A stretch of DNA of 64,000 nt from an uncultured Desulfuromonadales bacterium. GTDB lineage: Bacteria > Desulfobacterota > Desulfuromonadia > Geobacterales > CAIOGM01. Numbering within the stretch: the stretch's first letter is position 1; every line of letters begins with the position of its first letter. The notes beneath the pieces were generated by a model. That model ran no database searches. It had not been told where the DNA came from and saw only the letters and a program-made list of their open reading frames with translations. The stretch is from assembly GCA_903929485.1 (NCBI GenBank), contig CAIYUY010000287.1:38-64037 (forward strand). The letters run 5' to 3'. Shown here piece by piece: positions 1-64,000 of this stretch. A program made the translations under genes and the position numbers.

Positions 1-111
1 TTATTCCGGGTTATTCCGGGGTTATTCCGGGGATACTATATTCAATCAGGGTTATTCCGGGGACAGTATATTCAATCAGGGGTTATTCCGGGGACAGTAT
101 ATTCAATCAGG
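1..111. repeat. Tandem direct repeat array with a ~30-bp unit GTTATTCCGGGGAyAsTATATTCAATCAGG. Full copies lie at 21-50, 51-80 and 81-111, preceded by two partial TTATTCCGGG copies. The array is cut by the window edge.
   Basis: Read directly from the sequence. The full copies differ at only two positions. Confidence 0.9.
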
Positions 112-145
112 AATTGACCGGAGACGACCGGTAACAGGGAAATTT

Positions 146-403
146 TCACTTCCAGATCTCGGCATCAATTTTCTCGAATACCGCCGTGGCGCTCTCGAAC
201 TCGGCGGCGTCTTGAACGTTCCATGTCCCGGCCAAATGGTCCAGATCATCGTAAACAGTCTGTCTCCGTTTCTTGTCCAGTCCCAGTGACTCCTTGATAA
301 TCCTGAGCATTACGGCGTTAACGCTCGTATTCTCCCGGCGGGCCATTTCTTTCAAGGACTTGGCTATGGTGTCATCTATGCCGCGTAACGTCATGGTCGT
401 CAT
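146..403 (-). CDS. Ribbon-helix-helix (Arc/MetJ/CopG-like) antitoxin
   Basis: 85-aa ORF. The N-terminus MTLRGIDDTIAKSLKEMARRENTSVNAVMLRIIKESL fits the RHH beta-alpha-alpha pattern. It lies 16 nt downstream of the PIN gene on the same strand. Confidence 0.75.
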   Translation of the reverse strand: MTTMTLRGIDDTIAKSLKEMARRENTSVNAVMLRIIKESLGLDKKRRQTVYDDLDHLAGTWNVQDAAEFESATAVFEKIDAEIWK

Positions 404-419
404 CGGTTCCTCTCCATAA

Positions 420-818
420 TTACCTGATCGCCAAGAGCAGACCGTTGATAGCTCTGAAATGGGCGTCTAAGGTTGCCAGTGCCAAGCCGTGTTGCAGTGC
501 GGAAGCGGCCAACCACAAATCGTTTGTCGGAATGGGACGCCCTATCTGCCGCAACTCTGAAAACACTTGGGCATAGAACTCCGCTGTTTCATCGTTCAGT
601 ACAATCGTATCGACTCTGGCTGAGTTGAGAAATTGTTCCAATTCGATTCGATTTTGTTTTTCTTTGGCACCACAACGGAAACCGGCTAACAACTCGCCGA
701 GAATCACTGTATTGATGCCAATATATTCGGCTCTCTGCAACAGGAACAGTGCATCAGGATCATTCCTCTTGAATGCCGTATAGAAGTTGGTATCGATAAT
801 GATCCGCTTCATTTCCAC
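420..818 (-). CDS. vapC: PIN-domain ribonuclease toxin (VapC family)
   Basis: 132 aa with the PIN acidic residues in canonical order: IIIDTN, GELL, TNDLWLAA, LDAHF. The real start may be MKR at 812. Confidence 0.85.
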   Translation of the reverse strand: MEMKRIIIDTNFYTAFKRNDPDALFLLQRAEYIGINTVILGELLAGFRCGAKEKQNRIELEQFLNSARVDTIVLNDETAEFYAQVFSELRQIGRPIPTNDLWLAASALQHGLALATLDAHFRAINGLLLAIR

Positions 819-967
819 CTACCCTGGAACAGCATGACATCACTTCCTATAATCACTATGCTGTCACACAATGAAACTGTCAACCGGAAATCTTTCTAGT
901 TTTTTTCCGCACGTGATCCCCAGTATGATACTATCCGCCCCCACATACTATCAGAGGAGGAACAGAG

Positions 968-2158
968 ATGGCCATAGCAGCCAAGATTCAGGCCTGTATC
1001 GAGGGCTCTTCCTGGATCAGGAAGATGTTTGAAGAGGGTGGGCGACTCCGGGCGATCCACGGGGCCGAGAATGTCTTCGATTTCACCCTGGGGAACCCCA
1101 ACGTGGAGCCTCCCCGAAAATTTGACGAGGAGCTCCTGGCCATTGCCCAAAGCTCGCCGCCGGGGATTCACCGATACATGAACAATGCCGGCTACGATGA
1201 CTGCCGCGCCGCCGTGGCGGAGCTTCTGGCGGAGAAGTCGGGGCTGGAGGTCACCGGGTCCCAGATCATGATGACCTGCGGGGCGGCCGGCGCCCTCAAT
1301 GTGGCGCTGAAGACCATGCTCAATCCCGGGGAGGAGGTCATCATTCTCTCCCCCTATTTTGTGGAGTACAAGTTTTACATCGACAACCATGGCGGCGTCC
1401 CCGTGGTGGTCCCTACGAATCCGGATACCTTTCAGCTGGATATCCCGGCCATTGAGCGGGCCATCACCCCCCGAACCCGGGCGCTCATCATCTGCTCGCC
1501 CAACAATCCCACCGGGGTCGTTTACCCCGCGGAGAGTCTGCGGGATTTGGGGCTCATGATTCAGCGCAAGGAGCGTGAGCTGGAGAAGCCGCTCTACGTC
1601 ATCTCCGATGAGCCCTACGCCCGCATCGCCTATGACGGCGTGGTCGTCCCCAATCTCTTCCCCTACGTGGATAACTCCCTCATCGTCACCTCCCACAGCA
1701 AGGATCTGGCTCTCCCCGGTGAACGGATCGGCTATCTGGCCGTCAACCCCCGGATGACTCACGTGGAGCTCTTCATGGAAGGGGCGATCTTCTGTAACCG
1801 GACTCTCGGCTTTGTTAACGCTCCGGCCCTCATGCAGCGGCTGGTGGCCAAGCTTCAGCGGGAATCGGTGGATATCGCTCCTTATCAGGAGAAGCGGGAC
1901 ATCCTCTATCACTACCTCACCGAGATGGGGTTCAGCATGGTCCGTCCCGACGGCGCCTTCTATCTCTTTCCCCGTTCCCCTCTTGCCGACGATGTGGAGT
2001 TTGTCCGGATGGCGCAGAAACACCAGATTCTCCTGGTTCCCGGCGCCGGCTTCGGCGCCCCCGGTTTTTTCCGGATCGCCTACTGTGTGGACAAGGCGAT
2101 GATCGAGAGGAGTCTTCCCGCCTGGCGGGCCTTGGCCCAGGAAGCGGGACTCCGGTAG
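968..2158 (+). CDS. Class I/II PLP-dependent aminotransferase (aspartate/alanine aminotransferase-like)
   Basis: 396 aa with NNPTG and SHSKDLALPGERIGY (Schiff-base Lys context). A GAGGAGG RBS lies just upstream of the ATG. Confidence 0.9.
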   Translation: MAIAAKIQACIEGSSWIRKMFEEGGRLRAIHGAENVFDFTLGNPNVEPPRKFDEELLAIAQSSPPGIHRYMNNAGYDDCRAAVAELLAEKSGLEVTGSQIMMTCGAAGALNVALKTMLNPGEEVIILSPYFVEYKFYIDNHGGVPVVVPTNPDTFQLDIPAIERAITPRTRALIICSPNNPTGVVYPAESLRDLGLMIQRKERELEKPLYVISDEPYARIAYDGVVVPNLFPYVDNSLIVTSHSKDLALPGERIGYLAVNPRMTHVELFMEGAIFCNRTLGFVNAPALMQRLVAKLQRESVDIAPYQEKRDILYHYLTEMGFSMVRPDGAFYLFPRSPLADDVEFVRMAQKHQILLVPGAGFGAPGFFRIAYCVDKAMIERSLPAWRALAQEAGLR

Positions 2159-2171
2159 GGAACACCTTTCT

Positions 2172-2762
2172 TTACCTTCTGCTCTTCAACTCCAACTCTT
2201 GTTCCAGTGTTTTCAGTTTTCCGATATTCAGGTGCATCTCCTTGTTCTCCCGGGAGAGGGAAACGTTGGATTCCTTCAGCGTCTTAAGCTGACGCCGTAC
2301 CTTCGCCAATGCGACCTCGTCCTGCCAGTGTTCAATGAGAATACTGTTAAGCGTGGTCGCCTGAATGGCCCAGACGCTTCCGGGATAGTCGCGGATAAGC
2401 CGTTCCATGATCTGGCGACTCTGGGGATAACCGGCGGCTTCGCTCTCGTATTTAAGGCTCAACAGCCCCTGGTGAAACAGCGCCTCGTCGGTGACGCCGG
2501 GGAGACTTTTTTCAACACCGATCTTCTGGAACAGCTCCCGGGCTGCATCGTCTTTTCCTCCCTGGAGCAGCTCCCGTGCTCGCGCCAGTTGTTCCGCAAT
2601 GCTCTTGGGCGGCAGAACCGGCGTCACGCGGGGGGGAGGTTTGTGGCTCTGTTCCGGTGCGCGAGGCGGTTCCGGTCCCGGGCCTAAAAATGTTTTCAGG
2701 GAGGAACATCCTCCGGAAGAGAGGGCGAAAAGGATAAGCATGGGAGGAAATATTCGTTTCAC
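2172..2762 (-). CDS. Lipoprotein of unknown function (TPR-like middle region, coiled-coil C-terminus)
   Basis: GTG start. The signal peptide has the lipobox LFALSSGGC. There is a Pro-rich linker and a coherent frame in GC-rich DNA. Confidence 0.7.
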   Translation of the reverse strand: MKRIFPPMLILFALSSGGCSSLKTFLGPGPEPPRAPEQSHKPPPRVTPVLPPKSIAEQLARARELLQGGKDDAARELFQKIGVEKSLPGVTDEALFHQGLLSLKYESEAAGYPQSRQIMERLIRDYPGSVWAIQATTLNSILIEHWQDEVALAKVRRQLKTLKESNVSLSRENKEMHLNIGKLKTLEQELELKSRR

Positions 2763-2768
2763 GGTTCA

Positions 2769-2909
2769 CCGTCGATGAATGAAATAGTCACTGCCGGGGA
2801 GAGTTTTGCCTGTTACCGGCGATGAATGAAATAGTTGCTCCCGGGGGAGACTTTTGCCTGTTACCGGCGATGAATGAAATAGTTGCTCCCGGGGGAGACT
2901 TTTACCTGA
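2769..2909. repeat. Three tandem copies of a ~48-bp unit (CCGGCGATGAATGAAATAGTTGCTCCCGGGGGAGACTTTTGCCTGTTA)
   Basis: Units at about 2769-2815, 2816-2863 and 2864-2909, read directly. The stop codon of the GGDEF-like gene (2861-2863) sits at a unit boundary. Confidence 0.9.
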
Positions 2910-4177
2910 TCCTTGATTTCCGCCGCGGCCCGGGCGATCTCCGCGGCCGATGCGTAGTCCCCTTTCCGGCACTCCAGCGCTGCGATGGAGATGGTCATTA
3001 TGGGGAAATCTCGAGGAACACCGTAGCGGTCTACCCCGCTGATGGAGCCGGCGGCCAGATCCTCCTGGCTGTAATACTCCATGATTCCCGCCGTGAACTC
3101 ACGGATGACCGTGTCGCAGAGGGTGGTGATCTTATCCGAACCGATGATCATGACAAAGTCGTCGCCCCCTATATGCCCCACGAAGTCACTTCGGTCGCCA
3201 TGCTCCTTGACCGCGTTGTAGATGATTTCGCCGGTCATCTTGATGATGTCGCTGGCCCGAACGTAGCCGTACCGATCATTATATGACTTGAAATTGTCCA
3301 GATCCAGATAGCAGAGTGCGAACGGCTCTCCCCCCTTGAGTCGCCGATTAAGTGACCGTTCGATGGCGATATTGCCGGGAAGACGGGTCAAGGGGCTTGC
3401 ATCCAGGCTCACCTCCTCCAGCACCTTCAGCTTGGCGGCCATATCGCTGAAATCGCGGGCCAGTTCGCCGAACTCGTCGGAGAGGGGGATCTGGGGATCA
3501 AAGTCGAAATCTCCCTCTGCGATCCTGTGGGTCGCTTTCTTCAATTTTGTGATGCTTCGATAGATATTGAAGGCAAAGAAGCCGGCCACGCTGATGGCGA
3601 AGAGGAACCCGGCAAAGGAGAGGAGGAGGGTGATGCGAACCGTCTCCACTCGCCGCCGGTCGGCATCGGCCATTTTTTCCGCCAGCCGATGCTGCCGGTC
3701 GGCGATGATGCCGTCCAGCGCCGCCAGGGTCCGGTCGGCGGCCATGGTCATTAGCTTCGGGTCGATCGCCCCCCCTTGAAGGAGGGTGGTCGCCCTCTTG
3801 CGGAACTCCCGGTACTGCCGGTACACCTCCGGCAATTGCCGGTCCGGGCCGCTTCCCTGGAGGCGGTTCAGGGATGCTTGAATCTTCTCGTCATGGTTTT
3901 CGAAGAGGGTCTTGAATTCCGAGCCGTTGAGTATGATGAACTTCCGGACGTACCCTTCCTGGGCCAGGAGCGAATCCCGTAGCTTTCCAACAGTGGTAAT
4001 CGCCACCAGATCGCTGGAGACGATGGTACTGGCGACTTGGTTGAGGGCGTAGAGCCCCATGATGGCGTTGCCCAGCGCGGCGACGGTGAAGACGGTCATG
4101 GCCGCGTAGCTCAGGATGAGCTTTTGGACCAGGGTGGCCCGTTTCAGAAGGGACATGGGGTTCTTGCTCCCTAGCAT
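2861..4177 (-). CDS. Membrane sensor with a HAMP domain and a divergent GGDEF-family domain (GGDDF motif)
   Basis: 438 aa with two TM segments flanking a periplasmic region and a HAMP-like segment (ATHRIAEGDFDFD). The GGDEF-type core runs PLTRLPGN...YLDLDNFKSYNDRYGY...GHIGGDDFVMI. Confidence 0.8.
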   Translation of the reverse strand: MLGSKNPMSLLKRATLVQKLILSYAAMTVFTVAALGNAIMGLYALNQVASTIVSSDLVAITTVGKLRDSLLAQEGYVRKFIILNGSEFKTLFENHDEKIQASLNRLQGSGPDRQLPEVYRQYREFRKRATTLLQGGAIDPKLMTMAADRTLAALDGIIADRQHRLAEKMADADRRRVETVRITLLLSFAGFLFAISVAGFFAFNIYRSITKLKKATHRIAEGDFDFDPQIPLSDEFGELARDFSDMAAKLKVLEEVSLDASPLTRLPGNIAIERSLNRRLKGGEPFALCYLDLDNFKSYNDRYGYVRASDIIKMTGEIIYNAVKEHGDRSDFVGHIGGDDFVMIIGSDKITTLCDTVIREFTAGIMEYYSQEDLAAGSISGVDRYGVPRDFPIMTISIAALECRKGDYASAAEIARAAAEIKDQVKVSPGSNYFIHRR

Positions 4178-4286
4178 TATTTCCCGGATAATAACGCACC
4201 ATAGTAATGAAGCAGGGGGCGACAGTCAATGAGTATGTGAGCCGAGGATAGTATGAGGTGAGGCGGCCGGGGCGTGACAGGGAGTT

Positions 4287-5024
4287 TTACGCCAGTTCCG
4301 TAAGATATTTCCTGAATCGTTTGGGGAGCTGCTGCTGCTGAAGCCGCCGGTTGGTCCGCTCCGGTATGGCGACGGAAGCAAAATAGCTCCGCCAGAGCGA
4401 TGCCCACGCCTCCTCGCCGGCCGACAAGGGAGGGACTCCCCGGAGGTCAAATGTGGTGAGGCGCCACTCCGCCTTATTCCAGGCCACCGCCAAATCCCGC
4501 CGTCGGTCGTGAATGAGCCAGTTCATCTCCCCACAGCGGGCCGCGAAATGGGGGGCGATCAGTTCCAGTACATGATAAGCCGGCTCCACGGTCGCGTACC
4601 ATTGTCCTCCCGTGGTCTCCTGGAACCGGACGATCCCCATGGTGCTGTGCGCTTCGCGCCCCACGGCGCGGGCCAGCCGGTGGATGGGAGCTACGGCGGG
4701 GTGAGCCGGATAGCGGTCGCAGTTCGCTCCCACCGTTCGTCCGAAAGAGAGATAGCGCCAGAGGAGGAGTTCCACCCCTTCCGTTTCCGAGAGAAATGCC
4801 GTCAAGAGGAGACGACAGCTTTCGGGCGAAAGCCGGGCCGCGATGGCGGCCAGCATCTTTTCCCCCCGAGCCTCGTCACTTTCCACGAAGATGACGGATG
4901 TGAAAAGATCCTCCTGGTTATTCTCCCGGGAGACGATCTTCTCCGGTTCTTCCCCTTGGGTGACCAGAGTCGCACAGAGGGTGAGAAAACCGGTAAAGGT
5001 GCCGTCATAGCGCCAGATCGCCAT
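4287..5024 (-). CDS. Partner protein of the DNA modification/repair radical SAM enzyme (the 'probable DNA metabolism protein' family; I recall it as TIGR03915, from memory)
   Basis: 245 aa with the N-terminus MAIWRYDGTFTGFLT, typical of that family as I recall it. Its start overlaps the stop of the radical SAM gene (TGATG). Confidence 0.65.
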   Translation of the reverse strand: MAIWRYDGTFTGFLTLCATLVTQGEEPEKIVSRENNQEDLFTSVIFVESDEARGEKMLAAIAARLSPESCRLLLTAFLSETEGVELLLWRYLSFGRTVGANCDRYPAHPAVAPIHRLARAVGREAHSTMGIVRFQETTGGQWYATVEPAYHVLELIAPHFAARCGEMNWLIHDRRRDLAVAWNKAEWRLTTFDLRGVPPLSAGEEAWASLWRSYFASVAIPERTNRRLQQQQLPKRFRKYLTELA

Positions 5025-6307
5025 CAGAGCTCTCCGGTAATGGCGCTGACGTCACGGGTTTCCAGGGGGAAGAGGGAGAGCTGCTCCGGCCCCGAACGCC
5101 GCTTCTTCCCGGGGAGGAGTAACCCCTTCAGCCGTTCCGGAGAAAGGTCCAGCTCTCCCGATGTGGCGCCGTCGGCGGAGATGAAATAACGGGCCCGTTT
5201 CATGACCACTCCCAGTTGCATCAGCTCTTCCAGCCGGATCCGCTGTACCTTGCGGGCCCGGACGATCCGCTGGGCCGAACGGACACCTATTCCCGGAACC
5301 CGGAGCAGCAGCTGGTATGCCGCCCGGTTTACCTCCACGGGGAAGAGCTCCCGGTGGCGCAGCGCCCACCCTGTCTTGGGGTCCAGCTCCGGGTCCAGAT
5401 TCGGCGCACCGGCGTCCAGCAGCTCATCCGCCGCGAAGCCGTAGAACCGGATGAGCCAGTCGGCCTGGTACAGCCGGTGTTCCCGGAGCAGAAGTGGGGT
5501 GGAGGTGAGGGGAGGGAGCCGCGGGTCCACCATGACAGGAACGTAGGCGGAGTAGTAGACCCGTTTGAGCCCCAGCCGCCGGTAGAGCTGTTCCGAGACC
5601 GTCATGATCTTGAGGTCGCTGTCCGGCGTGGCGCCGATGATGACCTGGGTGCTCTGTCCCGCCGGGACGAAGGGGGGGGCGCGTCGCCCCTCATCCCTCC
5701 GGGCGGTGATGAGCCCGCTTACCTGACGCATGGGAACAAAGATGGAGTCCCGGCTCTTGTCCGGCGCCAGCAGGGCCAGACTCTCCCGGGAGGGGAGTTC
5801 CAGGTTGATGCTCACCCGGTCCACCAGTCGCCCGGCCTCCTCCACCAGAAGGGGATCGGCCCCGGGCACCAGTTTCAGGTGGATGTAGCCGTTGAATCGC
5901 TCCTTCTCCCGGAGTCTGCGCACGGTCTTGATGAGGAGTTCCATGGTGTAGTCGGGAGTTCGCACCACGCCGCTGCTGAGAAAGAGCCCTTCGATGTAGT
6001 TGCGGCGGTAGAAGTTGACCGTGAGTTCCGCCACCTCCTCCGGCGTCAGGGAGGTCCGCCGGATGTCGTTGCTCCGGCGATTCAGGCAGTAGGCGCAGTC
6101 GTAGACACAGACGTTGGTGAGGAGGATCTTGAGGAGCGAGACGCAACGGCCGTCGGCGGACCAGCTGTGACAGATGCCGCTGGTGGCGGCGTTGCCGATC
6201 CCCCCCTTTGTGTTGGCTCGGCTGCTGCCGCTGGAAGAGCAGGAGACATCATACCGGGCGCTCTCGGTAAGCAGTTTGATTTTCTCGTCCAGCGTCAGCG
6301 TTTCCAT
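5024..6307 (-). CDS. Radical SAM protein of the putative DNA modification/repair family, with a C-terminal helix-hairpin-helix-like region
   Basis: 427 aa with the CxxxCxxC cluster CVYDCAYC. The C-terminal LLRVPGIGVRSAQRIV is HhH-like. Confidence 0.85.
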   Translation of the reverse strand: METLTLDEKIKLLTESARYDVSCSSSGSSRANTKGGIGNAATSGICHSWSADGRCVSLLKILLTNVCVYDCAYCLNRRSNDIRRTSLTPEEVAELTVNFYRRNYIEGLFLSSGVVRTPDYTMELLIKTVRRLREKERFNGYIHLKLVPGADPLLVEEAGRLVDRVSINLELPSRESLALLAPDKSRDSIFVPMRQVSGLITARRDEGRRAPPFVPAGQSTQVIIGATPDSDLKIMTVSEQLYRRLGLKRVYYSAYVPVMVDPRLPPLTSTPLLLREHRLYQADWLIRFYGFAADELLDAGAPNLDPELDPKTGWALRHRELFPVEVNRAAYQLLLRVPGIGVRSAQRIVRARKVQRIRLEELMQLGVVMKRARYFISADGATSGELDLSPERLKGLLLPGKKRRSGPEQLSLFPLETRDVSAITGEL

Positions 6308-6551
6308 GGTTGGTTCCTCTTTACGGAGGAGTATCGCAGATATTCATGACAGAATACGTCGTAAACTTTTCAGCCTCACAAAAGAGCTAAGCACGAACAG
6401 CGGGAAAACGCAGCAAGAAAATAACGACGAAACATTTTAATCTTAAAGACGGCTCCCATCCCCTGGAGACACGACGAAAGAGTACGAATAACACTCTGAT
6501 TTCCTTCGTGAAACTTCGTCACCTTCGTGGAGGGAAGCTTTTGTGGATCAA

Positions 6552-6582
6552 TTGTAAACCTAAATCTGCTATCGGTTGACAA
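6552..6582. promoter_or_regulatory. BirA-type bio operator candidate: TTGTAAACC-N13-GGTTGACAA
   Basis: Imperfect inverted repeat matching the TTGTAAACC/GGTTTACAA half-sites of proteobacterial bio operators. It lies 44 nt upstream of the bioB ATG. Confidence 0.55.
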
Positions 6583-6625
6583 CTCTCCCGCCATATGATA
6601 TTCAAATTCATCGGGAGGAACAATC

Positions 6626-7621
6626 ATGAAGCAGTGGATAGCGGAACTGGCGGATAGGGTCATCGCGGGTGGTTTTGTGACGGAAGAAGAGGCCGGCACG
6701 CTGATGGGAGCCACCGGTTCGGATCTCTTCGCCCTCTTCCTGGGGGCGACCCGGATCAGGGAACAATTCCTGGGGAGCGGGGTTCATCTCTGCGCCATCA
6801 TCAACGCCAAGTCCGGGCGCTGTCCCGAGAACTGCGCCTTCTGCGCTCAGTCGGCCCATTTTGAAACCGGTGTCGCCGTCTATCCCCTGGTGGATGAGGA
6901 GCGGATCGTGGCCGAGGCCAAGTGCGCCCAGGATAGCGGCTCCAGCTGCTACGGCATAGTCACCAGCGGGACCTCCGTGCAGGGGGATGAAGTGGATCTT
7001 ATCTGCGGCGCGCTCCGGCGGATACGCCGGGAGACCGCCATTGCCCCGGCCTGTTCCCTGGGGATCATCTCCCTGGAAACGGCCCGCGCCCTGAAAGAGG
7101 CGGGGATGGTCACCTATCACCATAACCTGGAGACGGCCAGGAGCTTTTTCCCCAACATCTGCGGCACCCATGACTATGACGAGGATATCGCCACCATCAG
7201 GTCGGTAAAGGAGGCAGGGATCAGGGTCTGCTCCGGCGGGATCCTCGGTCTGGGCGAATCCCCGGCCCAGCGGGTGGAGCTGGCCTTTACCCTGCGGGAG
7301 CTGGAGGTGGAGTCCATCCCCCTCAATTTTCTCAACCCGATCCCCGGTACCCCCCTGGAGGGGGCCGAGCTCATCACTCCGCTGGAGTGTCTCAAGGCCA
7401 TCGCCCTGTTCCGCTATGTCAACCCCACCCGGCAGATCTCCGTTTGCGGCGGACGGGAGAAGAACCTGCGGGATCTCCAGTCCTGGATCTTCTTTGCCGG
7501 GGCCAGCGGGACCATGACCGGCAACTACCTTACCACCACGGGACGTTCCGCCGATGAAGACTGGCTTATGCTCGCCGATCTGGAGCTTACCGTCACGGCT
7601 TGCCGCGGGGATAAGGGATGA
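6626..7621 (+). CDS. bioB: Biotin synthase
   Basis: 331 aa with the radical SAM motif CPENCAFCAQS and the YHHNLET motif. First gene of a bio operon. Confidence 0.95.
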   Translation: MKQWIAELADRVIAGGFVTEEEAGTLMGATGSDLFALFLGATRIREQFLGSGVHLCAIINAKSGRCPENCAFCAQSAHFETGVAVYPLVDEERIVAEAKCAQDSGSSCYGIVTSGTSVQGDEVDLICGALRRIRRETAIAPACSLGIISLETARALKEAGMVTYHHNLETARSFFPNICGTHDYDEDIATIRSVKEAGIRVCSGGILGLGESPAQRVELAFTLRELEVESIPLNFLNPIPGTPLEGAELITPLECLKAIALFRYVNPTRQISVCGGREKNLRDLQSWIFFAGASGTMTGNYLTTTGRSADEDWLMLADLELTVTACRGDKG

Positions 7622-8340
7622 GCCGAGGGGTCTTTATCACCGGAACGGATACGGACGTGGGGAAGAGTGTTGTCGCGGCGGTCATCGCCCGGCTGGCGGC
7701 CATGGCCGGTCTGAACACCGGCGTCATGAAGCCGGTCACCAGCGGCTGCTCCCAGCGGGATGGGGTTCGTATCTCCCCGGACGCCGAGCTTCTGGCCTAT
7801 GGCGCCGGAATGGAGACGCTCTCTCCCCAGGCGACCCCGTATCTTTTTACAGCCCCGTTGGCGCCGTCGGTGGCCGCCGAGAAAGAGGGGGTCCGGATCA
7901 ACCTGGAAAAGATCGCCGGCGATTACGACTCCCTGGCGGCACGGCATGACTTCATGGTGGTGGAGGGGGCCGGCGGGCTCATGGTCCCCCTGGCGGGGGG
8001 GCTCCTGGTGGCCGACCTGATCTTGAGGCTGAATCTTCCCGTGGTCGTGGTGGCCCGGCCGGGGCTGGGAACCGTCAACCATACCCTTCTCACCTGTCTG
8101 GCGGCACGGCAGATGGGGATCTCCGTGATCGGGGTGGTCATCTCCGGCTTTCCCGACGATCCGGACGAAGCGGAAGCTTCCGCGCCCCATCTCATCGGCT
8201 CACTTTCCGGGGCGCCGCTCCTGGGAATCTTCCCCCGCATTGACCTGGCCGACCCTTGCCACGTGGTGGATGCCATCGTGGATCGTATCGTGAGGGAACC
8301 GTTGACCACCATCTTAAGAAAGGAGCTTGGCCTTGTCTGA
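7618..8340 (+). CDS. bioD: Dethiobiotin synthase
   Basis: 240 aa with the P-loop-like GTDTDVGKS. It overlaps bioB by 4 nt. Confidence 0.92.
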   Translation: MSRGVFITGTDTDVGKSVVAAVIARLAAMAGLNTGVMKPVTSGCSQRDGVRISPDAELLAYGAGMETLSPQATPYLFTAPLAPSVAAEKEGVRINLEKIAGDYDSLAARHDFMVVEGAGGLMVPLAGGLLVADLILRLNLPVVVVARPGLGTVNHTLLTCLAARQMGISVIGVVISGFPDDPDEAEASAPHLIGSLSGAPLLGIFPRIDLADPCHVVDAIVDRIVREPLTTILRKELGLV

Positions 8341-9703
8341 CCGGACGAAACTGCTGCAGGAGCTGGATCAACGCTACGTATGGCACCCCTTCACCCAGAT
8401 GAGCGAATGGGAGGCGGAGCCCCCCATCGTCATCGAAAGGGGGGAGGGTTCCTGGCTGGTGGACACCGACGGCAACCGTTACCTGGACGGGGTTGCCTCC
8501 ATGTGGACCAATGTTCATGGCCATTGCCGCAAGGAGCTGAACGAGGCGCTGAAAGCGCAGGTGGATAAGCTGGAGCACTCCACTCTCCTGGGTTTGGCCA
8601 GTGAGCAGTCCATCCTCCTGGCCCGGCAGCTGGTGGCCATAACTCCGGAGGGGTTGGAGAAGGTCTTTTATTCGGACAACGGTTCCACCGCGGTGGAGGT
8701 GGGGTTGAAGATGGCCTTCCAGTATCAGCAGCACAAGGGTTTTTCAGACAAGAAGAAGTTCATCACCTTCCGTCATGCCTACCACGGGGATACCCTGGGG
8801 GCGGTGAGCGTGGGGGGGATCGACGCTTATCACGAGATCTTTCGTCCGCTCCTCTTCTCCACCATCCAGGCCCCGGCCCCCTACTGCTATCGCTGCGAGT
8901 TGGGGGAGACCGATCCGGCCACCTGCGGCATGGGCTGTCTGACGGAGCTGGGACGGCTCATGGCGGAGCATGCCGGTGAGGTGGCGGGGGTCGTCATGGA
9001 GCCGCTGCTTCAGGGGGCGGGGGGGATGATCGTTCACCCCGCCGGCTTCCTCAAGGGGGTGCGGGAGCTCTGCCGGCGTCACGACATCCTCCTCATCCTG
9101 GACGAGGTGGCCACCGGGTTCGGTCGCACCGGAACAATGTTCGCCTGCCAACGGGAAGGGGTAACCCCCGACATCATGGCCCTCTCCAAGGGGATTACCG
9201 GCGGCTATCTTCCCCTGGCGGCCACGATGACGACCCAGGCGGTGTACGACGCTTTTTTGGGGGAGTACCGGGAGCTGAAGAGCTTCTTTCATGGCCACAC
9301 CTTCACCGGAAATCCCCTGGCCTGCGCCGTGGCCCTGGCCGGCCTGGAACTGTTCGAGAAGGAGAACCTGCTGGAAAACCTGGCGCCCAAGATCGCCTAT
9401 CTGGAGGAGCGGTTGGCCGGGATCTCCCGACTCCTCCATGTGGGAAATGTCCGTTCTTGTGGTATGGTTGGGGGGGTAGAGCTGGTTCGGGCGAAGTCCA
9501 CGCGGGAGGCGTACCCCTGGGAGGAGAAGGTGGGGGTGCGGGTTTGTCGGGAGGCGCGGCGGCGAGGGCTGTTCCTCCGACCGTTAGGCAACATTATCGT
9601 CATCTTTCCCCCCTTGGTCATCACCATGGAGGAGCTGAAGTTTCTCTGTGACGAGGTTGAGGCGGCCATCCGGGTGGTGACGGAGCAGCCTGCGGCAGCA
9701 TAA
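8327..9703 (+). CDS. bioA: Adenosylmethionine-8-amino-7-oxononanoate aminotransferase
   Basis: 458 aa class III aminotransferase (ILLILDEVATGFGRTG, ALSKGITGGY). The likely true start is the TTG at 8333, 7 nt after AAGGAG. Confidence 0.93.
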   Translation: MALSDRTKLLQELDQRYVWHPFTQMSEWEAEPPIVIERGEGSWLVDTDGNRYLDGVASMWTNVHGHCRKELNEALKAQVDKLEHSTLLGLASEQSILLARQLVAITPEGLEKVFYSDNGSTAVEVGLKMAFQYQQHKGFSDKKKFITFRHAYHGDTLGAVSVGGIDAYHEIFRPLLFSTIQAPAPYCYRCELGETDPATCGMGCLTELGRLMAEHAGEVAGVVMEPLLQGAGGMIVHPAGFLKGVRELCRRHDILLILDEVATGFGRTGTMFACQREGVTPDIMALSKGITGGYLPLAATMTTQAVYDAFLGEYRELKSFFHGHTFTGNPLACAVALAGLELFEKENLLENLAPKIAYLEERLAGISRLLHVGNVRSCGMVGGVELVRAKSTREAYPWEEKVGVRVCREARRRGLFLRPLGNIIVIFPPLVITMEELKFLCDEVEAAIRVVTEQPAAA

Positions 9704-10258
9704 CCTTTTTCACTGGAATCGCCACCACGTTCTCCGTGTCCGTTTACCGTATCCTGTCGTTTCTTTTCATCTGCTTCATGGTCAAACTCCGGGCTCGCAA
9801 CCCCTTCGGGCCCCCCATGCTCAGCCTTGAGAACCTCCCAATCCGTTTCCGGGAATCCCCTTATTTCAAAAGTCAGTTTGTCCAATTGCCTGGTTCCGTC
9901 ATCCGGAAGTTCCCGGGAAAGGAGGCTCCATTCCATCCCCGCGAACTTTTCCCCTTCCGGACGACAGATACTCATTCCCCGTCCTGCGATGTGAAATGCT
10001 CCGCGATAATCAACCGTGGGGATGTGGTTTTAGGACACCAGAACTCGCTGAGTACGTGCAAAAGAAAACTGCATACCCCTCCGCCGCGAATTAATTAGAA
10101 CAAGGGATGATGATGCGTTATACTAATGGATATCTCCATGCCGTGGTTGTGAAAGGGGGGAATGCGGGGTTTTTTCGCTAGATTACCAAGCCTGTCATGG
10201 TTGATGAATTCATGGCGGGAGTAAGGGCGGCACTGAAACCGACAAAAAGAGGCGAGTC

Positions 10259-11410
10259 ATGACCGAAAGCGGGCGACAGAAAGCAGCGAACATCCTCATC
10301 GTGGACGACAAGCCCGCCAATCTCCTCCTGCTGGAGAAGATGCTTGCGGGCCGTGGGTATCGCCCACGGCCGGTTCTCAGCGGTGCTTCGGCGCTGCGAG
10401 AGGCCCGCTGGGAACCACCCGATTTGATCCTCCTGGATATCAACATGCCGGAGATGGACGGCTATGAACTTTGCCGACAACTTAAAGCCGACGCGACGCT
10501 GAAAGATATTCCCGTCATTTTCATCAGTGCATTGAACGAAACCATGGACAAGGTGAAAGCATTTCGGGTGGGGGGAGTGGATTACCTGACGAAGCCTTTC
10601 CAGTTGGAGGAGGTTCATGCGCGGGTGGATACTCACCTGAATATACATAAGTTGCAACGGCAGCTTCTGGATCATAACGGGAGTCTGGAGGCATTGGTGG
10701 CGCAGCGGACCAGCGAACTGGCTCAAGCGTACGAACGGTGCCGGGAACTGAGCCGGCTTAAGGATGATTTTCTCAGGATGGTTTCCCATGAGATGCGTAC
10801 CCCCGCCAATGGCGTACTGGGTATCGGCGCTCTGTTGCTGGATCTCTGTCCCGCCTCCTCGGAGCGAACCCTGTATGACTCCCTCTTCCAGCAAAGCTCC
10901 TTGCGCCTGCGCAATCTCATTGAAGATGCATCCATGATCGCCATGATAGAAAAGCAAACGGTGAGCAACGAAGCTGTGGCGTCATTCACCGAACTCCTGG
11001 CGGAGGTCACCGAATCGCTCCCGGAGATACAACTCACCCTTGAACCGTCGGCGTTGTCGGAGAGCTTTTACCCCAAAGGTGATGGCCGGTTGCTCACCAG
11101 AGCACTGAAATCGATGATCATTCTCTCCACGTATTTCTCCCGCAGCAGGGAGAGCGCCCGGATGACGGGAACCGTTACGGATCAGGTACTCCGGGTGCGT
11201 CTGGACCTGGACGCCCTGGCGCTCTCAGCTGAACAGCTGCTGGAGTTTTTTGAAATAGAATCCAGAGTCAGATCGGGCTCTTCCGCTGAATCGCTGGGAT
11301 TGGCCCCTGTTGTCGCCCATCGAATAATCTCCGCTTTCGGCGGCTCGCTCCGGCTGGTCAAGGAGAACGGGACGAAGGGGTATCTGGAGGCCATGTTTCT
11401 TCAAGAATGA
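10259..11410 (+). CDS. Response-regulator receiver fused to a HisKA dimerisation domain and a degenerate HATPase-like C-terminus
   Basis: REC motifs are present (ILIVDD, LILLDINMPEMDG, KPF), as is the H-box MVSHEMRTPANG. The C-terminal region lacks clear N and G1 boxes. Confidence 0.85.
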   Translation: MTESGRQKAANILIVDDKPANLLLLEKMLAGRGYRPRPVLSGASALREARWEPPDLILLDINMPEMDGYELCRQLKADATLKDIPVIFISALNETMDKVKAFRVGGVDYLTKPFQLEEVHARVDTHLNIHKLQRQLLDHNGSLEALVAQRTSELAQAYERCRELSRLKDDFLRMVSHEMRTPANGVLGIGALLLDLCPASSERTLYDSLFQQSSLRLRNLIEDASMIAMIEKQTVSNEAVASFTELLAEVTESLPEIQLTLEPSALSESFYPKGDGRLLTRALKSMIILSTYFSRSRESARMTGTVTDQVLRVRLDLDALALSAEQLLEFFEIESRVRSGSSAESLGLAPVVAHRIISAFGGSLRLVKENGTKGYLEAMFLQE

Positions 11411-11473
11411 ATGGCGAACGGCTTGGGAGAACAGCAGCGATTTTAGGCCGCAGCCTCCTTGTCGCGAATTACC

Positions 11474-11812
11474 TTACGGGTGGCCGCACGTTTGCTCTCT
11501 TACTCCCTCGTCCCAGGCCGTAAGCATCCGGCTTCCCACCTCTCGAAACTCCGGGTGATCCGTCATGCGGGTAGCCAGGAGAGCACGGGTATCGTTCACT
11601 GCCTCCGCCATCTCTTGGAAAATTCGACCTATCTTACCCACCGGTAAAAGGAGGTGTGTGACCGCGAACCTCTCCAGTGTCTTTCGCTGCCACCATTTCT
11701 TGGTTCCCGCCAGAGATAACGCCGGAACATCACGGGGAATGTCGGCAACGGTCGTCACAATATCGTACAGAGGCGCCAAGCGTACCTGTTGCCCGGGGCG
11801 CCCGTGGAGCAC
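11474..11812 (-). pseudogene. HipA-family kinase toxin, C-terminal fragment only
   Basis: RLAPLYDIVTT matches the conserved HipA_C LAPAYD segment. An in-frame TAA lies immediately upstream, and no N-terminal or catalytic-loop region is detectable. Confidence 0.6.
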
Positions 11813-12003
11813 GCCGAACGAATTCTTTTAGCGTCTTGACTGAGTTGCGGGATCGGAGCAGAACGCCCCTTCCGGGGCGACTCTCCCGGAATTACCCCGG
11901 AAGGGGAGGGTGGGGAATAAGGATAGTGTAAAGCAGTTGACCCCCTCCGTCTGTCGGGGTATAGTGACATCCTTTCAAGATAGACTCACTTAAGGTGGAT
12001 TGC

Positions 12004-13374
12004 ATGGCGACAGAAGGAGGAAAACGGCTCCCGCCGCAGAGTATCGAGGCGGAGATGTCGGTCCTGGGTGGCATTCTCCTGGAAAACGAAGCGATCAACC
12101 AGGTTCTTGAACTCCTGACGGCCGAGGATTTCTACCGGGAGCCCCATCGGAAGATCTTCAAGGCGATGCTGGAGCTGAGCGAACACCGGGAGCCGTGCGA
12201 TTTTATCACCCTCACCATGATGCTGAAGAAGCGGGGCGATCTGGATGAGGCGGGAGGCGGCGCTTATCTGGCGACCCTGGTGGACTACGTCCCCACTGCC
12301 GCCAATATCGCTTACTACTGCAAAATAGTTAAGGAAAAATCCATTGCTCGGAAGCTCATCAACGCCTCTACCGATATCATCACCCAGGGTTACGATGAAC
12401 AGACCGACCTGACGGAACTTCTGGACCGGGCCCAGCGGGTGGTTCTTGAAATATCGGAAAACCAGCTGAAGCGGGCCTTTTATGAGATCAAGGGGCTCTT
12501 GAAGGATACTTTCAAGTCGCTGGAGGAGCTCTGCGAGCGCCAGGATCATATCACCGGCGTCCCCAGCGGTTTTACCGATCTGGATAAGATGACCGCCGGT
12601 TTCCAACGGGGTGACCTCATCATCATCGCCGGTCGCCCCTCCATGGGGAAGACCGCCTTTGCCCTGAATATCGCCCAGTATGCCGCCATCCATGCGGCTA
12701 CACCGGTGTCCGTGGCGGTCTTCTCACTGGAAATGAGCAAGGAGCAGCTTGCCATGCGGCTCCTCTGCTCCGAATCGCGCATTGATGCTTCGCGAATGCG
12801 CACCGGGAACCTGGCTGAAGGGGACTGGAGCAAGCTCACCAAGGGGGCGGAGTCACTTTCCAGCGGCAAGATTTTCATCGACGACACCCCCGCCATCACC
12901 TCCACGGAGATGCGGGCCAAGGTTCGTCGCCTCAAAGCCGAGCATGGGGTCGGGATGGTGGTGGTTGACTATCTCCAGCTCATGAGAGGCGGAGACCGGA
13001 TCGAATCCCGCCAGCAGGAGATCTCCGAAATTTCCCGTTCCCTCAAGGCTTTGGCCAAGGAGCTGAGTATCCCGGTGGTGGCTCTTTCCCAGCTCAACCG
13101 GAGTTTGGAGAGCCGCACCGACAAACGCCCCATGATGAGTGATCTGCGGGAATCGGGAGCCATAGAGCAGGATGCCGATGTCATAGCCTTCGTCTATCGG
13201 GAAGCGGTTTACTGCGAGGATTGCCGCAAGAGGGATAACTCCTGTACCCTGGGGCATGAGCGGGACGCGGAGGTCATTATAGGCAAGCAGCGTAACGGTC
13301 CCATCGGCACGGTGCAGATGATCTTCTGTGGGGAGTACACCAAGTTCGAGAACCGGGCCCGGGACGAATACTAA
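12004..13374 (+). CDS. dnaB: Replicative DNA helicase DnaB
   Basis: PPQSIEAEMSVLGG at the N-terminus and the Walker A GRPSMGKTAFAL. The ATG at 12004 follows AAGGTGG; the track ORF begins at a GTG at 11995. Confidence 0.95.
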   Translation: MATEGGKRLPPQSIEAEMSVLGGILLENEAINQVLELLTAEDFYREPHRKIFKAMLELSEHREPCDFITLTMMLKKRGDLDEAGGGAYLATLVDYVPTAANIAYYCKIVKEKSIARKLINASTDIITQGYDEQTDLTELLDRAQRVVLEISENQLKRAFYEIKGLLKDTFKSLEELCERQDHITGVPSGFTDLDKMTAGFQRGDLIIIAGRPSMGKTAFALNIAQYAAIHAATPVSVAVFSLEMSKEQLAMRLLCSESRIDASRMRTGNLAEGDWSKLTKGAESLSSGKIFIDDTPAITSTEMRAKVRRLKAEHGVGMVVVDYLQLMRGGDRIESRQQEISEISRSLKALAKELSIPVVALSQLNRSLESRTDKRPMMSDLRESGAIEQDADVIAFVYREAVYCEDCRKRDNSCTLGHERDAEVIIGKQRNGPIGTVQMIFCGEYTKFENRARDEY

Positions 13375-13379
13375 ACACT

Positions 13380-13447
13380 GTGAATAGTGAATGGTGAATA
13401 GTGAAAAAAGCCTTTGATCTATTCACCATTCACCATTCACTATTCAC
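13380..13447. repeat. Palindromic (REP-like) element: GTGAATAGTGAATGGTGAATAGTGAA, a loop, then TTCACCATTCACCATTCACTATTCAC. Probable terminator.
   Basis: Long hairpin read directly. A related copy lies at 39156-39208. Confidence 0.85.
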
Positions 13448-13465
13448 ATTACTGAGGAGAAAACA

Positions 13466-14773
13466 ATGACCGAATATACGCCCATGAAAAATCTTCCCGC
13501 CGCGCCCGGATACAAGAAGGGGGATCTGTTCGTCCTTTTCGGGGAACTGTTCGGCAGAGGGTACGCCAACGGTATCGTGGATGAGGCGCGTCGCGCCGGA
13601 ATGACCGTCGTGGGAGCAACCGTGGGGCGTCGTGACAACGGCGGTGAACTTCGCCCCCTGACCGCCGAGGAGTTGGCCGAGGCTGAGGCGAATCTGGGAG
13701 GGAAGATCATCAACGTCCCCCTGGAGGCCGGGTTTGACCTGGAGCCGGGCGCCGATGGTCTTTCGCCGGTGGAGCGTTTGAAGGGGATTAAGCCCGATGA
13801 TTGGGCATCGGTGCGCTTCGGAGAAGGGGTTCTGGAGGAGTCCAGGCAGCGTGGAGCCCAACGGTTCATGGCTCAGCTGGAGAAGTTCGTCAGCGAGCTG
13901 ACCCCGTTGGCGCCGGTAGGGGGATCTATTCTCTTCGCCCATACCATGGCCGGCGGCATCCCCCGGACACGGCTCTTCATGCCTCTGCTCAACCGGATCT
14001 TCAAGGGGACGGGAGCGAAATTTCTTCCCTCCGAGCCTTTCTGGAATTCGGAGTTGGGGCGATTCTGCCGGCTCAATTTCAATGAAGTGACCGGCGATAC
14101 CTTTGGTCGCCTCATTGAGCAGACGGCAACGATGAGAGCCGGAGTCGAAGCCGGTGGCGGCACGGTTCGTTACGTGGCTTATGGTTACCACGGCTGTGGG
14201 GTGCTTCTGGGGGACGAGTATGTATGGCAGAGCTATACTCCCTATGTTCAGGGTGAGGCCAAGATGCGGTTGGAGGATATCGCCGTGGCGGCGACTCGTA
14301 ACGGGATCATTGCCGCTGTCTACAACTGTCCGGAGATCCAGACCAATTCCAGCGCCCTCTTTCTGGGGGTTGAGTTGTCTCTTTATCCGTTCCTGGCGGC
14401 TCTGGAGCGGGAAGGGGGTGGCCCGGTGGCGGAACAGGCCCGGCGGGATTGCGCGGCGCTCCTGAAGGAGGGGGAAACCCTGGAACGGATGCTGGCGGAG
14501 GCCGAGGAGTACCTTTGCGCGCCGCTCATGGTGGAGTATCGTGATTTCGCCGGCTGGCCCCAGCATAACGGTAAGGAGCAGATGGCGTTCATGCTGGAGC
14601 GGTCACAAGAACTTATGGCCATGAGCGCCGATCAGAAACGGGTGGTCTGCGCCGAACTCTCTCGTCTGGTCTTTCAAGGGGTCGGCCGTTTGATGTTTGA
14701 CGACTCCTGGGCTCCCCAGGGGCCGGTCCTCTGGCTTAACCATGATATCATCGCCCGGCGCCTGGTTGCCTGA
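13466..14773 (+). CDS. Conserved-looking hypothetical protein with no domain recognised
   Basis: 435-aa uninterrupted frame with host-like codon/GC pattern. A GAGGAG RBS lies 8 nt upstream. Confidence 0.75.
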   Translation: MTEYTPMKNLPAAPGYKKGDLFVLFGELFGRGYANGIVDEARRAGMTVVGATVGRRDNGGELRPLTAEELAEAEANLGGKIINVPLEAGFDLEPGADGLSPVERLKGIKPDDWASVRFGEGVLEESRQRGAQRFMAQLEKFVSELTPLAPVGGSILFAHTMAGGIPRTRLFMPLLNRIFKGTGAKFLPSEPFWNSELGRFCRLNFNEVTGDTFGRLIEQTATMRAGVEAGGGTVRYVAYGYHGCGVLLGDEYVWQSYTPYVQGEAKMRLEDIAVAATRNGIIAAVYNCPEIQTNSSALFLGVELSLYPFLAALEREGGGPVAEQARRDCAALLKEGETLERMLAEAEEYLCAPLMVEYRDFAGWPQHNGKEQMAFMLERSQELMAMSADQKRVVCAELSRLVFQGVGRLMFDDSWAPQGPVLWLNHDIIARRLVA

Positions 14774-14947
14774 AGCGGGGTGGCTCCTCCTGAATTTTCT
14801 TGAGATTTTTCGCGTTTTTCTGCATTATACGCAGCTGTGTCAATAAAGAGCGTCCCGGTGGTGGGCTGATTTTTCCAGGTTTAAGGGTTTTTACGAATAA
14901 ATACCTCAGGATGAGCATTCTGGGAATTACAAGGAGGACGAAACGAG

Positions 14948-15580
14948 ATGCAACAGTTTGACGTGAGCAAGGATATCTGGACGCTGATTGTGATGAACGC
15001 CCAGGTGGATTATTGTGACGAAGAAAAGGGGTCGCGTGTTGTTGAGGGGGTCTCGGGTGATCTTGCCATGGATATGGTTACCGATAACATCGTGGCGCTG
15101 ATCGCCAAGCCGTTCAGGAGAATCGTCGTTTCCAACGATATTCACCCTCGGCGCCCTGATCACATGGAGAACGTGGAGCAGAGCCTGGCCGGCGAGAAGA
15201 GTCACTGCATAGAACGGACCCCCGGCGTTCACCTGATTCCCAAGATAGAGCAGGCGCTGGTGGGCAGGTCCTCACGGCCGGTACGCAAGGGGGAGCATCC
15301 GAGCCTGATCTGCAACTCCATCGGGACGAGCCCCGAGTTCAGCACCCATGTCTCCACCCTCCGTGGTCTTCACGTCAAGCACGTGGTGGTCTGCGGCTTC
15401 CCCTTCGCTTCGGCGGTGGCCATGACCGCCATTGAGCATATCAATCAGGAATTCGAGCATGTGTACGTGGTGACGGACGCTACCCGCAGCGATGCGGCGC
15501 CCAGCAAAAGTCCCGAGAATATGAAAAAGGCGCTGGAATTGCTGGGGGTGGAACTGGTCACGACCAAAGACTTCAAGTAA
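14948..15580 (+). CDS. Isochorismatase/nicotinamidase-fold protein, possibly catalytically degenerate
   Basis: Fold-typical blocks are present: LIVMNAQVDYC, SNDIHP, HCIERTPG, VVVCGFPFASAVAMTA, YVVTDA. The usual Asp and Cys positions appear to be Asn and Ala. Confidence 0.6.
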   Translation: MQQFDVSKDIWTLIVMNAQVDYCDEEKGSRVVEGVSGDLAMDMVTDNIVALIAKPFRRIVVSNDIHPRRPDHMENVEQSLAGEKSHCIERTPGVHLIPKIEQALVGRSSRPVRKGEHPSLICNSIGTSPEFSTHVSTLRGLHVKHVVVCGFPFASAVAMTAIEHINQEFEHVYVVTDATRSDAAPSKSPENMKKALELLGVELVTTKDFK

Positions 15581-15602
15581 CCATGAGCGACATGAGTAAC
15601 GA

Positions 15603-15637
15603 AACGCCCCGCTTCCGGATTCCGGCAGCGGGGCGTT
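15603..15637 (+). terminator. Stem-loop AACGCCCCGC-N15-GCGGGGCGTT downstream of the 14948-15580 gene
   Basis: 10-bp GC-rich stem read directly. Confidence 0.6.
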
Positions 15638-15653
15638 GTGCGTTTGTGTCATC

Positions 15654-15693
15654 GGCATAGTAGGGGCACGGCGCGCCGTGCCCCTACTATGCC
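15654..15693. terminator. Perfect 40-nt palindrome GGCATAGTAGGGGCACGGCG/CGCCGTGCCCCTACTATGCC between convergent genes
   Basis: Read directly. It overlaps the higA stop codon (15687-15689). Confidence 0.7.
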
Positions 15694-16001
15694 GCTTGAA
15701 GCATCCGGATCTGCTCCAGTTCCCGGTTTAATTCTTTTCCCGCTTGCCACAGGTCAACCGCCCGTTGTGCGTTGAGCCAGAATTCAGGGCTGTTGCCGAA
15801 CAGTCGGGAAAGCCTTAACGCCATGGAAGGGCTCAGGGCGCGTCGTTCTCGGAGCAGTTCATTGATAGTCTGACGCGACACCCCAAGCGCTCGGGCCAAG
15901 GTGCCAACAGTTAATCCGTAGTCAGGCATATACTCTTCACGCAGCATGACGCCGGGATGAGTCGGGGGTATTTCACGTATGCCGGTATTGGGAATGTTCA
16001 T
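15687..16001 (-). CDS. higA: HigA-family antitoxin (XRE helix-turn-helix)
   Basis: HPGVMLREEYM and the HTH LARALGVSRQTINELLRERRALSPSMALRL are present, plus the FWLNAQ motif. The ATG at 16001 is preferred over the TTG at 16013. Confidence 0.9.
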   Translation of the reverse strand: MNIPNTGIREIPPTHPGVMLREEYMPDYGLTVGTLARALGVSRQTINELLRERRALSPSMALRLSRLFGNSPEFWLNAQRAVDLWQAGKELNRELEQIRMLQAA

Positions 16002-16009
16002 GATGGACC

Positions 16010-16291
16010 TCAATGATAATCGGTAATTTCCACGTCACAGGCGTCGCCATCTACCCAGTAGAAACAGATCCGCCACTGAGCGTTAATAGCTATGGAGTGT
16101 TGTCCGGAGCGGTCATCCTTTAACGCGTGGAGTCGATTGCTTGGCGGGACCTTGAGATCGTCAAGTTTTGACGCCAGGTCAATATATTCAAGTCGTCGGA
16201 TGGCGTGACCAGTGACATCAGGAGGAAGTCGTTTTGACCTTCCCGTTCTGTAGAGTTGCTCCGTATGTTTGTCCCCAAAAGAGCTGATCAT
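16010..16291 (-). CDS. higB: HigB toxin (RelE/ParE superfamily, plasmid maintenance killer type)
   Basis: 93 aa with FGDKHTEQLY...LHALKDDRSGQHSIAINAQWRICF...ITDYH. The toxin-first order is typical of higBA. Confidence 0.9.
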   Translation of the reverse strand: MISSFGDKHTEQLYRTGRSKRLPPDVTGHAIRRLEYIDLASKLDDLKVPPSNRLHALKDDRSGQHSIAINAQWRICFYWVDGDACDVEITDYH

Positions 16292-16518
16292 GCCGCTATT
16301 TTAACTTGTCACGTGATGCGTGTCAAGCGGGAGAGAACATTTGAAGCTGCGTGGTACACAAGGTTGTTATTGGCGAGCGATATTTTATTCTGGTAGTCGT
16401 TGGGTGCGCACGGCTTCATGGTGCGCGCTAAAAACCCGTATGCACCCTACGCTTGCTTATAAGGATTGTCATTCCCGAGGGTTTAATCGGGAATCCGGAT
16501 GTTGAAAACCATGGAACT

Positions 16519-16553
16519 AACGCTCCGCTTCCGATCTTCGGAAGCGGAGCGTT
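16519..16553 (-). terminator. Hairpin AACGCTCCGCTTCCGA/TCGGAAGCGGAGCGTT immediately 3' of pyc remnant 1
   Basis: Read directly. It occupies the same position relative to the stop codon as the terminators of the other two pyc copies, but has a different sequence. Confidence 0.65.
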
Positions 16554-16576
16554 TTCACTTGTCATTTGAAAGAGCG

Positions 16577-16755
16577 TTACGCCAGCACGATGAGGAGGTC
16601 TTCCTTCTTTACCTTTTCCGCTTCCTTGAACTTCACCTCGGCGATGACACTATCTTCCTTGGCTTTGGGGTTGGTCTCCATCTTTATGGCCTCGGTGACC
16701 ATGAGGACATCGCGCACGGTCACCGACCGGGCATTGCCGTTCAGTTCGAAATAAC
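16577..16755 (-). pseudogene. Pyruvate carboxylase 3'-end remnant 1 (biotinyl domain tail with an internal deletion)
   Basis: It translates to YFELNGNARSVTVRD fused directly to VLMVTEAIKMETN...LLIVLA*. About 45 codons present in the intact copy are missing. Confidence 0.85.
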
Positions 16756-16756
16756 T

Positions 16757-16852
16757 CTGCTGGAAGATGTCGATATCACCGGCGCCAAGGGGGTTCTCGT
16801 CAACATCTGCTCTGCGGAAAAAAATCGACTGACCCTGGAGTGCCGGTGCTGA
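16757..16852 (+). pseudogene. Short FtsZ-like fragment (LLEDVDITGAKGVLVNI...RL...)
   Basis: About 13 of 17 residues are identical to the FtsZ segment [17 protein letters not shown] as I recall it. The fragment abuts pyc remnant 1 and has no start codon of its own. Confidence 0.4.
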
Positions 16853-17213
16853 CCGGGAGCAATAAGGAGGGGGGCAGGCGATGGAGTTGAGGGTCTTCGG
16901 TGGGCTCCTCAGGTTCACCCGGGTGTGGGTGGAGCGGGAGGGTTTTACGGGGAAGTCGATGCTCTGGCAGTGGTTCTGCTCGGATTCCACCGACTTCACC
17001 GGGTTCGTCGGCCACGTTGCGGCGGAATTCGTCTGCATGATCGGGCTGCCGGAAGAATGCCGGAGTTTTGTTACGGCACAGCTCCGCGAGTTTTTGGGCA
17101 AGGCTTCCAGATACCCGGCTGATCCGCATAATGCACAAAATATCTTCTTGCTTCAGGTGTGTTTGATATGGTATGGAATTAAATCAACACATTGGCTGCA
17201 GTATGGAGGATGT

Positions 17214-18005
17214 ATGGGATTGATATACGAAAATAGTGAAAACAACTCAGTTATTGGTGATATTAACTGGGCTATGTCAACTACAGGTACAAGGATTGCA
17301 GGAGGAGTTGATGGATTTTTTCCACAAAATAGTAATGTTATTATTAAATTTAAAGGCAATGATGTCGATTGTAGGATATCGTTAGACAGTAAGCGTAGAA
17401 CTATTAGTTGGGGTAAGAAAAGCGTAATAGCTAAAACATTGCGTGATAAATTTGGTGCGGAAAAGACAGCTTATAGAGAAAAATCAGTAGGCTGCAATAT
17501 TCTTATTGAAAAAATAAAAAATAAATACCAATTAAAATTTATATTTAGTGGTGGTGCTGATAGTGTTGGGAACTCTACAGTTTTTTGTCCTAATCCAGAT
17601 GAAGATAAGGTGAAAAGAATTTTTGCCATTATCAATGAAAGAAAGGGGCAATCTGAGTTTAGAAGTAAATTGCTGCATGCTTATAATAATAAGTGTGCTG
17701 TAACTGGTTGTGATGCTGTTGACGCATTGGAGGCGGCACACATATACCCCTATAGAGGAGAGCAAACAAATCATATTACAAATGGTTTGTTGCTGAGGGC
17801 CGATATTCATTCACTATTTGACCAGTTATTATTGTCAATTTCAAATAATTACGAAATAATTCTTCACGATTCAATTAGGAACGGGTACTATGGCGAATTG
17901 CATGACAGCTTTATATCACTTCCTGAAGATAAAAATAGTCATCCAAGTAAAGAAGCATTACGACATAACAGAAGTTTGATAAGAATTAGCAAGTCTGATG
18001 ATTGA
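17214..18005 (+). CDS. HNH endonuclease (HNH_2-type C-terminal nuclease) with an unrecognised ~150-aa N-terminal domain
   Basis: RKGQSEFRSKLLHAYNNKCAVTGCDAVDALEAAHIYPY...TNGLLLRADIHSLFD. The AT-rich composition begins near 17130, and the ATG at 17214 follows GGAGGA. The track ORF start at 16881 lies in unrelated GC-rich DNA. Confidence 0.8.
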   Translation: MGLIYENSENNSVIGDINWAMSTTGTRIAGGVDGFFPQNSNVIIKFKGNDVDCRISLDSKRRTISWGKKSVIAKTLRDKFGAEKTAYREKSVGCNILIEKIKNKYQLKFIFSGGADSVGNSTVFCPNPDEDKVKRIFAIINERKGQSEFRSKLLHAYNNKCAVTGCDAVDALEAAHIYPYRGEQTNHITNGLLLRADIHSLFDQLLLSISNNYEIILHDSIRNGYYGELHDSFISLPEDKNSHPSKEALRHNRSLIRISKSDD

Positions 18006-18018
18006 GATGATTTGTGTC

Positions 18019-18058
18019 GTTAAGTCCCCATTTCGGCATGCCGAAATGGGGACTTAAC
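18019..18058. terminator. Perfect 40-nt palindrome GTTAAGTCCCCATTTCGGCA/TGCCGAAATGGGGACTTAAC after the HNH gene
   Basis: Read directly, 14 nt after the HNH stop. Confidence 0.75.
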
Positions 18059-18149
18059 AGACCGGAAAACAATAGCTCACATCGAAATAAAACGCAGTTT
18101 TGCCAAAATTTCTAATGAAACTGTTATTTTGGATGCATGATCCCCTCTC

Positions 18150-18869
18150 TCACCCCTCCCTCTCCGCATCGCTGACGGCAATGATTGACACCCGCCAATT
18201 CTGACCGAACGACTCATCCAGGTTGACCCCGATTAGTACATTGGCATCGCCGGCTGCATATTCGTGCAGAATCCTATTGACCGTGTCAAAATCATCCAGC
18301 GTCATATTGCTCGAACCGTATATGGTCGCCAAGAGGTGACAAAACCTTCCGTACCATATCTGATGGTCAATGGCACGCAGGGCATTGACCGCCGCATCCC
18401 GTGCGCCGGTCTCGCGACCGGCGCCGTACCCGATACCGAGCACTCCATCCCCGCCGCTTCCTGCGATGTATCTCACATCGGCAAAGTCGACGCAGACGAA
18501 ACCCATGTGCGTAATGAGATCAGTGCATGCCTGCACTGCCAGGCGAAGCAGCAGGATCTCCATGCCCTGTTTCGATATGAACTTTGCGTCATGTTTGTAA
18601 AGGGGGATGAGGCTGGTGCTCCCCACGGAGAGCCGCGTCACCGTTGCCGGCCAAGGGAGCGACTGCGGCAAATCGTTCGCTTGCAGAACGTCATCATGGC
18701 AGAGGGCGACCATGATCATCTTGTCAGAATTTTCTCCCACTCCCACGATGGCGCAGAGTTCCATTGCTAATGACGCGGCCTCCGCCCCCTCCTCCGCGCC
18801 TGTCCGACCGAGCCCCGCCACCAGTATCCGCGAGGGGAGCGGCCCAAGGTCTGCCATCTGTTCATTCAT
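18150..18869 (-). CDS. FtsZ-like protein lacking the N-terminal nucleotide-binding region
   Basis: 239 aa. LITHMGFVCVDFADVRYI...GIGYGAGRETGARDAAVNAL...MTLDDFDTVNRIL...ANVLIGVNLDES...WRVSIIAV aligns by eye to the FtsZ C-terminal domain. The tubulin signature region reads AGLGRTGAEEG instead of GGGTGTG, and about 90-100 N-terminal residues are absent. Confidence 0.75.
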   Translation of the reverse strand: MNEQMADLGPLPSRILVAGLGRTGAEEGAEAASLAMELCAIVGVGENSDKMIMVALCHDDVLQANDLPQSLPWPATVTRLSVGSTSLIPLYKHDAKFISKQGMEILLLRLAVQACTDLITHMGFVCVDFADVRYIAGSGGDGVLGIGYGAGRETGARDAAVNALRAIDHQIWYGRFCHLLATIYGSSNMTLDDFDTVNRILHEYAAGDANVLIGVNLDESFGQNWRVSIIAVSDAEREG

Positions 18870-18910
18870 CTGATTGCCTCCTGGTAACTATTCAGCACCC
18901 CTGTCCGTAC

Positions 18911-19050
18911 CCCTCACCCGGCCCTTCGGCTTCGCTCAGGTCAGGGCAATCCTCTCCCACAGTGGAAAGTGGAAAGAGGGTTTTCACCTTTCACCCCTTC
19001 GTGAGAGACCTGTCCTGAGCACGGCCGAAGGAGGGGACGGGGGTGAAGGG
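18911..19050. repeat. Long imperfect palindrome (arms of about 50 nt) just upstream of the FtsZ-like gene
   Basis: The left arm CCCCTCACCCGGCCCTTCGGCTTCGCTCAGGTCAGG pairs imperfectly with GTGAGAGACCTGTCCTGAGCACGGCCGAAGGAGGGGACGGGGGTGAAGGG. Confidence 0.6.
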
Positions 19051-19084
19051 CGGTCTGCTGCGATGCTGAACAGGTATTCCTGAA

Positions 19085-19246
19085 GGGGGGTAGTCGGTTA
19101 GCTCCACCTATCGTGCATTGTGATGTCTTTCTGGGTATTCTCAGATCCGCAACCGCGTAACATATCGTCATTACGGTATTTTATATCGAGTGAACAACCA
19201 TGCTGAATGAATTCCATTCCAGGTGGAGCTAACCGACTACCCCTTT
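19085..19246. mobile_element. MITE-like element: 23-bp perfect terminal inverted repeats flanked by an 8-bp direct duplication TTCCTGAA
   Basis: GGGGTAGTCGGTTAGCTCCACCT at 19087-19109 and its exact reverse complement at 19221-19243. TTCCTGAA occurs at 19077-19084 and 19247-19254. There is no coding capacity. Confidence 0.6.
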
Positions 19247-19529
19247 TTCCTGAAATAGCACGGCCATGCGTCATGGTGTGACGCATCCAAACGTTGCCAT
19301 GCAAAAAAAGCTGGGAGGCGGCAGATGTACGACAGCGGGAAGAGCCGATCACCATGCGGTTTTGAAGACCGTGGGGGGTGACGGGGTGGGCTCAATGCAA
19401 TCATCGCTATGATTGACGCAGGGATTGCCTGTGAGGTGATCGTTGGAAAAAGTAATTCGGCTGAAGCGATTGTCCGTTCATCATACCTCTTCCGGAGCTG
19501 TGATTCGCCCGCCGTTGACATGAGGAAAC

Positions 19530-19563
19530 GCAAGAAGCCCCCAACGATGCGGGGGCTTCTTGC
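19530..19563 (-). terminator. Hairpin GCAAGAAGCCCCC/GGGGGCTTCTTGC 3' of pyc remnant 2
   Basis: Homologous in position, and partly in sequence, to the pyc terminator at 32831-32856. Confidence 0.7.
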
Positions 19564-19592
19564 GTTAGGGATAAGGACGGATTGTGTTGCGG

Positions 19593-20188
19593 TCAGGCCA
19601 GCACAATCAGCACGTCTTCCTTCGCCACCTTTTCCCCTTCCTTAAACTTTACCTCGGCAATGACGCTGTCTTCCTTGGCCATGATGTTGGTCTCCATCTT
19701 CATCGCCTCGGTGACCATGAGGACGTCCCCCCCCCTTCACCGCATCTCCGGCCTTGACCTTGACCTTGAGCACCCTGCCCGGCATGGGGCACCCAGATGC
19801 TTGGCGTTCCCCTTTTCGGCCTTCACTCGCTCTTTCTCATCGGTAGCAGCGGAGAAATCGCGTACGGTCACCGACCGGGCATTACCGTTCAGCTCGAAAT
19901 AAACCTGCCGGGTGCCGTCGCCCTGAACCTTGCCGATGGCGTTGAGCTTGATGATGAGGGTCTTTCCCGCCTGGATGTCCAGGGAGGTCTCCTGTCCCGG
20001 CTCCAGACCGTAGAAGAAGATGGGGGTCGAAATGAACGAGGTGTCGGAATACAGTTGGCAGTGCTGGTCCAGTTCCGGGTAAACGTGGGGATAGAGGATG
20101 TAGGAGATGAGCGCCTTGTCGTCGATCTTGTGGCCCACCTTCTCTTCCAGTTTCTCCCGTTCGACCTCAAACTCCACCGGTTCCAGCA
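19593..20188 (-). pseudogene. Pyruvate carboxylase 3'-end remnant 2 (last ~198 codons, frameshifted)
   Basis: It reads LEPVEFEVEREKLEEKVGHKIDDKALISYILYPHVYPELDQH...VYFELNGNARSVTVRD. The frame is then lost (indels near 19730-19800) before ...VLMVTEAMKMETN...VLIVLA*. It is about 87% identical to 32889-33030 by manual alignment. Confidence 0.9.
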
Positions 20189-20631
20189 TTCCCTGAAACT
20201 GATTCAAACCGTTTTAAATCGGTACGAACCCAGCTGAAGAGTGCTTCCACCGTAGCGGTTTTACTCCTCTGATTTTTAAGGCTACATTCCCACACAACGG
20301 CAATTCTCCATCCTAGTTTTTCAAGTTCAGCGAGATTCCGTTTATCACGCTCGACGTTCGCAGCAATTTTACCGTTCCAAAATTCTTTATTTGTAGCAGG
20401 CAACTTGGATTTCGAGCATCCTTCGTGATGGTGCCAAAAGCAGCCGTGAACAAATATGACAATACGGTACTTCGGAAGAAGGATATCGGGTTTTCCAGGA
20501 AGATTTTTGCGATGCAGACGAAATCGAAAACCAGCGGAATGAAGTGCAGATCGAAGGGCAAGTTCGGGAGCAGTTCCTTTCGTCCTGATCCGGCTCATCA
20601 TTCGGCTTTTCTGCGCAGAAGGTTGTGCCAT
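20167..20631 (-). CDS. vsr: Very short patch repair endonuclease
   Basis: KSRMMSRIRTKGT.PE..LR, GKPDILLPKYRIVIFVHGCFWHHH, NKEFWNGKIAANVERDKRN and GWRIAVVWEC are present. The ATG at 20631 is preferred; the track ORF start at 20682 overlaps the upstream gene. Confidence 0.9.
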   Translation of the reverse strand: MAQPSAQKSRMMSRIRTKGTAPELALRSALHSAGFRFRLHRKNLPGKPDILLPKYRIVIFVHGCFWHHHEGCSKSKLPATNKEFWNGKIAANVERDKRNLAELEKLGWRIAVVWECSLKNQRSKTATVEALFSWVRTDLKRFESVSGNAGTGGV

Positions 20632-20638
20632 ATTCTTA

Positions 20639-22252
20639 CTAATTACCATGTCTGCGAAGCCATTCTGATTCATCAAGACCAATGCGAGTTATTTTATTCA
20701 GAAACTTCATAGCAATTCTCTGCGCCTGACCACTCCTCAGTTGCGCTAAAAAAGTGAACTTAACATTTGAAGTTTCATTTTGCTTGCCATACAATGGTTC
20801 GCCGATTTTAACAATAACTTTATCGTTGCCTTGTGATGCAGAAAACCAGAATACTTCCAATTTAGAAATATCTTCACTAGTTTTAAGATAAACAAAATTG
20901 TCATCTCCATCGGAGGCGATAATGTTGAATCCTTTAATGTTTCCGTCATCTATAGGATTAAAATCCTTCTTAACCAGTTTTATAAAAATAAATTTATTTA
21001 CACACTCAGCTTTAAGCCTCCCAGAATCGCACAAAGGCTGTACACACAAAAAAAATTCTTCGTTTTCATTCTTTAAAATGCTACCTAAACTTAAAAACGT
21101 TGCAGCATTATTATTTATAGCATCGGAAAATGCGTGAGAAGTGAGCTTCGCAAATATAGCTTGATTGACAAAGTCAACTTCTGGCGTTTCTTCTTTAGAA
21201 AAAAAAGTGACAAGACTTTTTGTTGTATCTTTACTCCATTTGTTAATTGCATCCTTCTTTTTCAGTTCAGTATCAGAATTTAAATTTTCATGCATCCATT
21301 TTGTTATTCCACTTAAAATCCACTGTTTTCGCATATCGTTGTCAATTTTAATTGAACCAATCTTATTAGCACTAAATTCTTTACAAGGAATATCGCCACA
21401 TTTAGCGTCTACCCAAGCGTTCAAAGTGCCACAGGAAAGATATTTGGTTATTGCTTCATTACCTCTTATGAGATCCTCAAAGGTTGCGGCCATAAGCTCT
21501 GTTACGAAAACATCTGCATCTTCGGGGCGAGATAAGTAGCATCTATGTGACAAAAAAGCTGGATCGTGTCGAGATGAGTATAACGAGAGAATGCGATGGG
21601 AATTATCTCTAATAACTTTTATAGCAGCTAAAGCTGCGGAAGGCATAAGACCCGAGTGCATATCTGAAAATTTTTCATAGATACGTTCAGGTAGCCCTTC
21701 ATAGGCCCCTGCGCATGTTTTGCTTGCATAAAAAACAGTTACGTGGTCGCTGCTTAAAGTATCTATATCTATGTTACTAATATTTTCAGCAGAGAAAATA
21801 CAAACCAAAACCTCTCTATCCTTATTTACGTGTTTTAGTTTACTGACTATTGCTTGTGCTGTTTCCCCGACTCCAACAGTCCCTAATTTATCTTCCATTT
21901 GCCAATCAAGTACAATCACATCTGCCTTAATTGACAGATTTACTACCTTACTCACTAATATATTTTTCTGTTCTTCTGACGTTATTTTATTAGTATATAT
22001 TGGACTACAAAGCATTCCTTTTTCCGAGCAAGCCTGTGATAACTTCTTTATATCGAGAATATGATTGATATCCTCTCGATTTTCACCTGGGTCCTGTAAT
22101 GGCACAATTTCAAGCAATGATTCTTTAAGCCCATTTTCAGGCTGATCCATAACATTTGCTGTCGTCTTTTCGTAGGGTTGGTCATCTACAAAAAGTACAG
22201 TGCCAATAAAATCTTGAGCTAATGCCTGCATATGGGCTGCAAATGCTGTCAT
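20639..22252 (-). CDS. Receiver (REC)-like domain protein with an unrecognised ~380-aa C-terminal region
   Basis: 537 aa. REC landmarks occur in order: VLFVDDQ, ADVIVLDWQM, VLVCIFSA, VFYASK. The ATGA overlap with the upstream GHKL gene indicates translational coupling. Confidence 0.7.
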   Translation of the reverse strand: MTAFAAHMQALAQDFIGTVLFVDDQPYEKTTANVMDQPENGLKESLLEIVPLQDPGENREDINHILDIKKLSQACSEKGMLCSPIYTNKITSEEQKNILVSKVVNLSIKADVIVLDWQMEDKLGTVGVGETAQAIVSKLKHVNKDREVLVCIFSAENISNIDIDTLSSDHVTVFYASKTCAGAYEGLPERIYEKFSDMHSGLMPSAALAAIKVIRDNSHRILSLYSSRHDPAFLSHRCYLSRPEDADVFVTELMAATFEDLIRGNEAITKYLSCGTLNAWVDAKCGDIPCKEFSANKIGSIKIDNDMRKQWILSGITKWMHENLNSDTELKKKDAINKWSKDTTKSLVTFFSKEETPEVDFVNQAIFAKLTSHAFSDAINNNAATFLSLGSILKNENEEFFLCVQPLCDSGRLKAECVNKFIFIKLVKKDFNPIDDGNIKGFNIIASDGDDNFVYLKTSEDISKLEVFWFSASQGNDKVIVKIGEPLYGKQNETSNVKFTFLAQLRSGQAQRIAMKFLNKITRIGLDESEWLRRHGN

Positions 22253-25218
22253 TTATTACTCCCACCGGATTTAGTATTAATCACAAAACATGCACCCACA
22301 TCAGGAGCAGGCGTCTGGATTTCTATTTCACAGTCAACTCCCTTTAATGCTTGTTTTACAATATACAAGCCAAGTCCGGCTCCACCGGGCTTTCGAGAAA
22401 ATCCGGGCTCGAATATTCTCTCGGTATCACGAACTGATACTCCGGGGCCACTGTCTTTAACATAAACGTTACCATCTCGATAATCTAGTGTAATCGACCT
22501 CGGAATAGGCTGATCTTTAAGCCAAAATATCGCGTTGTCAACAAGGTTCACAAACACCGGGTAATAAACTGAGCGAAAAGATAATTGCTTCATTGATTTG
22601 AAGGGTAGACTTGGCTTTATCTCTATTTTGTGTCGTTCCAGGCGGTTTTTGAATAGATCAGAGATGAAGTTGAATATTTCATGACCGTAAATATCTTCTT
22701 TGGATCGTCTCATTCTACGTTGCAGCGGAGCAAACAAGTTAAGATAACCGTCAAGATGTTCAAAGCTCGTACGCAAGTTTCCGTAAATAGGCTGTAGTTT
22801 GGTGTTTAGATCCGCCCATGATTTGAGCACGTTTATATTGTCGCGGATTTTTATGACTTGACTGTTAAATTCATGCTGAATGACACTCACAGCTTGGCCC
22901 ATCTGCATAAGTTCGATATCTTTTGTCTTCTCCTCTCGTAAAGCCAGATATTCAGCCTCAAGAGCAGCGACTTCTTCAGTTAGGGATTGTTCTTCGTCTG
23001 CATCAAAACTGACCCCTTGCAACTGTTCACGAATATGTACAAGTGAATTTTTCGTGGTTGCTGCAATGCGGTTGATTCTGTCTTCAAGTTCGAGCTTTGC
23101 GTTGACCAGTTCCGATTCATCAAGCGCTGTGAAGTCCGTCCGGCTAAATTGTGACATTACTTCACGCGTTGTTTTTTGGACTTCTGCAAGCGAGTTCTTA
23201 ACTACTTTTGACACCTTTCGTTGAAAATCAATGACAGTTTTTCGTACAGCACGCCCTTCTGCAGTGGATTCCTGCTCTTTTTGTCGAATCAAGTTACTCA
23301 AACTTACTTCAAATCGCTGGCGTTGATCTATAAAAACATCACATGCTCTTTGAGCATCTTGTGCTACTTGCTCTAATTGTCTACGAGTCGGCTGAAAAAT
23401 TTTTTCATCTAAATCTAACATTATTCTATTGTACCGGACCCAATCATCTTCAATGCTTTTCTTGAAAGAAACGACCTTTGGTCGATTTATTTCATAGGAA
23501 GATCGCCATTTTTGATATTCTGCATTTGAATTCCGTTCTGCCTCCATAAATGCAACGACCATGCTGTTTGATGCTGAACGGGTAAAAACGTTACGATAAT
23601 TTTCTGCTATACTCACCAATAGCTTAGTAGCTTCTTTTTGCGGTTCACCTTCATTTAAACGGACAAAAAACTTGTTTAGATCATTGCAAAATAGCTCTTT
23701 AGAACCTTTTAGGCGTTTTTCACGCTGCTGCAATGTTTTAGCGCGCTTTTTATTTGCTTCAGAATAATTAGCCCATTCCGAATTGATTGAGGTTTTTCGA
23801 AAAAAATCAGCAGTCAATTGCATTAAAAAATTTACTAAAATATCTCTCAATTGTCGATATGCTTTATTTTCTCGAAAACCTTCACGTCCAGCTTTTTCCT
23901 TCAAACTGTTATTACTTAGCTGAGAAATATCTACATAACCAAATAAATTCCTGTGCGAAAAATAGTAGTATCCAGCGCTTTTCGTTCTACGATACTCTAT
24001 ACCAAGCCAGTCATAATCTGAGCTGCCATAAGGTAGAATTCTAATGTCATCTTTGTAGATATAGACACCACCTAAACGCTGCGTTTTTGAAAGAATAACT
24101 GCATGTTGATCTAATGGTATATTAGTTGTGTCTCCTTCTGGTTGGATAATTGCCAAACTTACTTTAAATGGACCACACTCGGTTGGGATACCCGATCTGT
24201 TCGGCCATGTGATAACATGGTCTTCATATTCTTTTTTGCCAAATATGTTTACTTTTCCTTGAAATTGTCCATAGTTATCAAACTCACCCTCAATATGATG
24301 ATCTGCAAGTAAAAACTCGTCGGGGGTGAAAAAATCTTCTTTCTTTATTAGATTTCGCACAACACCGTCAACCATATGATCAAAAAACGATACCTTGATC
24401 ACATCTCGTTGATCATGATTTTTCATAGTATTTGAAAAGCCTAAAAGATGACGTTGAAGCGGTCCAGAGATTTCTTGAGCAGCAGTCCCAGGCATTCTCT
24501 CATCAATTGCAGCGTCAAGAGATTCATCTGTCGGCACGATGTAAAAATGTGTACCGTGCCCGGTATCCTTCAAAGAGAGATTTTTTTCGGAGAACCTTGC
24601 TACATCAATATCCTCCTGAAGTTGGGCGATATCAGTCAAAATGCGCTCAACGATCTTACGGGTTGCGACATTTCGTTCACTTAAATGAGATGCTGTAGAT
24701 GAAAATTCCGCAGTCAATTCATTGATATCGATTTTTGTAGGTATCTGTCCTTCGGGAAAGGTCTTAACTGGAATTTCAATTTCATCAAGATCGACACCTG
24801 GACATTCGAAAATTCCCCAGTGAATATATGCACAAACCAAATCAGATAATTTTTCATTACGGCATGCCCTCGTGAGAACAATCACCTGGCTTCCTATTGC
24901 AGCAATAGAGAGACGACCAATCCCTTTTTCACCTAATACAGGTCGAGGAGTCTCACCGGCGGGTACGTACGGTGTGTCCAGAACTTTGCTTTCCGTACCA
25001 AGAGTAAGCCATTTGTTGCGAAAATCATCTTCGCTCATGCCAATGCCGTCATCTCGCAATACAAACAGGCGCGTCTTACGGAAATAATCAGCTACCACAC
25101 GTTCGGCATAAGCATCATGAGCATTTTTGAATAGCTCGTTTATTGCGTTTGGAATACCGGCTATCTGCTGACGACCAAGCATGTCAAGTGCTCGTGCCCG
25201 AGTCTTAAATTTGGCCAT
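22249..25218 (-). CDS. Dual GHKL ATPase protein: an N-terminal MORC/Hsp90-like HATPase, a long coiled-coil middle, and a C-terminal histidine-kinase core (DHp-like H-box plus CA domain)
   Basis: The N-terminus has ELFKNAHDAYA, LRDDGIGMS and GEKGIGRLS. The C-terminus has VSVIQHEFNSQV, then about 115 residues later LVDNAIFW, KDSGPGV and GGAGLGLYIV. Confidence 0.8.
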   Translation of the reverse strand: MAKFKTRARALDMLGRQQIAGIPNAINELFKNAHDAYAERVVADYFRKTRLFVLRDDGIGMSEDDFRNKWLTLGTESKVLDTPYVPAGETPRPVLGEKGIGRLSIAAIGSQVIVLTRACRNEKLSDLVCAYIHWGIFECPGVDLDEIEIPVKTFPEGQIPTKIDINELTAEFSSTASHLSERNVATRKIVERILTDIAQLQEDIDVARFSEKNLSLKDTGHGTHFYIVPTDESLDAAIDERMPGTAAQEISGPLQRHLLGFSNTMKNHDQRDVIKVSFFDHMVDGVVRNLIKKEDFFTPDEFLLADHHIEGEFDNYGQFQGKVNIFGKKEYEDHVITWPNRSGIPTECGPFKVSLAIIQPEGDTTNIPLDQHAVILSKTQRLGGVYIYKDDIRILPYGSSDYDWLGIEYRRTKSAGYYYFSHRNLFGYVDISQLSNNSLKEKAGREGFRENKAYRQLRDILVNFLMQLTADFFRKTSINSEWANYSEANKKRAKTLQQREKRLKGSKELFCNDLNKFFVRLNEGEPQKEATKLLVSIAENYRNVFTRSASNSMVVAFMEAERNSNAEYQKWRSSYEINRPKVVSFKKSIEDDWVRYNRIMLDLDEKIFQPTRRQLEQVAQDAQRACDVFIDQRQRFEVSLSNLIRQKEQESTAEGRAVRKTVIDFQRKVSKVVKNSLAEVQKTTREVMSQFSRTDFTALDESELVNAKLELEDRINRIAATTKNSLVHIREQLQGVSFDADEEQSLTEEVAALEAEYLALREEKTKDIELMQMGQAVSVIQHEFNSQVIKIRDNINVLKSWADLNTKLQPIYGNLRTSFEHLDGYLNLFAPLQRRMRRSKEDIYGHEIFNFISDLFKNRLERHKIEIKPSLPFKSMKQLSFRSVYYPVFVNLVDNAIFWLKDQPIPRSITLDYRDGNVYVKDSGPGVSVRDTERIFEPGFSRKPGGAGLGLYIVKQALKGVDCEIEIQTPAPDVGACFVINTKSGGSNK

Positions 25219-26311
25219 GAATCGCCTCTAGGTGTTTGATAAAATGATTTCCCATGGCAAGCGCTAGATCAACAGGCACAGCATTTCCTATCTGTCTCGC
25301 CATGGAGTTTAAATTACCGGTAAACTCAAAATCATCGGCAAACCCTTGTAGACGCGCCGCCTCTCTAACACTGATGGCGCGGTCTTGCACCGGGTGTCCG
25401 AATCTGCCGTTTGAATAACTGATGCACCGTGTTGTTAGCCCTGGCGCCGGATAATCCCATCGGAGCCTACCATAACAGTCAGTGTGTCCGGAATGTGTTT
25501 TATCATTTTTATCTGTACGAGTGTAGCATGCAGGCCAGAGTTCCTTCGGCCAGTTATTACGGCCACCACCATTGTGAGCCGACGTTTTAATTCGTTCCAT
25601 ATTGAGATCAGACAACATAGCGGCACGATGATTCAGCACGCCACCACCAACATAACTCTCACCGGCAGCTATCACAGGTAGATCAAAGATTGCCTTATAA
25701 ACCGTTTCATATGGGGTATCAGCATCTCTTCCGTGGGTAGGTTCAGGAATGGATATTTCACCGTGCCTGCTTGCCAAAAAAACAAAACGCCTACGTAGTT
25801 GCGGCGCACCATAGTCTTGAGCAGCAACGACGCGACAGGCGATTTTGTAATTCATTCCTTCCAGGAGCTTTTTGAATTCAGGGAAAGGGCCTTGATCCTG
25901 TTTGGATATTTTTTGTAGTCCTGGAACATTTTCTACAAAGACAAAATCCGGCTGACACTCTTTTACTATTGAGCCGAAATACGTTAACAAATCCTTTCGA
26001 TCATCACTCTTACTACTTCCTGTAAATTGTTTGGTAAATGGCTGACAAGGAGCACAACCACAGAAAAGTTTGTAATTTCTATCACACTTATCTAATATCT
26101 GCTGAAAATCGGAAGCAGTTAGCTCTTTAATACTTTTATCGCAGAAAACAGTCGATGGAAAATTCTTGGTGAAGGTGTTCCTTGCGTCCTGATCAACATC
26201 AAGAGCAAAGGCGATATCCATCCCGGCTTTCTGAAATCCACTGCTCGTCCCGCCGCAACCGCAGAAGAAATCAAAAACCGATATATTTCTGTTTTTAATG
26301 GTTTTTATCAT
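25205..26311 (-). CDS. dcm: DNA (cytosine-5)-methyltransferase
   Basis: Motifs FDFFCGCGGTSSGF (I), GCAPCQPFT (IV), FVFVENV (VI), QLRRRFVF (VIII) and GNAVPV (X) are present. Confidence 0.95.
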   Translation of the reverse strand: MIKTIKNRNISVFDFFCGCGGTSSGFQKAGMDIAFALDVDQDARNTFTKNFPSTVFCDKSIKELTASDFQQILDKCDRNYKLFCGCAPCQPFTKQFTGSSKSDDRKDLLTYFGSIVKECQPDFVFVENVPGLQKISKQDQGPFPEFKKLLEGMNYKIACRVVAAQDYGAPQLRRRFVFLASRHGEISIPEPTHGRDADTPYETVYKAIFDLPVIAAGESYVGGGVLNHRAAMLSDLNMERIKTSAHNGGGRNNWPKELWPACYTRTDKNDKTHSGHTDCYGRLRWDYPAPGLTTRCISYSNGRFGHPVQDRAISVREAARLQGFADDFEFTGNLNSMARQIGNAVPVDLALAMGNHFIKHLEAIHGQI

Positions 26312-26474
26312 CTGATTCCATCATGGCGACAAACGCCGACTATAAACTTAATAGCTATCATATTCCTCCCCTTTTATACCATTCCAGCGCTAAAACAGGA
26401 AGAGCAGACAATTACAACACGAAAAATAAAAACTCGCATTAACCACTCAGATCACAACTCCATCATCCTCTTTC

Positions 26475-27698
26475 TCACCCTTGTACCCGCGATAAATCCA
26501 GCTCCCCCTTGAACGCCTTCCGGCTCACTACGCCATAGAGGTTTTCCAGTTCGGTCAGGTTCTGCTGGTAGCGGGTTTTGATGCCTTCGACTTTTTCAAC
26601 AATTGCCGCGAATTGGTTTTGGAGGGCGATTGGAGGGTAAGGAAATTCCAATATATCTAGAACACCTGTATTCATGTGTGTAAAAGTGCCATCAGGACCA
26701 GTTTTCAAACGACCAACACGTCCCTTGCAATACATCATAAGGGAGACAACATAAAGCGGTAGCAACTTTGATCCAAGCCGCAATCTTATCAAATTGGTGC
26801 TTATGATTCCGTGACCGGCATCCGTCTTTGCGACACACATCTTACCCACTGTGCCGGCACGAGAAATGACGATATCGCCATCAAGAACTGAATACGAAGT
26901 AAGCTGTCGGTATTTCTTCTCTGTTATCCACATCCGAAACGGTAGAATCATTCGTCCGGAAGGGTCAATATTATCCATGTTCCAGACAGGAACACCGGCT
27001 TTTACCAATTCTTCTTTTTTGAGGGCGCTACCAAATGGACCACATTTTGTACCGTCTTTCTGGCTACTATAAAATTCAGAGAGTTTTCTTACTGGAAATT
27101 TTTTTGGATTGACTATCGGATCACCAAACATCTCCAGGAAAACGCTCTTTAGCAGGTCATCCAGTTGCAGCAGGTTTTCCTTGCGCCGGGCGATCAACGT
27201 TTCAATTTTGCCAAGCAGATGGGCAATACGGATTTGGTCGTCAAGGGGCGGGAGAGGAATTTGCGATTCAAAAATAATTCTATCCGAGACAGCAGGATAG
27301 CTCGCCCCAGTAGCTCTATTCACCATCACATTTATAAATAGAGATGACTTTACCCATTGAAACAGGTACGTCCCGTCTATTGATTTATTAATCGGTCTGA
27401 GTACGCAAAAACCTGTTGAGGCAGTTGCACCGTCAAGTTCTGCAGGCACTCGTGCAACGCTGTTCAAATTAGGACGCACAGTTGAGACAAGAACATCACC
27501 ATATCTAACTATTTGACGGGCACGGCTTGGTGCATCTCCATTGGCTATTTCACGTACGCCTACAATCCTTTTGAAATTCTGGTCAACGGCGCTGAGGTCA
27601 ATGTAGTTGAAAACTTCATCCTTGGCGCCACGCAAAGGGTTCCAAGTCTTGGCACGAATAACCACATTGCCAATAGTCTGTGTCGTACAACCATTCAT
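26475..27698 (-). CDS. hsdS: Type I restriction-modification specificity subunit
   Basis: 407 aa with two target-recognition halves separated by the conserved helical spacer (LPPLDDQIRIAHLLGKIETLIARRKENLLQLDDLLKSVF) and a matching C-terminal helix. Confidence 0.9.
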   Translation of the reverse strand: MNGCTTQTIGNVVIRAKTWNPLRGAKDEVFNYIDLSAVDQNFKRIVGVREIANGDAPSRARQIVRYGDVLVSTVRPNLNSVARVPAELDGATASTGFCVLRPINKSIDGTYLFQWVKSSLFINVMVNRATGASYPAVSDRIIFESQIPLPPLDDQIRIAHLLGKIETLIARRKENLLQLDDLLKSVFLEMFGDPIVNPKKFPVRKLSEFYSSQKDGTKCGPFGSALKKEELVKAGVPVWNMDNIDPSGRMILPFRMWITEKKYRQLTSYSVLDGDIVISRAGTVGKMCVAKTDAGHGIISTNLIRLRLGSKLLPLYVVSLMMYCKGRVGRLKTGPDGTFTHMNTGVLDILEFPYPPIALQNQFAAIVEKVEGIKTRYQQNLTELENLYGVVSRKAFKGELDLSRVQG

Positions 27699-27773
27699 TT
27701 CATCACACCCCGCAACTTCTTATCGCTCACGTTGATTTCCCTTCGACTTAGCTCAGGGAACGGACGCAGTATC

Positions 27774-29438
27774 TCATCCGATCATCCCCCGCAACTCCAG
27801 CAACTCCCTGACTATCCCACTACTCACTCCACCCAACTCCTCTTCACTCGCCTCACCCACTTCGGACTTTAACAACTTTTCCAGAATTACCACCGCATTT
27901 TCGTAGAATACCTCTTCAAAAACATCGACCTTGTATCGGCTCAAGCTCAGATCATACCCCTCGGCCTCTATCTCGGAGCGTGGAACGACAAAACATTTCC
28001 GAGTCCGATCGGAATTGTTCTCCGAACTTCGACCATGATATCGGGCGACAATCTCCTGCAGATCGCCATACCCTTCCTGCTTGCTCCGCTTGTCGTCCAG
28101 CGAATAGCCGTCGGCGGCCATCTCATAAAACCAGACCTGCTCGGTGGCCGGTTTACTTACCTTCTCCTTTGGTCCCCAGACCTTGGTGAAGAGCAGAATG
28201 GCGGTGCTCACCCCGGCGTAGGGCTTGAAGACGCCGCTGGGCATGGTGATGACCGCCTGCAGGTCGCACCGCTCCACCAGCAACTGCCGCAGGTTCTTAA
28301 AGGCGCCGCCGGAGCCGAACAGGACCCCTTGCGGAACGATGACGCAGGCGGTTCCCCCCTTCTTCAGCAGGCGAAAGATGTTCTCCACAAAGAGGAGTTC
28401 TGTCTTGGTGGTGGCCAGACTCAGGTTCTCGTTGATGTCCCCCTTGTCGATGCTCCCGGTAAAAGGGGGATTGGCCATGATGATGTCGTACTTGGCCTCT
28501 TCGATGAAGCTCTTGCTCAGAGTGTCCTTGTAGTCGATGAGCGGCTTGTCGATGCCGTGCATCATCAGGTTCATGAGCCCCAAACGAACCATGGTGCTGT
28601 CGATATCGTAACCGAAAAGAGAACCGTTGAGGATTTCCTGAGCCTGCTTGGTAAGCCCGGCGGCGATGGAGGTCCGGACAAAACCGTCTTCATCGATGGG
28701 AAGATCCTTTGCCCCGGCCCGAAGCGCCAACCGGGTGACGATGTACTGATACGCCCCCAGCAGGAAGCCGCCGGAACCGCAGGCCGGGTCGGCGATGCGA
28801 TGTCCCAGCTGCGGTTGCGCCAGTTCGGCCATGAGCTTGATGATATGGCGCGGGGTGCGAAACTGACCGTTCTTCCCGGCGGCGGCGATCTCCGACAGGA
28901 GCATCTCGTACACATCCCCCTGGATATCCTGGAACGCCTGCCCCTTTTCATGGGAATCCTTCTCCATGATATCGAAGATTTCGTCGATGGTCTTCACCGC
29001 CTCCACCAGCAGGGCCGGCTTGGGGATGATGAAAACCGCGTTTTTCATGTGCCGGGAAAAGTTGGATTCCGCGCCGTTCAGATCCTTGAGAAAGGGAAAA
29101 ACCTTCCCCTGCACATGTTGCAACATCTCTTCCGCCTGCATCCGTTTGAATTCGCTCCACCGAAGGGTTCGCTTCTCCACGGCAAAGGGTTTTTGATCGG
29201 CCTCGGGCTTGTCGAGATGTTCCGGCGGAATCCAGACGCCGCTGAATCGGGAACCATAGCTGTCGCCGGTAAATTCGGCATCGGCCAGCTTTTTTTGATC
29301 CAGCTCGTCCAGTTGTTTCATGAACAACAGATAGGTGATCTGCTCGATGGCGGTGAGCGGGTTGGAGATGCCGCCGCTCCAGAATTTGTTCCAGAGCTGG
29401 TCGATCTTGGATTTCAGTTCAGGGTTGTTTTGCAGCAT
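27774..29438 (-). CDS. hsdM: Type I restriction-modification N6-adenine methyltransferase subunit
   Basis: HsdM N-terminal region (LWNKFWSGGISNPLTAIEQITYLLF), AdoMet motif IADPACGSGGFL and catalytic IIMANPPF. Confidence 0.95.
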   Translation of the reverse strand: MLQNNPELKSKIDQLWNKFWSGGISNPLTAIEQITYLLFMKQLDELDQKKLADAEFTGDSYGSRFSGVWIPPEHLDKPEADQKPFAVEKRTLRWSEFKRMQAEEMLQHVQGKVFPFLKDLNGAESNFSRHMKNAVFIIPKPALLVEAVKTIDEIFDIMEKDSHEKGQAFQDIQGDVYEMLLSEIAAAGKNGQFRTPRHIIKLMAELAQPQLGHRIADPACGSGGFLLGAYQYIVTRLALRAGAKDLPIDEDGFVRTSIAAGLTKQAQEILNGSLFGYDIDSTMVRLGLMNLMMHGIDKPLIDYKDTLSKSFIEEAKYDIIMANPPFTGSIDKGDINENLSLATTKTELLFVENIFRLLKKGGTACVIVPQGVLFGSGGAFKNLRQLLVERCDLQAVITMPSGVFKPYAGVSTAILLFTKVWGPKEKVSKPATEQVWFYEMAADGYSLDDKRSKQEGYGDLQEIVARYHGRSSENNSDRTRKCFVVPRSEIEAEGYDLSLSRYKVDVFEEVFYENAVVILEKLLKSEVGEASEEELGGVSSGIVRELLELRGMIG

Positions 29439-29452
29439 TGAAGTCCTCTCTT

Positions 29453-29485
29453 AACCACGGAAAACACTGAAAGCACGGAAATCAC
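29453..29485. repeat. Copy 1 of the motif AACCACGGAAnACACyGAAAGCACGGAAA flanking the GxxExxY gene
   Basis: Read directly. The same orientation is seen at 29871-29903. Confidence 0.85.
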
Positions 29486-29862
29486 AAAACAAATCGCTCA
29501 ATCTGCGTCTGTGAGTGACTGCCAAAATTTATCAATAGTCCCAGTTTGAATTTTGTTGCTTTCAGATAGTTGATTACTTGTGCCTTGTGTTCCGGTGCGA
29601 CTTCCTTAACAGATTTTAGCTCCAGGATAATCTGTCCGTAACAAATCAGATCTGGCTTGTAGATCTGGAGGAGACATTCACCCTTATAGCTGAGTTTCAA
29701 TTCGGGCTGTGAAACAAAGGGGACGCCTTGCGCCTTGAGCTCTTTTTCAAGGCATTCCTGATAAACAGCTTCCAGAAATCCGCATCCCATTTCCCGATAA
29801 ACTTCAAACACCGCACCGCGAATGGCAAACGTCTCTTTCTCATAAAGTAAGTCCATTGCCAC
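29482..29862 (-). CDS. GxxExxY-family protein (PD-(D/E)XK-like small protein)
   Basis: The family-defining pattern is GAVFEVYREMGCGFLEAVYQECLEKEL, followed by DLICYGQIILELK. The ATG at 29856 may be the real start. Confidence 0.85.
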   Translation of the reverse strand: MAMDLLYEKETFAIRGAVFEVYREMGCGFLEAVYQECLEKELKAQGVPFVSQPELKLSYKGECLLQIYKPDLICYGQIILELKSVKEVAPEHKAQVINYLKATKFKLGLLINFGSHSQTQIERFVL

Positions 29863-29870
29863 ACCTCATT

Positions 29871-29947
29871 AACCACGGAAGACACCGAAAGCACGGAAAA
29901 GACCGTATGGTTTTAAAAATTCAGTGCATTCAGTGTATTCCGTGGTT
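29871..29947. repeat. Copy 2 (29871-29903, direct) and copy 3 (29920-29947, inverted) of the AACCACGGAA...GCAC motif
   Basis: Read directly. Copies 2 and 3 can pair with each other as a hairpin. Confidence 0.85.
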
Positions 29948-29964
29948 GAAAATTATTCAGCTCC

Positions 29965-32775
29965 TCAAGCCGCAACTCTTTCGGTCAACGCTAGAATATC
30001 GTCAATTTCCGCTGGGCTGAACAATCCGCGAATTCCCTGGGGATGAAGTACCGTGAAGGGAGAGGTAATCAGATCTCGCTTGTGGACTTTTTCCCGCTCC
30101 ATCATGAAACTTTTCAACAGGGTCAGAAACTCCAGTTGTCGACTATTGAGCGTTGTATGCCGCAAGATGAACTGCTCGAAGGCCTCTGCCACGGTCTCAG
30201 GGAAACTTCTCAGGATTTCTACACCGAGGATATGACGGATGAATTGAATAAACCCGGCCTTGCGGTTCTTGTACGCCTGGCGCAACAGTTCCTCGGTGAT
30301 ATGCGGATGCTCGTCATGGAGCATGGCGGCCAGTTCGTCCGCATCGGCTAGCGATATGGGGTCCCCCTGCTTGATTTTTTGCAGGATGGGGTTGCCGTCG
30401 GTCAGCTGAGCGATGAGCGCCTCCACCATCTCCCGGTATCGACTGATGCTCACGGCTTCGTGTCGCGGTCCGAACTCCACCATCTCCTTGTTCTGCAGGA
30501 GATCGGACAGGTTCAGATGGATCGTCCCGGTGGCGCCGTCGTCTCTCTGGCGAAACTTCATAAGTGGGCCGAGCTTTTTCATGAGCTCATCCAGTGCGTC
30601 CTCATCGGCCTTGACCCAATAATGATCGGTCTGTGAAGCCCGGATCAGCGATTCCTCCGCCTTGACAAAGCCGACGCTCAGCGGCAGTCGGCAGATCTGT
30701 TCCACAATCCCCGCCTTCAGAGTCTCGGACTGTCCCACTTCCCCGTTCAGGCGAGCCAAGGAGAATTCCAACAGATCCTTCTCAAAACGCATGGCCTTGA
30801 AGTCGGCTTCGGAAACGGTGCGAAACAACGGCTTGATCTCGGCGCGGAGAAATTCCAGTTTCCGGTGATTGAGGTCAACCCAGAAGTCGTCATCCAGGAG
30901 ACGGTGCAGAGGAGTCGCCGCTTCCCTGATGACCACCGAGTTCTCCGGCAGTTCCGTGATCCGTCCGCGCAGTTTGACGACCTCTCGCCGGGCCGTTTCG
31001 TCCTCTCCTTTGTCCAGCGCCTTTTCGATCTTGTCCAGGCGCAGCCCCGTAACCCGCACCGGCAGGGGAATCTGCGGCTTCAGCTCCTTCCCCTTGGGCT
31101 GAAGCTTGAAGTATTCGAAATTATCCCAGCAGTCCATGATCAGGAACAGCTCTTTTTCGGTACACCAGGGTTTGATCTTGCCCAGCTCCAACAGACGGGC
31201 GCCTCGACCGATCATCTGCCAGAACTTGGTGTAGGAGTATACCGGCTTGGCAAAGACAAGATTAACGATCTCGCGCACATCAATGCCGGTGTCCAGCATG
31301 TCCACACTGATGGCCACTCGCGGCATGTCATTGTTGGTAAACTGAGCCAGCAGCCCCCGCTTACCGTAAACACGAGGATCGTCGGAAACTAGCACCTTGG
31401 CCAACTCCCCATGGTACTGGGGATAGAGTTTGTCGAAAACTTTCTCAATCCGCCGGGCATGGGCCATGGTGGCGCAGAAGAAGATCGTTTTTCCCGGAAG
31501 CACACCGTCCTGATCCTTGATGCACTCCTCCATGAACTCCCTGACGATCAGGGTGTTGGTCCCCTTGTTGGTCACCTGCTTTTCCAGCTGAGAACCCTCA
31601 AAGTTGATCTCTTCCACCTCTTTCCCTTCCAGAATCAACCTCTTCTGATCTTCCAGGGAGATGGTCCGCTTACTGATTCCCTGAATCTGGAACTTCGTCT
31701 GAATCTTCATCACCTGGAACGTGGCGAGATAGGGGGGAATGTTGTTCACCGCCTCTTCGTAGGTGTAGGCAAAGGTCGGCAACCCGTCTTCGCACTGAAA
31801 CAGCCGGAAGGTGTTATGATCGATGATATTCGTGGGTGTCGCCGTGAGCCCGAGAGTGATGCTCCGGAAGTAGTCGAGTATTTCGCCGTAGGTGTTATAG
31901 ATGGAGCGGTGGCTTTCGTCGATGACCACCAGATCGAAGAAGTGCGGCGAAAGCCGTTGGGTCTCATCCCGGATGACGTTAAGCATGGTGGGATAGGTAG
32001 AGATATAGATGCGGCGATCCTGGGCCAGGAGCTTTTCACCATCATGAGGCCAGCGCGGTTCATGGGGAAGATACTCCTTAAACGCCGACAGCGCCTGCTC
32101 CCGCAGGGAGATCCGATCCACGAGGAAAAGGACCTTCTCGACGTAACCGGCGCGCATGAGAGTATCCACCAGGGCGATGCAGATGCGGGTCTTGCCGGTG
32201 CCGGTGGCCATCACCAACAGGAACTCACGCCACTTTTTCTCCAGACCTTCCAGCACGGCGCGGATGGCGCGGATCTGATAATCACGCCCCGCAATGGAAC
32301 TATTGATAAGTTCCCGAGCCAGCGGTTTGCGGTTACGGCGAATGTAGTGAAGGCGTTCCAGATCGTCTCGGGTGGGAAAGCCTGCGACTCTGCGGGGGGG
32401 ATAGTTATTTAGGTCCCAGAAGTAGAGTTCAAGACCGTTGGTGTAAAAGCAGAACGGAAGCTCTCCCCCCATCTGCTTTTGAATGTTAAAGCAGTACTGC
32501 TTGGCCTGTTCCCGGCCAAGGGTGGCATCTCTGCCGGTTTTCTTGGCTTCCACCACGGCAAGGGCTTTTGCATCCTTGCCCAGCAGGACGTAGTCGCTGA
32601 ACTGATGCCCCTGATAAGGGGTGAGCGGCTCGCTGATCCCTTCGGGCAAACCGACGATGATGTCAAACTCCACAATGACTTGGGAGCGATCGGCCACATT
32701 CCAGCCCGCGGCAAGGAGTTTCTTGTCGATTATCTCCTTTCGCGTCTGCTGTTCGGATTTATCCTTTGAAATCAT
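29965..32775 (-). CDS. hsdR: Type I restriction enzyme R subunit (helicase/endonuclease)
   Basis: 936 aa. The N-terminus has SEQQTRKEIIDKKLLAAGW plus a PD-(D/E)XK-like region. Walker A is MATGTGKT, with VVIDESH and helicase C motifs. Confidence 0.93.
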   Translation of the reverse strand: MISKDKSEQQTRKEIIDKKLLAAGWNVADRSQVIVEFDIIVGLPEGISEPLTPYQGHQFSDYVLLGKDAKALAVVEAKKTGRDATLGREQAKQYCFNIQKQMGGELPFCFYTNGLELYFWDLNNYPPRRVAGFPTRDDLERLHYIRRNRKPLARELINSSIAGRDYQIRAIRAVLEGLEKKWREFLLVMATGTGKTRICIALVDTLMRAGYVEKVLFLVDRISLREQALSAFKEYLPHEPRWPHDGEKLLAQDRRIYISTYPTMLNVIRDETQRLSPHFFDLVVIDESHRSIYNTYGEILDYFRSITLGLTATPTNIIDHNTFRLFQCEDGLPTFAYTYEEAVNNIPPYLATFQVMKIQTKFQIQGISKRTISLEDQKRLILEGKEVEEINFEGSQLEKQVTNKGTNTLIVREFMEECIKDQDGVLPGKTIFFCATMAHARRIEKVFDKLYPQYHGELAKVLVSDDPRVYGKRGLLAQFTNNDMPRVAISVDMLDTGIDVREIVNLVFAKPVYSYTKFWQMIGRGARLLELGKIKPWCTEKELFLIMDCWDNFEYFKLQPKGKELKPQIPLPVRVTGLRLDKIEKALDKGEDETARREVVKLRGRITELPENSVVIREAATPLHRLLDDDFWVDLNHRKLEFLRAEIKPLFRTVSEADFKAMRFEKDLLEFSLARLNGEVGQSETLKAGIVEQICRLPLSVGFVKAEESLIRASQTDHYWVKADEDALDELMKKLGPLMKFRQRDDGATGTIHLNLSDLLQNKEMVEFGPRHEAVSISRYREMVEALIAQLTDGNPILQKIKQGDPISLADADELAAMLHDEHPHITEELLRQAYKNRKAGFIQFIRHILGVEILRSFPETVAEAFEQFILRHTTLNSRQLEFLTLLKSFMMEREKVHKRDLITSPFTVLHPQGIRGLFSPAEIDDILALTERVAA

Positions 32776-32830
32776 ACATCTTTACTACTCTACCCCTTAA
32801 GTCAAGTCAACGGGATAATGAAAGAAAAAA

Positions 32831-32856
32831 GAAGCCCCCGACGAATCGGGGGCTTC
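32831..32856 (-). terminator. pyc terminator hairpin GAAGCCCCCGA/TCGGGGGCTTC followed by a T-tract on the coding strand
   Basis: Read directly, 33 nt after the pyc stop. Confidence 0.8.
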
Positions 32857-32888
32857 CGTTGCCGCAGATCAGGTGAAGTGGCCGCCGG

Positions 32889-35800
32889 TCAGGCCAGCAC
32901 GATCAGCAGATCTTCCTTCTCCACTTTCTCACCTTCCTTGAACTTCACCTCGGCGATAACGCACTCTTCCCTGGCCTTGATGTTGGTCTCCATCTTCATT
33001 GCCTCGGTAACCATGAGGACATCCCCCACCTTCACCCCGTCACCGGCCTTGACGTTGACCTTGAGCACCTTGCCCGGCATGGGAGCGCCCAGATGCTTGG
33101 GGTTCCCCTTCTCGGCCTTCTCCCGCTCCTTCCCGTCGGTGGCGGCGGAGAGGTCGCGCACGGTTACCGACCTGGCGTTGCCGTTAAGTTCGAAGTAGAC
33201 CTGGCGGGTGCCGTCACCCTGAACCTTGCCGATGGCGTTGAGTTTGATAATGAGGGTCTTCCCCGGCTCGATGTCCAGGGAGGTCTCCTGCCCCGGCTCC
33301 AGGCCGTAGAAGAAGATGGGGGTTGGAATGACCGAGGTGTCGGAATAAAGCTGGCGATGCTGGTCCAGTTCCGGATAGACATGGGGATAGAGAATATACG
33401 AGATGAGCGCCTTGTCGTCTATCTTGTGCCCCACCTTCTCTTCCAGTTTCTCCCGTTCAACTTCGAACTCCACCGGCTCCAGCAGCTCTCCGGGGCGACA
33501 GGTGATGGGCTGCTCCCCTTTCAGGATAATCTTTTGCAGCTCCTCCGGCCACCCCTGGTACGGTTGGCCCAACATCCCCTTGAACATTCCCACCACCGAC
33601 TCGGGAAAAGTCAGCTCTTCCCCCTGGGTAAAGACATCCTCGGGCTGGAGGTTGTTCTTCATGAGGAAAATGGCCATGTCTCCCACGACCTTGGACGAGG
33701 GGGTGACCTTGACGATGTCGCCGAAGAGGAGATTTACCTTGTGGTACATCTCCTTGCACTCCTCCCATCGGTCCAGGAGTCCCAGTCCCGCCACCTGGGG
33801 TTTGTAGTTGGAGTATTGACCCCCCGGGATCTCGTGGTGATAGACCTCGGCCGTGCCGGATTTTAGTCCCGACTCGAAGGGGGCGTAGTAGTCGCGCACC
33901 GTCTCCCAGTAGTTGGCCAAGCTCTGGAGTCCGGCTGCGTTGACCATGGGATCGCGCTCTGTCCCCTCCATGGCCGCCACCAGGGCGTTCAGGTTGGGCT
34001 GGGCCGTGAGCCCGGAGAGAGAGGAGAGGGCGGCGTCCACGATGTCAACCCCGGCCTCGGAGGCCTTCAGGAGCATGGCGCTCCCGTTGGATGAGGTGTC
34101 GTGGGTGTGAAGGTGAATGGGGATGCCGATGTTCTCCTTCAGCGCCTTCACCAGCTTATAGGCTGCCTGGGGTTTGAGGAGGCCGGCCATGTCCTTGATG
34201 GCCAAAATGTGAGCCCCCATCTGCTCCAGCTCCTTGGCCATGTTCACGTAGTAATTTAGCGGGTATTTGTCCCGCCGGGGGTCGGTGATGTCGCCGGTAT
34301 AGCAGATGGCCGCCTCGCAGATCTTACCACTCTTTCTCACCGCATCCATGGCCACGGTCATCCCCTTGGTCCAGTTCAGGGAGTCGAAGATCCGGAAGAT
34401 GTCTATCCCCGAGTTGGCCGCCTCCTCGACGAACTTTTCCACCACGTTGTCGGGGTAGTTGGTGTACCCCACGGCGTTGCTCCCCCGGAGGAGCATTTGG
34501 AAAAGGATGTTGGGAATCGCCTCGGAGAGCTTGTGGAGCCGCTGCCAGGGGTCTTCCTTCAAAAACCGCATGGAGACGTCGAAGGTGGCTCCCCCCCAAC
34601 ACTCCAGGGAAAAGAGCTCCGCCCCCAGGTAGGAGGTGGGCTCGGCGATCTTGAGGATGTCGTGGGTTCTGACCCTGGTGGCCAGGTTGGACTGGTGGGC
34701 GTCCCGCATGGTGGTGTCGGTGAGGAGGAGCTTCTTCTGCTCCAGTATCCACTTGGAGAGCCCTTCGGCCCCCAGCATCATGAGGAGGTCGCGGCTCCCC
34801 GCCGGCCGCGATCTGGTGAAGTCAACCTCGGGCACCCGGGCTTCCATGAGATCGGCCGACTTGAGCGGCTTGACGATCCCCGGCGAGCCGTTAACGACCA
34901 CATCCCCCAGGAACTTGAGCACCTTGCTGGCTCGGTCTTTTTTCTCCCGGAACTGGAGCAGTTCCGGGTGTTTGTCCATGAAGGAGGTGTTGCATTTGCC
35001 TGCCATGAACACGGGGTGGGTGATGACGTTTTCCAGAAAACCGATATTGGTCTTGACTCCGCGGATCCGGAACTCCTGCAGCGCCCGGTGCATGACGTGA
35101 GCCGCGCCCTGGAAGGTGAGCCCCCAGGCGCTGATCTTCACCAGAAGGGAATCATAGTGGGGGGTGATCTTGGCGCCGTTGAAGGCGTTCCCCGCGTCCA
35201 GCCGGACGCCGAAACCGGCGGCGGAGCGGTAGGTGGTCAGCGTGCCGAAATCCGGCGCAAAGTTGTTTGCCGGGTCTTCGGTGGTGACCCGGCACTGGAT
35301 GGAGTAACCGCGGATGTCAATGGCGCTCTGGGAGGGGATGTTGATCTCCTGATCGGAGAGTTTGTACCCCTGGGCAACGAGAATCTGGTACTGCACCAGG
35401 TTGCGGCCGGTGATCATCTCGGTGACCGTGTGTTCCACCTGGATGCGGGGGTTCATCTCGATGAAATACCACTGTCCTTCCTGGTCCAGAAGGAATTCCA
35501 CCGTGCCGGCGTTGCGATATTTAACCTGACCGGCGATCTTCAAGGCTGCGTCGCAGAGCTCTTCCCGCTGGAGCTGAGTCAGGGAAAGAGAGGGGGCAAA
35601 CTCCACCACCTTCTGGTGGCGGCGCTGGATGGAGCAGTCCCTTTCATAAAAGTGGACGAGATTGCCGTAGTTGTCTCCCAGGACCTGCACTTCGATATGT
35701 TTGGGGTTCTCCAGGTAGCGCTCAAGAAAGACCGCGGCGTCACCGAAGGCCGCCTTGGCCTCGCTGGCGGCGGCGACCAGCCCTTCCAGCAACTCCTTCT

Positions 35801-36335
35801 TGTTCTGCGCAACCCGCATGCCACGTCCGCCGCCACCCGCGGCAGCCTTGACGATGATGGGGTAGCCATGCTCCTTGGCGAAGATAAGGGCGTCTTCTTC
35901 CTTTTCGATGGGGTCTTCGGTACCGGGAACCGTTCGTACTCCGGCCAGTGTCGCCACCTTGCGCGCCGCCACCTTGTCACCCAGGGCCCGTTGCATTTCG
36001 GCGGTGGGGCCGATGAAGACGATGCCGGCGGCCTCGCACTTCTCCGCAAACTCGGCATTCTCCGAGAGGAAGCCGTAACCGGGGTGAATGGCGTCAACAT
36101 CGGCCTTCAGCGCCAGGGCGATAATTTCCTCGATCCCCAGGTAGGCGTCGATGGGCGATTTTCCCTTGCCGATGAGGTAAGCCTCGTCCGCCTTGTACCG
36201 GTGGAGCGACAGCTTGTCTTCCTCGGAGTAGATGGCCACCGTGCTGATCCCCAGTTCGGTGCAGGCGCGGAAGATCCTGATGGCGATTTCTCCCCGGTTG
36301 GCAGCCATGACTTTTCTAAATCCCTGATGTTTCAT
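32889..36335 (-). CDS. pyc: Pyruvate carboxylase (single-chain: biotin carboxylase, carboxyltransferase and BCCP domains)
   Basis: 1148 aa. The N-terminus is ATP-grasp, the carboxyltransferase has an HxHxH-type HLHTHDTS, and the biotinylation motif is EAMKMET. Confidence 0.97.
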   Translation of the reverse strand: MKHQGFRKVMAANRGEIAIRIFRACTELGISTVAIYSEEDKLSLHRYKADEAYLIGKGKSPIDAYLGIEEIIALALKADVDAIHPGYGFLSENAEFAEKCEAAGIVFIGPTAEMQRALGDKVAARKVATLAGVRTVPGTEDPIEKEEDALIFAKEHGYPIIVKAAAGGGGRGMRVAQNKKELLEGLVAAASEAKAAFGDAAVFLERYLENPKHIEVQVLGDNYGNLVHFYERDCSIQRRHQKVVEFAPSLSLTQLQREELCDAALKIAGQVKYRNAGTVEFLLDQEGQWYFIEMNPRIQVEHTVTEMITGRNLVQYQILVAQGYKLSDQEINIPSQSAIDIRGYSIQCRVTTEDPANNFAPDFGTLTTYRSAAGFGVRLDAGNAFNGAKITPHYDSLLVKISAWGLTFQGAAHVMHRALQEFRIRGVKTNIGFLENVITHPVFMAGKCNTSFMDKHPELLQFREKKDRASKVLKFLGDVVVNGSPGIVKPLKSADLMEARVPEVDFTRSRPAGSRDLLMMLGAEGLSKWILEQKKLLLTDTTMRDAHQSNLATRVRTHDILKIAEPTSYLGAELFSLECWGGATFDVSMRFLKEDPWQRLHKLSEAIPNILFQMLLRGSNAVGYTNYPDNVVEKFVEEAANSGIDIFRIFDSLNWTKGMTVAMDAVRKSGKICEAAICYTGDITDPRRDKYPLNYYVNMAKELEQMGAHILAIKDMAGLLKPQAAYKLVKALKENIGIPIHLHTHDTSSNGSAMLLKASEAGVDIVDAALSSLSGLTAQPNLNALVAAMEGTERDPMVNAAGLQSLANYWETVRDYYAPFESGLKSGTAEVYHHEIPGGQYSNYKPQVAGLGLLDRWEECKEMYHKVNLLFGDIVKVTPSSKVVGDMAIFLMKNNLQPEDVFTQGEELTFPESVVGMFKGMLGQPYQGWPEELQKIILKGEQPITCRPGELLEPVEFEVEREKLEEKVGHKIDDKALISYILYPHVYPELDQHRQLYSDTSVIPTPIFFYGLEPGQETSLDIEPGKTLIIKLNAIGKVQGDGTRQVYFELNGNARSVTVRDLSAATDGKEREKAEKGNPKHLGAPMPGKVLKVNVKAGDGVKVGDVLMVTEAMKMETNIKAREECVIAEVKFKEGEKVEKEDLLIVLA

Positions 36336-36512
36336 TCCGTACCTCCGGTAGTTTTTTCGTCTGAATAAAACAATTTATACTCTGTGTGAAATTTTCGTAG
36401 GACTAAAAAAATACAGTAAATTTAAACAATTAGGCGGAATCATTCGGCCGGCATATGAAAACAGAATAACCGTAAACTGTCAACTGTAAACATTTGTTAT
36501 AGATGAATTGCC

Positions 36513-36555
36513 TTGACGTTCGCCGCCATCCACTTTATAGTGAAATTCAATTTCA
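36513..36555 (+). promoter_or_regulatory. Sigma-70-type promoter (TTGACG, 17 nt, TATAGT) overlapped by a perfect 7-1-7 palindrome TGAAATTCAATTTCA (Fur-box-like operator)
   Basis: The hexamers lie at 36513-36518 and 36536-36541, and the palindrome at 36541-36555, 14 nt before the fur ATG. Confidence 0.5.
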
Positions 36556-36568
36556 AAATGAGGGTGGC

Positions 36569-37000
36569 ATGAAGCGGGCGAAAACTAAAATATTCCATGA
36601 TTTCATTGCGGAGAGAGGGCTCAAGTCCACGCGGCAACGGGATATTATTCTGGAGGCGTTTCTCGTCTCGGACCGTCATTTGAGTATCGAGGAGCTCTAT
36701 CTTCATCTGAGAGCCGCCCACCCCACTATCGGCTATGTTACGGTTTACCGGACACTCAAGCTATTCGCCGAGTCGGGGATTGCCCGGGAGTTTCAGTTCG
36801 GTGACGGTCAGACCCGTTACGAGCATGTGGCGGAAGGTGAGCATCACGATCACCTCGTTTGTGTCCGGTGTGGAGCTATCTCCGAGTTTTCCAATGCCGC
36901 CATGGAGGCCATTCAGGACGAGATAGCGGCTGCTCAAGGATTCATCATTCAGCACCACAAAATGGAGCTTTACGGGCTCTGCTCAGCCTGCCAGAGGTAA
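36569..37000 (+). CDS. fur: Fur-family metalloregulator
   Basis: GLKSTRQRDIILEAF, HHDHLVCVRCG and a C-terminal CxxC are present. The ATG at 36569 follows GAGGGTGG. Confidence 0.9.
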   Translation: MKRAKTKIFHDFIAERGLKSTRQRDIILEAFLVSDRHLSIEELYLHLRAAHPTIGYVTVYRTLKLFAESGIAREFQFGDGQTRYEHVAEGEHHDHLVCVRCGAISEFSNAAMEAIQDEIAAAQGFIIQHHKMELYGLCSACQR

Positions 37001-37002
37001 AT

Positions 37003-38991
37003 ATGTCTTGGTTCAGAAAGAAGTCGCGGGATGAGGGTGGGGATGGGGTAGTCGTTCACCGGAAGGTGGCCCTGGTGGGGAACCCCAATGTGGGGAAAAG
37101 CGTTCTCTTTAACGCGCTCACCGGCGCTTACGTCACTGTTTCCAACTATCCCGGAACCTCGGTGGAGGTCTCGCGGGGGAGTGCGCGGCTTGGTGACGAG
37201 ATCTTCGAGATCTGCGATACTCCGGGCATGTACGCACTCCTCCCCATTACCGAGGAGGAGCGGGTGGCCAGGGAGATTCTTCTCACCGAGGCTCCGGACC
37301 TGGTGGTCCATGTCCTGGACGCTCGTAATCTGGAGCGGATGCTCGCCATGACCCTGCAGCTTATGGAGGCCGATCTGCCGGTGATCCTGGTGGTCAATAT
37401 CATGGATGAGGCCGAGCGGATGGGACTTGTCATTGATATCCCGCTGCTCCGGGAACGGTTGGGTATCCCGGTGATCGGCGCGGCCACAGCCCGCAATCGG
37501 GGGGTAACCGAGATCAAGGAGGCCATCGGTTCTTACGATGGCGGACGTCGGATTCCCTTTTGCTATGGGCGTCGCATGGAGCAAGATATCGCGGCCGTGG
37601 CCGGAGAGCTGAAGGGAAGCTACCGCCTATCGGCCAAGGCGCTGGCTCTCCTCCTGCTCCAGCGCGATGAAGAGGTGGAGCTCCTCGTCAGGAAAACCGA
37701 AGGGGAGGGGGCCGGGGCCTTGGAGAGCCTGGTGAAAGAGAAGATATTTTTGCGGCGGGAATCATTCCATCTTGACCTCTCCCTGGAGCGGAAGGATATT
37801 GTTCATGATCTTCTTGAGGGGGTCATCCGCCTCCCCGATAAGCGGAGGGAGACCTTTGCGTCGCGCCTCTCCCGACTCACCGTCCGCCCACTCACCGGCG
37901 TCCCCATCCTCTTCGTCGTCCTCTACTTCGGACTGTACCAGTTTGTGGGGAAATTCGGCGCCGGAACCCTGGTTGACCTTATCGAGACGCAACTGTTCGA
38001 GGCCCGGTTCAATCCCTGGATCATAACCGTATCCCAACGCTTTATTCCCTGGGAGACCATCCGGGAGCTCTTCGTGGGAGAGTATGGGGTCATCACCCTG
38101 GGAGTTCGCTATGCCGTGGGGATTATCCTCCCCATCGTGGCCACCTTTTTCATCTTCTTCTCGCTGTTGGAAGATAGCGGCTACTTTCCCCGGCTGGCGT
38201 TGTTGGTGGACCGACTCTTCAAAAAAATAGGGCTGACCGGCCGGGCGGTAATCCCCATCGTCCTGGGGTTCGGCTGCGACACCATGGCCACCATGGTGAC
38301 CCGGACTCTGGAAACGGTGCGGGAGCGGATCATCGCCACGCTTCTCTTGGCTCTGGCCATCCCCTGCTCAGCCCAGCTGGGAGTCATCCTGGCGCTTCTC
38401 TCCAAGGCGCCGGGGGCGCTTCCGGTCTGGAGCGTCTCTCTTCTCCTGATCTTTATCTTCATCGGTTTTCTGGCTGCGCGGGTGTTGCCGGGGGAGACAC
38501 CGCTCTTTTACATGGAACTCCCACCCATGCGGCTCCCCCAGTTTCGTAATGTTCTGACCAAGACCTATACCCGGATGCAGTGGTACTTCATGGAGATACT
38601 GCCGCTCTTCATCCTGGCGTCGGTGCTCCTCTGGCTGGGGAAGATCACAGGTTTCTTCGTAACGCTTATCGGGTGGATGACTCCGGTCATGGCTTCCATC
38701 GGCCTTCCCAAGGAGACGGCGGTAGCTTTCATCTTCGGTTTCTTCCGGCGTGATTACGGGGCCGCCGGACTTTACGACCTGCAGGCCAAGGGACTCATGT
38801 CTCCCCGGCAGCTTACGGTGGCGGCGGTGACCCTCACCCTCTTTGTCCCCTGTATCGCTCAGTTTCTCATCATGAAGAAGGAGCGGGGAACTTCAGTGGC
38901 CGTGGCCATCGGAGTTTTCGTGTCGCTCTTTGCCTACGGTTCCGGCTGGTTTCTCAACGAGTTCCTTCTCGTTACCGGTCTTCTCTCATGA
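37003..38991 (+). CDS. feoB: Ferrous iron transporter FeoB
   Basis: G-domain motifs VALVGNPNVGKS and DTPG, followed by a polytopic membrane domain. The ATG at 37003 lies 3 nt after the fur stop. Confidence 0.95.
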   Translation: MSWFRKKSRDEGGDGVVVHRKVALVGNPNVGKSVLFNALTGAYVTVSNYPGTSVEVSRGSARLGDEIFEICDTPGMYALLPITEEERVAREILLTEAPDLVVHVLDARNLERMLAMTLQLMEADLPVILVVNIMDEAERMGLVIDIPLLRERLGIPVIGAATARNRGVTEIKEAIGSYDGGRRIPFCYGRRMEQDIAAVAGELKGSYRLSAKALALLLLQRDEEVELLVRKTEGEGAGALESLVKEKIFLRRESFHLDLSLERKDIVHDLLEGVIRLPDKRRETFASRLSRLTVRPLTGVPILFVVLYFGLYQFVGKFGAGTLVDLIETQLFEARFNPWIITVSQRFIPWETIRELFVGEYGVITLGVRYAVGIILPIVATFFIFFSLLEDSGYFPRLALLVDRLFKKIGLTGRAVIPIVLGFGCDTMATMVTRTLETVRERIIATLLLALAIPCSAQLGVILALLSKAPGALPVWSVSLLLIFIFIGFLAARVLPGETPLFYMELPPMRLPQFRNVLTKTYTRMQWYFMEILPLFILASVLLWLGKITGFFVTLIGWMTPVMASIGLPKETAVAFIFGFFRRDYGAAGLYDLQAKGLMSPRQLTVAAVTLTLFVPCIAQFLIMKKERGTSVAVAIGVFVSLFAYGSGWFLNEFLLVTGLLS

Positions 38992-39173
38992 TGTGCGGGT
39001 TCTGCGCTCTGGAATTCCGGGAAGAGGAGGGAATTGTGGGGTGTGTTCATTGTCCGGTATCCTGCGGCAAGAATATGATAAAGTGTCCGCGTTGCAACTA
39101 CGAAAATCCGCCGGAGCTGAAACTGTTCAAGAAGATCGCCAAGGCTTTGAAAACTGTGAAAAGTGAATGGTGA
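38988..39173 (+). CDS. Small Cys-rich zinc-ribbon protein coupled to feoB
   Basis: 61 aa with CGFC...CVHCPVSC...CPRC. There is a 4-nt overlap with feoB. Its last codons lie inside the REP-like element. Confidence 0.6.
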   Translation: MMCGFCALEFREEEGIVGCVHCPVSCGKNMIKCPRCNYENPPELKLFKKIAKALKTVKSEW

Positions 39174-39208
39174 ATAGTAAAAAGATCTTTTCACCATTCA
39201 CCATTCAC
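39156..39208. repeat. Second copy of the GTGAATGGTGAATAGT / TTCACCATTCACCATTCAC palindromic element
   Basis: Read directly. Compare with 13380-13447. Confidence 0.85.
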
Positions 39209-39225
39209 GTTATGAGGAGTAATCA

Positions 39226-39870
39226 ATGAAACTCTCTGAAAAAGCGGAAGAAATCCTCGAAGCGCTCTGGGTCGCCGTGGAAGAGAAGGGGCGGGGTTAC
39301 CTGGATATTGATAGTGTCGGAATCCCTGCCGATGATCCTTCCTACGCCGAATTGACTGAAAAGAGCTTCATCGAAGTGAAAAACGGCTGCGTCTATTTAC
39401 GTCCGGAGGGAAAATCCGAGGGACGCCAAACCATTCGCCGTCACCGTCTGGCCGAGAGACTCATGATGGATATTCTCAACATCAGGGGGGAAGATGGGGA
39501 TCGGAAGGCGTGTCAGTTCGAGCACCTGCTCAACGAGGGGGTCGACGCCAAGGTTTGCACCATGTTGAACCACCCCACCACCTGCCCTCACGGCAAGGAG
39601 ATTCCGAAAGGTGACTGTTGCATCGAGGCGGAGCGCCAGGGGGATATGGGGGTGGTGCCGCTCACGGAGTTGAAGAGCAACCAGGAAGGGGAAATCGCCT
39701 ATATTCAGACCGGGGACAGCAAGAAAATGCAGAAACTGATGGCCATGGGGGTGCTGCCGGGGAATAGAATTCTTCTCATGCAAACATTCCCCTCATATAT
39801 TTTCCGGGTAGGATTTTCCGAATTCGCCATTGACACTCAGATGGCTCGGGAGATATTTGTGCGGCGCTAA
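39226..39870 (+). CDS. DtxR/MntR-family metal-dependent regulator with a C-terminal FeoA (SH3-like) domain
   Basis: RRHRLAERLMMDIL is the DtxR helix, HxxxxC/H metal ligands are present, and the C-terminal GEIAYIQTGDSKKMQKLMAMGVLPG is FeoA-like. Confidence 0.85.
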   Translation: MKLSEKAEEILEALWVAVEEKGRGYLDIDSVGIPADDPSYAELTEKSFIEVKNGCVYLRPEGKSEGRQTIRRHRLAERLMMDILNIRGEDGDRKACQFEHLLNEGVDAKVCTMLNHPTTCPHGKEIPKGDCCIEAERQGDMGVVPLTELKSNQEGEIAYIQTGDSKKMQKLMAMGVLPGNRILLMQTFPSYIFRVGFSEFAIDTQMAREIFVRR

Positions 39871-40029
39871 TCCACCTTGTGGGTAAAGATGACCCGTTCT
39901 GATTAAAAAAAGAGCACTATGGAACGGTTTTTTGCCTGTTTTTTGGGCGAACCTTCGAGAGCATTCGGCTCATTTTCCATATGGTTTACTAACTATCTGA
40001 TATATAGGCCTCATTTTTGTTCAACGTGT

Positions 40030-40045
40030 TGGCAGCAAAATTGCT
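40030..40045 (+). promoter_or_regulatory. Sigma-54 (RpoN) promoter TGGCAG-N5-TTGCT upstream of glnB-glnA
   Basis: GG and GC are separated by exactly 10 nt, as in the -24/-12 consensus TGGCACG-N4-TTGC. It lies about 105 nt before the glnB start. Confidence 0.7.
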
Positions 40046-40071
40046 ATAAGGCCGGTATGGACTTTTGATGA

Positions 40072-40488
<417 letters not shown>

Positions 40489-40540
40489 CAACAACGTAGT
40501 GCAACGCAGACATACACCAATGATAAAAGGAGAGAGCAGA

Positions 40541-41953
40541 ATGACACCACAACAGGTACTTGAGTTTGCCAAGGAAAACGGCGCGAAGATGGTTGATTAC
40601 AAGTTCATGGATTTTATCGGCACGTGGCAGCACGTTTCCGTTCCCATGAGCGAGTTCAGCGAAGACACCTTCGAAGAAGGGCAGGGCTTTGACGGTTCAT
40701 CCATCCGGGGGTGGCAGCCTATTCATGCCTCCGACATGATCCTCCTGCCGGATCCCGTTTCCGCCAAGATGGACCCGTTCATCGTAGTGCCGACTCTTTC
40801 TCTTATCTGCAATATCTTTGATCCCATCACCAAGGAAGACTACAGCCGCGATCCGCGTAACATCGCCCGCAAGGCCGAAGCGTACCTCAAGTCCACCGGT
40901 ATCGGGGACACCGCCTACTTCGGCCCGGAAGCCGAGTTCTTTATCTTTGATGAAGTCCGCTATGATTCCTCCGCCAATCAGGCTTTCTATATGGTTGATT
41001 CGTCGGAAGGGGCATGGAACACCGGTCGCGAAGAGTTCCCCAACCTGGGACACAAGCCGCGCCACAAGGAAGGGTACTTCCCCTGCTCACCGGTGGATTC
41101 CCAGAACGATCTGCGTAACGAAATGGTGCTGGAGTTGCAGAATGTGGGCATCCGCGTGGAGTGTCAGCACCACGAAGTAGCCACCGGCGGTCAGGCTGAG
41201 ATCGACATGCGCTTTTCGTCGCTGGTTGACATGGCCGATCAGCTGCAATGGTTCAAGTATGTAATCAAGAACGTGGCTAACCGTAACGGCAAGACCGCCA
41301 CCTTCATGCCCAAGCCGCTTTACGGCGACAACGGCTCGGGGATGCATTGTCATCAGTCCATCTGGAAAGACGGCACGAACCTGTTTGCCGGAGACGGTTA
41401 CGGCGGGCTCTCCAAGATGGCTCTCTGGTACATCGGCGGGATCATCAAGCATGCCAAGGCTCTCTGCGCCATCACCAACCCCACCACCAATAGCTACAAG
41501 CGTCTGGTTCCCGGTTTCGAGGCTCCGGTTAACATGGCTTATTCCAGCCGGAACCGTTCCGCCGCGCTTCGTATTCCCATGATGTCCTCCAATCCCAAAG
41601 CCAAACGGGTGGAATACCGTACTCCCGACCCCTCCTGTAACGGCTACCTGGCCTTTGCCGCCATGCTCATGGCCGGCCTGGACGGGATCGAGAACAAGAT
41701 CGATCCGGGGCAACCGCTGGACAAGGACATCTACGGACTCTCTCCCGAAGAGCTCAAGGACATTCCGTCCGCTCCGGGAACCTTGGAAGAGGCGCTGCAG
41801 GCGCTGAAGGATGATCACGAGTTTCTCCTCAAGGGGGATGTCTTCACCCCTGACGTCATTGAAAAATGGATCGAGTACAAGACCGAAAACGAAGTTAATC
41901 CGGTCCGGATGCGTCCGGTTCCCCTGGAATTCGCACTTTACTTTGACATCTAA
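40541..41953 (+). CDS. glnA: Glutamine synthetase type I
   Basis: 470 aa with FDGSSIRGW, the MHCHQS region, and the adenylylation-site context NLYDLP replaced by DIYGLSPEE. The ATG at 40541 follows AAAGGAGAGAG. Confidence 0.95.
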
Positions 41954-41983
41954 GCCTTTTTTGGCGCATTGTGATACAAAAAA

Positions 41984-42013
41984 GCGGCGGGAGCAATCCC
42001 GCCGCTTTTTTTT
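41984..42013 (+). terminator. Rho-independent terminator GCGGCGGGA-loop-TCCCGCCGC followed by T8
   Basis: Read directly, 30 nt after the glnA stop. Confidence 0.9.
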
Positions 42014-42047
42014 GTTATCCCTAATTCGCGAATCACCTAACCCCTAT

Positions 42048-42075
42048 TAGAACCTAGAACCTAGAACCTAGAACC
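42048..42075. repeat. Heptanucleotide tandem repeat (TAGAACC) x4 immediately upstream of the RBS of the next gene
   Basis: Read directly. Four perfect copies. Confidence 0.95.
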
Positions 42076-42090
42076 TTGGAGGTCCGCTCC

Positions 42091-42741
42091 ATGCCGCTGA
42101 AAACCGTGCTTCTCGTCGGCCTGACACTGTTTGTCGTGCTGCTTCTTTCCGCAGTGATCCTGCTGGTCCGGAGCATGTTCATGGCTACCAGGGGGAGGAA
42201 AATAGCCCGTTATCCGACGCCGCGAAAAGCGCTCATTGTTTTAGACCTCCAGGAAGGTTATAGCGGGACGAACCATCGGCAACCGGCGACCATCCCTCCC
42301 GCCACCGGATTGATCGCCAGGGTCAACCGGCTCATTGATGACGCCGAGAGCTCCGGCATGGAGGTTGCCTACATCCGTCAAGTATTCAGCAACAACCTGT
42401 TCGTGCGGCTTCATGGGGGGAAGAGGCAGGGGAGGGTTATCATCGACCGGAGAATCAAGGTCATCAATGGTAATGATTTTGAGAAAAACCGGACGGACGC
42501 TTTTTCCAACGGGGAGTTGGAAAAACTGCTCATTGATCGGCAGGTGAACGAACTTTATCTCGTGGGGGTGGACGCAGCCTTCTGTGTCCATTACACGGCG
42601 CTGGGCGCCCTGAATCGCGGGTACAAGGTAACCGTTGTCACCGACGCCGTCATGTCTCGCAACAACATGGAGAAGGTTCTGGCGAACTATCGGCGCAAGG
42701 GAATCGGGATCATCACCAGCGAAGAGCTTATGGGGCATTGA
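42091..42741 (+). CDS. Membrane-anchored isochorismatase-family cysteine hydrolase
   Basis: N-terminal TM helix, ALIVLDLQEGY (Asp) and VGVDAAFCVHYTA (Cys). The ATG at 42091 follows GGAGG. Confidence 0.85.
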   Translation: MPLKTVLLVGLTLFVVLLLSAVILLVRSMFMATRGRKIARYPTPRKALIVLDLQEGYSGTNHRQPATIPPATGLIARVNRLIDDAESSGMEVAYIRQVFSNNLFVRLHGGKRQGRVIIDRRIKVINGNDFEKNRTDAFSNGELEKLLIDRQVNELYLVGVDAAFCVHYTALGALNRGYKVTVVTDAVMSRNNMEKVLANYRRKGIGIITSEELMGH

Positions 42742-42754
42742 CGCCGATTTTTTC

Positions 42755-44440
42755 TTATCGCACCATGCCGTCGCCGGTAGAGCCCATTACCAGGTCAGTG
42801 GTAAATCCCACGCGCACGGCGCCCCAGTGCCTTCCGTTAAGGAAAATCGGCATTGACAGGTCGTTGAGAACCTCTCCGGTGTCGCGAATGTACGTTTGCA
42901 ACAGGCTGGGTTCGGTGTTTTTGGCTACTTTTATCCCCACGGGGTCATTAAAAATTCGTTTGTGTCGGCAGGAAATGATGTCCGTGGCCGGATTTCCGGT
43001 GGGGGGCTTGGAAAATTGAGTACAGTGAGTCGGCGCATAACCATTGCCGTCAACACATAGTCCGTAGACAAACTGCTTTTCGGAATGAGAGAACTCGTCA
43101 TAGACTCTTTGCAGCTCTTTTTCGCAGATACCGTCGTAACCGGTGGTATATCGCTTGGGGTCGGAACCGGGGATCTCGTGGTAGTTCCGGTCAAAAATAT
43201 TGATGTTTTGCGCGAGGCGCTCGCTGAGGAGCCGTGAAACGTCATCGCGAAATTTTGTGATTTTAGCCAGGATATGGTCAAATCGGGTGCCGCCGGTGCT
43301 CAGTCGAGCGAGGACTCCCTGGGTATATTCCGTGGATTCCCGCAATTCGATGGCGTAATGTTCCGACTCCTCCACCTGTTGCGTCAGCTTCTGGTTCGTA
43401 TCGCGGATTTCAGTGACCATGCTGTGTATGCTATGGTTACTGCCATGCAGTGTCCGGATGGATTCCGTTATTTCGGAGAGTTGTGACGCCATCTTGGTGA
43501 AGTCCGCTACCATCCGTTCAAAATCGGTGGCCGAAGCGAGAACCATGGTTTTTGAGTTCTCAACATCAGTCCCTATGGTTTTGGTCTCCACCAGGGTGAT
43601 TTTTACCAGGGAGATTATCTCCTCGGTATTCTCGCTGATGATGGTTGTCGCCTCTTTTACCCGTCCGGAGAGACTTTTTACTTCATCAGCCACAACGGCA
43701 AACCCCTTGCCGACGATTCCCGCCTTGGAAGCTTCAATGGTGGCGTTGAGAGCCAGCAGATTGGTCTGATCGGATATTTCATTGATCAACGACACGATCC
43801 TGTTGATTTTCAAGGAGCTGGCGTGCAGTTTTTCCACGATATGTTGAAACTTCGCGAGTTTTCCGCTGATGGCGTTGACCACCAGGGTGATATCTCTCAT
43901 CTTGTTCAGGGATTTTTGTGCTATATGAAGGTTATTAGCCGTTGTGTGGGATGCGGACTCTGCATTTACTGAAATCTGATCCGCGGAGTTGGTCGCTTCC
44001 TGGGAAATTTTAAAAATACCTTCGGACAACTCTCCCTGCTTGCGTGAACTGGTATTGGAAACATGAACCAGAAGGTTCATCTTCGCGGCGCAGATGGCGA
44101 TTTGGACACTCTTTTCTCTCACAATGATGATGATATTTCTGAACATGGCGAGAAAATTAGTCAAAACCTCCGGTAGATTGCCGATTGTCGCATCGGAACT
44201 CGTCAGTTGCCGGTTCAGGAAATCCTTGCCGGCGGCGATGGCGTTGATTCGGGAGCAGATAAGTTCAATATCTTTATTTTGAGAGGTTGCCGGTTTCAAA
44301 CGGTAGATAATGCCGAAGGTAACTGAACCAAGGAAAAGGGCGGACAGAGTTGTGACAAGAGAGATACCGCCGGCAACCAGCAGCGCCACGGATTGCAGTA
44401 ATGAAATTAGTGCAGCTGATATAAGGTGGTGACGCGGCAT
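42755..44440 (-). CDS. Methyl-accepting chemotaxis-type transducer with a C-terminal Cache-like domain
   Basis: Two N-terminal TM helices with almost no periplasmic loop. The MCP hairpin tip is [30 protein letters not shown]. The C-terminal ~190 aa end in [16 protein letters not shown]. Confidence 0.85.
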
Positions 44441-44552
44441 GGCAGCTTCCTTCTTTAATGAAATAGATCGTTGGACAGTATAGGGGATTTTTCCTGAACA
44501 GACAAGAAATGGAATGGGAGGGGGTAATCTCTTTTATTGTTCTTCTCGATTT

Positions 44553-45449
44553 TCAGAAAGAGGTGAAGCTGACCCTGTTTCGCCCCAGGTTCTTGGCCTT
44601 GAAGAGCTGAGCGTCGGCCTCTGCCACGAGTTCCGCGGGCGCTCTTTCCTTCGTCGGATGGCAGAGCGCGGCGCCGATACTTATGGTTACCCAGGGGGAA
44701 ACCCGTGACGCGCCGTGGGGCAGATGAAGCGTCTCGACCCCGCTTCGGAGTCTCTCCACCGCCAGATACACCTCCTTGGCGTCCATTACGTTGACCAGGC
44801 AGATGAACTCTTCTCCGCCGTAACGGGCGATGAAATCAGCTTCCCGTTCCAGGTTACGGGCCAAGACGTTCGCCACCCGGCGGAGGCAATCGTCGCCGGC
44901 GGGATGACCGTGAGCGTCGTTATACTCCTTGAAATGATCGATGTCGATCATCGCCGCGGCAAGCGGCTCACCGAAACGGATGGCTCGTCGCCACTCCCCC
45001 TCCAGCCGCTCGTCGAAGGCCCGACGGTTGGGTATTTCGGTCAAGCCGTCCAGACGGGAGAGCCTGGTCAGGAGGTCACACCGGCGTTTCAGTTCCAGAT
45101 GGGACTTGACGCGAAGCCTGACAACGGCTTCGTTAAACGGCTTGGTGATGAAGTCCACCGCCCCAAGAGCCAAGCCGCGACTTTCATCCTCGGTATCGTG
45201 CAGGGCGGTGAGGAAAACCACCGGAATGGCGCGGAGGCACGGATCAGCTTTCAGCGCCGCGCAGACTTCGTAACCGTCCATCTCCGGCATCATGATGTCC
45301 AGAAGAATCAGATCCGGGGCGCAGCTCCGGGCCAGCTTCAGGGCTTGACGGCCGTTTATCGCGGCGGAGAGCTGGTAGCCGTTACCCGTCAGCATCCTGC
45401 TGATCAGCCGGATGTTGTCCGGGACATCGTCCGCGATGAGAATCCGCAT
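44553..45449 (-). CDS. Response regulator-diguanylate cyclase (REC-GGDEF)
   Basis: ILIADD, LILLDIMMPEMDG and RYGGEEFICL are present. Confidence 0.93.
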   Translation of the reverse strand: MRILIADDVPDNIRLISRMLTGNGYQLSAAINGRQALKLARSCAPDLILLDIMMPEMDGYEVCAALKADPCLRAIPVVFLTALHDTEDESRGLALGAVDFITKPFNEAVVRLRVKSHLELKRRCDLLTRLSRLDGLTEIPNRRAFDERLEGEWRRAIRFGEPLAAAMIDIDHFKEYNDAHGHPAGDDCLRRVANVLARNLEREADFIARYGGEEFICLVNVMDAKEVYLAVERLRSGVETLHLPHGASRVSPWVTISIGAALCHPTKERAPAELVAEADAQLFKAKNLGRNRVSFTSF

Positions 45450-45600
45450 GACCCCCTCCGTTTTTCTGATTCAAATGTTTTGGGGCGCCCTTTATTTCTT
45501 GAAGCCGTACCCCTTTCCTTCATACCAAAACGTCCCCCTATAATAATAACTTAATTTATAGCGATTGGCGTCAATAATTGATAGTGTGAACTAATTTTTA

Positions 45601-45638
45601 CGCGATCACGTCTCTTCCGGAGCAGATACGTGATCGCG
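45601..45638 (-). terminator. Hairpin CGCGATCACGT-N16-ACGTGATCGCG
   Basis: Perfect 11-bp stem about 105 nt downstream of the 45743-46246 gene. Confidence 0.45.
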
Positions 45639-45742
45639 ACGGCGTGCTTCACCATGCTCCGGCAACGTGGGCTTATGCGATGATTTGATGAGTTTTAGTG
45701 ATTGCTGGGGCGGGAGGGGGGGCGGTTCCCGCACATGCTCTT

Positions 45743-46246
45743 TTACCAGCTCTTCCTTGATCCGAGAAGGAGTGTCAGGAGGTAGAGGACGATGGCGGAG
45801 TTCACGACAAGAATGGTAGTCCTGGGCCAGGTAGCGCAACGGATGACTTCGTACAGTTCCAGGGGAATGTACATCCCACCTGTCAGAAGACCGAACCATT
45901 CCGCCCAGGGGCGCTGCATCCAGAGGCCGAACGCCTCCATGACCCGGACTCCGGCGTACAGCAGGGCGGCGGCTGCAAGTGACCAAAGTTGGAAGTCGGT
46001 CACGCGGGTGGCCGCATCCAGAAAAATGACCGGATAGTGGCTGGCCGGATTGAGATGCAGGTGCCGAATCAGTTGCGCTGCCGCCAGGTGAACATCCCCA
46101 TGGATCAAGGAGAGAAGACCGAAGCCGGTGAGTAGCACCAGAATCCCCTTTGCACCTTCAAAGAGGGCGACGACACGCAGTCCACCGCGTACAGGGGTGA
46201 CTGTTCGTGTGACCGTGTGTCGCTGTTTGCCCTGGTGTCGTCTCAT
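45743..46246 (-). CDS. DUF2127-like integral membrane protein
   Basis: 167 aa with four predicted TM helices. The pattern LRVVALFEGAKGILVLLTGFGLL is typical of that family as I recall it. Confidence 0.7.
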   Translation of the reverse strand: MRRHQGKQRHTVTRTVTPVRGGLRVVALFEGAKGILVLLTGFGLLSLIHGDVHLAAAQLIRHLHLNPASHYPVIFLDAATRVTDFQLWSLAAAALLYAGVRVMEAFGLWMQRPWAEWFGLLTGGMYIPLELYEVIRCATWPRTTILVVNSAIVLYLLTLLLGSRKSW

Positions 46247-47280
46247 TGCCCCACGACCAGTACCTCGAAACTGTCCCTGATCATCACCGGTCTGAGCTTT
46301 TCGCCGTTTTTCGCTGATTCCGGCGCCGACTCGAAGAGGGCCGTGGGGAGATACAGCAGGTGAGTCATCGGATCAATGGCCATGGTGCGTGCGCCCGGAC
46401 GTGTCACCACCGTTTCGGAGGAGAACACCCCGGTTGACAACTCCCTGACGACGGTGAGGGTGCCGTCCCCATTGGCGCTGAACGCCAGCTTCCTGGCATG
46501 GTCGTAGCCGACACCATCGACACCGCCTCCGATGGGTATGGTCGCCACAACCCTGCCTGATTCGCTCTCCAGAATCGTCATGAGCCGGTTACGGCAACCG
46601 GAGAAGATACGATGGCGCTTCAGATCCAGGGCAATGCCGGTGGGTTCCTCGCAGGGGGCGAGGGGGAAACGTTTTATGACGTTGAGAGTGCGGCAGTCGA
46701 TGGTGGCGACCTCCGCGGTATCCATGATGTTGACGAAAACCCTTCCCGCTCCGTCGGCCACGGCAAATTCCGGTTTTCCCCCCAGAGGGATCGTCTTGAG
46801 AACAACCCCGCTGATGGCGTCAATGACGGTGGCGTCATGACTTCGTCCATTGCAGACGACTACCCGTTTAGTGGCCGGATCGTAGACGATGGCGTCCGGG
46901 TTATCGCCGCTTTTGATCTGTCCCGTGATCTTCAAGGTTCTCAGATCGAAGATGCTGATCGAATTGCTCTTCCCGTTACTGGTGAAACCCTTGTGCAGTT
47001 CGGGGGCCAGGGCGATACCGTGGATTCCCGAGGTGTCGGGAATGTCTCCCATGACCTTGTCCGTGGTCAGGTCAACCACTTGCAGATGGTGGCCACGGGA
47101 GAGGTAGAGTCGTCGGGCGGAGCCGTCTATGGTCGGGTAATCCCACCCCCCTTCACCTCCCGGATGGAGCCTTTTCAGCAGATGATAACCTGGCTCGGCT
47201 GCGCCGGCAGTGGCGCAGAACATGAGGAGAAGTAGCGTGACCGCCGTTGTCATGGTGTAATCTGTTTTTTCGCGTCGCAT
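46243..47280 (-). CDS. Secreted YVTN/YncE-like beta-propeller repeat protein
   Basis: Signal peptide followed by repeated ~40-aa units (e.g. RLYLSRGHHLQVVDL, RVVVCNGRSHDATVIDA, RVFVNIMDTAEVATID). Confidence 0.8.
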   Translation of the reverse strand: MRREKTDYTMTTAVTLLLLMFCATAGAAEPGYHLLKRLHPGGEGGWDYPTIDGSARRLYLSRGHHLQVVDLTTDKVMGDIPDTSGIHGIALAPELHKGFTSNGKSNSISIFDLRTLKITGQIKSGDNPDAIVYDPATKRVVVCNGRSHDATVIDAISGVVLKTIPLGGKPEFAVADGAGRVFVNIMDTAEVATIDCRTLNVIKRFPLAPCEEPTGIALDLKRHRIFSGCRNRLMTILESESGRVVATIPIGGGVDGVGYDHARKLAFSANGDGTLTVVRELSTGVFSSETVVTRPGARTMAIDPMTHLLYLPTALFESAPESAKNGEKLRPVMIRDSFEVLVVGQ

Positions 47281-47318
47281 TGGACACTCTCACTGATTGG
47301 TTGATTGGCTTTTACGTT

Positions 47319-47888
47319 TTAGGGGGAAACGATAAACTCGTCTCGCCGGTTCTTGGCCCAGGCGGCATCATCATGGCCGGGATCGGCCGGTTTTTCCTTG
47401 CCATAGCTGATGGGGGACAACCGGCTCGTGGGAACCCCCATGGTGATCAGGTAGTTGACCGCGGCCTGAGCCCTCCGTTGTCCCAGGGCAAGGTTGTAGG
47501 CGTCCGAGCCGCGCTCATCGCAGTGCCCTTCCACAAGGATCTTGCCCTGGGGGTGCTGCTTCAAGAGTTCGAAATTTTTGCTCAGCGCTTGACGAGCCTT
47601 GGGACTTAGTGTGGAAGAATCGAAATCGAAGTATACCTTCTCCAGCATTGACTGTAGGGCGACTCTCTGTTCATTCCCCTGTTCCGACTGCTTTTGCCCG
47701 TCGTTGCTCAGCGGCGGCGAGGTCGTGCCGGTTGAGACGATGGCCGGATCCGCTTTCTTTACGGTTGCGGCAGCCATGGCCGGGGCGACCGGTTCTTCCT
47801 GCTTGACCAGATCCTTTTTGGCGCAGCCCGCGGAGACGAGCAGTCCCGCACAGATAATCGGCAGTAATCGGCTGATGGATCTCTTCAT
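47319..47888 (-). CDS. pal: Peptidoglycan-associated lipoprotein / OmpA-family protein
   Basis: Lipobox LLVSAGC and the OmpA-like domain VEGHCDERGSDAYNLALGQRRAQA. The ATG at 47888 is preferred over the track start at 48104. Confidence 0.9.
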   Translation of the reverse strand: MKRSISRLLPIICAGLLVSAGCAKKDLVKQEEPVAPAMAAATVKKADPAIVSTGTTSPPLSNDGQKQSEQGNEQRVALQSMLEKVYFDFDSSTLSPKARQALSKNFELLKQHPQGKILVEGHCDERGSDAYNLALGQRRAQAAVNYLITMGVPTSRLSPISYGKEKPADPGHDDAAWAKNRRDEFIVSP

Positions 47889-48137
47889 GATGTTTTCTCC
47901 TCTGACGGTGGACGCGGTTGATCCCGGATCATCCTTTTTGCTCACTCTGCTCAAAAAGGTGATCCGGATTGGGTGGATTTCCAGGTAAGCCATGGGAAAT
48001 GCAGCGGATGCGGCAAGGAAGAAGACGATGATCGGTAGCTGTTTTTGCTGGAGTAGGTATGGGTCATCTGCTCGGGTGCGACAGGGGTTTATGATCATAA
48101 GCATGCTATCCTATGTTCCATGGAAAAGCAACAGTTC

Positions 48138-48480
48138 TTAGGTGCTTCGTGATAATTCGATCAGAAAGAGAGCCATCCCGGTCGCATCCTTGGTCAGATA
48201 GAATTGAACCATTTTTTCGTTGAACGCCTGGACCTTTGCCGCCGGGATGCTGATGGCGTCAATTCCGTTGGACATCAAAACGCCGTTCATCATGGTCCTG
48301 GAGGTTCTTTTGTTGCCGTCAAAAAAATACTGCTGCAATGCGCCATGGAGGAAGAACGTAAGAGCCTTTTCAAAAGGATTTGGTGTGTAGTCGTGGAGCG
48401 CGTCGATCGCTGGATTGAATCTTCTGTTGAGTTCAGGGGCGCCCTTGATCGTGGGGTTCAGGCTGCATGAAAACGTCGTT
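48138..48480 (-). pseudogene. Fic/Doc-family fragment with no start codon and the motif His replaced
   Basis: The open frame ...FFLHGALQQYFFDGNKRTSRTMM contains the Fic motif HxFxDGNKRxxR with Q in the His position. The frame opens directly after a TGA next to the cydB stop, and it has only an internal TTG. Confidence 0.55.
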
Positions 48481-48488
48481 TTTCTTTC

Positions 48489-49517
48489 TCAGTACGCCTG
48501 TTTGTCCCCCAGGACATCTTCTTCCCTGACAGGGGCCCGGAAGATCCGATAGATCCAGATCTTGTAGCCGATGATGATGGGAATGAAGATCGCGACGACT
48601 ACCAGCATGAGTTTTAGCGTGTAAGGGCTGGATGACGAGTTGTACAGGGTCAGGCTGGAGGCCGGATCCATGCTGGATGGGATAAGGTTGGGAAAGAGCC
48701 CGACAATGGCCGTCGCCACCACGGTGAGGATGGTCACACTGGATGCCGTAAAGGCCGCCAGAGGGTTCCCCTTGGCGGAGAAAATTCTGATGGCGAGAAG
48801 GGAAGCCACGGCCGACAGCGGCACGATCATGAGCAGGGGGTGCGCCAAGTAGTTATCGTACAGTCTGGTGGCGAAATTCGTGTAGACGAGAAAGGCCACC
48901 GCCACGGTGAGAAGTCCCGGCCACAGGTTGTTGGCGGTTGTCCGGGCCCGTTTGCTTAAGTCGCCGGTGGTTTTCACCGTCAGATAGAGGGCGCCGTGAA
49001 CAGTGAAGAGGGCGACGAAGAGGCATCCGGTGAGGAGTCCGTAGGGATTGAGCAGGGAGAGGAGTGATCCGTGATATCCGGCTCCGTCCATGGGGAGACC
49101 TTCAAAGATGTTGCCGAAGGCGACGCCGAAGAGGAGCGCCGGGAGGAAGTTTCCCGCCATGATGGCGCTGTCCCACCCCTTTCTCCAGAGGGGGTGCTCC
49201 TCCTTGCTCCGGAATTCGTAGGAGACCCCCCGGACGATGAGGGCGCAGAGGAGGAGGAAAAGCGCGCTGTAAAGGTAGCTGAACATCAGGGCGTAGGTGG
49301 TGGGAAAGGCCGCGAAGGTAACTCCGCCGGCGGTGACCAGCCAGACCTCGTTCCCCTCCCAGACCGGTCCGATGGTGTTGATCATGACCCGTTTGTCACC
49401 GTCGCTTTTGCCAATGAGATTATGCAGGATGCCGGCCCCCATGACGAAACCGTCCAGCATGAAATAAACCGCCCAGAGAACTCCCCAGAGAATGAACCAG
49501 ATTATCTGCAACTCCAT
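48489..49517 (-). CDS. cydB: Cytochrome bd ubiquinol oxidase subunit II
   Basis: 342 aa polytopic protein immediately after cydA. The N-terminus is typical: LQIIWFILWGVLWAVYFMLDGF. Confidence 0.93.
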   Translation of the reverse strand: MELQIIWFILWGVLWAVYFMLDGFVMGAGILHNLIGKSDGDKRVMINTIGPVWEGNEVWLVTAGGVTFAAFPTTYALMFSYLYSALFLLLCALIVRGVSYEFRSKEEHPLWRKGWDSAIMAGNFLPALLFGVAFGNIFEGLPMDGAGYHGSLLSLLNPYGLLTGCLFVALFTVHGALYLTVKTTGDLSKRARTTANNLWPGLLTVAVAFLVYTNFATRLYDNYLAHPLLMIVPLSAVASLLAIRIFSAKGNPLAAFTASSVTILTVVATAIVGLFPNLIPSSMDPASSLTLYNSSSSPYTLKLMLVVVAIFIPIIIGYKIWIYRIFRAPVREEDVLGDKQAY

Positions 49518-49519
49518 CT

Positions 49520-50869
49520 TTAAGCCTCCTGTCCGCGTGGTTTGATCAACGTTGAGAGATCGTTATCCGGTCCCTTCCGGGCGAATTTCGCCAGGAGATA
49601 GATATCGATCACCCCCAGGAAGCCGTAGAGGAGGGTGAACCCCACCAGGGAGCCGATGACCTGGGAAAGGGAGACGGACTTGGAGACCCCAGCGGAGGTC
49701 TTGAGCACTCCGTAGACGATCCATGGTTGCCGCCCCACTTCGGCGACTACCCAGCCAAGAAAATTGGCCAGATAGGGAAGGGGGAGCGAGTAGAGGAGGA
49801 GTTTCAGCAGGAGTTTTTGATTCTCGATCTTTCCCCAGCGGGAGAGAATCGTCGCCGCCAGGGCAGCCAGGATGAAGTAACTTCCCAGGCCGGCCATGAG
49901 CCGGAAACTGATGAAGGTGGGGAGAACCGGGGGGCGCAGTTCCGGCGGGAACTCCTTCAACCCCTTGATCAGCGCATTGGGGTCATGGAAGGCCAGAAGG
50001 CTCACCGCGTTGGGAACACAGACCCCTTCCACGCTGTTGCATTCGTTGGGGGGGTCGGGGAGGAGGAGCAGGTTCATCCCCACTCCATGCCTGCTTTCCC
50101 ATACCGACTCCATGGCGGCGAACTTGGTGGGCTGCACCTTGGCCACCTCCACGGCGGACATGTCCCCGAAGATCCCCACGGCAACCGTGGAGAAGAGGCC
50201 GAAGGTGGCCGCTATCCGGAAGGAGCGGATGAAAAAATCGGTCTCGTTCTTCCGGAGCAGATGCCAGGCCGAGACCCCCATGACGAAGAACGCCGCCACG
50301 GTATAGCCGGAGGTCAACTGGTGGGCGAACTTCAAGAGGCCGTCGGGATTGGTGATCATCGCCATGAAATCAACCATCTCGGCCCGGCCGTTCCGGAGAA
50401 CATACCCCACCGGGTGCTGCATCCAGCCGTTGGCCAGAAGAATCCAGAGGGCGGAGAGGTTGGTGGCCAGGGCGACGAGCCAGATGGATGCGGCATGGAC
50501 CTTTTGGGAGACCTTGTTCCAGCCGAAGATCCAGAGACCGATGAAGACCGATTCCAGAAAAAAGGCTACCGTCGCCTCGATGGCCAAAGGCGCGCCGAAG
50601 ATGTCCCCCACGTAGCGGGAGTATTCGGCCCAGTTCATGCCGAACTGGAATTCCATGGTGATGCCGGTGACGACGCCAAGGGCGAAGTTGATGAGGAACA
50701 GCTTTCCCCAGAATTTGGTCATCTTGAGGTAGGTTGTGTCACCGGTCATGACGTAGCGCGTTTCCATGAACGCGGTGAGAATGGAGAGGCCAAGAGTCAG
50801 CGGCACGAAGATGAAGTGAAACATGCTCGTGATCGCAAACTGCAGCCTGCTCAAGGTCAGGACATCCAT
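49520..50869 (-). CDS. cydA: Cytochrome bd ubiquinol oxidase subunit I
   Basis: LSRLQFAITSMFHFIFVPLT and the Q-loop/GRQPW motif AEVGRQPWIVYG are present. Confidence 0.95.
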   Translation of the reverse strand: MDVLTLSRLQFAITSMFHFIFVPLTLGLSILTAFMETRYVMTGDTTYLKMTKFWGKLFLINFALGVVTGITMEFQFGMNWAEYSRYVGDIFGAPLAIEATVAFFLESVFIGLWIFGWNKVSQKVHAASIWLVALATNLSALWILLANGWMQHPVGYVLRNGRAEMVDFMAMITNPDGLLKFAHQLTSGYTVAAFFVMGVSAWHLLRKNETDFFIRSFRIAATFGLFSTVAVGIFGDMSAVEVAKVQPTKFAAMESVWESRHGVGMNLLLLPDPPNECNSVEGVCVPNAVSLLAFHDPNALIKGLKEFPPELRPPVLPTFISFRLMAGLGSYFILAALAATILSRWGKIENQKLLLKLLLYSLPLPYLANFLGWVVAEVGRQPWIVYGVLKTSAGVSKSVSLSQVIGSLVGFTLLYGFLGVIDIYLLAKFARKGPDNDLSTLIKPRGQEA

Positions 50870-51083
50870 CTCTGTTCCTCCAGGTGAGTGGTGGGGATGA
50901 TCAGCCGTTTAAAACGACCGTTTCAGTCTTTTTACGGTGCATGGTGGGTTTTGTCAACTTATTAAAGCAACCATGCCGGGAGGGGGCTGTTCAGAGACGG
51001 AGGAGGGAAACCAAAAGGAGGGATGAAAAGGTGGCCGCCGGCGACAGTGGGGGGCCAAGGTGATTCCTGAATTTTTGCGATCG

Positions 51084-51500
51084 TCAGGAAACCGGCGACG
51101 GATCAATCAGGTTGTTAGCAGTGGGTATTTTCTTGTCTTCCATCATTACGTGCCGCTGTATCCAGTTGCCGAGGAATGTTATGAGCTCATGGGAGGACTC
51201 TTGCTCTCCCTGTCCCAGCATCTCTTTCAGGTGAAGTATCTTTTCGGTGAAAAGTTTGTGCTGCTGCAGGTGTCCGTGAATGTCACCGTATCCCACGTCG
51301 GACATGAGCTGCTCTTCCGCGATAAAGTGATAATTCGCGTAGGACCACAACCTTTCCACGGTGATGGTGTACGCCCTGTTGTCGGGGTCACCGGGTGACA
51401 TATCGTGCAACTTGTTCAGTATGCCGAATAATTTTTTGTGTTGATTGTCGATGAGCTGATTGTCCAGTGAATACGCTTCGGACCAGTCAATGAGAGACAT
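51084..51500 (-). CDS. Hemerythrin-like metal-binding protein
   Basis: IDNQHKKLF, HFIAEEQLM, HLQQHKLF and WIQRHVMMEDKK give the His/Glu ligand spacing. The start MSLIDW is at 51500. Confidence 0.9.
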   Translation of the reverse strand: MSLIDWSEAYSLDNQLIDNQHKKLFGILNKLHDMSPGDPDNRAYTITVERLWSYANYHFIAEEQLMSDVGYGDIHGHLQQHKLFTEKILHLKEMLGQGEQESSHELITFLGNWIQRHVMMEDKKIPTANNLIDPSPVS

Positions 51501-51523
51501 GCTTTTGCTCCTTAAGGAAAAAA

Positions 51524-52516
51524 TCACTGCTGTGACTGTTCACTCTCCGTTCCGAAGCCGGCGGCGCGACGCTGCCCCTCCGCCACTTGCGCCGGCGTCA
51601 TTTTTCCCTGAAGGGCGTCCCGCGACAACTTGGCGTCGTTGTTTCCCTGCGCCGCCGCCAGGTTCCACCACTGATAGGCTGAAATGTAGTCCTGCGGCAC
51701 CCCTGCCCCTTTCTCGTAGAGGAGCCCCAGGCTGTATTGCGCCTTGTCGTATCCCTGCTCCGCGGCAAGTTGCAACCATTTGGCGGCTTCCCGGAAATCC
51801 TGTGTCACTCCTTTTCCCTCATTATAGAGAGTTCCCAGGTCGTACTGCGCCAGATGATCACCCTGCTCCGCCGCTTGTCGAAACCATCTGGCCGCCTCGG
51901 AATAACTCTGGGAAACACCCATCCCCTGGCTGTACATGACTCCCATGGCCTGTTGAGCGGTGGCGTTATTTTGCCTTCCCGCGGTCTGAAGCCACTGCTG
52001 CGCCTTTTTATAATCTTTTTTCAGACATTCCCCGTTACTGTATAAAATTCCCAGGTTTGCCTGGGCCACATCATTTCCCTTGTTGGCCGCCTGTTCAAAC
52101 CATCGGACCGCTTCCTTGCAATCTTTTTTCAGGCATTCGCCGTCATGGTACATGAAGCCGAGATTGGTCTCTGCTTGACTGTTTCCCTGCTTGGCGGCGC
52201 GCTGGTACCAGGTAACGGCCTCCTTGCACTTTTTCTCGACCCCTCCCTCGCCATACTGATATTTGGCGCCAAGTTCGAATTGAGCGGCGCTGTTCCCGTT
52301 TTTGGCGGCCAGGCGGTACCATGTTACCGCTTCCTGGGGGTCGGCCGGCACCTCTTCTCCCAAATCGTACTGGCGACCCAGCTCGTATTGGGCCTGGGCG
52401 TCTCCGGCGTCGGCGCGGGCGCGAAGGGCGAAAAAATCCAGGGCGTGGGCTTGTTGCGTCAGGGAGAGGCAGAGGAGCAGGATGCACGGGGTGACATGGA
52501 GCGGATTGAAACGCAT
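51524..52516 (-). CDS. Secreted Sel1-repeat (SLR/TPR-like) protein
   Basis: Signal peptide followed by about eight repeats of the form AQxxLGxxYxxGxGVxxDxxEAxxWxxxAAxQG. Confidence 0.9.
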   Translation of the reverse strand: MRFNPLHVTPCILLLCLSLTQQAHALDFFALRARADAGDAQAQYELGRQYDLGEEVPADPQEAVTWYRLAAKNGNSAAQFELGAKYQYGEGGVEKKCKEAVTWYQRAAKQGNSQAETNLGFMYHDGECLKKDCKEAVRWFEQAANKGNDVAQANLGILYSNGECLKKDYKKAQQWLQTAGRQNNATAQQAMGVMYSQGMGVSQSYSEAARWFRQAAEQGDHLAQYDLGTLYNEGKGVTQDFREAAKWLQLAAEQGYDKAQYSLGLLYEKGAGVPQDYISAYQWWNLAAAQGNNDAKLSRDALQGKMTPAQVAEGQRRAAGFGTESEQSQQ

Positions 52517-52567
52517 GGCTGTTTCCTTTGGCCGATAACTTTTAGTTTTTACACCGGAAAACGGATC

Positions 52568-52969
52568 TCATGTTCGGGAAATGAGCTCAATGATCGCCTG
52601 TTTCAGGCTCTCTTCCGTGGTGTCGGCGGTGTTGGCCGATAAGGTGGGTCCGTCGGTAAACGCGGCGTCCAGGGCAAAATACATGACGGAATTTTCAAAA
52701 GCTCTCAGTTTGATGTGCAACCGGTTGGGGAGTTGTTCCAGCCCTCTTCCGCGGCGGGTGATCCCCCAAAAAAATATATCGGGCAAGGTTTCGATTTTAT
52801 ATTTCTTCAGGGATAAAAATTTCCCGTACCACTCCTTGCCCAGTTCCTTGAGTAATCCTACGACCATGGGGTTCAGTCTGAAATATTCAGTACGGCAGAG
52901 AACGGAAAAATCTTTTTGAAGTTTATCCGCTTCCTGCACTTGATTTTTCAAGTCCTTAACCCACGTCAT
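52568..52969 (-). CDS. Hypothetical protein
   Basis: 133-aa frame starting at the ATG 52969, preceded by AGGAGA. No motif recognised. Confidence 0.55.
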   Translation of the reverse strand: MTWVKDLKNQVQEADKLQKDFSVLCRTEYFRLNPMVVGLLKELGKEWYGKFLSLKKYKIETLPDIFFWGITRRGRGLEQLPNRLHIKLRAFENSVMYFALDAAFTDGPTLSANTADTTEESLKQAIIELISRT

Positions 52970-53195
52970 GGTGTCTCCTAACAGATGATGATCTGTCCGC
53001 ATTGATGGTGATCCGGAATTCCAGGAACTAATGTTGTCGCAGTTATCTTGCCGGGGCGCCGAGCAGCGCCAATCTAGCATATCATCCCCAGACTCTCAAC
53101 CGGTTAAATGGGGCGGCTCCATGGGAGCGTCGATCCTTTTGGCTGCCGGAGCGAGATCTTCTATACAGTTTGCGTCGTACATGGTACTTTTGGAG

Positions 53196-53672
53196 TTACG
53201 GGTCAGGTAGGGGGATGATGCGCGCGGAGACCGTTCCCTCCTCCAGGGTCACCAGCGCGAAGGTGGGGGAGCTGTCACCCTTTTGCAGCGCCCCCGGGTT
53301 GACCAGGAGCACCCCTTTGTCGGTTTGTATCAGCGGCTCATGGGTATGCCCGAAGAGGACCACCTCCGCGCCCGTTCGGTGGGCATGTTCGGCAAGGCGT
53401 GACACCCCCCCCTTGACACCGTGGGCGTCACCGTGACAAAGCAGGAACGGCACGCCGGCAAAGCGGATGAAAAGTTCGCGGGGAAGCGGGCTGTTGACGT
53501 CGCAGTTGCCGGGGAGACGGAAGAGTTTGCAGGTGAGCGCGGAGGCCAGGGGGAGGAGATCGTCACAGAAATCTCCCAGATGAATGACGGCGTCCACCTG
53601 GGGGATGCTCTCCACGGCCCGGAGCGCCGCCGGGTAGTTGCCGTGGGTATCGGAGATGACGATCAGTTTCAT
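53196..53672 (-). CDS. YfcE/MJ0936-family metallophosphoesterase
   Basis: ISDTHGN, LGDFCDD, GNCD and FGHTH are present. Confidence 0.9.
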   Translation of the reverse strand: MKLIVISDTHGNYPAALRAVESIPQVDAVIHLGDFCDDLLPLASALTCKLFRLPGNCDVNSPLPRELFIRFAGVPFLLCHGDAHGVKGGVSRLAEHAHRTGAEVVLFGHTHEPLIQTDKGVLLVNPGALQKGDSSPTFALVTLEEGTVSARIIPLPDP

Positions 53673-53741
53673 AGTGTATCCTTTATGATAAAATATCGTG
53701 GCAGTATAACCTGAAGAGACGATGAGGGGAAGGGGGTTACG

Positions 53742-54632
53742 GTGAAAAAATGGCTGATTATTGTTGCCGGTGTGGCCGGAGGGCTGCTGTTGTGTCTTGG
53801 CTTGCTGGTTCTGGGGGTATCGCTCCTGTTGAAGGATGACTCTTCCTTCGGAAGCGGTAACGTGGTGGGGGTGGTGGAGGTGAAGGGGATCATCCTGGAT
53901 TCCCAGGAGACCATCCGGCAGCTACACGAGTGCGAGAAGAGCGACCGGGTCAAGGCGGTGCTGCTGAGGATCGATTCACCGGGGGGAGTGGTTGGCCCAT
54001 CCCAGGAGATCCACGAAGAGGTGAAAAAGCTTGCGGCAAAGAAGAAGGTGGTGGTTTCCATGGGGAGTCTGGCCGCCTCGGGTGGCTATTATATCGCGGC
54101 GCCGGCCACGCTCATCTATGCCAATCCCGGCACCATCACCGGGAGTATCGGGGTAATTCTCAAACTTTCCAATCTTCAGGAGCTCATGGCTAAGGTGGGG
54201 GTCAAGTCGATCACCATAAAGACCGGCAAATTCAAGGATATCGGTTCCACCACCCGCCCCATGACAACGGAAGACCAAGCGCTCCTCCAGGGGGTCATCG
54301 ACAGCAGTTACGGTCAGTTTGTCAGGGCCGTCGCCCAGGGGCGGAAGCTCCCCGAGGCTTTTGTACGGCAGTTGGCCGACGGACGGATCTTTACCGGCGA
54401 GCAGGCTCTGGCGTTGAAGCTGGTGGATCGGTTGGGGAACATGCCCGACGCCCTGGCCGAGGCGGGGAGGCTTGGGGGAATCACCGGCGAGCCTCGCCAG
54501 TTCAAGCCGAAGAAGGAAAAGAAACTGCTGGACATGTTGGTGGAGGAGACCGCCAGCCAGATCGGTGGGATGGCGCGGCGGCAGGGGTTCAGCATCAGTT
54601 ACGAGCTGGGCGCCTTCGGGGCGGGGGAGTGA
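53742..54632 (+). CDS. sppA: Signal peptide peptidase SppA, 36K type
   Basis: N-terminal TM anchor, SPGG, and MGSLAASGGYYIA (catalytic Ser context). Confidence 0.9.
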   Translation: MKKWLIIVAGVAGGLLLCLGLLVLGVSLLLKDDSSFGSGNVVGVVEVKGIILDSQETIRQLHECEKSDRVKAVLLRIDSPGGVVGPSQEIHEEVKKLAAKKKVVVSMGSLAASGGYYIAAPATLIYANPGTITGSIGVILKLSNLQELMAKVGVKSITIKTGKFKDIGSTTRPMTTEDQALLQGVIDSSYGQFVRAVAQGRKLPEAFVRQLADGRIFTGEQALALKLVDRLGNMPDALAEAGRLGGITGEPRQFKPKKEKKLLDMLVEETASQIGGMARRQGFSISYELGAFGAGE

Positions 54633-54642
54633 CGAGAGTAGT

Positions 54643-55434
54643 TCAGGCGGCCAGGTGATTGTTGACGGCGATGTAGTTGGTGGTTGAAAAGAACTCATCG
54701 CTTTCTTTGTACTGCGTCATGGGTGCGCCGCCGAAGGGGGTAATCCTCCGGAGAGAAAAGTTCCGAGCCTGGAAAAAATACCAAAAATCCCTGAAATAGG
54801 TGCGGGTATCGATATTGCAGCCGCCGAATTCGAACTGGATGACTTTTGTGGCCGCCAGTGCGGCGCCGAAACCGTTCAAGGCGGATAATTCGTGCCCCTC
54901 GATATCTATTTTCACGATATCAAGCACCCTGGAGTTGAGTTCCTCCCTCCAATACTCTTCGAAGCGCAACGTGCTGATAGTTTCCTTAGCGTCAAAGGGT
55001 ATGTTGAAGTGATCCAGGTTTCGCTTGGTAAGGCTCCCCAGACCGGACCCGGGTTCGTTTGAATAGAGTGTCGCCGAACCTGTCTCCTCGGAAATCGCGG
55101 AGGGGATTATCTTTATCATGGCGTCACCGGCGAAGCGTGAGTTAAGCTTTTGAATATTGGTCCAGGATGGTTCGAAGGTATGTATTTCCACTGCGGGAGC
55201 TCTTCTCCGGAGTTCCGCGGTGTACTCTCCCCTATTCCCCCCCATGTCCATGGCCAGCAGCGGTTGATTTCCTAGCTGTTGGAGTACAATGTTTACTTCC
55301 TGTTGGATGGTTGCGGCGCCGTACCCTTTTCCTTGCGCCGTTGCGGCTATTTCCTCGAACTTCGGCGCCAGTTCCGGATGTTTCTGGATGAGATGGTTGA
55401 ACATTTCCAAAATGGTTCGCGAATAATCGGACAT
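54643..55434 (-). CDS. FkbM-family SAM-dependent methyltransferase
   Basis: MDMGGNRGEYT...HTFEPS...IDIEGHE pattern. The ATG at 55434 is preferred; the track ORF extends to 55476. Confidence 0.75.
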   Translation of the reverse strand: MSDYSRTILEMFNHLIQKHPELAPKFEEIAATAQGKGYGAATIQQEVNIVLQQLGNQPLLAMDMGGNRGEYTAELRRRAPAVEIHTFEPSWTNIQKLNSRFAGDAMIKIIPSAISEETGSATLYSNEPGSGLGSLTKRNLDHFNIPFDAKETISTLRFEEYWREELNSRVLDIVKIDIEGHELSALNGFGAALAATKVIQFEFGGCNIDTRTYFRDFWYFFQARNFSLRRITPFGGAPMTQYKESDEFFSTTNYIAVNNHLAA

Positions 55435-55540
55435 GGCAAGGTGACTCCGCAAGGGGTGGCTGGTTTTTGGTAGCAATCATTTATCATCAAACCGTACGCA
55501 TGTCAACGTGTCCGGCGCAAGCGAGCGGTACTCTTCCCGG

Positions 55541-56461
55541 TCACCTTCCCGACAACACAACCCGGTTGCGTCCTTCATGCTTGGCGCGATAGAGCGCCAG
55601 ATCCGCTTTCTTGATCAGGTCGCTTTCCTCCTCTCCCTCCCGCAACTGGGCCACGCCGAAGCTGGCGGTCACGGGGAGCGGGGCGGCGCTGTTGGGGGTT
55701 CGCTCAAAGGCGCTCCGTATCCGTTCAGCCAACGAAGCCGCGGCGTTCCCGTCGGAGTGTGAGAGCAGGATGATGAACTCCTCTCCCCCCCAGCGGGCCG
55801 CCAGATCCTCGGTCCGGAGCATGCCGGCGATCAGGGCGGAGAACTCCGTCAACAGCAGGTCACCCACGTTGTGGCCCAGGGTGTCGTTGACGGATTTGAA
55901 ATGATCCAGGTCAATGCTGATCAGCGAGAGGGGATAACCGTTGCGACGGGCGGAGCTGGCTGCCATGGCGAAATTTTCGCTAAACGATCGTCGGTTGTGA
56001 AGTCCGGTGAGCGCATCGGTTCTTGCCAGACGTGAGATGATTTCGGTGGCCGCTTCCAACTTGTGCAGCTTGTCCATGAGAGCCTGGTGGAGCAGGATCA
56101 CCCGGCGCCCCACGGCTACCCGCGCCCGGAGTTCATTACTGTTGAACGGTTTCCCGATAAAGTCGTCGGCCCCGGCGTCAAGGGCCAGCGCCGCGGCATC
56201 TTCGGTGCTTGAAGAGGTCATGATTATTATGTAATGCCGGTTGCCGTCTTCCTTGGCCCGCAGTCGTCGCACAATCTCCGGCCCTTCGATGCCGGGCATC
56301 ATCCAGTCCAGAATCACCAGCGACTCCTGCCGGGTTTCTCCCAGGATTCGCCACGCTTCATCACCATCAGCGGCGGCGGTCACGGTATAGCCCCACTTGG
56401 TCAACATGGATTGCAGCATCAGTCGTGACGGGGCGTCATCTTCGGCGATGAGGACATTCAT
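55541..56461 (-). CDS. Response regulator-diguanylate cyclase (REC-GGDEF)
   Basis: VLIAEDD, LVILDWMMPGIEG and RWGGEEFIIL are present. There is a 4-nt overlap with the upstream kinase gene. Confidence 0.93.
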   Translation of the reverse strand: MNVLIAEDDAPSRLMLQSMLTKWGYTVTAAADGDEAWRILGETRQESLVILDWMMPGIEGPEIVRRLRAKEDGNRHYIIIMTSSSTEDAAALALDAGADDFIGKPFNSNELRARVAVGRRVILLHQALMDKLHKLEAATEIISRLARTDALTGLHNRRSFSENFAMAASSARRNGYPLSLISIDLDHFKSVNDTLGHNVGDLLLTEFSALIAGMLRTEDLAARWGGEEFIILLSHSDGNAAASLAERIRSAFERTPNSAAPLPVTASFGVAQLREGEEESDLIKKADLALYRAKHEGRNRVVLSGR

Positions 56462-59400
56462 GGGGCGGTCCCTCCTTCCGGTGAAACGAGTAAAAGTTGC
56501 AACGCCGCCACCGCTTGATCCAATTTTTGTTCCAGCTCGGGTAACAGTTGCGCCGTTTTTTCCGGATCATCGCTCCCGGCTTCCATCCTCCCGGCAATTT
56601 CCGACAACGACGACAGGGAGAGATTGGCCGCGGCCCCTTTCAGTTTATGCGCCGCCTGGCGAAGCCCTGGGGTATCATTCGCGGCCAGCGCCCCACGGAG
56701 TGACTCCCCATAGTTCGGGGCGCTCTCGCGGAATATGATGGCCACCTCACGGGAGAGCTCAAGATCCCCCAGGTTTCGTTGTAAAAATTCGTCCCTGTTG
56801 AAAATTTCAAGGGGGTAGACGTAGGTTTTCGCCTCCACCTCAACTGTCGTTTCCCGAATGGGTGGTCCCTGTGCGTGGTCCCTGAGCGAAGTCGAAGGGT
56901 GGTCCCTGAGGGTGGTCTCTGAGCGAAGTCGAAGGGAAGTCCACTTGCGTATCATCTTTAATAAATCATCCAGATCAATGGGTTTGGTCAGATAATCATT
57001 CATCCCCGCGGCAAGGCAGAGGGCTCGATCATCCTTGAACGCTTTCGCCGTAAGGGCGATCACCGGGATGAGATGATTCCTCACCGCCGAAGCCTGATCT
57101 CGAATGGCGGCTGTCGCCTCATAGCCGTTCAACACCGGCATCATGCAGTCCATCAGGACCAGAGCATAGTCGTTGTTCTCCAGCGAGGTCAAGGCTTGTC
57201 GGCCATTATCGGCCAGATCCACCAGGAAACCCGATTTAGTCAGGAGGGTGGCGATGACCAACCGGTTGGTCGGTTCATCCTCCACCAGCAGCAGGCGAGC
57301 GCCGCCGCCGGACAGAGAGTCCGCTTCCGAAGTTCCCCCGCCGCCGGAGGGGATTCTGTTACCCTCCGGCGGCGGGTGGGGAGAACGGGGGACCGGCGTC
57401 TGTTTCTCCAGTGTAGCGGTAAACCAGAAGGTGGATCCATTTCCCGGAACGCTTTCCACCCCCATGCTCCCCCCCATGAGCGCCGCCAGTTGGCGCGAGA
57501 TGGTCAGCCCCAAGCCGGTGCCGCCATAGGAGCGGGTCGTGGAGCCGTCGGCCTGGGTGAAGGGATCGAAGATTGATTCCAACTTTTCAGCCGGAATACC
57601 GATACCGGTATCGGCTATCATAAACCTCAAGGTGGCCTCGCTCCCGTCTTCCCGTTCCTTTGACAGGGTAAGGCTTATGGAACCCTTGGCAGTGAATTTG
57701 ATGGCGTTCCCCACGAGGTTGTTCAGGATCTGTCTCAAACGTCCCGCGTCACCACGCAGGAGATGCGGCGTCCCGGGATCAACCAACGCGTCCAGTTCCA
57801 GTCCCTTATCCCTGGCTCGAAGGTTGAGGAGGTTAATCATCTCCCGGATTTCAATCCGGAGATCGAAATCCGTTATCTCCAAATCCATTTTTCCCGCTTC
57901 GATCTTGGATAGATCCAGGATGTCACTGATCAACGCCAGCAAGTTTTTGCCGGAAGCCTTGAGCGCCGCCAGATACGACTGCTGTTCGGCCGTGAGCTCC
58001 GTCAGAGCCAAAAGCTGCGCCATCCCCAGGACTCCGTTCAGGGGAGTCCGGATTTCATGGCTCATGTTCGCCAGAAACTGGCTCTTGGCCCGGTTGGCCG
58101 CCTGAGCGGCGTTGCGCGACTGGAGGAGCTCCTCCTTGATGGTCCCCTGCTCGGTTATGTCCCGGGCGCTGAAGATAAGGCAGGGGACCCCCTCCAACTC
58201 CGTCTCCTCCAGCGACAACAGAGCGGGGAATACCTCTCCATTCCTCCGCCTGAAGCGGGTCTCGTGATTTTCCAGCCGTGGCTGATTATCCAGTTGATCC
58301 AGCATCCGGACTCGCAGTTCCGGGCTCTCCCAGATGTCCAAATCATGGGCGGTGCGTCCCAGAGTCTCCTCCCGGCTGTAGCCGAAGAGCCGTTCAAAGG
58401 CCTCGTTCACTTCGCGGAAGCGGCCGGAGAGCCGTTCGGAGATGGCGATGACGTCGGGCGAAGTCCTAAAGATGGTGGACAATTGCGCCTGGGAGGAGCG
58501 GAACCTGGCTTCATCTTCCCGGCGCGCCTGTTCCAGCGCCACCCGGACCGTGATATCCTCGAAAATCCAGACACTACCCAAGGTGATATCATCGGCGCTT
58601 ACGAGCCGTCCCGTCAGGTGAATCCAGATTGAACCTCCATCGTGATGGCGGAACCGGGTATCGGTCTGATATTCCTCCCCCCGCATTATGGAGGGATGGG
58701 TCGCCGCGCCCACCCGGTCATACTCCGCAAGATCCTGATACAGCTCTTTCGTGGCCATCCCGGTCATCTCTTCCTGGGAGTAGCCGAAGATCCTGGTCAT
58801 GGCGGCGTTGACCCACCCCATGCGCCGTCGTTTGATCATGGCGATCCCCACACCGGAGCTGTCCAGGATCACCCGCTGTTCACGGCTGATTTGCGACAGT
58901 TGTTGCTCCAGAATCTTGCGTCCGGTGATCTCCTCCACGACGACCACCGTATATCCGGTCGCCGGGGGGGCCGGACGGGCCAGAGCCGAGGTCATCAGCC
59001 CCCAGAAAATTTCGCCAGATTTTCGTAGATAGCGCTTTTCCATGGCATACGAAGCTATTTCTCCGGTCAACAATTTCGTAGCGGACGAAATGCCGGCGGC
59101 CAGGTCATCGGGAAGGGTAAGCTCCTGGAAGGTCATGGTCAGGAGTTCGTCACGGGAGTAGCCGAAAAGGATGCAGAGATGGTCATTGACCTCGATGAAT
59201 TCGCCGGAGGGCTTCACCCTGGCGATTCCCACCGCGGCCAGATCAAATATGGCGCGTAACCGTTCCTCGCTTTCCCGGACTCTTTCCACCGCACTCTCCC
59301 TGTCGGTGACATCGTGAATAATGGAGAAGAGGAGGGGTTCTCCGTTGACCAGGATGGATGAAGAGTGGACTTCCACCAGCCGTTGGGAGCCGTCATGGAG

Positions 59401-61290
59401 TTTATGGGGAAACAGGAAGCTGTTCTGCTGGTGGTTTTTGGCTCTGTTGGTCAGGTCGGAGACTTCAGCGGCGGGGAGGAGGTTGATGCTGTTGATATTC
59501 GTGGCGCGGAGTTCCCCAATGCTCAGGCCGTAAAACCGGGCGGCGCCGGCGTTGGCGTCCACGATGATCCCCGAAATAGGGTTTATCAACAGGAACACGG
59601 CGGAATGTTCATGGAACAGGGTTCGGAAACGATTTTCACTCAAGGCCAGTTCAGCTGTCCGGAGCCGTACCTCCTCTTCCAACCGGAAGTTCGCCAGCCG
59701 CGCCTGTTCTATCCGCTCCTGAAGGGCTTTCGCCGTCAGCCGGAAATTGGCGGTGAGACCTGTCAGCTCCAGGGTGAGGGGGATGGGCCAGGGGATCTCC
59801 TGGCCACGGTCGATCCGTTGTGGGATATCCAGGGAAACGGCGGCCAGGGCGGCCAGCGGCCGGGTCAGGCTCCGACTCACCAGCGCCGCACCGCCAAGGG
59901 TGACCGCGAAGAAGAGCGCCAGCAGTTCCAGGTTGTGGGTGGTGGTTTCATAGGCGTATTTTTGCAGCGGCTGAATGGGGTATTCCAGCAGCAGTGTCCA
60001 AGGGGTGTCCGGCGCCGTCTGGCGGAGATAGTAACAGGCTCCTTCCCAGCGGTGGATGTTGCCGGTGAACTTCTTCCGGGCGGGAATCCTGAGGAAAACT
60101 TCCCGGTTAAGTCGACTGTGGGTGGCGTCGCCGTCGTTGAAGCTGTCCAGCGGTTTCCGGGATTGGTCTGTGCTTATGACAACCCGACTGTTCTGGTCGA
60201 TGATGGTCAGGAACATTTTCCGATGGAGATGGGAAGGATTAAAGAGAAGTCGCAGTCGCTCAAGATCAATGGAGCCAAGCCCGAAGCCGCTGAGCCTGCC
60301 GGATTTCACCACCGGGACGCATATGGAGAAGATCGGCTTAAAGGCGCCCACGCGCCCCTGAAAGACACCGGAGATTACCGGCCGCAGGGTGTCGGTCGAC
60401 TCCTTGAACCACGGACGGTCGGCGAAATTGACACCGATGGTGGACTTGTTCAGTTCGTTCACTGGGGGGGAGAAGGCGATGGCAGTGCCGGCGGCGTTGC
60501 CGATAAACAGGGTGCTGAAATCCGGGAGCAGGGTCCGGACATGATTCAGTTCCACCTGCAGCTCCGGTTTCGACGCACTGCTCCCCAGGTTTGCGATGAA
60601 ACCGACTGCGTTTATCTGTCGCGTCATCCATGCTTTCAAAATTGTCTGATTTTCCAGCGTTTCCGCCACCAAATCCTGGGAAGCCACCTCTTGAATCCGC
60701 TGGTTCTCCCGTTGATTCGTCATCAGAATCAAGACCAGGGCCGGCAGCATCATGGCGGCGGCCACCAGATTGAACAGGGTGGCCGCAAAGGGTTGGGGAG
60801 CTGTTTCCTTCCCCCGTAACCACCGCAGCAAGGGGGTATGGTCAAGGATGATGGTGGCCAACAGGGCGTTGGTGACCCCATTCACCCCCTGTTTCAGGGC
60901 AATAATCAAGGTGGATGGCAGCTCCAGCTGCATGACTCCGCCATAAAGCAGCAGCACCAGAGGCATCCCCAGCAGCAGCCAGTAGAGCGCGTCCAGCAGG
61001 AGCAGATTGCGTCTCCCCCGGCGAAGGGCTATCCCGATCCAGAGCGCTTCCGCCATGAACGTGACGACGGCAAAGGGATGGTTCCAGGCAAAATAGGTAT
61101 ATCCGGCGGCAATAAGCGCCACGGTGAGACCCCGGCGCATTCCCAGCAGGCGGAGGGCGATGAGGCTGAAGACGGAGCCGAAGAGGAAATCGATACTGTA
61201 GCAGAGGGGGAGCGCCAGCACGTTCCCCATATAGGCGAGAAGCGCCAGGATGGCGAATGTGCCGACAGTTTTCAGTGTATCTTTATTCAT
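56458..61290 (-). CDS. Large hybrid sensor histidine kinase (polytopic N-terminal sensor, Cache-like region, multiple PAS, HisKA, HATPase, REC, Hpt)
   Basis: 1610 aa. H-box MSHEIRTPLNG, N/G boxes NLVGNAIKF, DTGIGI and GTGLGL, REC LLLVEDE...LVLMDCMMP, and C-terminal Hpt AHKLKGAAANL. Confidence 0.93.
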   Translation of the reverse strand: MNKDTLKTVGTFAILALLAYMGNVLALPLCYSIDFLFGSVFSLIALRLLGMRRGLTVALIAAGYTYFAWNHPFAVVTFMAEALWIGIALRRGRRNLLLLDALYWLLLGMPLVLLLYGGVMQLELPSTLIIALKQGVNGVTNALLATIILDHTPLLRWLRGKETAPQPFAATLFNLVAAAMMLPALVLILMTNQRENQRIQEVASQDLVAETLENQTILKAWMTRQINAVGFIANLGSSASKPELQVELNHVRTLLPDFSTLFIGNAAGTAIAFSPPVNELNKSTIGVNFADRPWFKESTDTLRPVISGVFQGRVGAFKPIFSICVPVVKSGRLSGFGLGSIDLERLRLLFNPSHLHRKMFLTIIDQNSRVVISTDQSRKPLDSFNDGDATHSRLNREVFLRIPARKKFTGNIHRWEGACYYLRQTAPDTPWTLLLEYPIQPLQKYAYETTTHNLELLALFFAVTLGGAALVSRSLTRPLAALAAVSLDIPQRIDRGQEIPWPIPLTLELTGLTANFRLTAKALQERIEQARLANFRLEEEVRLRTAELALSENRFRTLFHEHSAVFLLINPISGIIVDANAGAARFYGLSIGELRATNINSINLLPAAEVSDLTNRAKNHQQNSFLFPHKLHDGSQRLVEVHSSSILVNGEPLLFSIIHDVTDRESAVERVRESEERLRAIFDLAAVGIARVKPSGEFIEVNDHLCILFGYSRDELLTMTFQELTLPDDLAAGISSATKLLTGEIASYAMEKRYLRKSGEIFWGLMTSALARPAPPATGYTVVVVEEITGRKILEQQLSQISREQRVILDSSGVGIAMIKRRRMGWVNAAMTRIFGYSQEEMTGMATKELYQDLAEYDRVGAATHPSIMRGEEYQTDTRFRHHDGGSIWIHLTGRLVSADDITLGSVWIFEDITVRVALEQARREDEARFRSSQAQLSTIFRTSPDVIAISERLSGRFREVNEAFERLFGYSREETLGRTAHDLDIWESPELRVRMLDQLDNQPRLENHETRFRRRNGEVFPALLSLEETELEGVPCLIFSARDITEQGTIKEELLQSRNAAQAANRAKSQFLANMSHEIRTPLNGVLGMAQLLALTELTAEQQSYLAALKASGKNLLALISDILDLSKIEAGKMDLEITDFDLRIEIREMINLLNLRARDKGLELDALVDPGTPHLLRGDAGRLRQILNNLVGNAIKFTAKGSISLTLSKEREDGSEATLRFMIADTGIGIPAEKLESIFDPFTQADGSTTRSYGGTGLGLTISRQLAALMGGSMGVESVPGNGSTFWFTATLEKQTPVPRSPHPPPEGNRIPSGGGGTSEADSLSGGGARLLLVEDEPTNRLVIATLLTKSGFLVDLADNGRQALTSLENNDYALVLMDCMMPVLNGYEATAAIRDQASAVRNHLIPVIALTAKAFKDDRALCLAAGMNDYLTKPIDLDDLLKMIRKWTSLRLRSETTLRDHPSTSLRDHAQGPPIRETTVEVEAKTYVYPLEIFNRDEFLQRNLGDLELSREVAIIFRESAPNYGESLRGALAANDTPGLRQAAHKLKGAAANLSLSSLSEIAGRMEAGSDDPEKTAQLLPELEQKLDQAVAALQLLLVSPEGGTAP

Positions 61291-61423
61291 GGTCTGCGTA
61301 CTCCTCAGCCGGTCAAGCCGAAACCAAACAGGAAAAACCAGGTCAAAGGCAATGGAACGCGGATCAAGTCTGATTTTTGCGGATTAACGCTGATTAAACA
61401 AGACCAAATGCAATGGATTTTTT

Positions 61424-61458
61424 ATCCGCGTAAATTCGCGCAATCCGCGTCATCCGCG
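61424..61458. repeat. Four 9-10-bp-spaced direct copies of ATCCGCG/ATTCGCG, with two inverted copies (CGCGGAT, TGCGGAT) at 61358-61384
   Basis: Read directly in the 160-bp spacer between the two kinase genes. The array overlaps the stop codon of the upstream kinase. Confidence 0.8.
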
Positions 61459-64000
61459 TTCTATTGAAGTCCACGTGGCGATCATCTTCAACAATTCGAC
61501 AAAATCCACCGGTTTGCTCAGATAATCATTCATCCCCGCTGCACGGCAGAGGAGTTGATCGTCCGTAAAGGCATTCGCCGTCAGTGCGATGACCGGGATA
61601 AGATGATTCCTCACCGCTGAATTTTCATCACGAATGGCGGCAGTCGTTTCAAAGCCGTTCAATACCGGCATCATGCAGTCCATCAGTACCAGGGTGTAGT
61701 CGTTGTTCTCCAGTGCGGTCAAGGCTTCGCGGCCATTTTCGGCCAGATCCACCAGAAAGCCAAATTTCTCCAGGGTAACGGTTATGACCATCTGATTGAT
61801 GGGTTCATCCTCCACCAGAAGGAGGCGAGTGACGCCGCCACCCGGTTTCCCCATTTCCAATCTTCCCCTGACGGTGGAGCAGATGCTGCTACCCTTCCGT
61901 GGCGGAGAGGGAGAACAGGGGATGACAGTCTGTTTCTCCAACACCGCGGTAAACCAGAAGGTGGAACCTTTTCCCGGTCTGCTTTCCACGCCGATGCTCC
62001 CCCCCATGAGCTCAGCCAGCTGGCGCGAGATGGTGAGCCCCAAGCCGGTGCCGCCGTAGGAGCGGGTTGTGGAGCCGTCGGCCTGGGTGAAGGGAGCGAA
62101 GATGGATTCCAGCTTTTCGGCCGGAATACCGATGCCGGTATCGTGGATCAGAAACCGGAGCGCCACCGTGCTATCGTCTTCACGCTCTTTTCGGATCTCC
62201 AGGGTTACGGAACCCTTGGAGGTGAATTTCAGGGCGTTCCCCATGAGGTTGTTCAGGATCTGGCGCAATCGTCCGGCATCACCCCTCAACCGGTTGGGGA
62301 GCTGAAGATCAACCGGCGTCAGCAGTTCCAACCGCTTTTCCCGGGCATGAATGGTGAGGAGTTTAACGGTGCTCCGGATCTCCGCCCGGAGATCGAAATC
62401 CGTCTCTTCCAGCTCCATTTTTCCCGCTTCGATCTTGGAAAGGTCCAGGATGTCACTGATCAACGCCAGCAGGTTTTTGCCGGAACTCCGGAGCGTCTCC
62501 ACATACGTCTGCTGTTCGGCGGTGAGCTGGGTCATGGCCAAAAGCTGCGCCATCCCCAGGACACCATTCATGGGAGTCCGGATTTCGTGGCTCATGTTAG
62601 CCAGAAATTGGCTCTTGGCCCGGTTGGCCGCCTGGGCGATGTTTCTCGCCTGGAGGAGCTCTTCATTGATCCGCTCCTGCTCGGTAATGTCCCGTGCACA
62701 AAAAATCAGGCAGGCCACTCCCTCCAGCTCCGTCTGTTCCAGTGATAACATTACCGGGAAAAGTTCGCCATTCTTGCGCCGGAATCGGGTCGTGTAGTTC
62801 TCCAGCCGTGGTTGATCATCCAGCTCATCCAGCATCCTGTCCCGCAGTTCCGAGCTCCCCCAGGCGCCCAACTCCAGGGCGGTGCGCCCCAGAACTTCTT
62901 CCCGACGGTAGCCCATGATCCGTTCAAAGGCTTTATTCACCTCCAGGAACCGGCCGGTATCCCGTTGGGAGATGGCGATGACATCGGGCGAAGTCCTAAA
63001 GATGGTGGTCAATCTCGTCTCCGAGGAGCGGAGCCTGGCTTCATCTTCCCGGTGCGTCTGTTCCAGCGCAACCCGGACGGTGATATCCTCGAAGATCCAG
63101 ACGCTTCCCAGCTCCGGATCCTCGGGATTGATCATCCGTCCCGTCAGGTGGATCCAGAGCGAACGTCCATCGAGATGGCGGAACCGGATATCGGTCTGAT
63201 ATTCACCACCTTGCATCATGAGCGGATACGCTTCCAATCCCACCCGGTCATGCTCCACCGGATCTACATAAATCTCTTTCGCGGCCCTCCCGGTGAGTTC
63301 TTCCTGGGAAAAGCCGAAGATCCTGGTCATTGCGGCGTTGATCGAGCCAAAGCGCCGTCGGCGAATCATGGCGATCCCCACACTGGAGCTGTCCAGGATA
63401 ACCCGTTGTTCGCGGCTGATTTGCGACAGTCGTTGCTCCAGGAGCTTGCGCTGGGTGATATCCTCCACGACAACCACAAGATAACGGGCGCCCGGGTCAT
63501 CATGGTGGGAGAGAGCAGCCGTAATATGTCCCCAAATGATCGTGCCGGATTTCCGGAGGTAGCGCTTTTCCAGGGAATAAGTGGCTATTTCTCCGGTCAG
63601 CAACTTAGTTACGGACGAATTGCTGGCAGTCAGGTCATCGGGATGGGTGAGCTCTTGGGACCTCATGGAGAGGAGTTCGGGCCGCGGGTAGCCTAAAAGT
63701 GTGCAGAGATGGTCATTGGCCTCAATGAATTCGCCGGTTGGCTTCACTCGGGCGATCCCCACCGCGGCCAGATCAAATATGGCGAGTAACCGCCCCTCGC
63801 TCTCCCGGACTCTTTCCGTCGTGGTTATCCGCTCGGTGATATCGTAATTAACCCCTATCATCCGGAGAGGATTGCCCCCTGCATCACGGTGCACCTGCGC
63901 AACGGCCTTGATATGTCGCAGTTCGCCCGTGGGCCAGACAACCCGGAATTCGATATCCAACGTACTCTCTCCTCGCAGGGCCATGCCGACGGCGTCATCG
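61450..64000 (-). CDS. Hybrid sensor histidine kinase (PAS repeats, HisKA, HATPase, REC), a paralogue of the downstream kinase. The 5' end lies outside the window.
   Basis: There are long stretches of near-identity to 56458-61290, e.g. RVRESEGRLLAIFDLAAVGIARVKPTGEFIEANDHLC versus RVRESEERLRAIFDLAAVGIARVKPSGEFIEVNDHLC. The frame stays open to the window edge. Confidence 0.9.
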   Translation of the reverse strand, partial: DDAVGMALRGESTLDIEFRVVWPTGELRHIKAVAQVHRDAGGNPLRMIGVNYDITERITTTERVRESEGRLLAIFDLAAVGIARVKPTGEFIEANDHLCTLLGYPRPELLSMRSQELTHPDDLTASNSSVTKLLTGEIATYSLEKRYLRKSGTIIWGHITAALSHHDDPGARYLVVVVEDITQRKLLEQRLSQISREQRVILDSSSVGIAMIRRRRFGSINAAMTRIFGFSQEELTGRAAKEIYVDPVEHDRVGLEAYPLMMQGGEYQTDIRFRHLDGRSLWIHLTGRMINPEDPELGSVWIFEDITVRVALEQTHREDEARLRSSETRLTTIFRTSPDVIAISQRDTGRFLEVNKAFERIMGYRREEVLGRTALELGAWGSSELRDRMLDELDDQPRLENYTTRFRRKNGELFPVMLSLEQTELEGVACLIFCARDITEQERINEELLQARNIAQAANRAKSQFLANMSHEIRTPMNGVLGMAQLLAMTQLTAEQQTYVETLRSSGKNLLALISDILDLSKIEAGKMELEETDFDLRAEIRSTVKLLTIHAREKRLELLTPVDLQLPNRLRGDAGRLRQILNNLMGNALKFTSKGSVTLEIRKEREDDSTVALRFLIHDTGIGIPAEKLESIFAPFTQADGSTTRSYGGTGLGLTISRQLAELMGGSIGVESRPGKGSTFWFTAVLEKQTVIPCSPSPPRKGSSICSTVRGRLEMGKPGGGVTRLLLVEDEPINQMVITVTLEKFGFLVDLAENGREALTALENNDYTLVLMDCMMPVLNGFETTAAIRDENSAVRNHLIPVIALTANAFTDDQLLCRAAGMNDYLSKPVDFVELLKMIATWTSIERG

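Follow-up and report, generated by a model that had tools for sequence, protein, structure and literature searches.

A methylase-linked histidine kinase and receiver cassette in an uncultured Desulfuromonadales bacterium: a candidate phosphorelay-gated defence module

What do a histidine-kinase-like ATPase and a receiver protein do between the genes for a C5-cytosine methyltransferase and a very-short-patch mismatch endonuclease? The question is raised by a run of four genes on the minus strand, in the order dcm, a 989-aa gene, a 537-aa gene and vsr, in the 64,000-nucleotide stretch of DNA analysed here (the window), which comes from an uncultured Desulfuromonadales bacterium. The original prediction took this run for a candidate defence system. 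Our study gives an even chance to the reading that the cassette is a restriction-modification (R-M)-linked, phosphorelay-gated defence module, in which the output domain of the 537-aa protein is the putative effector, and it places the cassette in a gene family that had already been described.

A horizontally acquired cassette in a strain-specific island

All four open reading frames were recovered, and the tight coupling originally described was reproduced at each junction: dcm (25205..26311) and the 989-aa gene (22249-25218) overlap by 14 nt (25205-25218), the stop of the 989-aa gene and the start of the 537-aa gene (20639-22252) have the ATGA at 22249-22252 in common, and 7 nt separate the TAG of the 537-aa gene from the ATG of vsr (20167..20631, with its ATG at 20631 and its stop at 20167). 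A scan for promoters and terminators returned fewer promoter-like sites than were found in shuffled sequence.

The two outer genes agree with their first description as a methylase with the C5-methyltransferase motifs and a canonical Vsr. The 368-aa product of dcm matches PF00145 (E=1.6e-57), TIGR00675 in NCBIfam (146.6 bits, cut-off 100.65) and MTase_II in PADLOC (E=5.7e-89), and it shows motifs I (FxGxG), IV (PCQ), VI (ENV), VIII (QxRxR) and X (GNAVP). The 154-aa product of vsr, a very-short-patch T:G mismatch endonuclease, matches TIGR00632 (152.4 bits, cut-off 97.85) and aligns with Escherichia coli Vsr (1cw0, E=2.5e-38), the catalytic and Zn residues lining up in the motifs PD, HGCFWHHH..C, NVERD and VWEC.

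The four-gene block is a real, horizontally acquired, R-M-linked cassette. Its acquisition had been proposed from its AT-richness, and this is borne out by a GC content of 0.36-0.46 over 20.5-27 kb, against 0.54-0.58 in the flanks, together with an empty site in close relatives. The cassette lies in a strain-specific island of 17.2 kb (15688..32888) between the pyruvate carboxylase gene (pyc) and an isochorismatase gene. In relatives whose pyc is at least 90% identical, pyc is followed directly by the isochorismatase-FabMG-DnaB genes, and the breakpoints of the island were placed by blastn at 32889 and 15687. Besides the cassette, the island holds a type I R-M system, the HigBA pair, two remnants of the 3' end of pyc, and one gene each of the HNH_2 and FtsZ_C-like kinds; HigA, encoded at its far end, is its sole HTH_3 protein. 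The longer pyc remnant (19593..20188, minus strand; identified by blastn, tblastn and PYC_OADA) is approximately 86-88% identical to the intact copy and begins 21 nt from the vsr stop; the insertion layer with the cassette has its inner edge at this displaced copy. The second, shorter remnant lies at 16579-16711 (blastn/tblastn).

Two neighbours in the island encode nucleases. Directly upstream of the cassette, on the same strand, Pfam matches define the type I R-M system (26475..32775), made up of hsdS (26475-27698), hsdM (27774-29438), a PDDEXK_3 gene (29482-29862) and hsdR (29965-32775), all on the minus strand; it is probably an independent system that shares the island. On the opposite strand, 2.2 kb from the cassette, lies the sole HNH gene, that of the HNH_2 endonuclease (16881..18005, plus strand; PF13391, E=8e-15), which is AT-rich like the cassette (GC 0.376) and is probably translated from about aa 112 of the open reading frame onwards. 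A functional link between this gene and the cassette is possible.

A double-ATPase kinase-like protein and a receiver with a family-specific output domain

In the 989-aa protein, three Pfam domains were found above their gathering cut-offs: HATPase_c_3, HEF_HK and HATPase_c. The first belongs to a MutL/MORC-type GHKL ATPase head (aa 1-190, 24649..25218, minus strand; HATPase_c_3 at aa 24-123, E=5e-13), in which the Bergerat-fold motifs I-III of the MORC/paraMORC type are present (N32 and D35 in motif I, DDGIGM at aa 56, GEKGIGRL at aa 96) and which gives weak matches to MutL and MORC4 profiles.

This head is also where a classical type II 5mC R-M system comes into consideration, one in which the 989-aa protein would itself be a restriction endonuclease of the HgiDII/BbrUII family and the receiver an accessory. 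Its N-terminal 187 residues match the BbrUII/HgiDII restriction enzyme model NF050001 (aa 9-187, E=5e-18) and, weakly, PADLOC REase_II (E=2e-5), and 5mC R-M cassettes typically have such a dcm...vsr bracket. However, at 64.9 bits the NF050001 match is far below the cut-off of 550, and it is confined to the shared GHKL head (model positions 8-186 of 659); the remainder of the protein is a kinase core with no nuclease, and the receiver gene is invariably coupled to the kinase gene. We consider this alternative very improbable.

The kinase core lies at the C-terminus. Following a conserved middle module and a long linker (aa ~191-770, 22909..24648, minus strand; defined by homologue alignment), the HEF_HK dimerisation/phospho-acceptor (DHp) domain (aa 772-838, 22705..22905, minus strand; PF19191, E=3.7e-27) carries H782-E783-F784, and the histidine-kinase catalytic ATP-binding (CA) domain (aa 888-980, 22279..22557, minus strand; PF02518, E=9.6e-15) carries an N box (NLVDNA, aa 891), a G1 box (DSGPG, aa 922), an F box and a G2 box (GGAGLGL, aa 945). 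The C-terminal domain also matches PDB profiles of histidine kinases (ThkA 3a0r, 1.6e-14, and HK853). Among 11 homologues, H782, E783, F784 and S786 are invariant, as are both Bergerat folds; the G1 residue D922 is Asn in most relatives. The same 11-homologue alignment defines the middle module by the motif GGxYxYxxxIRxLPYG..D.D...E..R.K at aa ~383-450. This module is possibly an S5-like transducer, and the linker that follows, long, mostly helical and poorly conserved, may form a coiled coil. By the crude test of a Kyte-Doolittle 19-residue mean, in which a threshold of 1.6 marks a transmembrane segment, the 989-aa protein reaches at most 1.25 and the receiver protein at most 1.46, and both are predicted to be soluble, without transmembrane segments.

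The 537-aa protein matches Response_reg_2 at aa 15-160 (PF19192, E=4e-19; 69.9 bits, cut-off 27). Its receiver domain extends over aa 15-184 (21701..22210, minus strand), with a variable insert at aa 26-63, and contains D23, D24, the acceptor D116 (in VLDW), S154 and K178; across 153 diverse family members, D23, D24, D116 and K178 are conserved at 94-100%. The (beta/alpha)5 pattern of a receiver shows in an AF2 model of the full-length protein, a poor model that drew on 14 sequences (pLDDT 63). Both proteins have the canonical two-component motifs: the kinase its H, N, G1, F and G2 boxes, the receiver its phospho-acceptor pocket. The phosphotransfer residues had been called apparently intact, and H782 of VIQHEFN and the five receiver residues are indeed present and conserved.

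The rest of the 537-aa protein is a family-specific output domain (aa 185-537, 20642..21700, minus strand) for which a confident AF2 model was obtained (pLDDT 91.2, pTM 0.86). Its helical subdomain contains R215, D230, H236 and W280. Beyond a variable insert (aa 285-372) comes a beta-rich subdomain, in which the motif C403-x-Q-P-x-C408-D409-x-x-R412 is invariant, and the tail at the C-terminus, R523-x-G-x-x-E-x-E530-W-x-R533, is highly conserved. Judged from the alignments, such invariant polar and Cys residues would be typical of an active or metal-binding site. Foldseek comparison of this model with PDB and BFVD gave no match at E<=1e-3; a MazF/CcdB-like fold was considered and set aside as too weak (E=0.12, TM 0.54-0.57 on the target). 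A PDB sequence-profile search with aa 185-537 found no relative, six diverse output domains searched against Pfam at E<=10 gave no consistent match, and the 537-aa protein has no match in NCBIfam or PADLOC-DB v2. A known DNA-binding or enzymatic domain of the kind that forms a canonical two-component output was therefore found for aa 185-537 in none of Pfam, NCBIfam, PDB and BFVD. Used by itself as a profile query, the output domain retrieved only proteins of the same ~540-aa architecture. As far as these sequences go, the ~350-aa domain occurs only fused to the Response_reg_2 receiver variant, and since it is found in this one architecture, domain shuffling offers no hint of its function.

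These searches bear on the claim that the locus holds no recognisable nuclease. In the kinase-like and receiver proteins the claim stands, since no nuclease fold was found in either by Pfam, NCBIfam, PADLOC, PDB profiles or Foldseek. For the locus as a whole it needs a qualification: Vsr is an enzyme that nicks DNA, the HNH_2 gene is 2.2 kb away and a type I HsdR is encoded upstream.

They bear equally on a different account, in which the two proteins are a purely regulatory two-component pair: the kinase would sense an intracellular cue (infection, stress or nucleotide pools), the phosphorylated receiver would turn transcription of dcm, vsr and neighbouring restriction genes on or off, and killing would be left to Vsr, the HNH_2 enzyme or the type I system. 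A helix-helix-beta-hairpin in the variable region of the C-terminal model could be a winged helix (Pfam WH_RGF3 is a weak match, E=0.07). On the other hand, the confidently modelled output domain has no detectable known DNA-binding domain; its 350 aa greatly exceed the usual size of a DNA-binding output, and its conservation, with invariant Cys, Gln, Asp and Arg motifs, is likewise much higher. The 537-aa protein does not appear to be an ordinary transcription factor, as no known DNA-binding domain was found in it. Taking also into account the loci and relatives described below, we regard this purely regulatory account as rather unlikely.

Distribution of the family and its known relatives

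The HEF_HK (PF19191) and Response_reg_2 (PF19192) families were defined by Bellieny-Rabelo, Pretorius & Moleleki (2021, Genome Biol Evol 13:evab024; PMC8011034), who reported a kinase-receiver linkage of 91.6% over 644 regions and an enrichment of R-M domains around them. In that study the most prevalent arrangement has a C5-methylase upstream and Vsr directly downstream, HNH_2 is the commonest nuclease domain near Response_reg_2 receiver genes, and the family was read as a regulatory two-component pair (PMC8011034). By their domain matches, the 989-aa and 537-aa proteins are founding-type members of these two families. The kinase has the "group 1" architecture HATPase_c_3 + HEF_HK + HATPase_c; the receiver has Response_reg_2 with the DD/D/T(S)/K residues and no other known domain; and the neighbourhood agrees as well, with kinase and receiver adjacent, the C5-methylase upstream, Vsr downstream and both proteins soluble. 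The window differs in nothing essential and is a further member, from an uncultured bacterium. The original prediction, which knew of no description of a kinase-plus-receiver version, was mistaken on this point, for the 2021 study (PMC8011034) had covered it and a validated relative, Ambrosia, exists. The gene arrangement is already known, and the window is an ordinary further instance of it. Added here are the core of three genes, an output-domain model of high confidence that has no structural neighbour, and direct empty-site evidence of acquisition.

In all ten of the genome loci with enough sequence, which span Desulfuromonadales, Bacteroidia, Chitinophagaceae, Saccharibacteria and Gammaproteobacteria, dcm, kinase and receiver genes are adjacent on one strand, and the same gene order is found in Klebsiella. 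Klebsiella michiganensis, Pectobacterium brasiliense and Neptunicella marina are culturable species with an orthologue of the cassette. Co-conservation elsewhere, on which the original prediction had staked itself, was thus found. The order C5-methylase, kinase, receiver, Vsr recurs in three loci (L001, L002 and L012); in another (L003) an HNH_2 gene stands between the receiver gene and vsr; and three loci (L008, L010 and L011) consist of the trio, with no separate nuclease gene adjoining it. The conserved core, as these loci indicate, is dcm, kinase and receiver, and Vsr falls outside it. An exhaustive search gave a family of 1,744 clusters at 50% identity, in bacteria and archaea.

These loci pull in two directions as to where an effector would reside. 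If the systems kill or cut, the trio-only loci place any effector within the three proteins, which argues against the purely regulatory account and its separate killing enzyme. Favouring that account, variable nuclease genes often lie 3' of the receiver gene; in many relatives HNH_2, NOV_C or McrB-like (type IV) genes are found there, so the effector may sometimes, or always, be a separate protein. A decayed copy, with the receiver and a head-less kinase but no dcm, persists in approximately 10% of complete E. coli genomes; therefore the receiver is not intrinsically lethal.

The methylase and the kinase/receiver module diverge discordantly in these sequence comparisons. Relative to the window, the Dcm, kinase and receiver proteins are 70%, 39% and 27% identical in one locus (L004) and 52%, 76% and 48% identical in another (L001). 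Because the divergence of Dcm tracks neither that of the kinase nor that of the receiver, a classical cognate R-M pair is an awkward description. In the original prediction Dcm would mask the self-toxicity of the module; to be set beside this hypothesis are the discordance just described and the behaviour of Ambrosia, where phage DNA gained no protection from methylation (bioRxiv 10.1101/2025.09.30.679545). With the kinase strongly conserved and dcm exchangeable, the methylase may, speculatively, supply sequence specificity, by analogy with the Mod or HsdS/M subunits of type III and type I systems.

The closest experimental precedent is a distant relative, Ambrosia (AbrR/A/B/C/D) of Pseudomonas aeruginosa, for which phage defence was shown by experiment and requires the kinase, methylase, receiver and nuclease, all four; defence is lost both with N40A, a mutation of the Bergerat Asn, and with D60A, a mutation of the receiver Asp, and phage DNA is not protected by methylation (bioRxiv 10.1101/2025.09.30.679545). 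As in the cassette and its surroundings, methylase, receiver and nuclease are clustered with a kinase-like protein of the double-GHKL type. This protein, AbrB, is a homologue of the 989-aa protein (BLASTP E=3e-14 between its 399 available N-terminal residues and aa 4-450, in which aa 341-450 of the middle module align with AbrB). AbrB itself has Pfam HATPase_c_3 and HATPase_c; within its gene family, HEF_HK is on record for a different member only. The differences are that AbrB has 747 aa rather than 989, that AbrA is an N6-adenine and not a C5-methylase, that an HNH nuclease (AbrD) stands instead of Vsr, that the XRE regulator AbrR has no counterpart in the cassette, and that AbrC has 209 aa and lacks the ~350-aa output domain. 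The authors of Ambrosia favour transcriptional control by the two-component pair, cluster reporter genes being induced on infection (bioRxiv 10.1101/2025.09.30.679545); the purely regulatory account is thus the reading put forward in both studies, on the family (2021) and on Ambrosia (2025). Nevertheless, AbrC has no Pfam match at E<=0.01 and no detectable similarity to the receiver-family profile (hhalign probability 0.2%), so the Ambrosia model need not transfer to the 537-aa protein.

Other systems resemble the cassette in part. HgiDII/BbrUII enzymes and paraMORC ATPases, including GHKL-Shedu (VcSduA, "paraMORC3"), share the N-terminal MutL/MORC-type head and an R-M or defence context, and HgiDII-type systems also pair it with a C5-methylase and often come with Vsr. 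In these proteins, however, the head is fused directly to a nuclease, whereas in the window the fusion is to a histidine-kinase core and a separate receiver protein takes over the output; GHKL-Shedu VcSduA, with its head fused to a DUF4263 nuclease, was set aside as an identification. MADS was likewise rejected, having different genes and an N6-methylase. In Detocs, too, a cytoplasmic kinase serves defence through phosphotransfer to a protein that is receiver and effector in one; it differs from the cassette in its kinase sensor, in its effector (a nucleoside phosphorylase) and in lacking a methylase, and none of its components gave a PADLOC match.

A role outside defence has also to be weighed: the cassette could be an epigenetic or stress-signalling module that senses methylation state or DNA damage, or a selfish addiction cassette that stabilises the island. 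The Pectobacterium orthologues came to notice through their induction in planta under stress (PMC8011034), a behaviour that would suit stress signalling. MORC-family proteins work in chromatin and epigenetic control, and the island itself holds a toxin-antitoxin pair (HigBA). Against this, the family stands consistently in defence and R-M contexts, its relative Ambrosia confers phage defence, and searches of plasmids, phages and viral contigs found the family to be rare on each, which counts against plasmid addiction. We consider a non-defence role improbable.

A putative phosphorelay from DNA sensing to an effector

The defence role claimed at the outset is judged plausible, and the cassette, carried into a chromosomal defence island, is very probably a defence module. 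The phosphorelay-gated reading draws on several observations: the insertion with the cassette is missing from close relatives and also houses a type I R-M system and HigBA; Ambrosia, with a related kinase, needs kinase, methylase, receiver and nuclease for phage defence; the domain calls are accompanied by intact, conserved catalytic residues and strict synteny in ten of ten loci; and the output domain, confidently modelled and with its invariant residues, is found only on this receiver.

In the phosphorelay-gated module that we favour, Dcm, whose enzyme class is established, would methylate host cytosines. From their domain position and from MORC and MutL biology, the MutL/MORC-type head and the middle module of the soluble 989-aa protein may sense infection or the state of the DNA from within the cytoplasm. 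Sensing would control the DHp/CA core, whose intact and invariant motifs suggest autophosphorylation of H782, and the phosphoryl group would pass to D116 of the 537-aa receiver, a transfer consistent with intact residues in both proteins and with the translational coupling of their genes. Phosphorylation may then release the ~350-aa C-terminal domain as the putative effector; our guess is that it is a nuclease or acts in some other toxic or DNA-directed way.

A bolder version of the phosphorelay reading, which we hold tentatively and think somewhat unlikely, makes the output domain an effector with a new fold, gated by phosphorylation and built around C-x-Q-P-x-C-D-x-x-R; it might be a nuclease or some other DNA- or RNA-directed toxin. 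The trio would then be a self-contained restriction-like system, in which a MORC-type clamp reads DNA or methylation state and His-to-Asp transfer licenses killing. The family unites MORC/MutL-type ATPases and two-component phosphotransfer with DNA methylation. If a phosphorelay does license restriction, this would be a new control logic for R-M and defence biology, and it would offer a bacterial handle on DNA sensing by MORC-type heads.

Vsr, outside the conserved core, would serve as the usual accessory, repairing T:G mismatches that arise from 5mC deamination. Gene callers favour a start for vsr approximately 40 nt upstream of the ATG at 20631, overlapping the 537-aa gene.

Genes and domains of the cassette

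All four genes of the cassette lie on the minus strand at the positions originally predicted: dcm (25205-26311; 368 aa; PF00145, E=1.6e-57; TIGR00675 above its cut-off), the gene for the kinase-like protein (22249-25218; 989 aa), the receiver gene (20639-22252; 537 aa; Response_reg_2 at aa 15-160, E=4e-19) and vsr (20167-20631; 154 aa; TIGR00632 above its cut-off), whose product matches the E. coli Vsr 1cw0 (E=2.5e-38) and keeps the catalytic and zinc-binding motifs in the alignment. The junctions agree as well, with a 14-nt overlap between dcm and the 989-aa gene, an ATGA common to the 989-aa and 537-aa genes, and a 7-nt spacer before vsr.

The kinase-like protein comprises HATPase_c_3 (aa 24-123), HEF_HK (aa 772-838, E=3.7e-27) and HATPase_c (aa 888-980). 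A bona fide DHp/CA core makes up its C-terminal third, with PDB profile matches that include ThkA (3a0r, 1.6e-14) and HK853, and at its N terminus lies a MutL/MORC-type GHKL head for which the MutL and MORC4 profile matches are weak. The head model of the HgiDII/BbrUII restriction enzymes also matches this region (E=5e-18), with a score far under the family cut-off; a classical HgiDII-like restriction enzyme is a minor alternative. The phosphotransfer residues reported earlier are in place (H782-E-F in the kinase; D23, D24, D116, S154 and K178 in the receiver). Among 11 homologues, the kinase H box and its two Bergerat folds are invariant; among 153 diverse relatives, 94-100% keep the Asp and Lys residues of the receiver. 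No transmembrane segments were predicted in either protein by a crude Kyte-Doolittle hydropathy test. Separately, the G1-box Asp at kinase aa 922 (DSGPG; window positions ~22453-22455) is kept only by the window kinase and its closest relative; 9 of the 11 homologues in the alignment have Asn there (NNGP).

For the output domain of the receiver (aa 185-537), 127 diverse sequences yielded a confident model (pLDDT 91.2, pTM 0.86). Four parts can be told apart in it: two subdomains, one helical and one beta-rich, a variable insert (aa 285-372) and a C-terminal tail, which is very conserved yet modelled with lower confidence. Invariant or near-invariant residues are found in the helical subdomain (R215, D230, H236, W280), further on (G390, C403, Q405, P406, C408, D409, R412) and in the tail (R523, G525, E530, W531, R533). 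Foldseek returned no match to this model in PDB or BFVD at E<=1e-3, the best being a MazF/CcdB-like barrel (E=0.12); sequence-profile searches against PDB and Pfam gave no match, and every protein recovered with a profile of the output domain alone had the ~540-aa architecture of the window receiver. The absence of a recognisable nuclease therefore holds for both the kinase-like and receiver proteins after profile and Foldseek searches, and part of the remaining interest of the system is an output domain that has no structural neighbour in PDB (solved structures) or BFVD (viral ones).

Synteny and distribution of the family

[quoted passage not shown] 2021, PMC8011034). That study found the receiver-like and kinase-like genes linked in 91.6% of cases over 644 regions, with HATPase_c_3, HEF_HK and HATPase_c as the prevailing kinase architecture, a C5-methylase usually upstream and, immediately after the receiver gene, most often Vsr. 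HNH_2 was the commonest nuclease domain near receiver genes, and restriction-modification (R-M) domains were enriched in the neighbourhood. Its authors propose a paraMORC ATPase ancestry and, as speculation from comparative genomics, a regulatory link to R-M systems (PMC8011034).

Our own survey of 12 loci from a one-genome-per-species collection agrees with this description. The kinase gene precedes the receiver gene at every locus (12/12), dcm precedes the kinase gene at all ten loci with enough sequence, and in Klebsiella the three genes keep the window order. The gene after the receiver varies: it is Vsr in the window, L001, L002 and L012; HNH_2 followed by Vsr in L003; a NOV_C-type PD-(D/E)xK gene in L006; McrB-like in L005 and L007; and none in L008, L010 and L011. 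Consequently, the predicted four-gene association stands for dcm, kinase and receiver, which form the conserved core, but not for Vsr, which is accessory. In the Bacteroidia relatives L005 (11572-18564) and L007 (11547-14493), extra C5-methylases and McrB-like AAA_5 genes follow the trio, so that methylases adjoin putative modification-dependent restriction genes in one cluster; L007 carries a Fic gene there too.

Between phyla, kinases share 37-40% identity and receivers 22-29%, so that the kinase is by far the better conserved; in the surveyed loci Dcm divergence tracks neither of them, a pattern that may resemble conserved motor subunits combined with exchangeable specificity subunits. The family is large, with 1,744 clusters at 50% identity in an exhaustive profile search (1,013 with E<=1e-30); it extends to archaea but is seldom found on plasmids, in phages or on viral contigs. 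Its size, and the fact that the roles of Response_reg_2-type systems have so far been predicted from sequence, sustain the interest of the group.

Among complete E. coli genomes, 573 of 5,426 (~10%) have a near-identical remnant at ssrA. On the E. coli A11 chromosome (L033, 5122-8590; compare L019) it combines an integrase with an intact receiver of 582 aa and a kinase of 572 aa that has no GHKL head. There is no dcm, an IS3 marks the truncation point, and in the PGAP annotation the kinase and receiver genes appear under the names 'ATP-binding protein' and 'response regulator receiver domain'. This loss of head and dcm through an IS3-bounded truncation is a natural, anecdotal observation.

Relation to Ambrosia and proposed mechanism

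A relative of the cassette, Ambrosia, has been validated in Pseudomonas aeruginosa (2025 preprint, 10.1101/2025.09.30.679545). It comprises an XRE regulator, an N6-methylase, AbrB (HATPase_c_3 and HATPase_c, with HEF_HK seen within its gene family), the receiver AbrC (209 aa) and an HNH nuclease. Phage defence requires every component and is lost with the Bergerat Asn mutant N40A and likewise with the receiver Asp mutant D60A (10.1101/2025.09.30.679545). AbrB shows homology over aa 4-450 of the 989-aa protein (E=3e-14). However, no similarity is detectable between AbrC and the 537-aa receiver, and both the methylase class (C5 versus N6) and the nuclease (Vsr versus HNH) differ; the window cassette is thus related to Ambrosia without belonging to it.

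We give about an even chance to the cassette being an R-M-linked, phosphorelay-gated defence module. Dcm would mark self DNA, the MORC-type head would sense DNA state or infection, H782 would be phosphorylated and pass the phosphoryl group to D116, and the unique C-terminal domain of the receiver would then act as effector, with Vsr mending 5mC deamination damage. Domain identities, conserved residues, gene order, acquisition of the island and the defence given by a relative are established here, whereas the sensed signal, the phosphotransfer, the activity of the effector and the part played by methylation are inferred. The narrower version, in which the trio would be a restriction-like system complete in itself and its effector a phospho-gated domain of new fold, is possible but rather doubtful. 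The main rival, a purely regulatory two-component pair controlling separate nucleases, we consider unlikely; the Ambrosia authors prefer infection-induced transcriptional control, and in the same work AbrA methylation gave phage no protection (10.1101/2025.09.30.679545). A non-defence epigenetic or addiction role is a minor alternative.

The genomic island

Alignment to the empty site places the cassette in a strain-specific 17.2-kb defence island (15688-32888) between pyc, the intact pyruvate carboxylase gene at its edge (32889-36335), and an isochorismatase gene. In close relatives (L022-L024) only ~110 bp separate these two genes, and metagenomic relatives with pyc at least 90% identical carry isochorismatase, FabMG and DnaB directly after it. 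The horizontal acquisition first suspected from composition (GC of 0.36-0.46 in the block versus 0.54-0.58 in the flanks) is thus shown directly. No integrase or transposase was found in the island.

From pyc, the order is a type I R-M system (hsdR, a PDDEXK_3 gene, hsdM and hsdS; 26475-32775, minus strand), the cassette, a displaced pyc 3' end (19593-20188, which begins 21 nt past the vsr stop), an FtsZ_C-like ORF, an HNH_2 endonuclease gene, a second pyc remnant (16579-16711) and, at the distal edge, overlapping by 4 nt on the minus strand, genes for a HigB-like toxin (15687-16013; 93 aa) and a HigA-like HTH_3 antitoxin (16010-16291; 108 aa). The pyc 3' end is therefore present in three copies, the intact one (32889-33484) and the two displaced ones, ~86-92% identical, which suggests layered, successive insertions at one hotspot, each with its own replacement 3' end. 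The FtsZ_C-like ORF between the two remnants (18150-18869, minus strand; 239 aa, GC-rich), whose sole match is the C-terminal domain of FtsZ (E=1e-7), is a putative truncated or divergent tubulin-like gene.

Within the type I system, the small PDDEXK_3 gene (29482-29862) is inserted between hsdM and hsdR, and the GC of hsdS (0.44-0.46), low against hsdM and hsdR (0.54-0.58), suggests that this specificity gene was exchanged. The HNH_2 gene (16881-18005, plus strand) is AT-rich (GC 0.38); whereas HNH_2 lies inside the operon in L003, here it belongs to a different insertion layer, on the other strand from the cassette. Its ORF opens with ~110 codons that resemble non-coding, GC-rich read-through; the gene itself therefore probably starts close to 17214.

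What the first reader, a model, noticed from the sequence alone, without database searches (positions are those of the whole stretch)
20639..22252. Receiver-domain protein whose ~380-aa output region matches nothing I can recognise: the putative effector of the Dcm-linked module
The N-terminal ~160 aa show the receiver landmarks in order. There is an unusually long acidic insertion between beta1 and beta3 (residues ~25-110). The remaining ~380 aa have no PD-(D/E)XK, HNH, GIY-YIG, PLD or HTH pattern visible by eye. If the operon restricts DNA or kills the cell, the activity presumably resides here.
Basis: inference. Interest (0 to 1): 0.62.

Follow-up and report, generated by a model that had tools for sequence, protein, structure and literature searches.

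The report
Receiver protein with unassigned output module
This gene encodes the response-regulator half of a published but never tested two-component pair that travels with a DNA cytosine methylase. Its conserved 355-residue output module resembles no known protein domain and is the best candidate for what the system actually does.

Summary
The ORF 20639-22252 (-) is real and encodes 537 aa. Residues 1-182 are a genuine receiver: Pfam Response_reg_2 (PF19192) scores 69.9 bits, and D23, D24, D116, S154 and K178 are conserved in 95 relatives. The insertion spans only residues 25-66, is disordered, and is not acidic across the family.

Residues 183-537 match nothing in Pfam, NCBIfam, PADLOC, PHROGs or PDB sequences. 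A confident AlphaFold model (pLDDT 84-89) shows an all-alpha domain followed by a beta-rich domain. It has no significant Foldseek neighbour. The only recurring similarity is weak, to MazF/PemK, and a profile comparison does not support it.

The module carries the signature C403-x-Q-P-x-C408-D409-S-x-R412 and an EWLRR tail. It occurs only fused to this receiver.

The gene belongs to the Dcm / HEF_HK kinase / Response_reg_2 / Vsr cassette described computationally by Bellieny-Rabelo et al. 2021, which left the C-terminus unassigned. In 19 of 20 assessable loci the order is Dcm-kinase-receiver. Two copies sit between housekeeping genes with no separate nuclease.

In one pair of loci the kinase-receiver block is 94% identical in DNA but paired with an unrelated Dcm. 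The pair therefore does not carry methylase-matched sequence specificity.

Best reading: a phosphorylation-gated effector of unknown chemistry (confidence about 0.45). It is a new member of a known kind, of moderate interest.

The parts
20639..22252 (-). RR-like gene, 537 aa (Response_reg_2 family); 36.2% G+C against 54.7% for the window
21707..22252 (-). Receiver domain, residues 1-182, with D23, D24, D116 (phospho-acceptor, codon 21905-21907), S154 and K178
   Evidence: Pfam PF19192; AlphaFold secondary structure; column conservation; Foldseek receiver hits; codons checked
22055..22180 (-). Disordered insertion between beta1 and alpha1, residues 25-66, net charge -6 here; length and charge vary across the family
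   Evidence: pLDDT below 50 at 33-59; family statistics
21137..21706 (-). All-alpha domain, residues 183-372. The conserved N-terminal half (183-262) holds G201, R215, D230 and H236. The second half (263-372) is hypervariable
20642..21136 (-). Beta-rich domain (373-505), a long helix (507-522) and a tethered C-terminal helix carrying E530-W531-L532-R533. Fold similarity to MazF/PemK is weak
21017..21046 (-). Family signature C403-V-Q405-P-L-C408-D409-S-G-R412, on a strand-loop-short-helix element. A candidate active or metal site
   Evidence: C403 100%, Q405 97%, C408 99%, D409 97% and R412 97% of 95 sequences. The C-x3-x-C-D core is present in all 20 locus-derived relatives; 19 of 20 also keep the R
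22249..25218 (-). Partner HK-like gene, 989 aa. It has a paraMORC-type GHKL head (HATPase_c_3), an S5-like region, about 300 aa of coiled coil, the HEF_HK DHp domain (H782-E-F) and the HATPase_c catalytic domain
25205..26311 (-). C5 cytosine DNA methyltransferase (Dcm), 368 aa; overlaps the kinase start by 14 nt
   Evidence: PF00145 E 1.6e-57; TIGR00675
20167..20631 (-). Vsr very-short-patch mismatch endonuclease, 154 aa from the ATG at 20631 (the ORF listing starts at TTG 20682)
   Evidence: PF03852 and TIGR00632 E 6e-45; start inspected
19590..20085 (.). Degenerate copy of the pyruvate carboxylase 3' end: left boundary repeat of the 13.3-kb island that holds the type I R-M genes and this cassette
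   Evidence: direct repeats at 86-90% identity, spacing 13,296 nt; PYC_OADA remnant
32886..33381 (.). Partner copy of the pyc 3' end: right boundary of the island

Best explanation
Identity (shown). The gene encodes the response-regulator partner of the paraMORC-GHKL/HEF_HK histidine-kinase-like protein encoded just upstream. It is a member of Pfam Response_reg_2. With the upstream Dcm it forms a self-contained, horizontally mobile three-gene module, here extended by Vsr.

Mechanism (inferred):
1. The kinase-like protein uses its N-terminal MORC/MutL-like ATPase head as the sensor, in place of a classical input domain. Most likely the head clamps DNA.
2. A signal linked to cytosine methylation passes down the long coiled coil to the DHp/CA core. 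The signal is probably read through the Dcm protein or through a generic property of the DNA, because the kinase-receiver block works with unrelated Dcm enzymes.
3. H782 is phosphorylated and the phosphoryl group moves to D116 of this protein.
4. Phosphorylation changes the receiver's hold on the conserved helical segment 183-262. This switches the C-terminal module: the alpha domain plus the beta domain carrying C403/Q405/C408/D409/R412.
5. That module carries out the output. Most probably it attacks nucleic acid, either restricting DNA or cleaving RNA in a MazF/ToxN-like abortive response.

What is shown and what is not. Shown: family membership, the intact phospho-acceptor set, the two-domain architecture, exclusivity to this system, purifying selection and independence from the Dcm lineage. 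Inferred: the direction of control, the nature of the signal and the chemistry of the output.
For: Family membership and pairing: and PMC8011034, which reports 91.6% linkage of the two genes over 644 regions.

Receiver: the catalytic set is invariant in 95 relatives. H782-E-F is invariant in 12 of 12 kinases, as is the N-box Asn.

Structure: the AlphaFold model is confident (pLDDT 89, pTM 0.85 full length; 84 for the C-terminus alone) and shows two domains after the receiver.

Exclusivity: the C-terminal module alone recovers 1254 clusters, and all listed full-length hits carry it at about 200-550 of proteins of about 520-600 aa. In 401 genomes of the phylum it occurs in 4, each time in a 533-567-aa ORF on the same contig as a roughly 990-aa kinase hit.

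Gene order: Dcm-kinase-receiver in 19 of 20 assessable loci.

Minimal module: L008 and L010 are flanked directly by housekeeping genes (glmS, DeoR, LysR; YicC, RNase PH) with no nuclease gene.

Selection: dN/dS is 0.10-0.135 for the receiver gene and 0.04-0.06 for the kinase gene. The receiver protein diverges faster than its kinase in every pair compared.

Restriction link: the kinase head is homologous to the N-terminus of BbrUII/HgiDII-family type II restriction enzymes (NF050001, E 5e-18; PADLOC REase_II).

Fold hints: MazF from four species tops the PDB search (TMt 0.47-0.59, prob up to 0.91) and a PemK-like protein tops BFVD.

Foreign origin: 36-46% G+C, on a 13.3-kb island bounded by pyc 3' repeats. 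The system is absent from three genomes of the same genus and present in 5 of 37 genomes of the same order.
Against: - No sequence, profile or significant fold similarity to any nuclease, RNase or toxin. Foldseek's best E is 0.12 in PDB and 0.064 in BFVD. hhalign against 25 PemK/MazF sequences gives 0.3% probability. No family is shared by more than one of the 28 C-termini scanned against Pfam.
- Three loci (L003, L075, L077) carry a conserved 252-254-aa HNH_2 nuclease directly after the receiver gene, and L006 carries a NOV_C gene there. The nuclease could be a separate protein, with this module acting as its regulator.
- No domain of the module is basic; median net charges run from -4 to +2.
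- No experiment exists for any member of the family (literature searches).
- Coordinates of the model could not be inspected, so it is not shown that the invariant residues cluster in space.
Confidence: 0.45

Rival explanations
1. The module is a non-catalytic adaptor or licensing subunit. It binds DNA, the Dcm protein or the kinase's GHKL head and, when phosphorylated, recruits or activates a nuclease encoded elsewhere. Candidates are Vsr, the operon HNH_2 or NOV_C protein, or a host enzyme. The parallel is MutL activating MutH and Vsr.
For: The slot after the receiver gene holds a nuclease of varying type: Vsr in 11 of 22 systems, HNH_2 in 3 and NOV_C in 1. The GHKL head is MutL/MORC-like, and MutL is known to stimulate Vsr (discussed in PMC2292703). 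The extreme C-terminus is a tethered helix with a near-invariant EWLRR motif, as expected of a docking peptide. No catalytic fold is recognisable.
Against: L008 and L010 have no nuclease gene near the triad, and L011 has none on the same strand downstream. Invariant Cys, Gln, Cys, Asp and Arg on a strand-loop-helix element look more like an active or metal site than a binding surface. Canonical Vsr nicks only T:G mismatches, so it is a poor restriction effector (established knowledge).
Confidence: 0.25
2. The module is specifically a MazF/PemK/ToxN-type endoribonuclease. The beta-rich domain would be a diverged CcdB/MazF-fold RNase held off by the receiver and released on phosphorylation, giving abortive infection. 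This is a sub-case of the best explanation.
For: MazF from E. coli, S. aureus, D. radiodurans and M. tuberculosis recurs at the top of the PDB fold search (TMt 0.46-0.59). A PemK-like protein is the top BFVD hit. The order of secondary-structure elements (beta-beta-alpha-beta x4-5, then a C-terminal helix) is compatible (comparison with MazF is from my own knowledge). There is precedent for paraMORC ATPases fused to HEPN RNases in R-M neighbourhoods (PMC3710099).
Against: All Foldseek E-values are at or above 0.06. hhalign gives 0.3% probability. PF02452 matches none of the 28 C-termini even at E 1. The long beta1-beta2 loop that carries the catalytic Arg in MazF is replaced by a tight hairpin (residues 396-399).
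Confidence: 0.12
3. The protein is a transcriptional or regulatory response regulator. The C-terminus would be an unusual DNA-binding output that tunes expression of dcm, vsr or neighbouring R-M genes. This is the role suggested by Bellieny-Rabelo et al.
For: Most response regulators are transcription factors (established knowledge). The 2021 paper proposes signalling that controls R-M systems. There are very weak Pfam hints of a winged helix at 292-335 (E 0.089).
Against: No HTH or wHTH family was found in more than one of the 28 members. At 355 aa with an invariant Cys/Asp/Arg motif, the module is atypical for a DNA-binding output. The kinase-receiver block is kept at 94% identity after its Dcm and promoter-proximal DNA were replaced. 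The protein is net acidic.
Confidence: 0.1
4. The pair is a repair accessory rather than a defence system. It would be a MutL-like, methylase-agnostic module that handles T:G mismatches or other damage caused by 5-methylcytosine, working with or in place of Vsr.
For: The block is indifferent to which Dcm it accompanies (L008 against L010), as expected of something that reads a generic consequence of cytosine methylation. Vsr is frequently linked (11 of 22). The head is MutL-like.
Against: The distribution is patchy, the G+C is foreign and the gene sits on an island next to a type I R-M system, all typical of defence cargo. A repair role does not explain the receiver protein's rapid divergence (62% identity against 87% for its kinase and Dcm in L005/L007). 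One locus (L076) has the pair without an adjacent Dcm.
Confidence: 0.08

Closest known systems
HEF_HK / Response_reg_2 two-component-like pair linked to C5-methylases (Bellieny-Rabelo, Pretorius & Moleleki 2021, Genome Biol Evol, PMC8011034; Pfam PF19191 and PF19192)
   Same: The window's genes are members. Both Pfam models score above cut-off. The genes are adjacent and overlapping, Dcm lies upstream and Vsr downstream, which is the commonest layout reported in that paper.
   Different: Nothing essential differs. The paper defines only the receiver and DHp domains, and in the sections I read it assigns no domain or role to the roughly 355-aa C-terminus. The two-domain model, the CxQPxCDSxR signature, the lack of fold neighbours and the Dcm-swap observation are additions made here.
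BbrUII/HgiDII-family GHKL restriction enzymes (NCBIfam NF050001) and the paraMORC ATPases of R-M operons (Iyer, Abhiman & Aravind 2008, PMC2292703)
   Same: The partner kinase's first ~190 residues are homologous to the head of these enzymes (E 5e-18). They also sit next to a gene of about 305-363 aa where a methylase would be expected (these genes were not scanned).
   Different: Those are single chains of about 550-670 aa with their own C-terminal parts, and have no kinase core or receiver partner. The receiver's C-terminus shows no similarity to any part of them (hmmsearch E >= 0.12; hhalign <= 0.7%).
Detocs, a three-gene defensive two-component system with a kinase, a buffer receiver and a receiver-PNP effector (own knowledge of Millman et al. 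2022 and Rousset et al. 2023)
   Same: The logic of a His-Asp phosphorelay ending in a receiver fused to a non-transcriptional effector, carried on defence islands.
   Different: There is no methylase, no GHKL/MORC head and no second buffer receiver gene here, and the effector domain is different. No PADLOC model matched the receiver protein.
MazF/PemK/Kid (CcdB/MazF superfamily) endoribonuclease toxins
   Same: The only recurring, though non-significant, fold neighbour of the beta-rich domain. The size is similar, the order of secondary-structure elements is compatible, and both end in a C-terminal helix.
   Different: There is no sequence or profile similarity. The catalytic loop is absent. 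The conserved residues lie at a different place, the beta2-alpha1 junction.
Enzyme-output response regulators such as CheB, PleD/WspR, RpfG and PorX (established knowledge; PorX and WspR appear among the Foldseek receiver hits)
   Same: The architecture of an N-terminal receiver controlling a C-terminal catalytic domain through the alpha4-beta5-alpha5 face.
   Different: The output module here is unrelated to any of theirs.

Membership tests
Response_reg_2 (PF19192) RR-like family | Match to the Pfam model above its gathering score | tested here: met
   69.9 bits against a cut-off of 27, residues 15-160
Response_reg_2 (PF19192) RR-like family | Conserved receiver residues: acidic pair after beta1, Asp at the end of beta3, Thr/Ser at beta4, Lys at beta5 | tested here: met
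   D23, D24, D116, S154 and K178; 97-100% conserved in 95 relatives
Response_reg_2 (PF19192) RR-like family | Adjacent gene encoding a HEF_HK (PF19191) kinase-like protein, usually with an N-terminal HATPase_c_3 domain | tested here: met
   The 989-aa upstream gene has PF13589, PF19191 and PF02518. The same holds in 12 of 12 related loci
Response_reg_2 (PF19192) RR-like family | Neighbourhood enriched in R-M genes, especially a C5-methylase and Vsr | tested here: met
   Dcm upstream, Vsr downstream, and type I hsdR/M/S next door
Canonical response regulator (receiver fold, phospho-acceptor) | (beta-alpha)5 fold similar to solved receiver domains | tested here: met
   AlphaFold secondary structure. 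Foldseek hits to LvrB, RcsB, PhoP, DrrB and VanR receivers, prob 0.93-0.99. PF00072 itself is not matched
Canonical response regulator (receiver fold, phospho-acceptor) | Actual phosphotransfer from the partner kinase to the Asp | not testable with these tools
   Needs a Phos-tag or 32P assay with the H782 and D116 mutants
MazF/PemK (CcdB/MazF superfamily) | Sequence or profile similarity to PF02452 | tested here: not met
   No PF02452 hit in 28 members at E <= 1. hhalign against 25 PemK sequences gives probability 0.3%
MazF/PemK (CcdB/MazF superfamily) | Same fold (SH3-like barrel plus C-terminal helix) | tested here: inconclusive
   Best PDB hit 5cqy_B: E 0.12, prob 0.91, TMt 0.53. 7d2n_C: TMt 0.59. 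Top BFVD hit is PemK-like at E 0.064
PD-(D/E)XK, HNH, GIY-YIG or PLD nucleases | Profile match or catalytic motif | tested here: not met
   No nuclease family is shared by more than one of the 28 C-termini; three different nuclease families each match one member at E 0.14-0.79. No conserved (D/E)xK follows D409, and the beta domain has no conserved His
HEPN RNases | Rx4-6H motif in an all-alpha domain | tested here: not met
   The only candidate, R215-x3-H219, has the wrong spacing, and H219 is kept in only 57 of 95 sequences. No HEPN-clan Pfam hit
BbrUII/HgiDII-type restriction enzyme, tested as a split version | Homology of the receiver's C-terminus to the C-terminal half of the single-chain enzymes | tested here: not met
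   hmmsearch E >= 0.12 and hhalign probability <= 0.7% against three groups of GHKL restriction-enzyme relatives
Classical type II R subunit matched to its methylase | Specificity element that co-varies with the methylase target-recognition domain | tested here: not met
   L008/L010: kinase 97% and receiver 95% identical, but Dcm 32% (8-19% in the windows where the target-recognition domain is expected). L005/L007: Dcm 87%, but the receiver's variable region 37%
Detocs | Kinase, stand-alone buffer receiver and receiver-effector, with no methylase | tested here: not met
   No second receiver gene in the operon. No PADLOC model matched

The most novel reading that the evidence does not exclude
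The C-terminal module is a new catalytic fold, a nuclease or other toxin built around the invariant Cys-Gln-Cys-Asp-Arg site, whose activity is switched by aspartate phosphorylation. This would be the first methylase-linked immune system run by a His-Asp phosphorelay. A MORC-like DNA clamp would serve as the sensor. Self and non-self would be told apart through the methylase or a generic methylation signal, not through a sequence-matched restriction subunit.
Probability: 0.3. Interest if true: 0.85.

Novelty: new member of a known kind. Interest (0 to 1): 0.5.

Why it matters
The family is large: at least 1254 clusters at 50% identity. It is spread across many phyla, always rides with a cytosine methylase, and has never been tested at the bench.

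If the output module proves to be a phosphorylation-gated nuclease or toxin, three things would follow. A new effector fold would be added. It would show that bacteria use two-component signalling inside a restriction-like system. It would also give a prokaryotic model for how a MORC-type ATPase turns a DNA-methylation cue into a downstream action, which is still an open question for eukaryotic MORCs.

The Dcm-swap observation narrows the mechanism. Neither the kinase nor the receiver protein can hold the sequence specificity.

If the module is instead only an adaptor, the finding is an ordinary annotation gap in a published family.

Tried and rejected
1. 'Split HgiDII'. The idea was that the receiver's C-terminus is the detached nuclease half of GHKL restriction enzymes. 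I fetched 17 relatives of NF050001 and found no similarity.
2. MazF/PemK homology by profile. hhalign against 25 PemK sequences from related genomes gave 0.3% probability. It is kept only as a weak fold hint.
3. HEPN. The R215-x3-H219 spacing is wrong and the His is poorly conserved.
4. PD-(D/E)XK around D409. There is no conserved (D/E)xK.
5. The hypervariable region 263-372 as a DNA-specificity element matched to the Dcm. A double dissociation rejects this.
6. P0013 (333 aa) as a natural receiver-less form. Its gene is a frameshift-split receiver gene inside a normal Dcm-kinase-receiver-Vsr cassette.
7. The window's own HNH_2 gene (16881-18005, + strand) as part of the system. It shares only the 95-aa HNH core (31% identity) with the operon-type HNH_2 proteins, and lies in a separate islet.
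8. MADS and other recent defence systems. MADS has no kinase or receiver of this kind, and the other literature searches found nothing.
9. A second word-index search with the family alignment added no new relatives.
10. Basic patches that would indicate nucleic-acid binding. No domain is basic.
11. Plasmid and phage records. There are only two weak plasmid hits, one a remnant cut by IS5, and no phage hit.
Full report
**The gene and its setting**

The window has a low-G+C stretch at about 20-28 kb, roughly 40% against 55-58% around it. On the minus strand it holds a tight row of genes:
- hsdR (29965-32775)
- a PDDEXK_3 gene (29482-29862)
- hsdM (27774-29438)
- hsdS (26475-27698)
- a C5 cytosine methylase (25205-26311)
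- a 989-aa ATPase/kinase-like gene (22249-25218)
- the ORF in question (20639-22252, 537 aa)
- Vsr

The last four overlap or nearly abut. Dcm and the kinase overlap by 14 nt, and the kinase and the receiver gene by 4 nt. The likely Vsr ATG at 20631 lies 7 nt after the receiver gene's stop. G+C falls to 36.2% in the receiver gene.

Direct repeats of the pyruvate carboxylase 3' end lie at 19590-20085 and 32886-33381 (86-90% identity, spacing 13,296 nt). They bracket the type I genes together with this cassette, and a third, shorter copy lies at 16574-16795. The cassette is therefore cargo of an integrated island.

**Checking the observation**

The N-terminus matches Pfam Response_reg_2 (PF19192) at E 4e-19 over residues 15-160.

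I aligned the protein with 94 relatives (22-74% identical) and predicted its structure with AlphaFold2. The model has pLDDT 89.0 and pTM 0.85.
- It shows a regular (beta-alpha)5 receiver up to residue 182.
- D23, D24, D116, S154 and K178 sit at the expected positions, all 97-100% conserved.
- Foldseek returns solved receiver domains for this part.
- This is a true phospho-accepting receiver, not a pseudo-receiver.

It covers residues 25-66, between beta1 and alpha1, and is predicted to be disordered. Residues 67-110 are ordinary alpha1-beta2-alpha2. The insertion has net charge -6 here, but across the family its length is 12-69 aa and its charge varies.

**The output region**

Residues 183-537 gave nothing in Pfam, NCBIfam, PADLOC or PHROGs. 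Scanning 28 family members one by one gave no family shared by more than one of them. Family profiles matched no PDB sequence.

The model divides the region into two parts:
- an all-alpha domain (183-372, with a small hairpin at 291-303);
- a beta-rich domain (373-505), followed by a long helix (507-522) and a short terminal helix (530-535).

A separate model of residues 181-537 gave the same secondary structure (pLDDT 84.2). I searched it against PDB and BFVD. No match reached E 0.001.
- The only recurring neighbours were MazF toxins from four species (E 0.12-2.1, TM-score 0.46-0.59 normalised to MazF) and a phage PemK-like protein (E 0.064).
- A profile-profile comparison with 25 PemK/MazF sequences from related genomes gave no support (0.3% probability).
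- I therefore treat the MazF-like fold as a lead only.

**Conservation**

The first half of the alpha domain (183-262) and the C-terminal helices (506-537) are the most conserved parts of the whole protein (mean column entropy 2.03 and 1.61). Residues 263-372 are as variable as the disordered insertion (entropy 3.07).

Near-invariant polar residues are:
- R215, D230 and H236;
- the block C403-x-Q405-P-x-C408-D409-S-x-R412, on a strand-loop-short-helix element;
- R523, G525, E530, W531 and R533.

The C-x3-x-C-D core of the motif is present in all 20 relatives I extracted from genomes, including the most divergent one. That protein (L074) reads CLSPACD, has lost the motif's Arg, and has an alpha domain that is no longer recognisable.

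**Family and context**

phmmer with the C-terminal region alone, against 1.84 billion representatives, found 1254 proteins at E <= 0.001. Every full-length hit listed carries the module at the C-terminus of a protein of about 520-600 aa. In a sample of 401 genomes from the same phylum, the module occurs in four. Each time it lies in a 533-567-aa ORF on the contig that also holds a roughly 990-aa kinase-like gene. It was not seen free-standing or fused to anything else.

The pair is published. Bellieny-Rabelo et al. [quoted passage not shown] They also noted the excess of C5-methylases, Vsr and HNH_2 nearby, and the paraMORC-like head of the kinase. In the sections I read they did not describe the C-terminus of the receiver protein. 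No experimental paper turned up.

My own tally covers 22 systems: the window, 12 genome loci, one metagenome contig and 8 further genomes.
- Dcm lies directly upstream in 19 of 20 assessable cases.
- Vsr is in the operon in 11. In two of these it sits between Dcm and the kinase.
- A conserved 252-254-aa HNH_2 protein follows the receiver gene in 3 cases.
- A NOV_C gene follows it in 1 case.
- There is no nuclease near the triad in L008 and L010, where it lies directly between housekeeping genes.

The three-gene unit is therefore self-sufficient.

**Two natural experiments**

L008 (Neptunicella) and L010 (Marinomonas) share 94.5% DNA identity from the last 84 nt of dcm to the end of the receiver gene. 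Their kinases are 97% identical and their receiver proteins 95%, with every receiver region at 90-100%. Yet the methylase upstream is a different gene: 32% identity overall, and 8-19% in the alignment windows where the target-recognition domain is expected. Both genes remain under purifying selection (dN/dS 0.04-0.06 for the kinase, 0.10-0.135 for the receiver gene).

The converse holds for L005 and L007. They have 87%-identical methylases and kinases, but receiver proteins only 62% identical, falling to 37% in the variable region.

It follows that neither the kinase nor the receiver protein carries DNA specificity matched to the methylase. The receiver protein also evolves faster than its partners. 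This argues against a classical type II restriction subunit. It points instead to a generic effector whose trigger is read through the methylase itself or through a sequence-independent cue.

**How it most likely works**

Shown:
- an intact receiver;
- an intact kinase core (H782-E-F and the N-box Asn in 12 of 12 kinases);
- an intact MORC/MutL-type head, homologous to the head of BbrUII/HgiDII restriction enzymes;
- a conserved output module that is exclusive to this system and under selection.

Inferred:
- The ATPase head takes the place of a sensor domain and engages DNA.
- A methylation-related signal travels through about 300 residues of coiled coil to the kinase core.
- Phosphotransfer to D116 releases the C-terminal module.
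- That module attacks nucleic acid.

I put this at about 0.45. The main rival, at 0.25, is that the module is an adaptor that licenses a nuclease encoded elsewhere. This would fit the variable nuclease slot downstream and the EWLRR tail. Transcriptional control (0.10) and a repair accessory role (0.08) are less likely.

**Verdict**

The gene is a new member of a known, computationally defined family whose output domain is still unassigned.
- a confident two-domain model with no significant fold neighbours in PDB or BFVD (the only libraries available);
- a family signature;
- exclusivity of the module to this system;
- the minimal three-gene unit;
- evidence that the kinase-receiver block is independent of the methylase lineage.

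Interest is moderate (0.5). It would be high if the module proves to be a phosphorylation-gated effector.

Noticed in passing
L008:3960-9632 against L010:3555-9632: The kinase-receiver block is 94.5% identical in DNA from the last 84 nt of dcm onward, but is paired with an unrelated C5-methylase (32% aa identity). The flanks are unrelated. The two-gene block moves and recombines as a unit.
   Followed up: yes
L005:3867-9566 against L007:3921-9563: The methylases and kinases are 87% identical but the receiver proteins only 62%, falling to 37% in residues 263-372. The receiver protein is the fastest-evolving component in every pair compared.
   Followed up: partly
L003:4359-5117; L075:9975-10733; L077:10452-11216: A 252-254-aa HNH_2 protein, 72-84% identical between a Patescibacteria MAG and two genomes of the window's phylum, sits directly after the receiver gene. 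In L075 and L077 it precedes Vsr. It may be the nuclease of that sub-lineage.
   Followed up: partly
L072:4407-4838; L073:4289-4753: In two systems of the same order, Vsr lies between Dcm and the kinase instead of after the receiver gene.
   Followed up: no
L004:7899-9598; L069:6325-8002; L078:5748-6753: The receiver gene is split by a frameshift in two loci. A Pseudomonas syringae plasmid carries a remnant cut by an IS5 element. These could be sequencing errors, or inactivation of a costly gene.
   Followed up: partly
L076:5305-9851: A kinase-receiver pair with no adjacent Dcm. The upstream neighbours are an unassigned 401-aa ORF on the other strand and an S24 peptidase-like gene.
   Followed up: no
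L074:6218-8023: A divergent 601-aa family member. The receiver and the beta domain (CLSPACD) are recognisable, but the alpha domain and the EWLRR tail are not. The beta domain appears to be the conserved core.
   Followed up: partly
window 22249-25218: Residues 386-983 of the kinase-like protein match phrog_8137 (unknown function) at E 3e-97. The receiver protein has no PHROG and no hit in 50,697 phage records. In the kinase G1 box the Asp (D922) is Asn in 10 of 12 sequences compared.
   Followed up: no
window 16574-16795, 19590-20085, 32886-33381: Three direct copies of the pyruvate carboxylase 3' end delimit two stacked islands. One is a 13.3-kb island holding the type I R-M genes and the Dcm cassette. 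The other is a smaller islet holding an HNH_2 gene and an FtsZ_C-like ORF.
   Followed up: partly
window 16881-18005 (+): A solitary 374-aa HNH_2 endonuclease gene at 45% G+C. It shares only the HNH core (31% over 95 aa) with the operon-type HNH_2 proteins.
   Followed up: partly
window 29482-29862 (-): A PDDEXK_3 (PF13366, E 3e-42) gene is inserted between hsdR and hsdM of the type I system.
   Followed up: no
window 18150-18869 (-) and 16499-16852 (+): ORFs with weak FtsZ_C matches (E 1e-7 and 2e-3) lie in the smaller islet.
   Followed up: no
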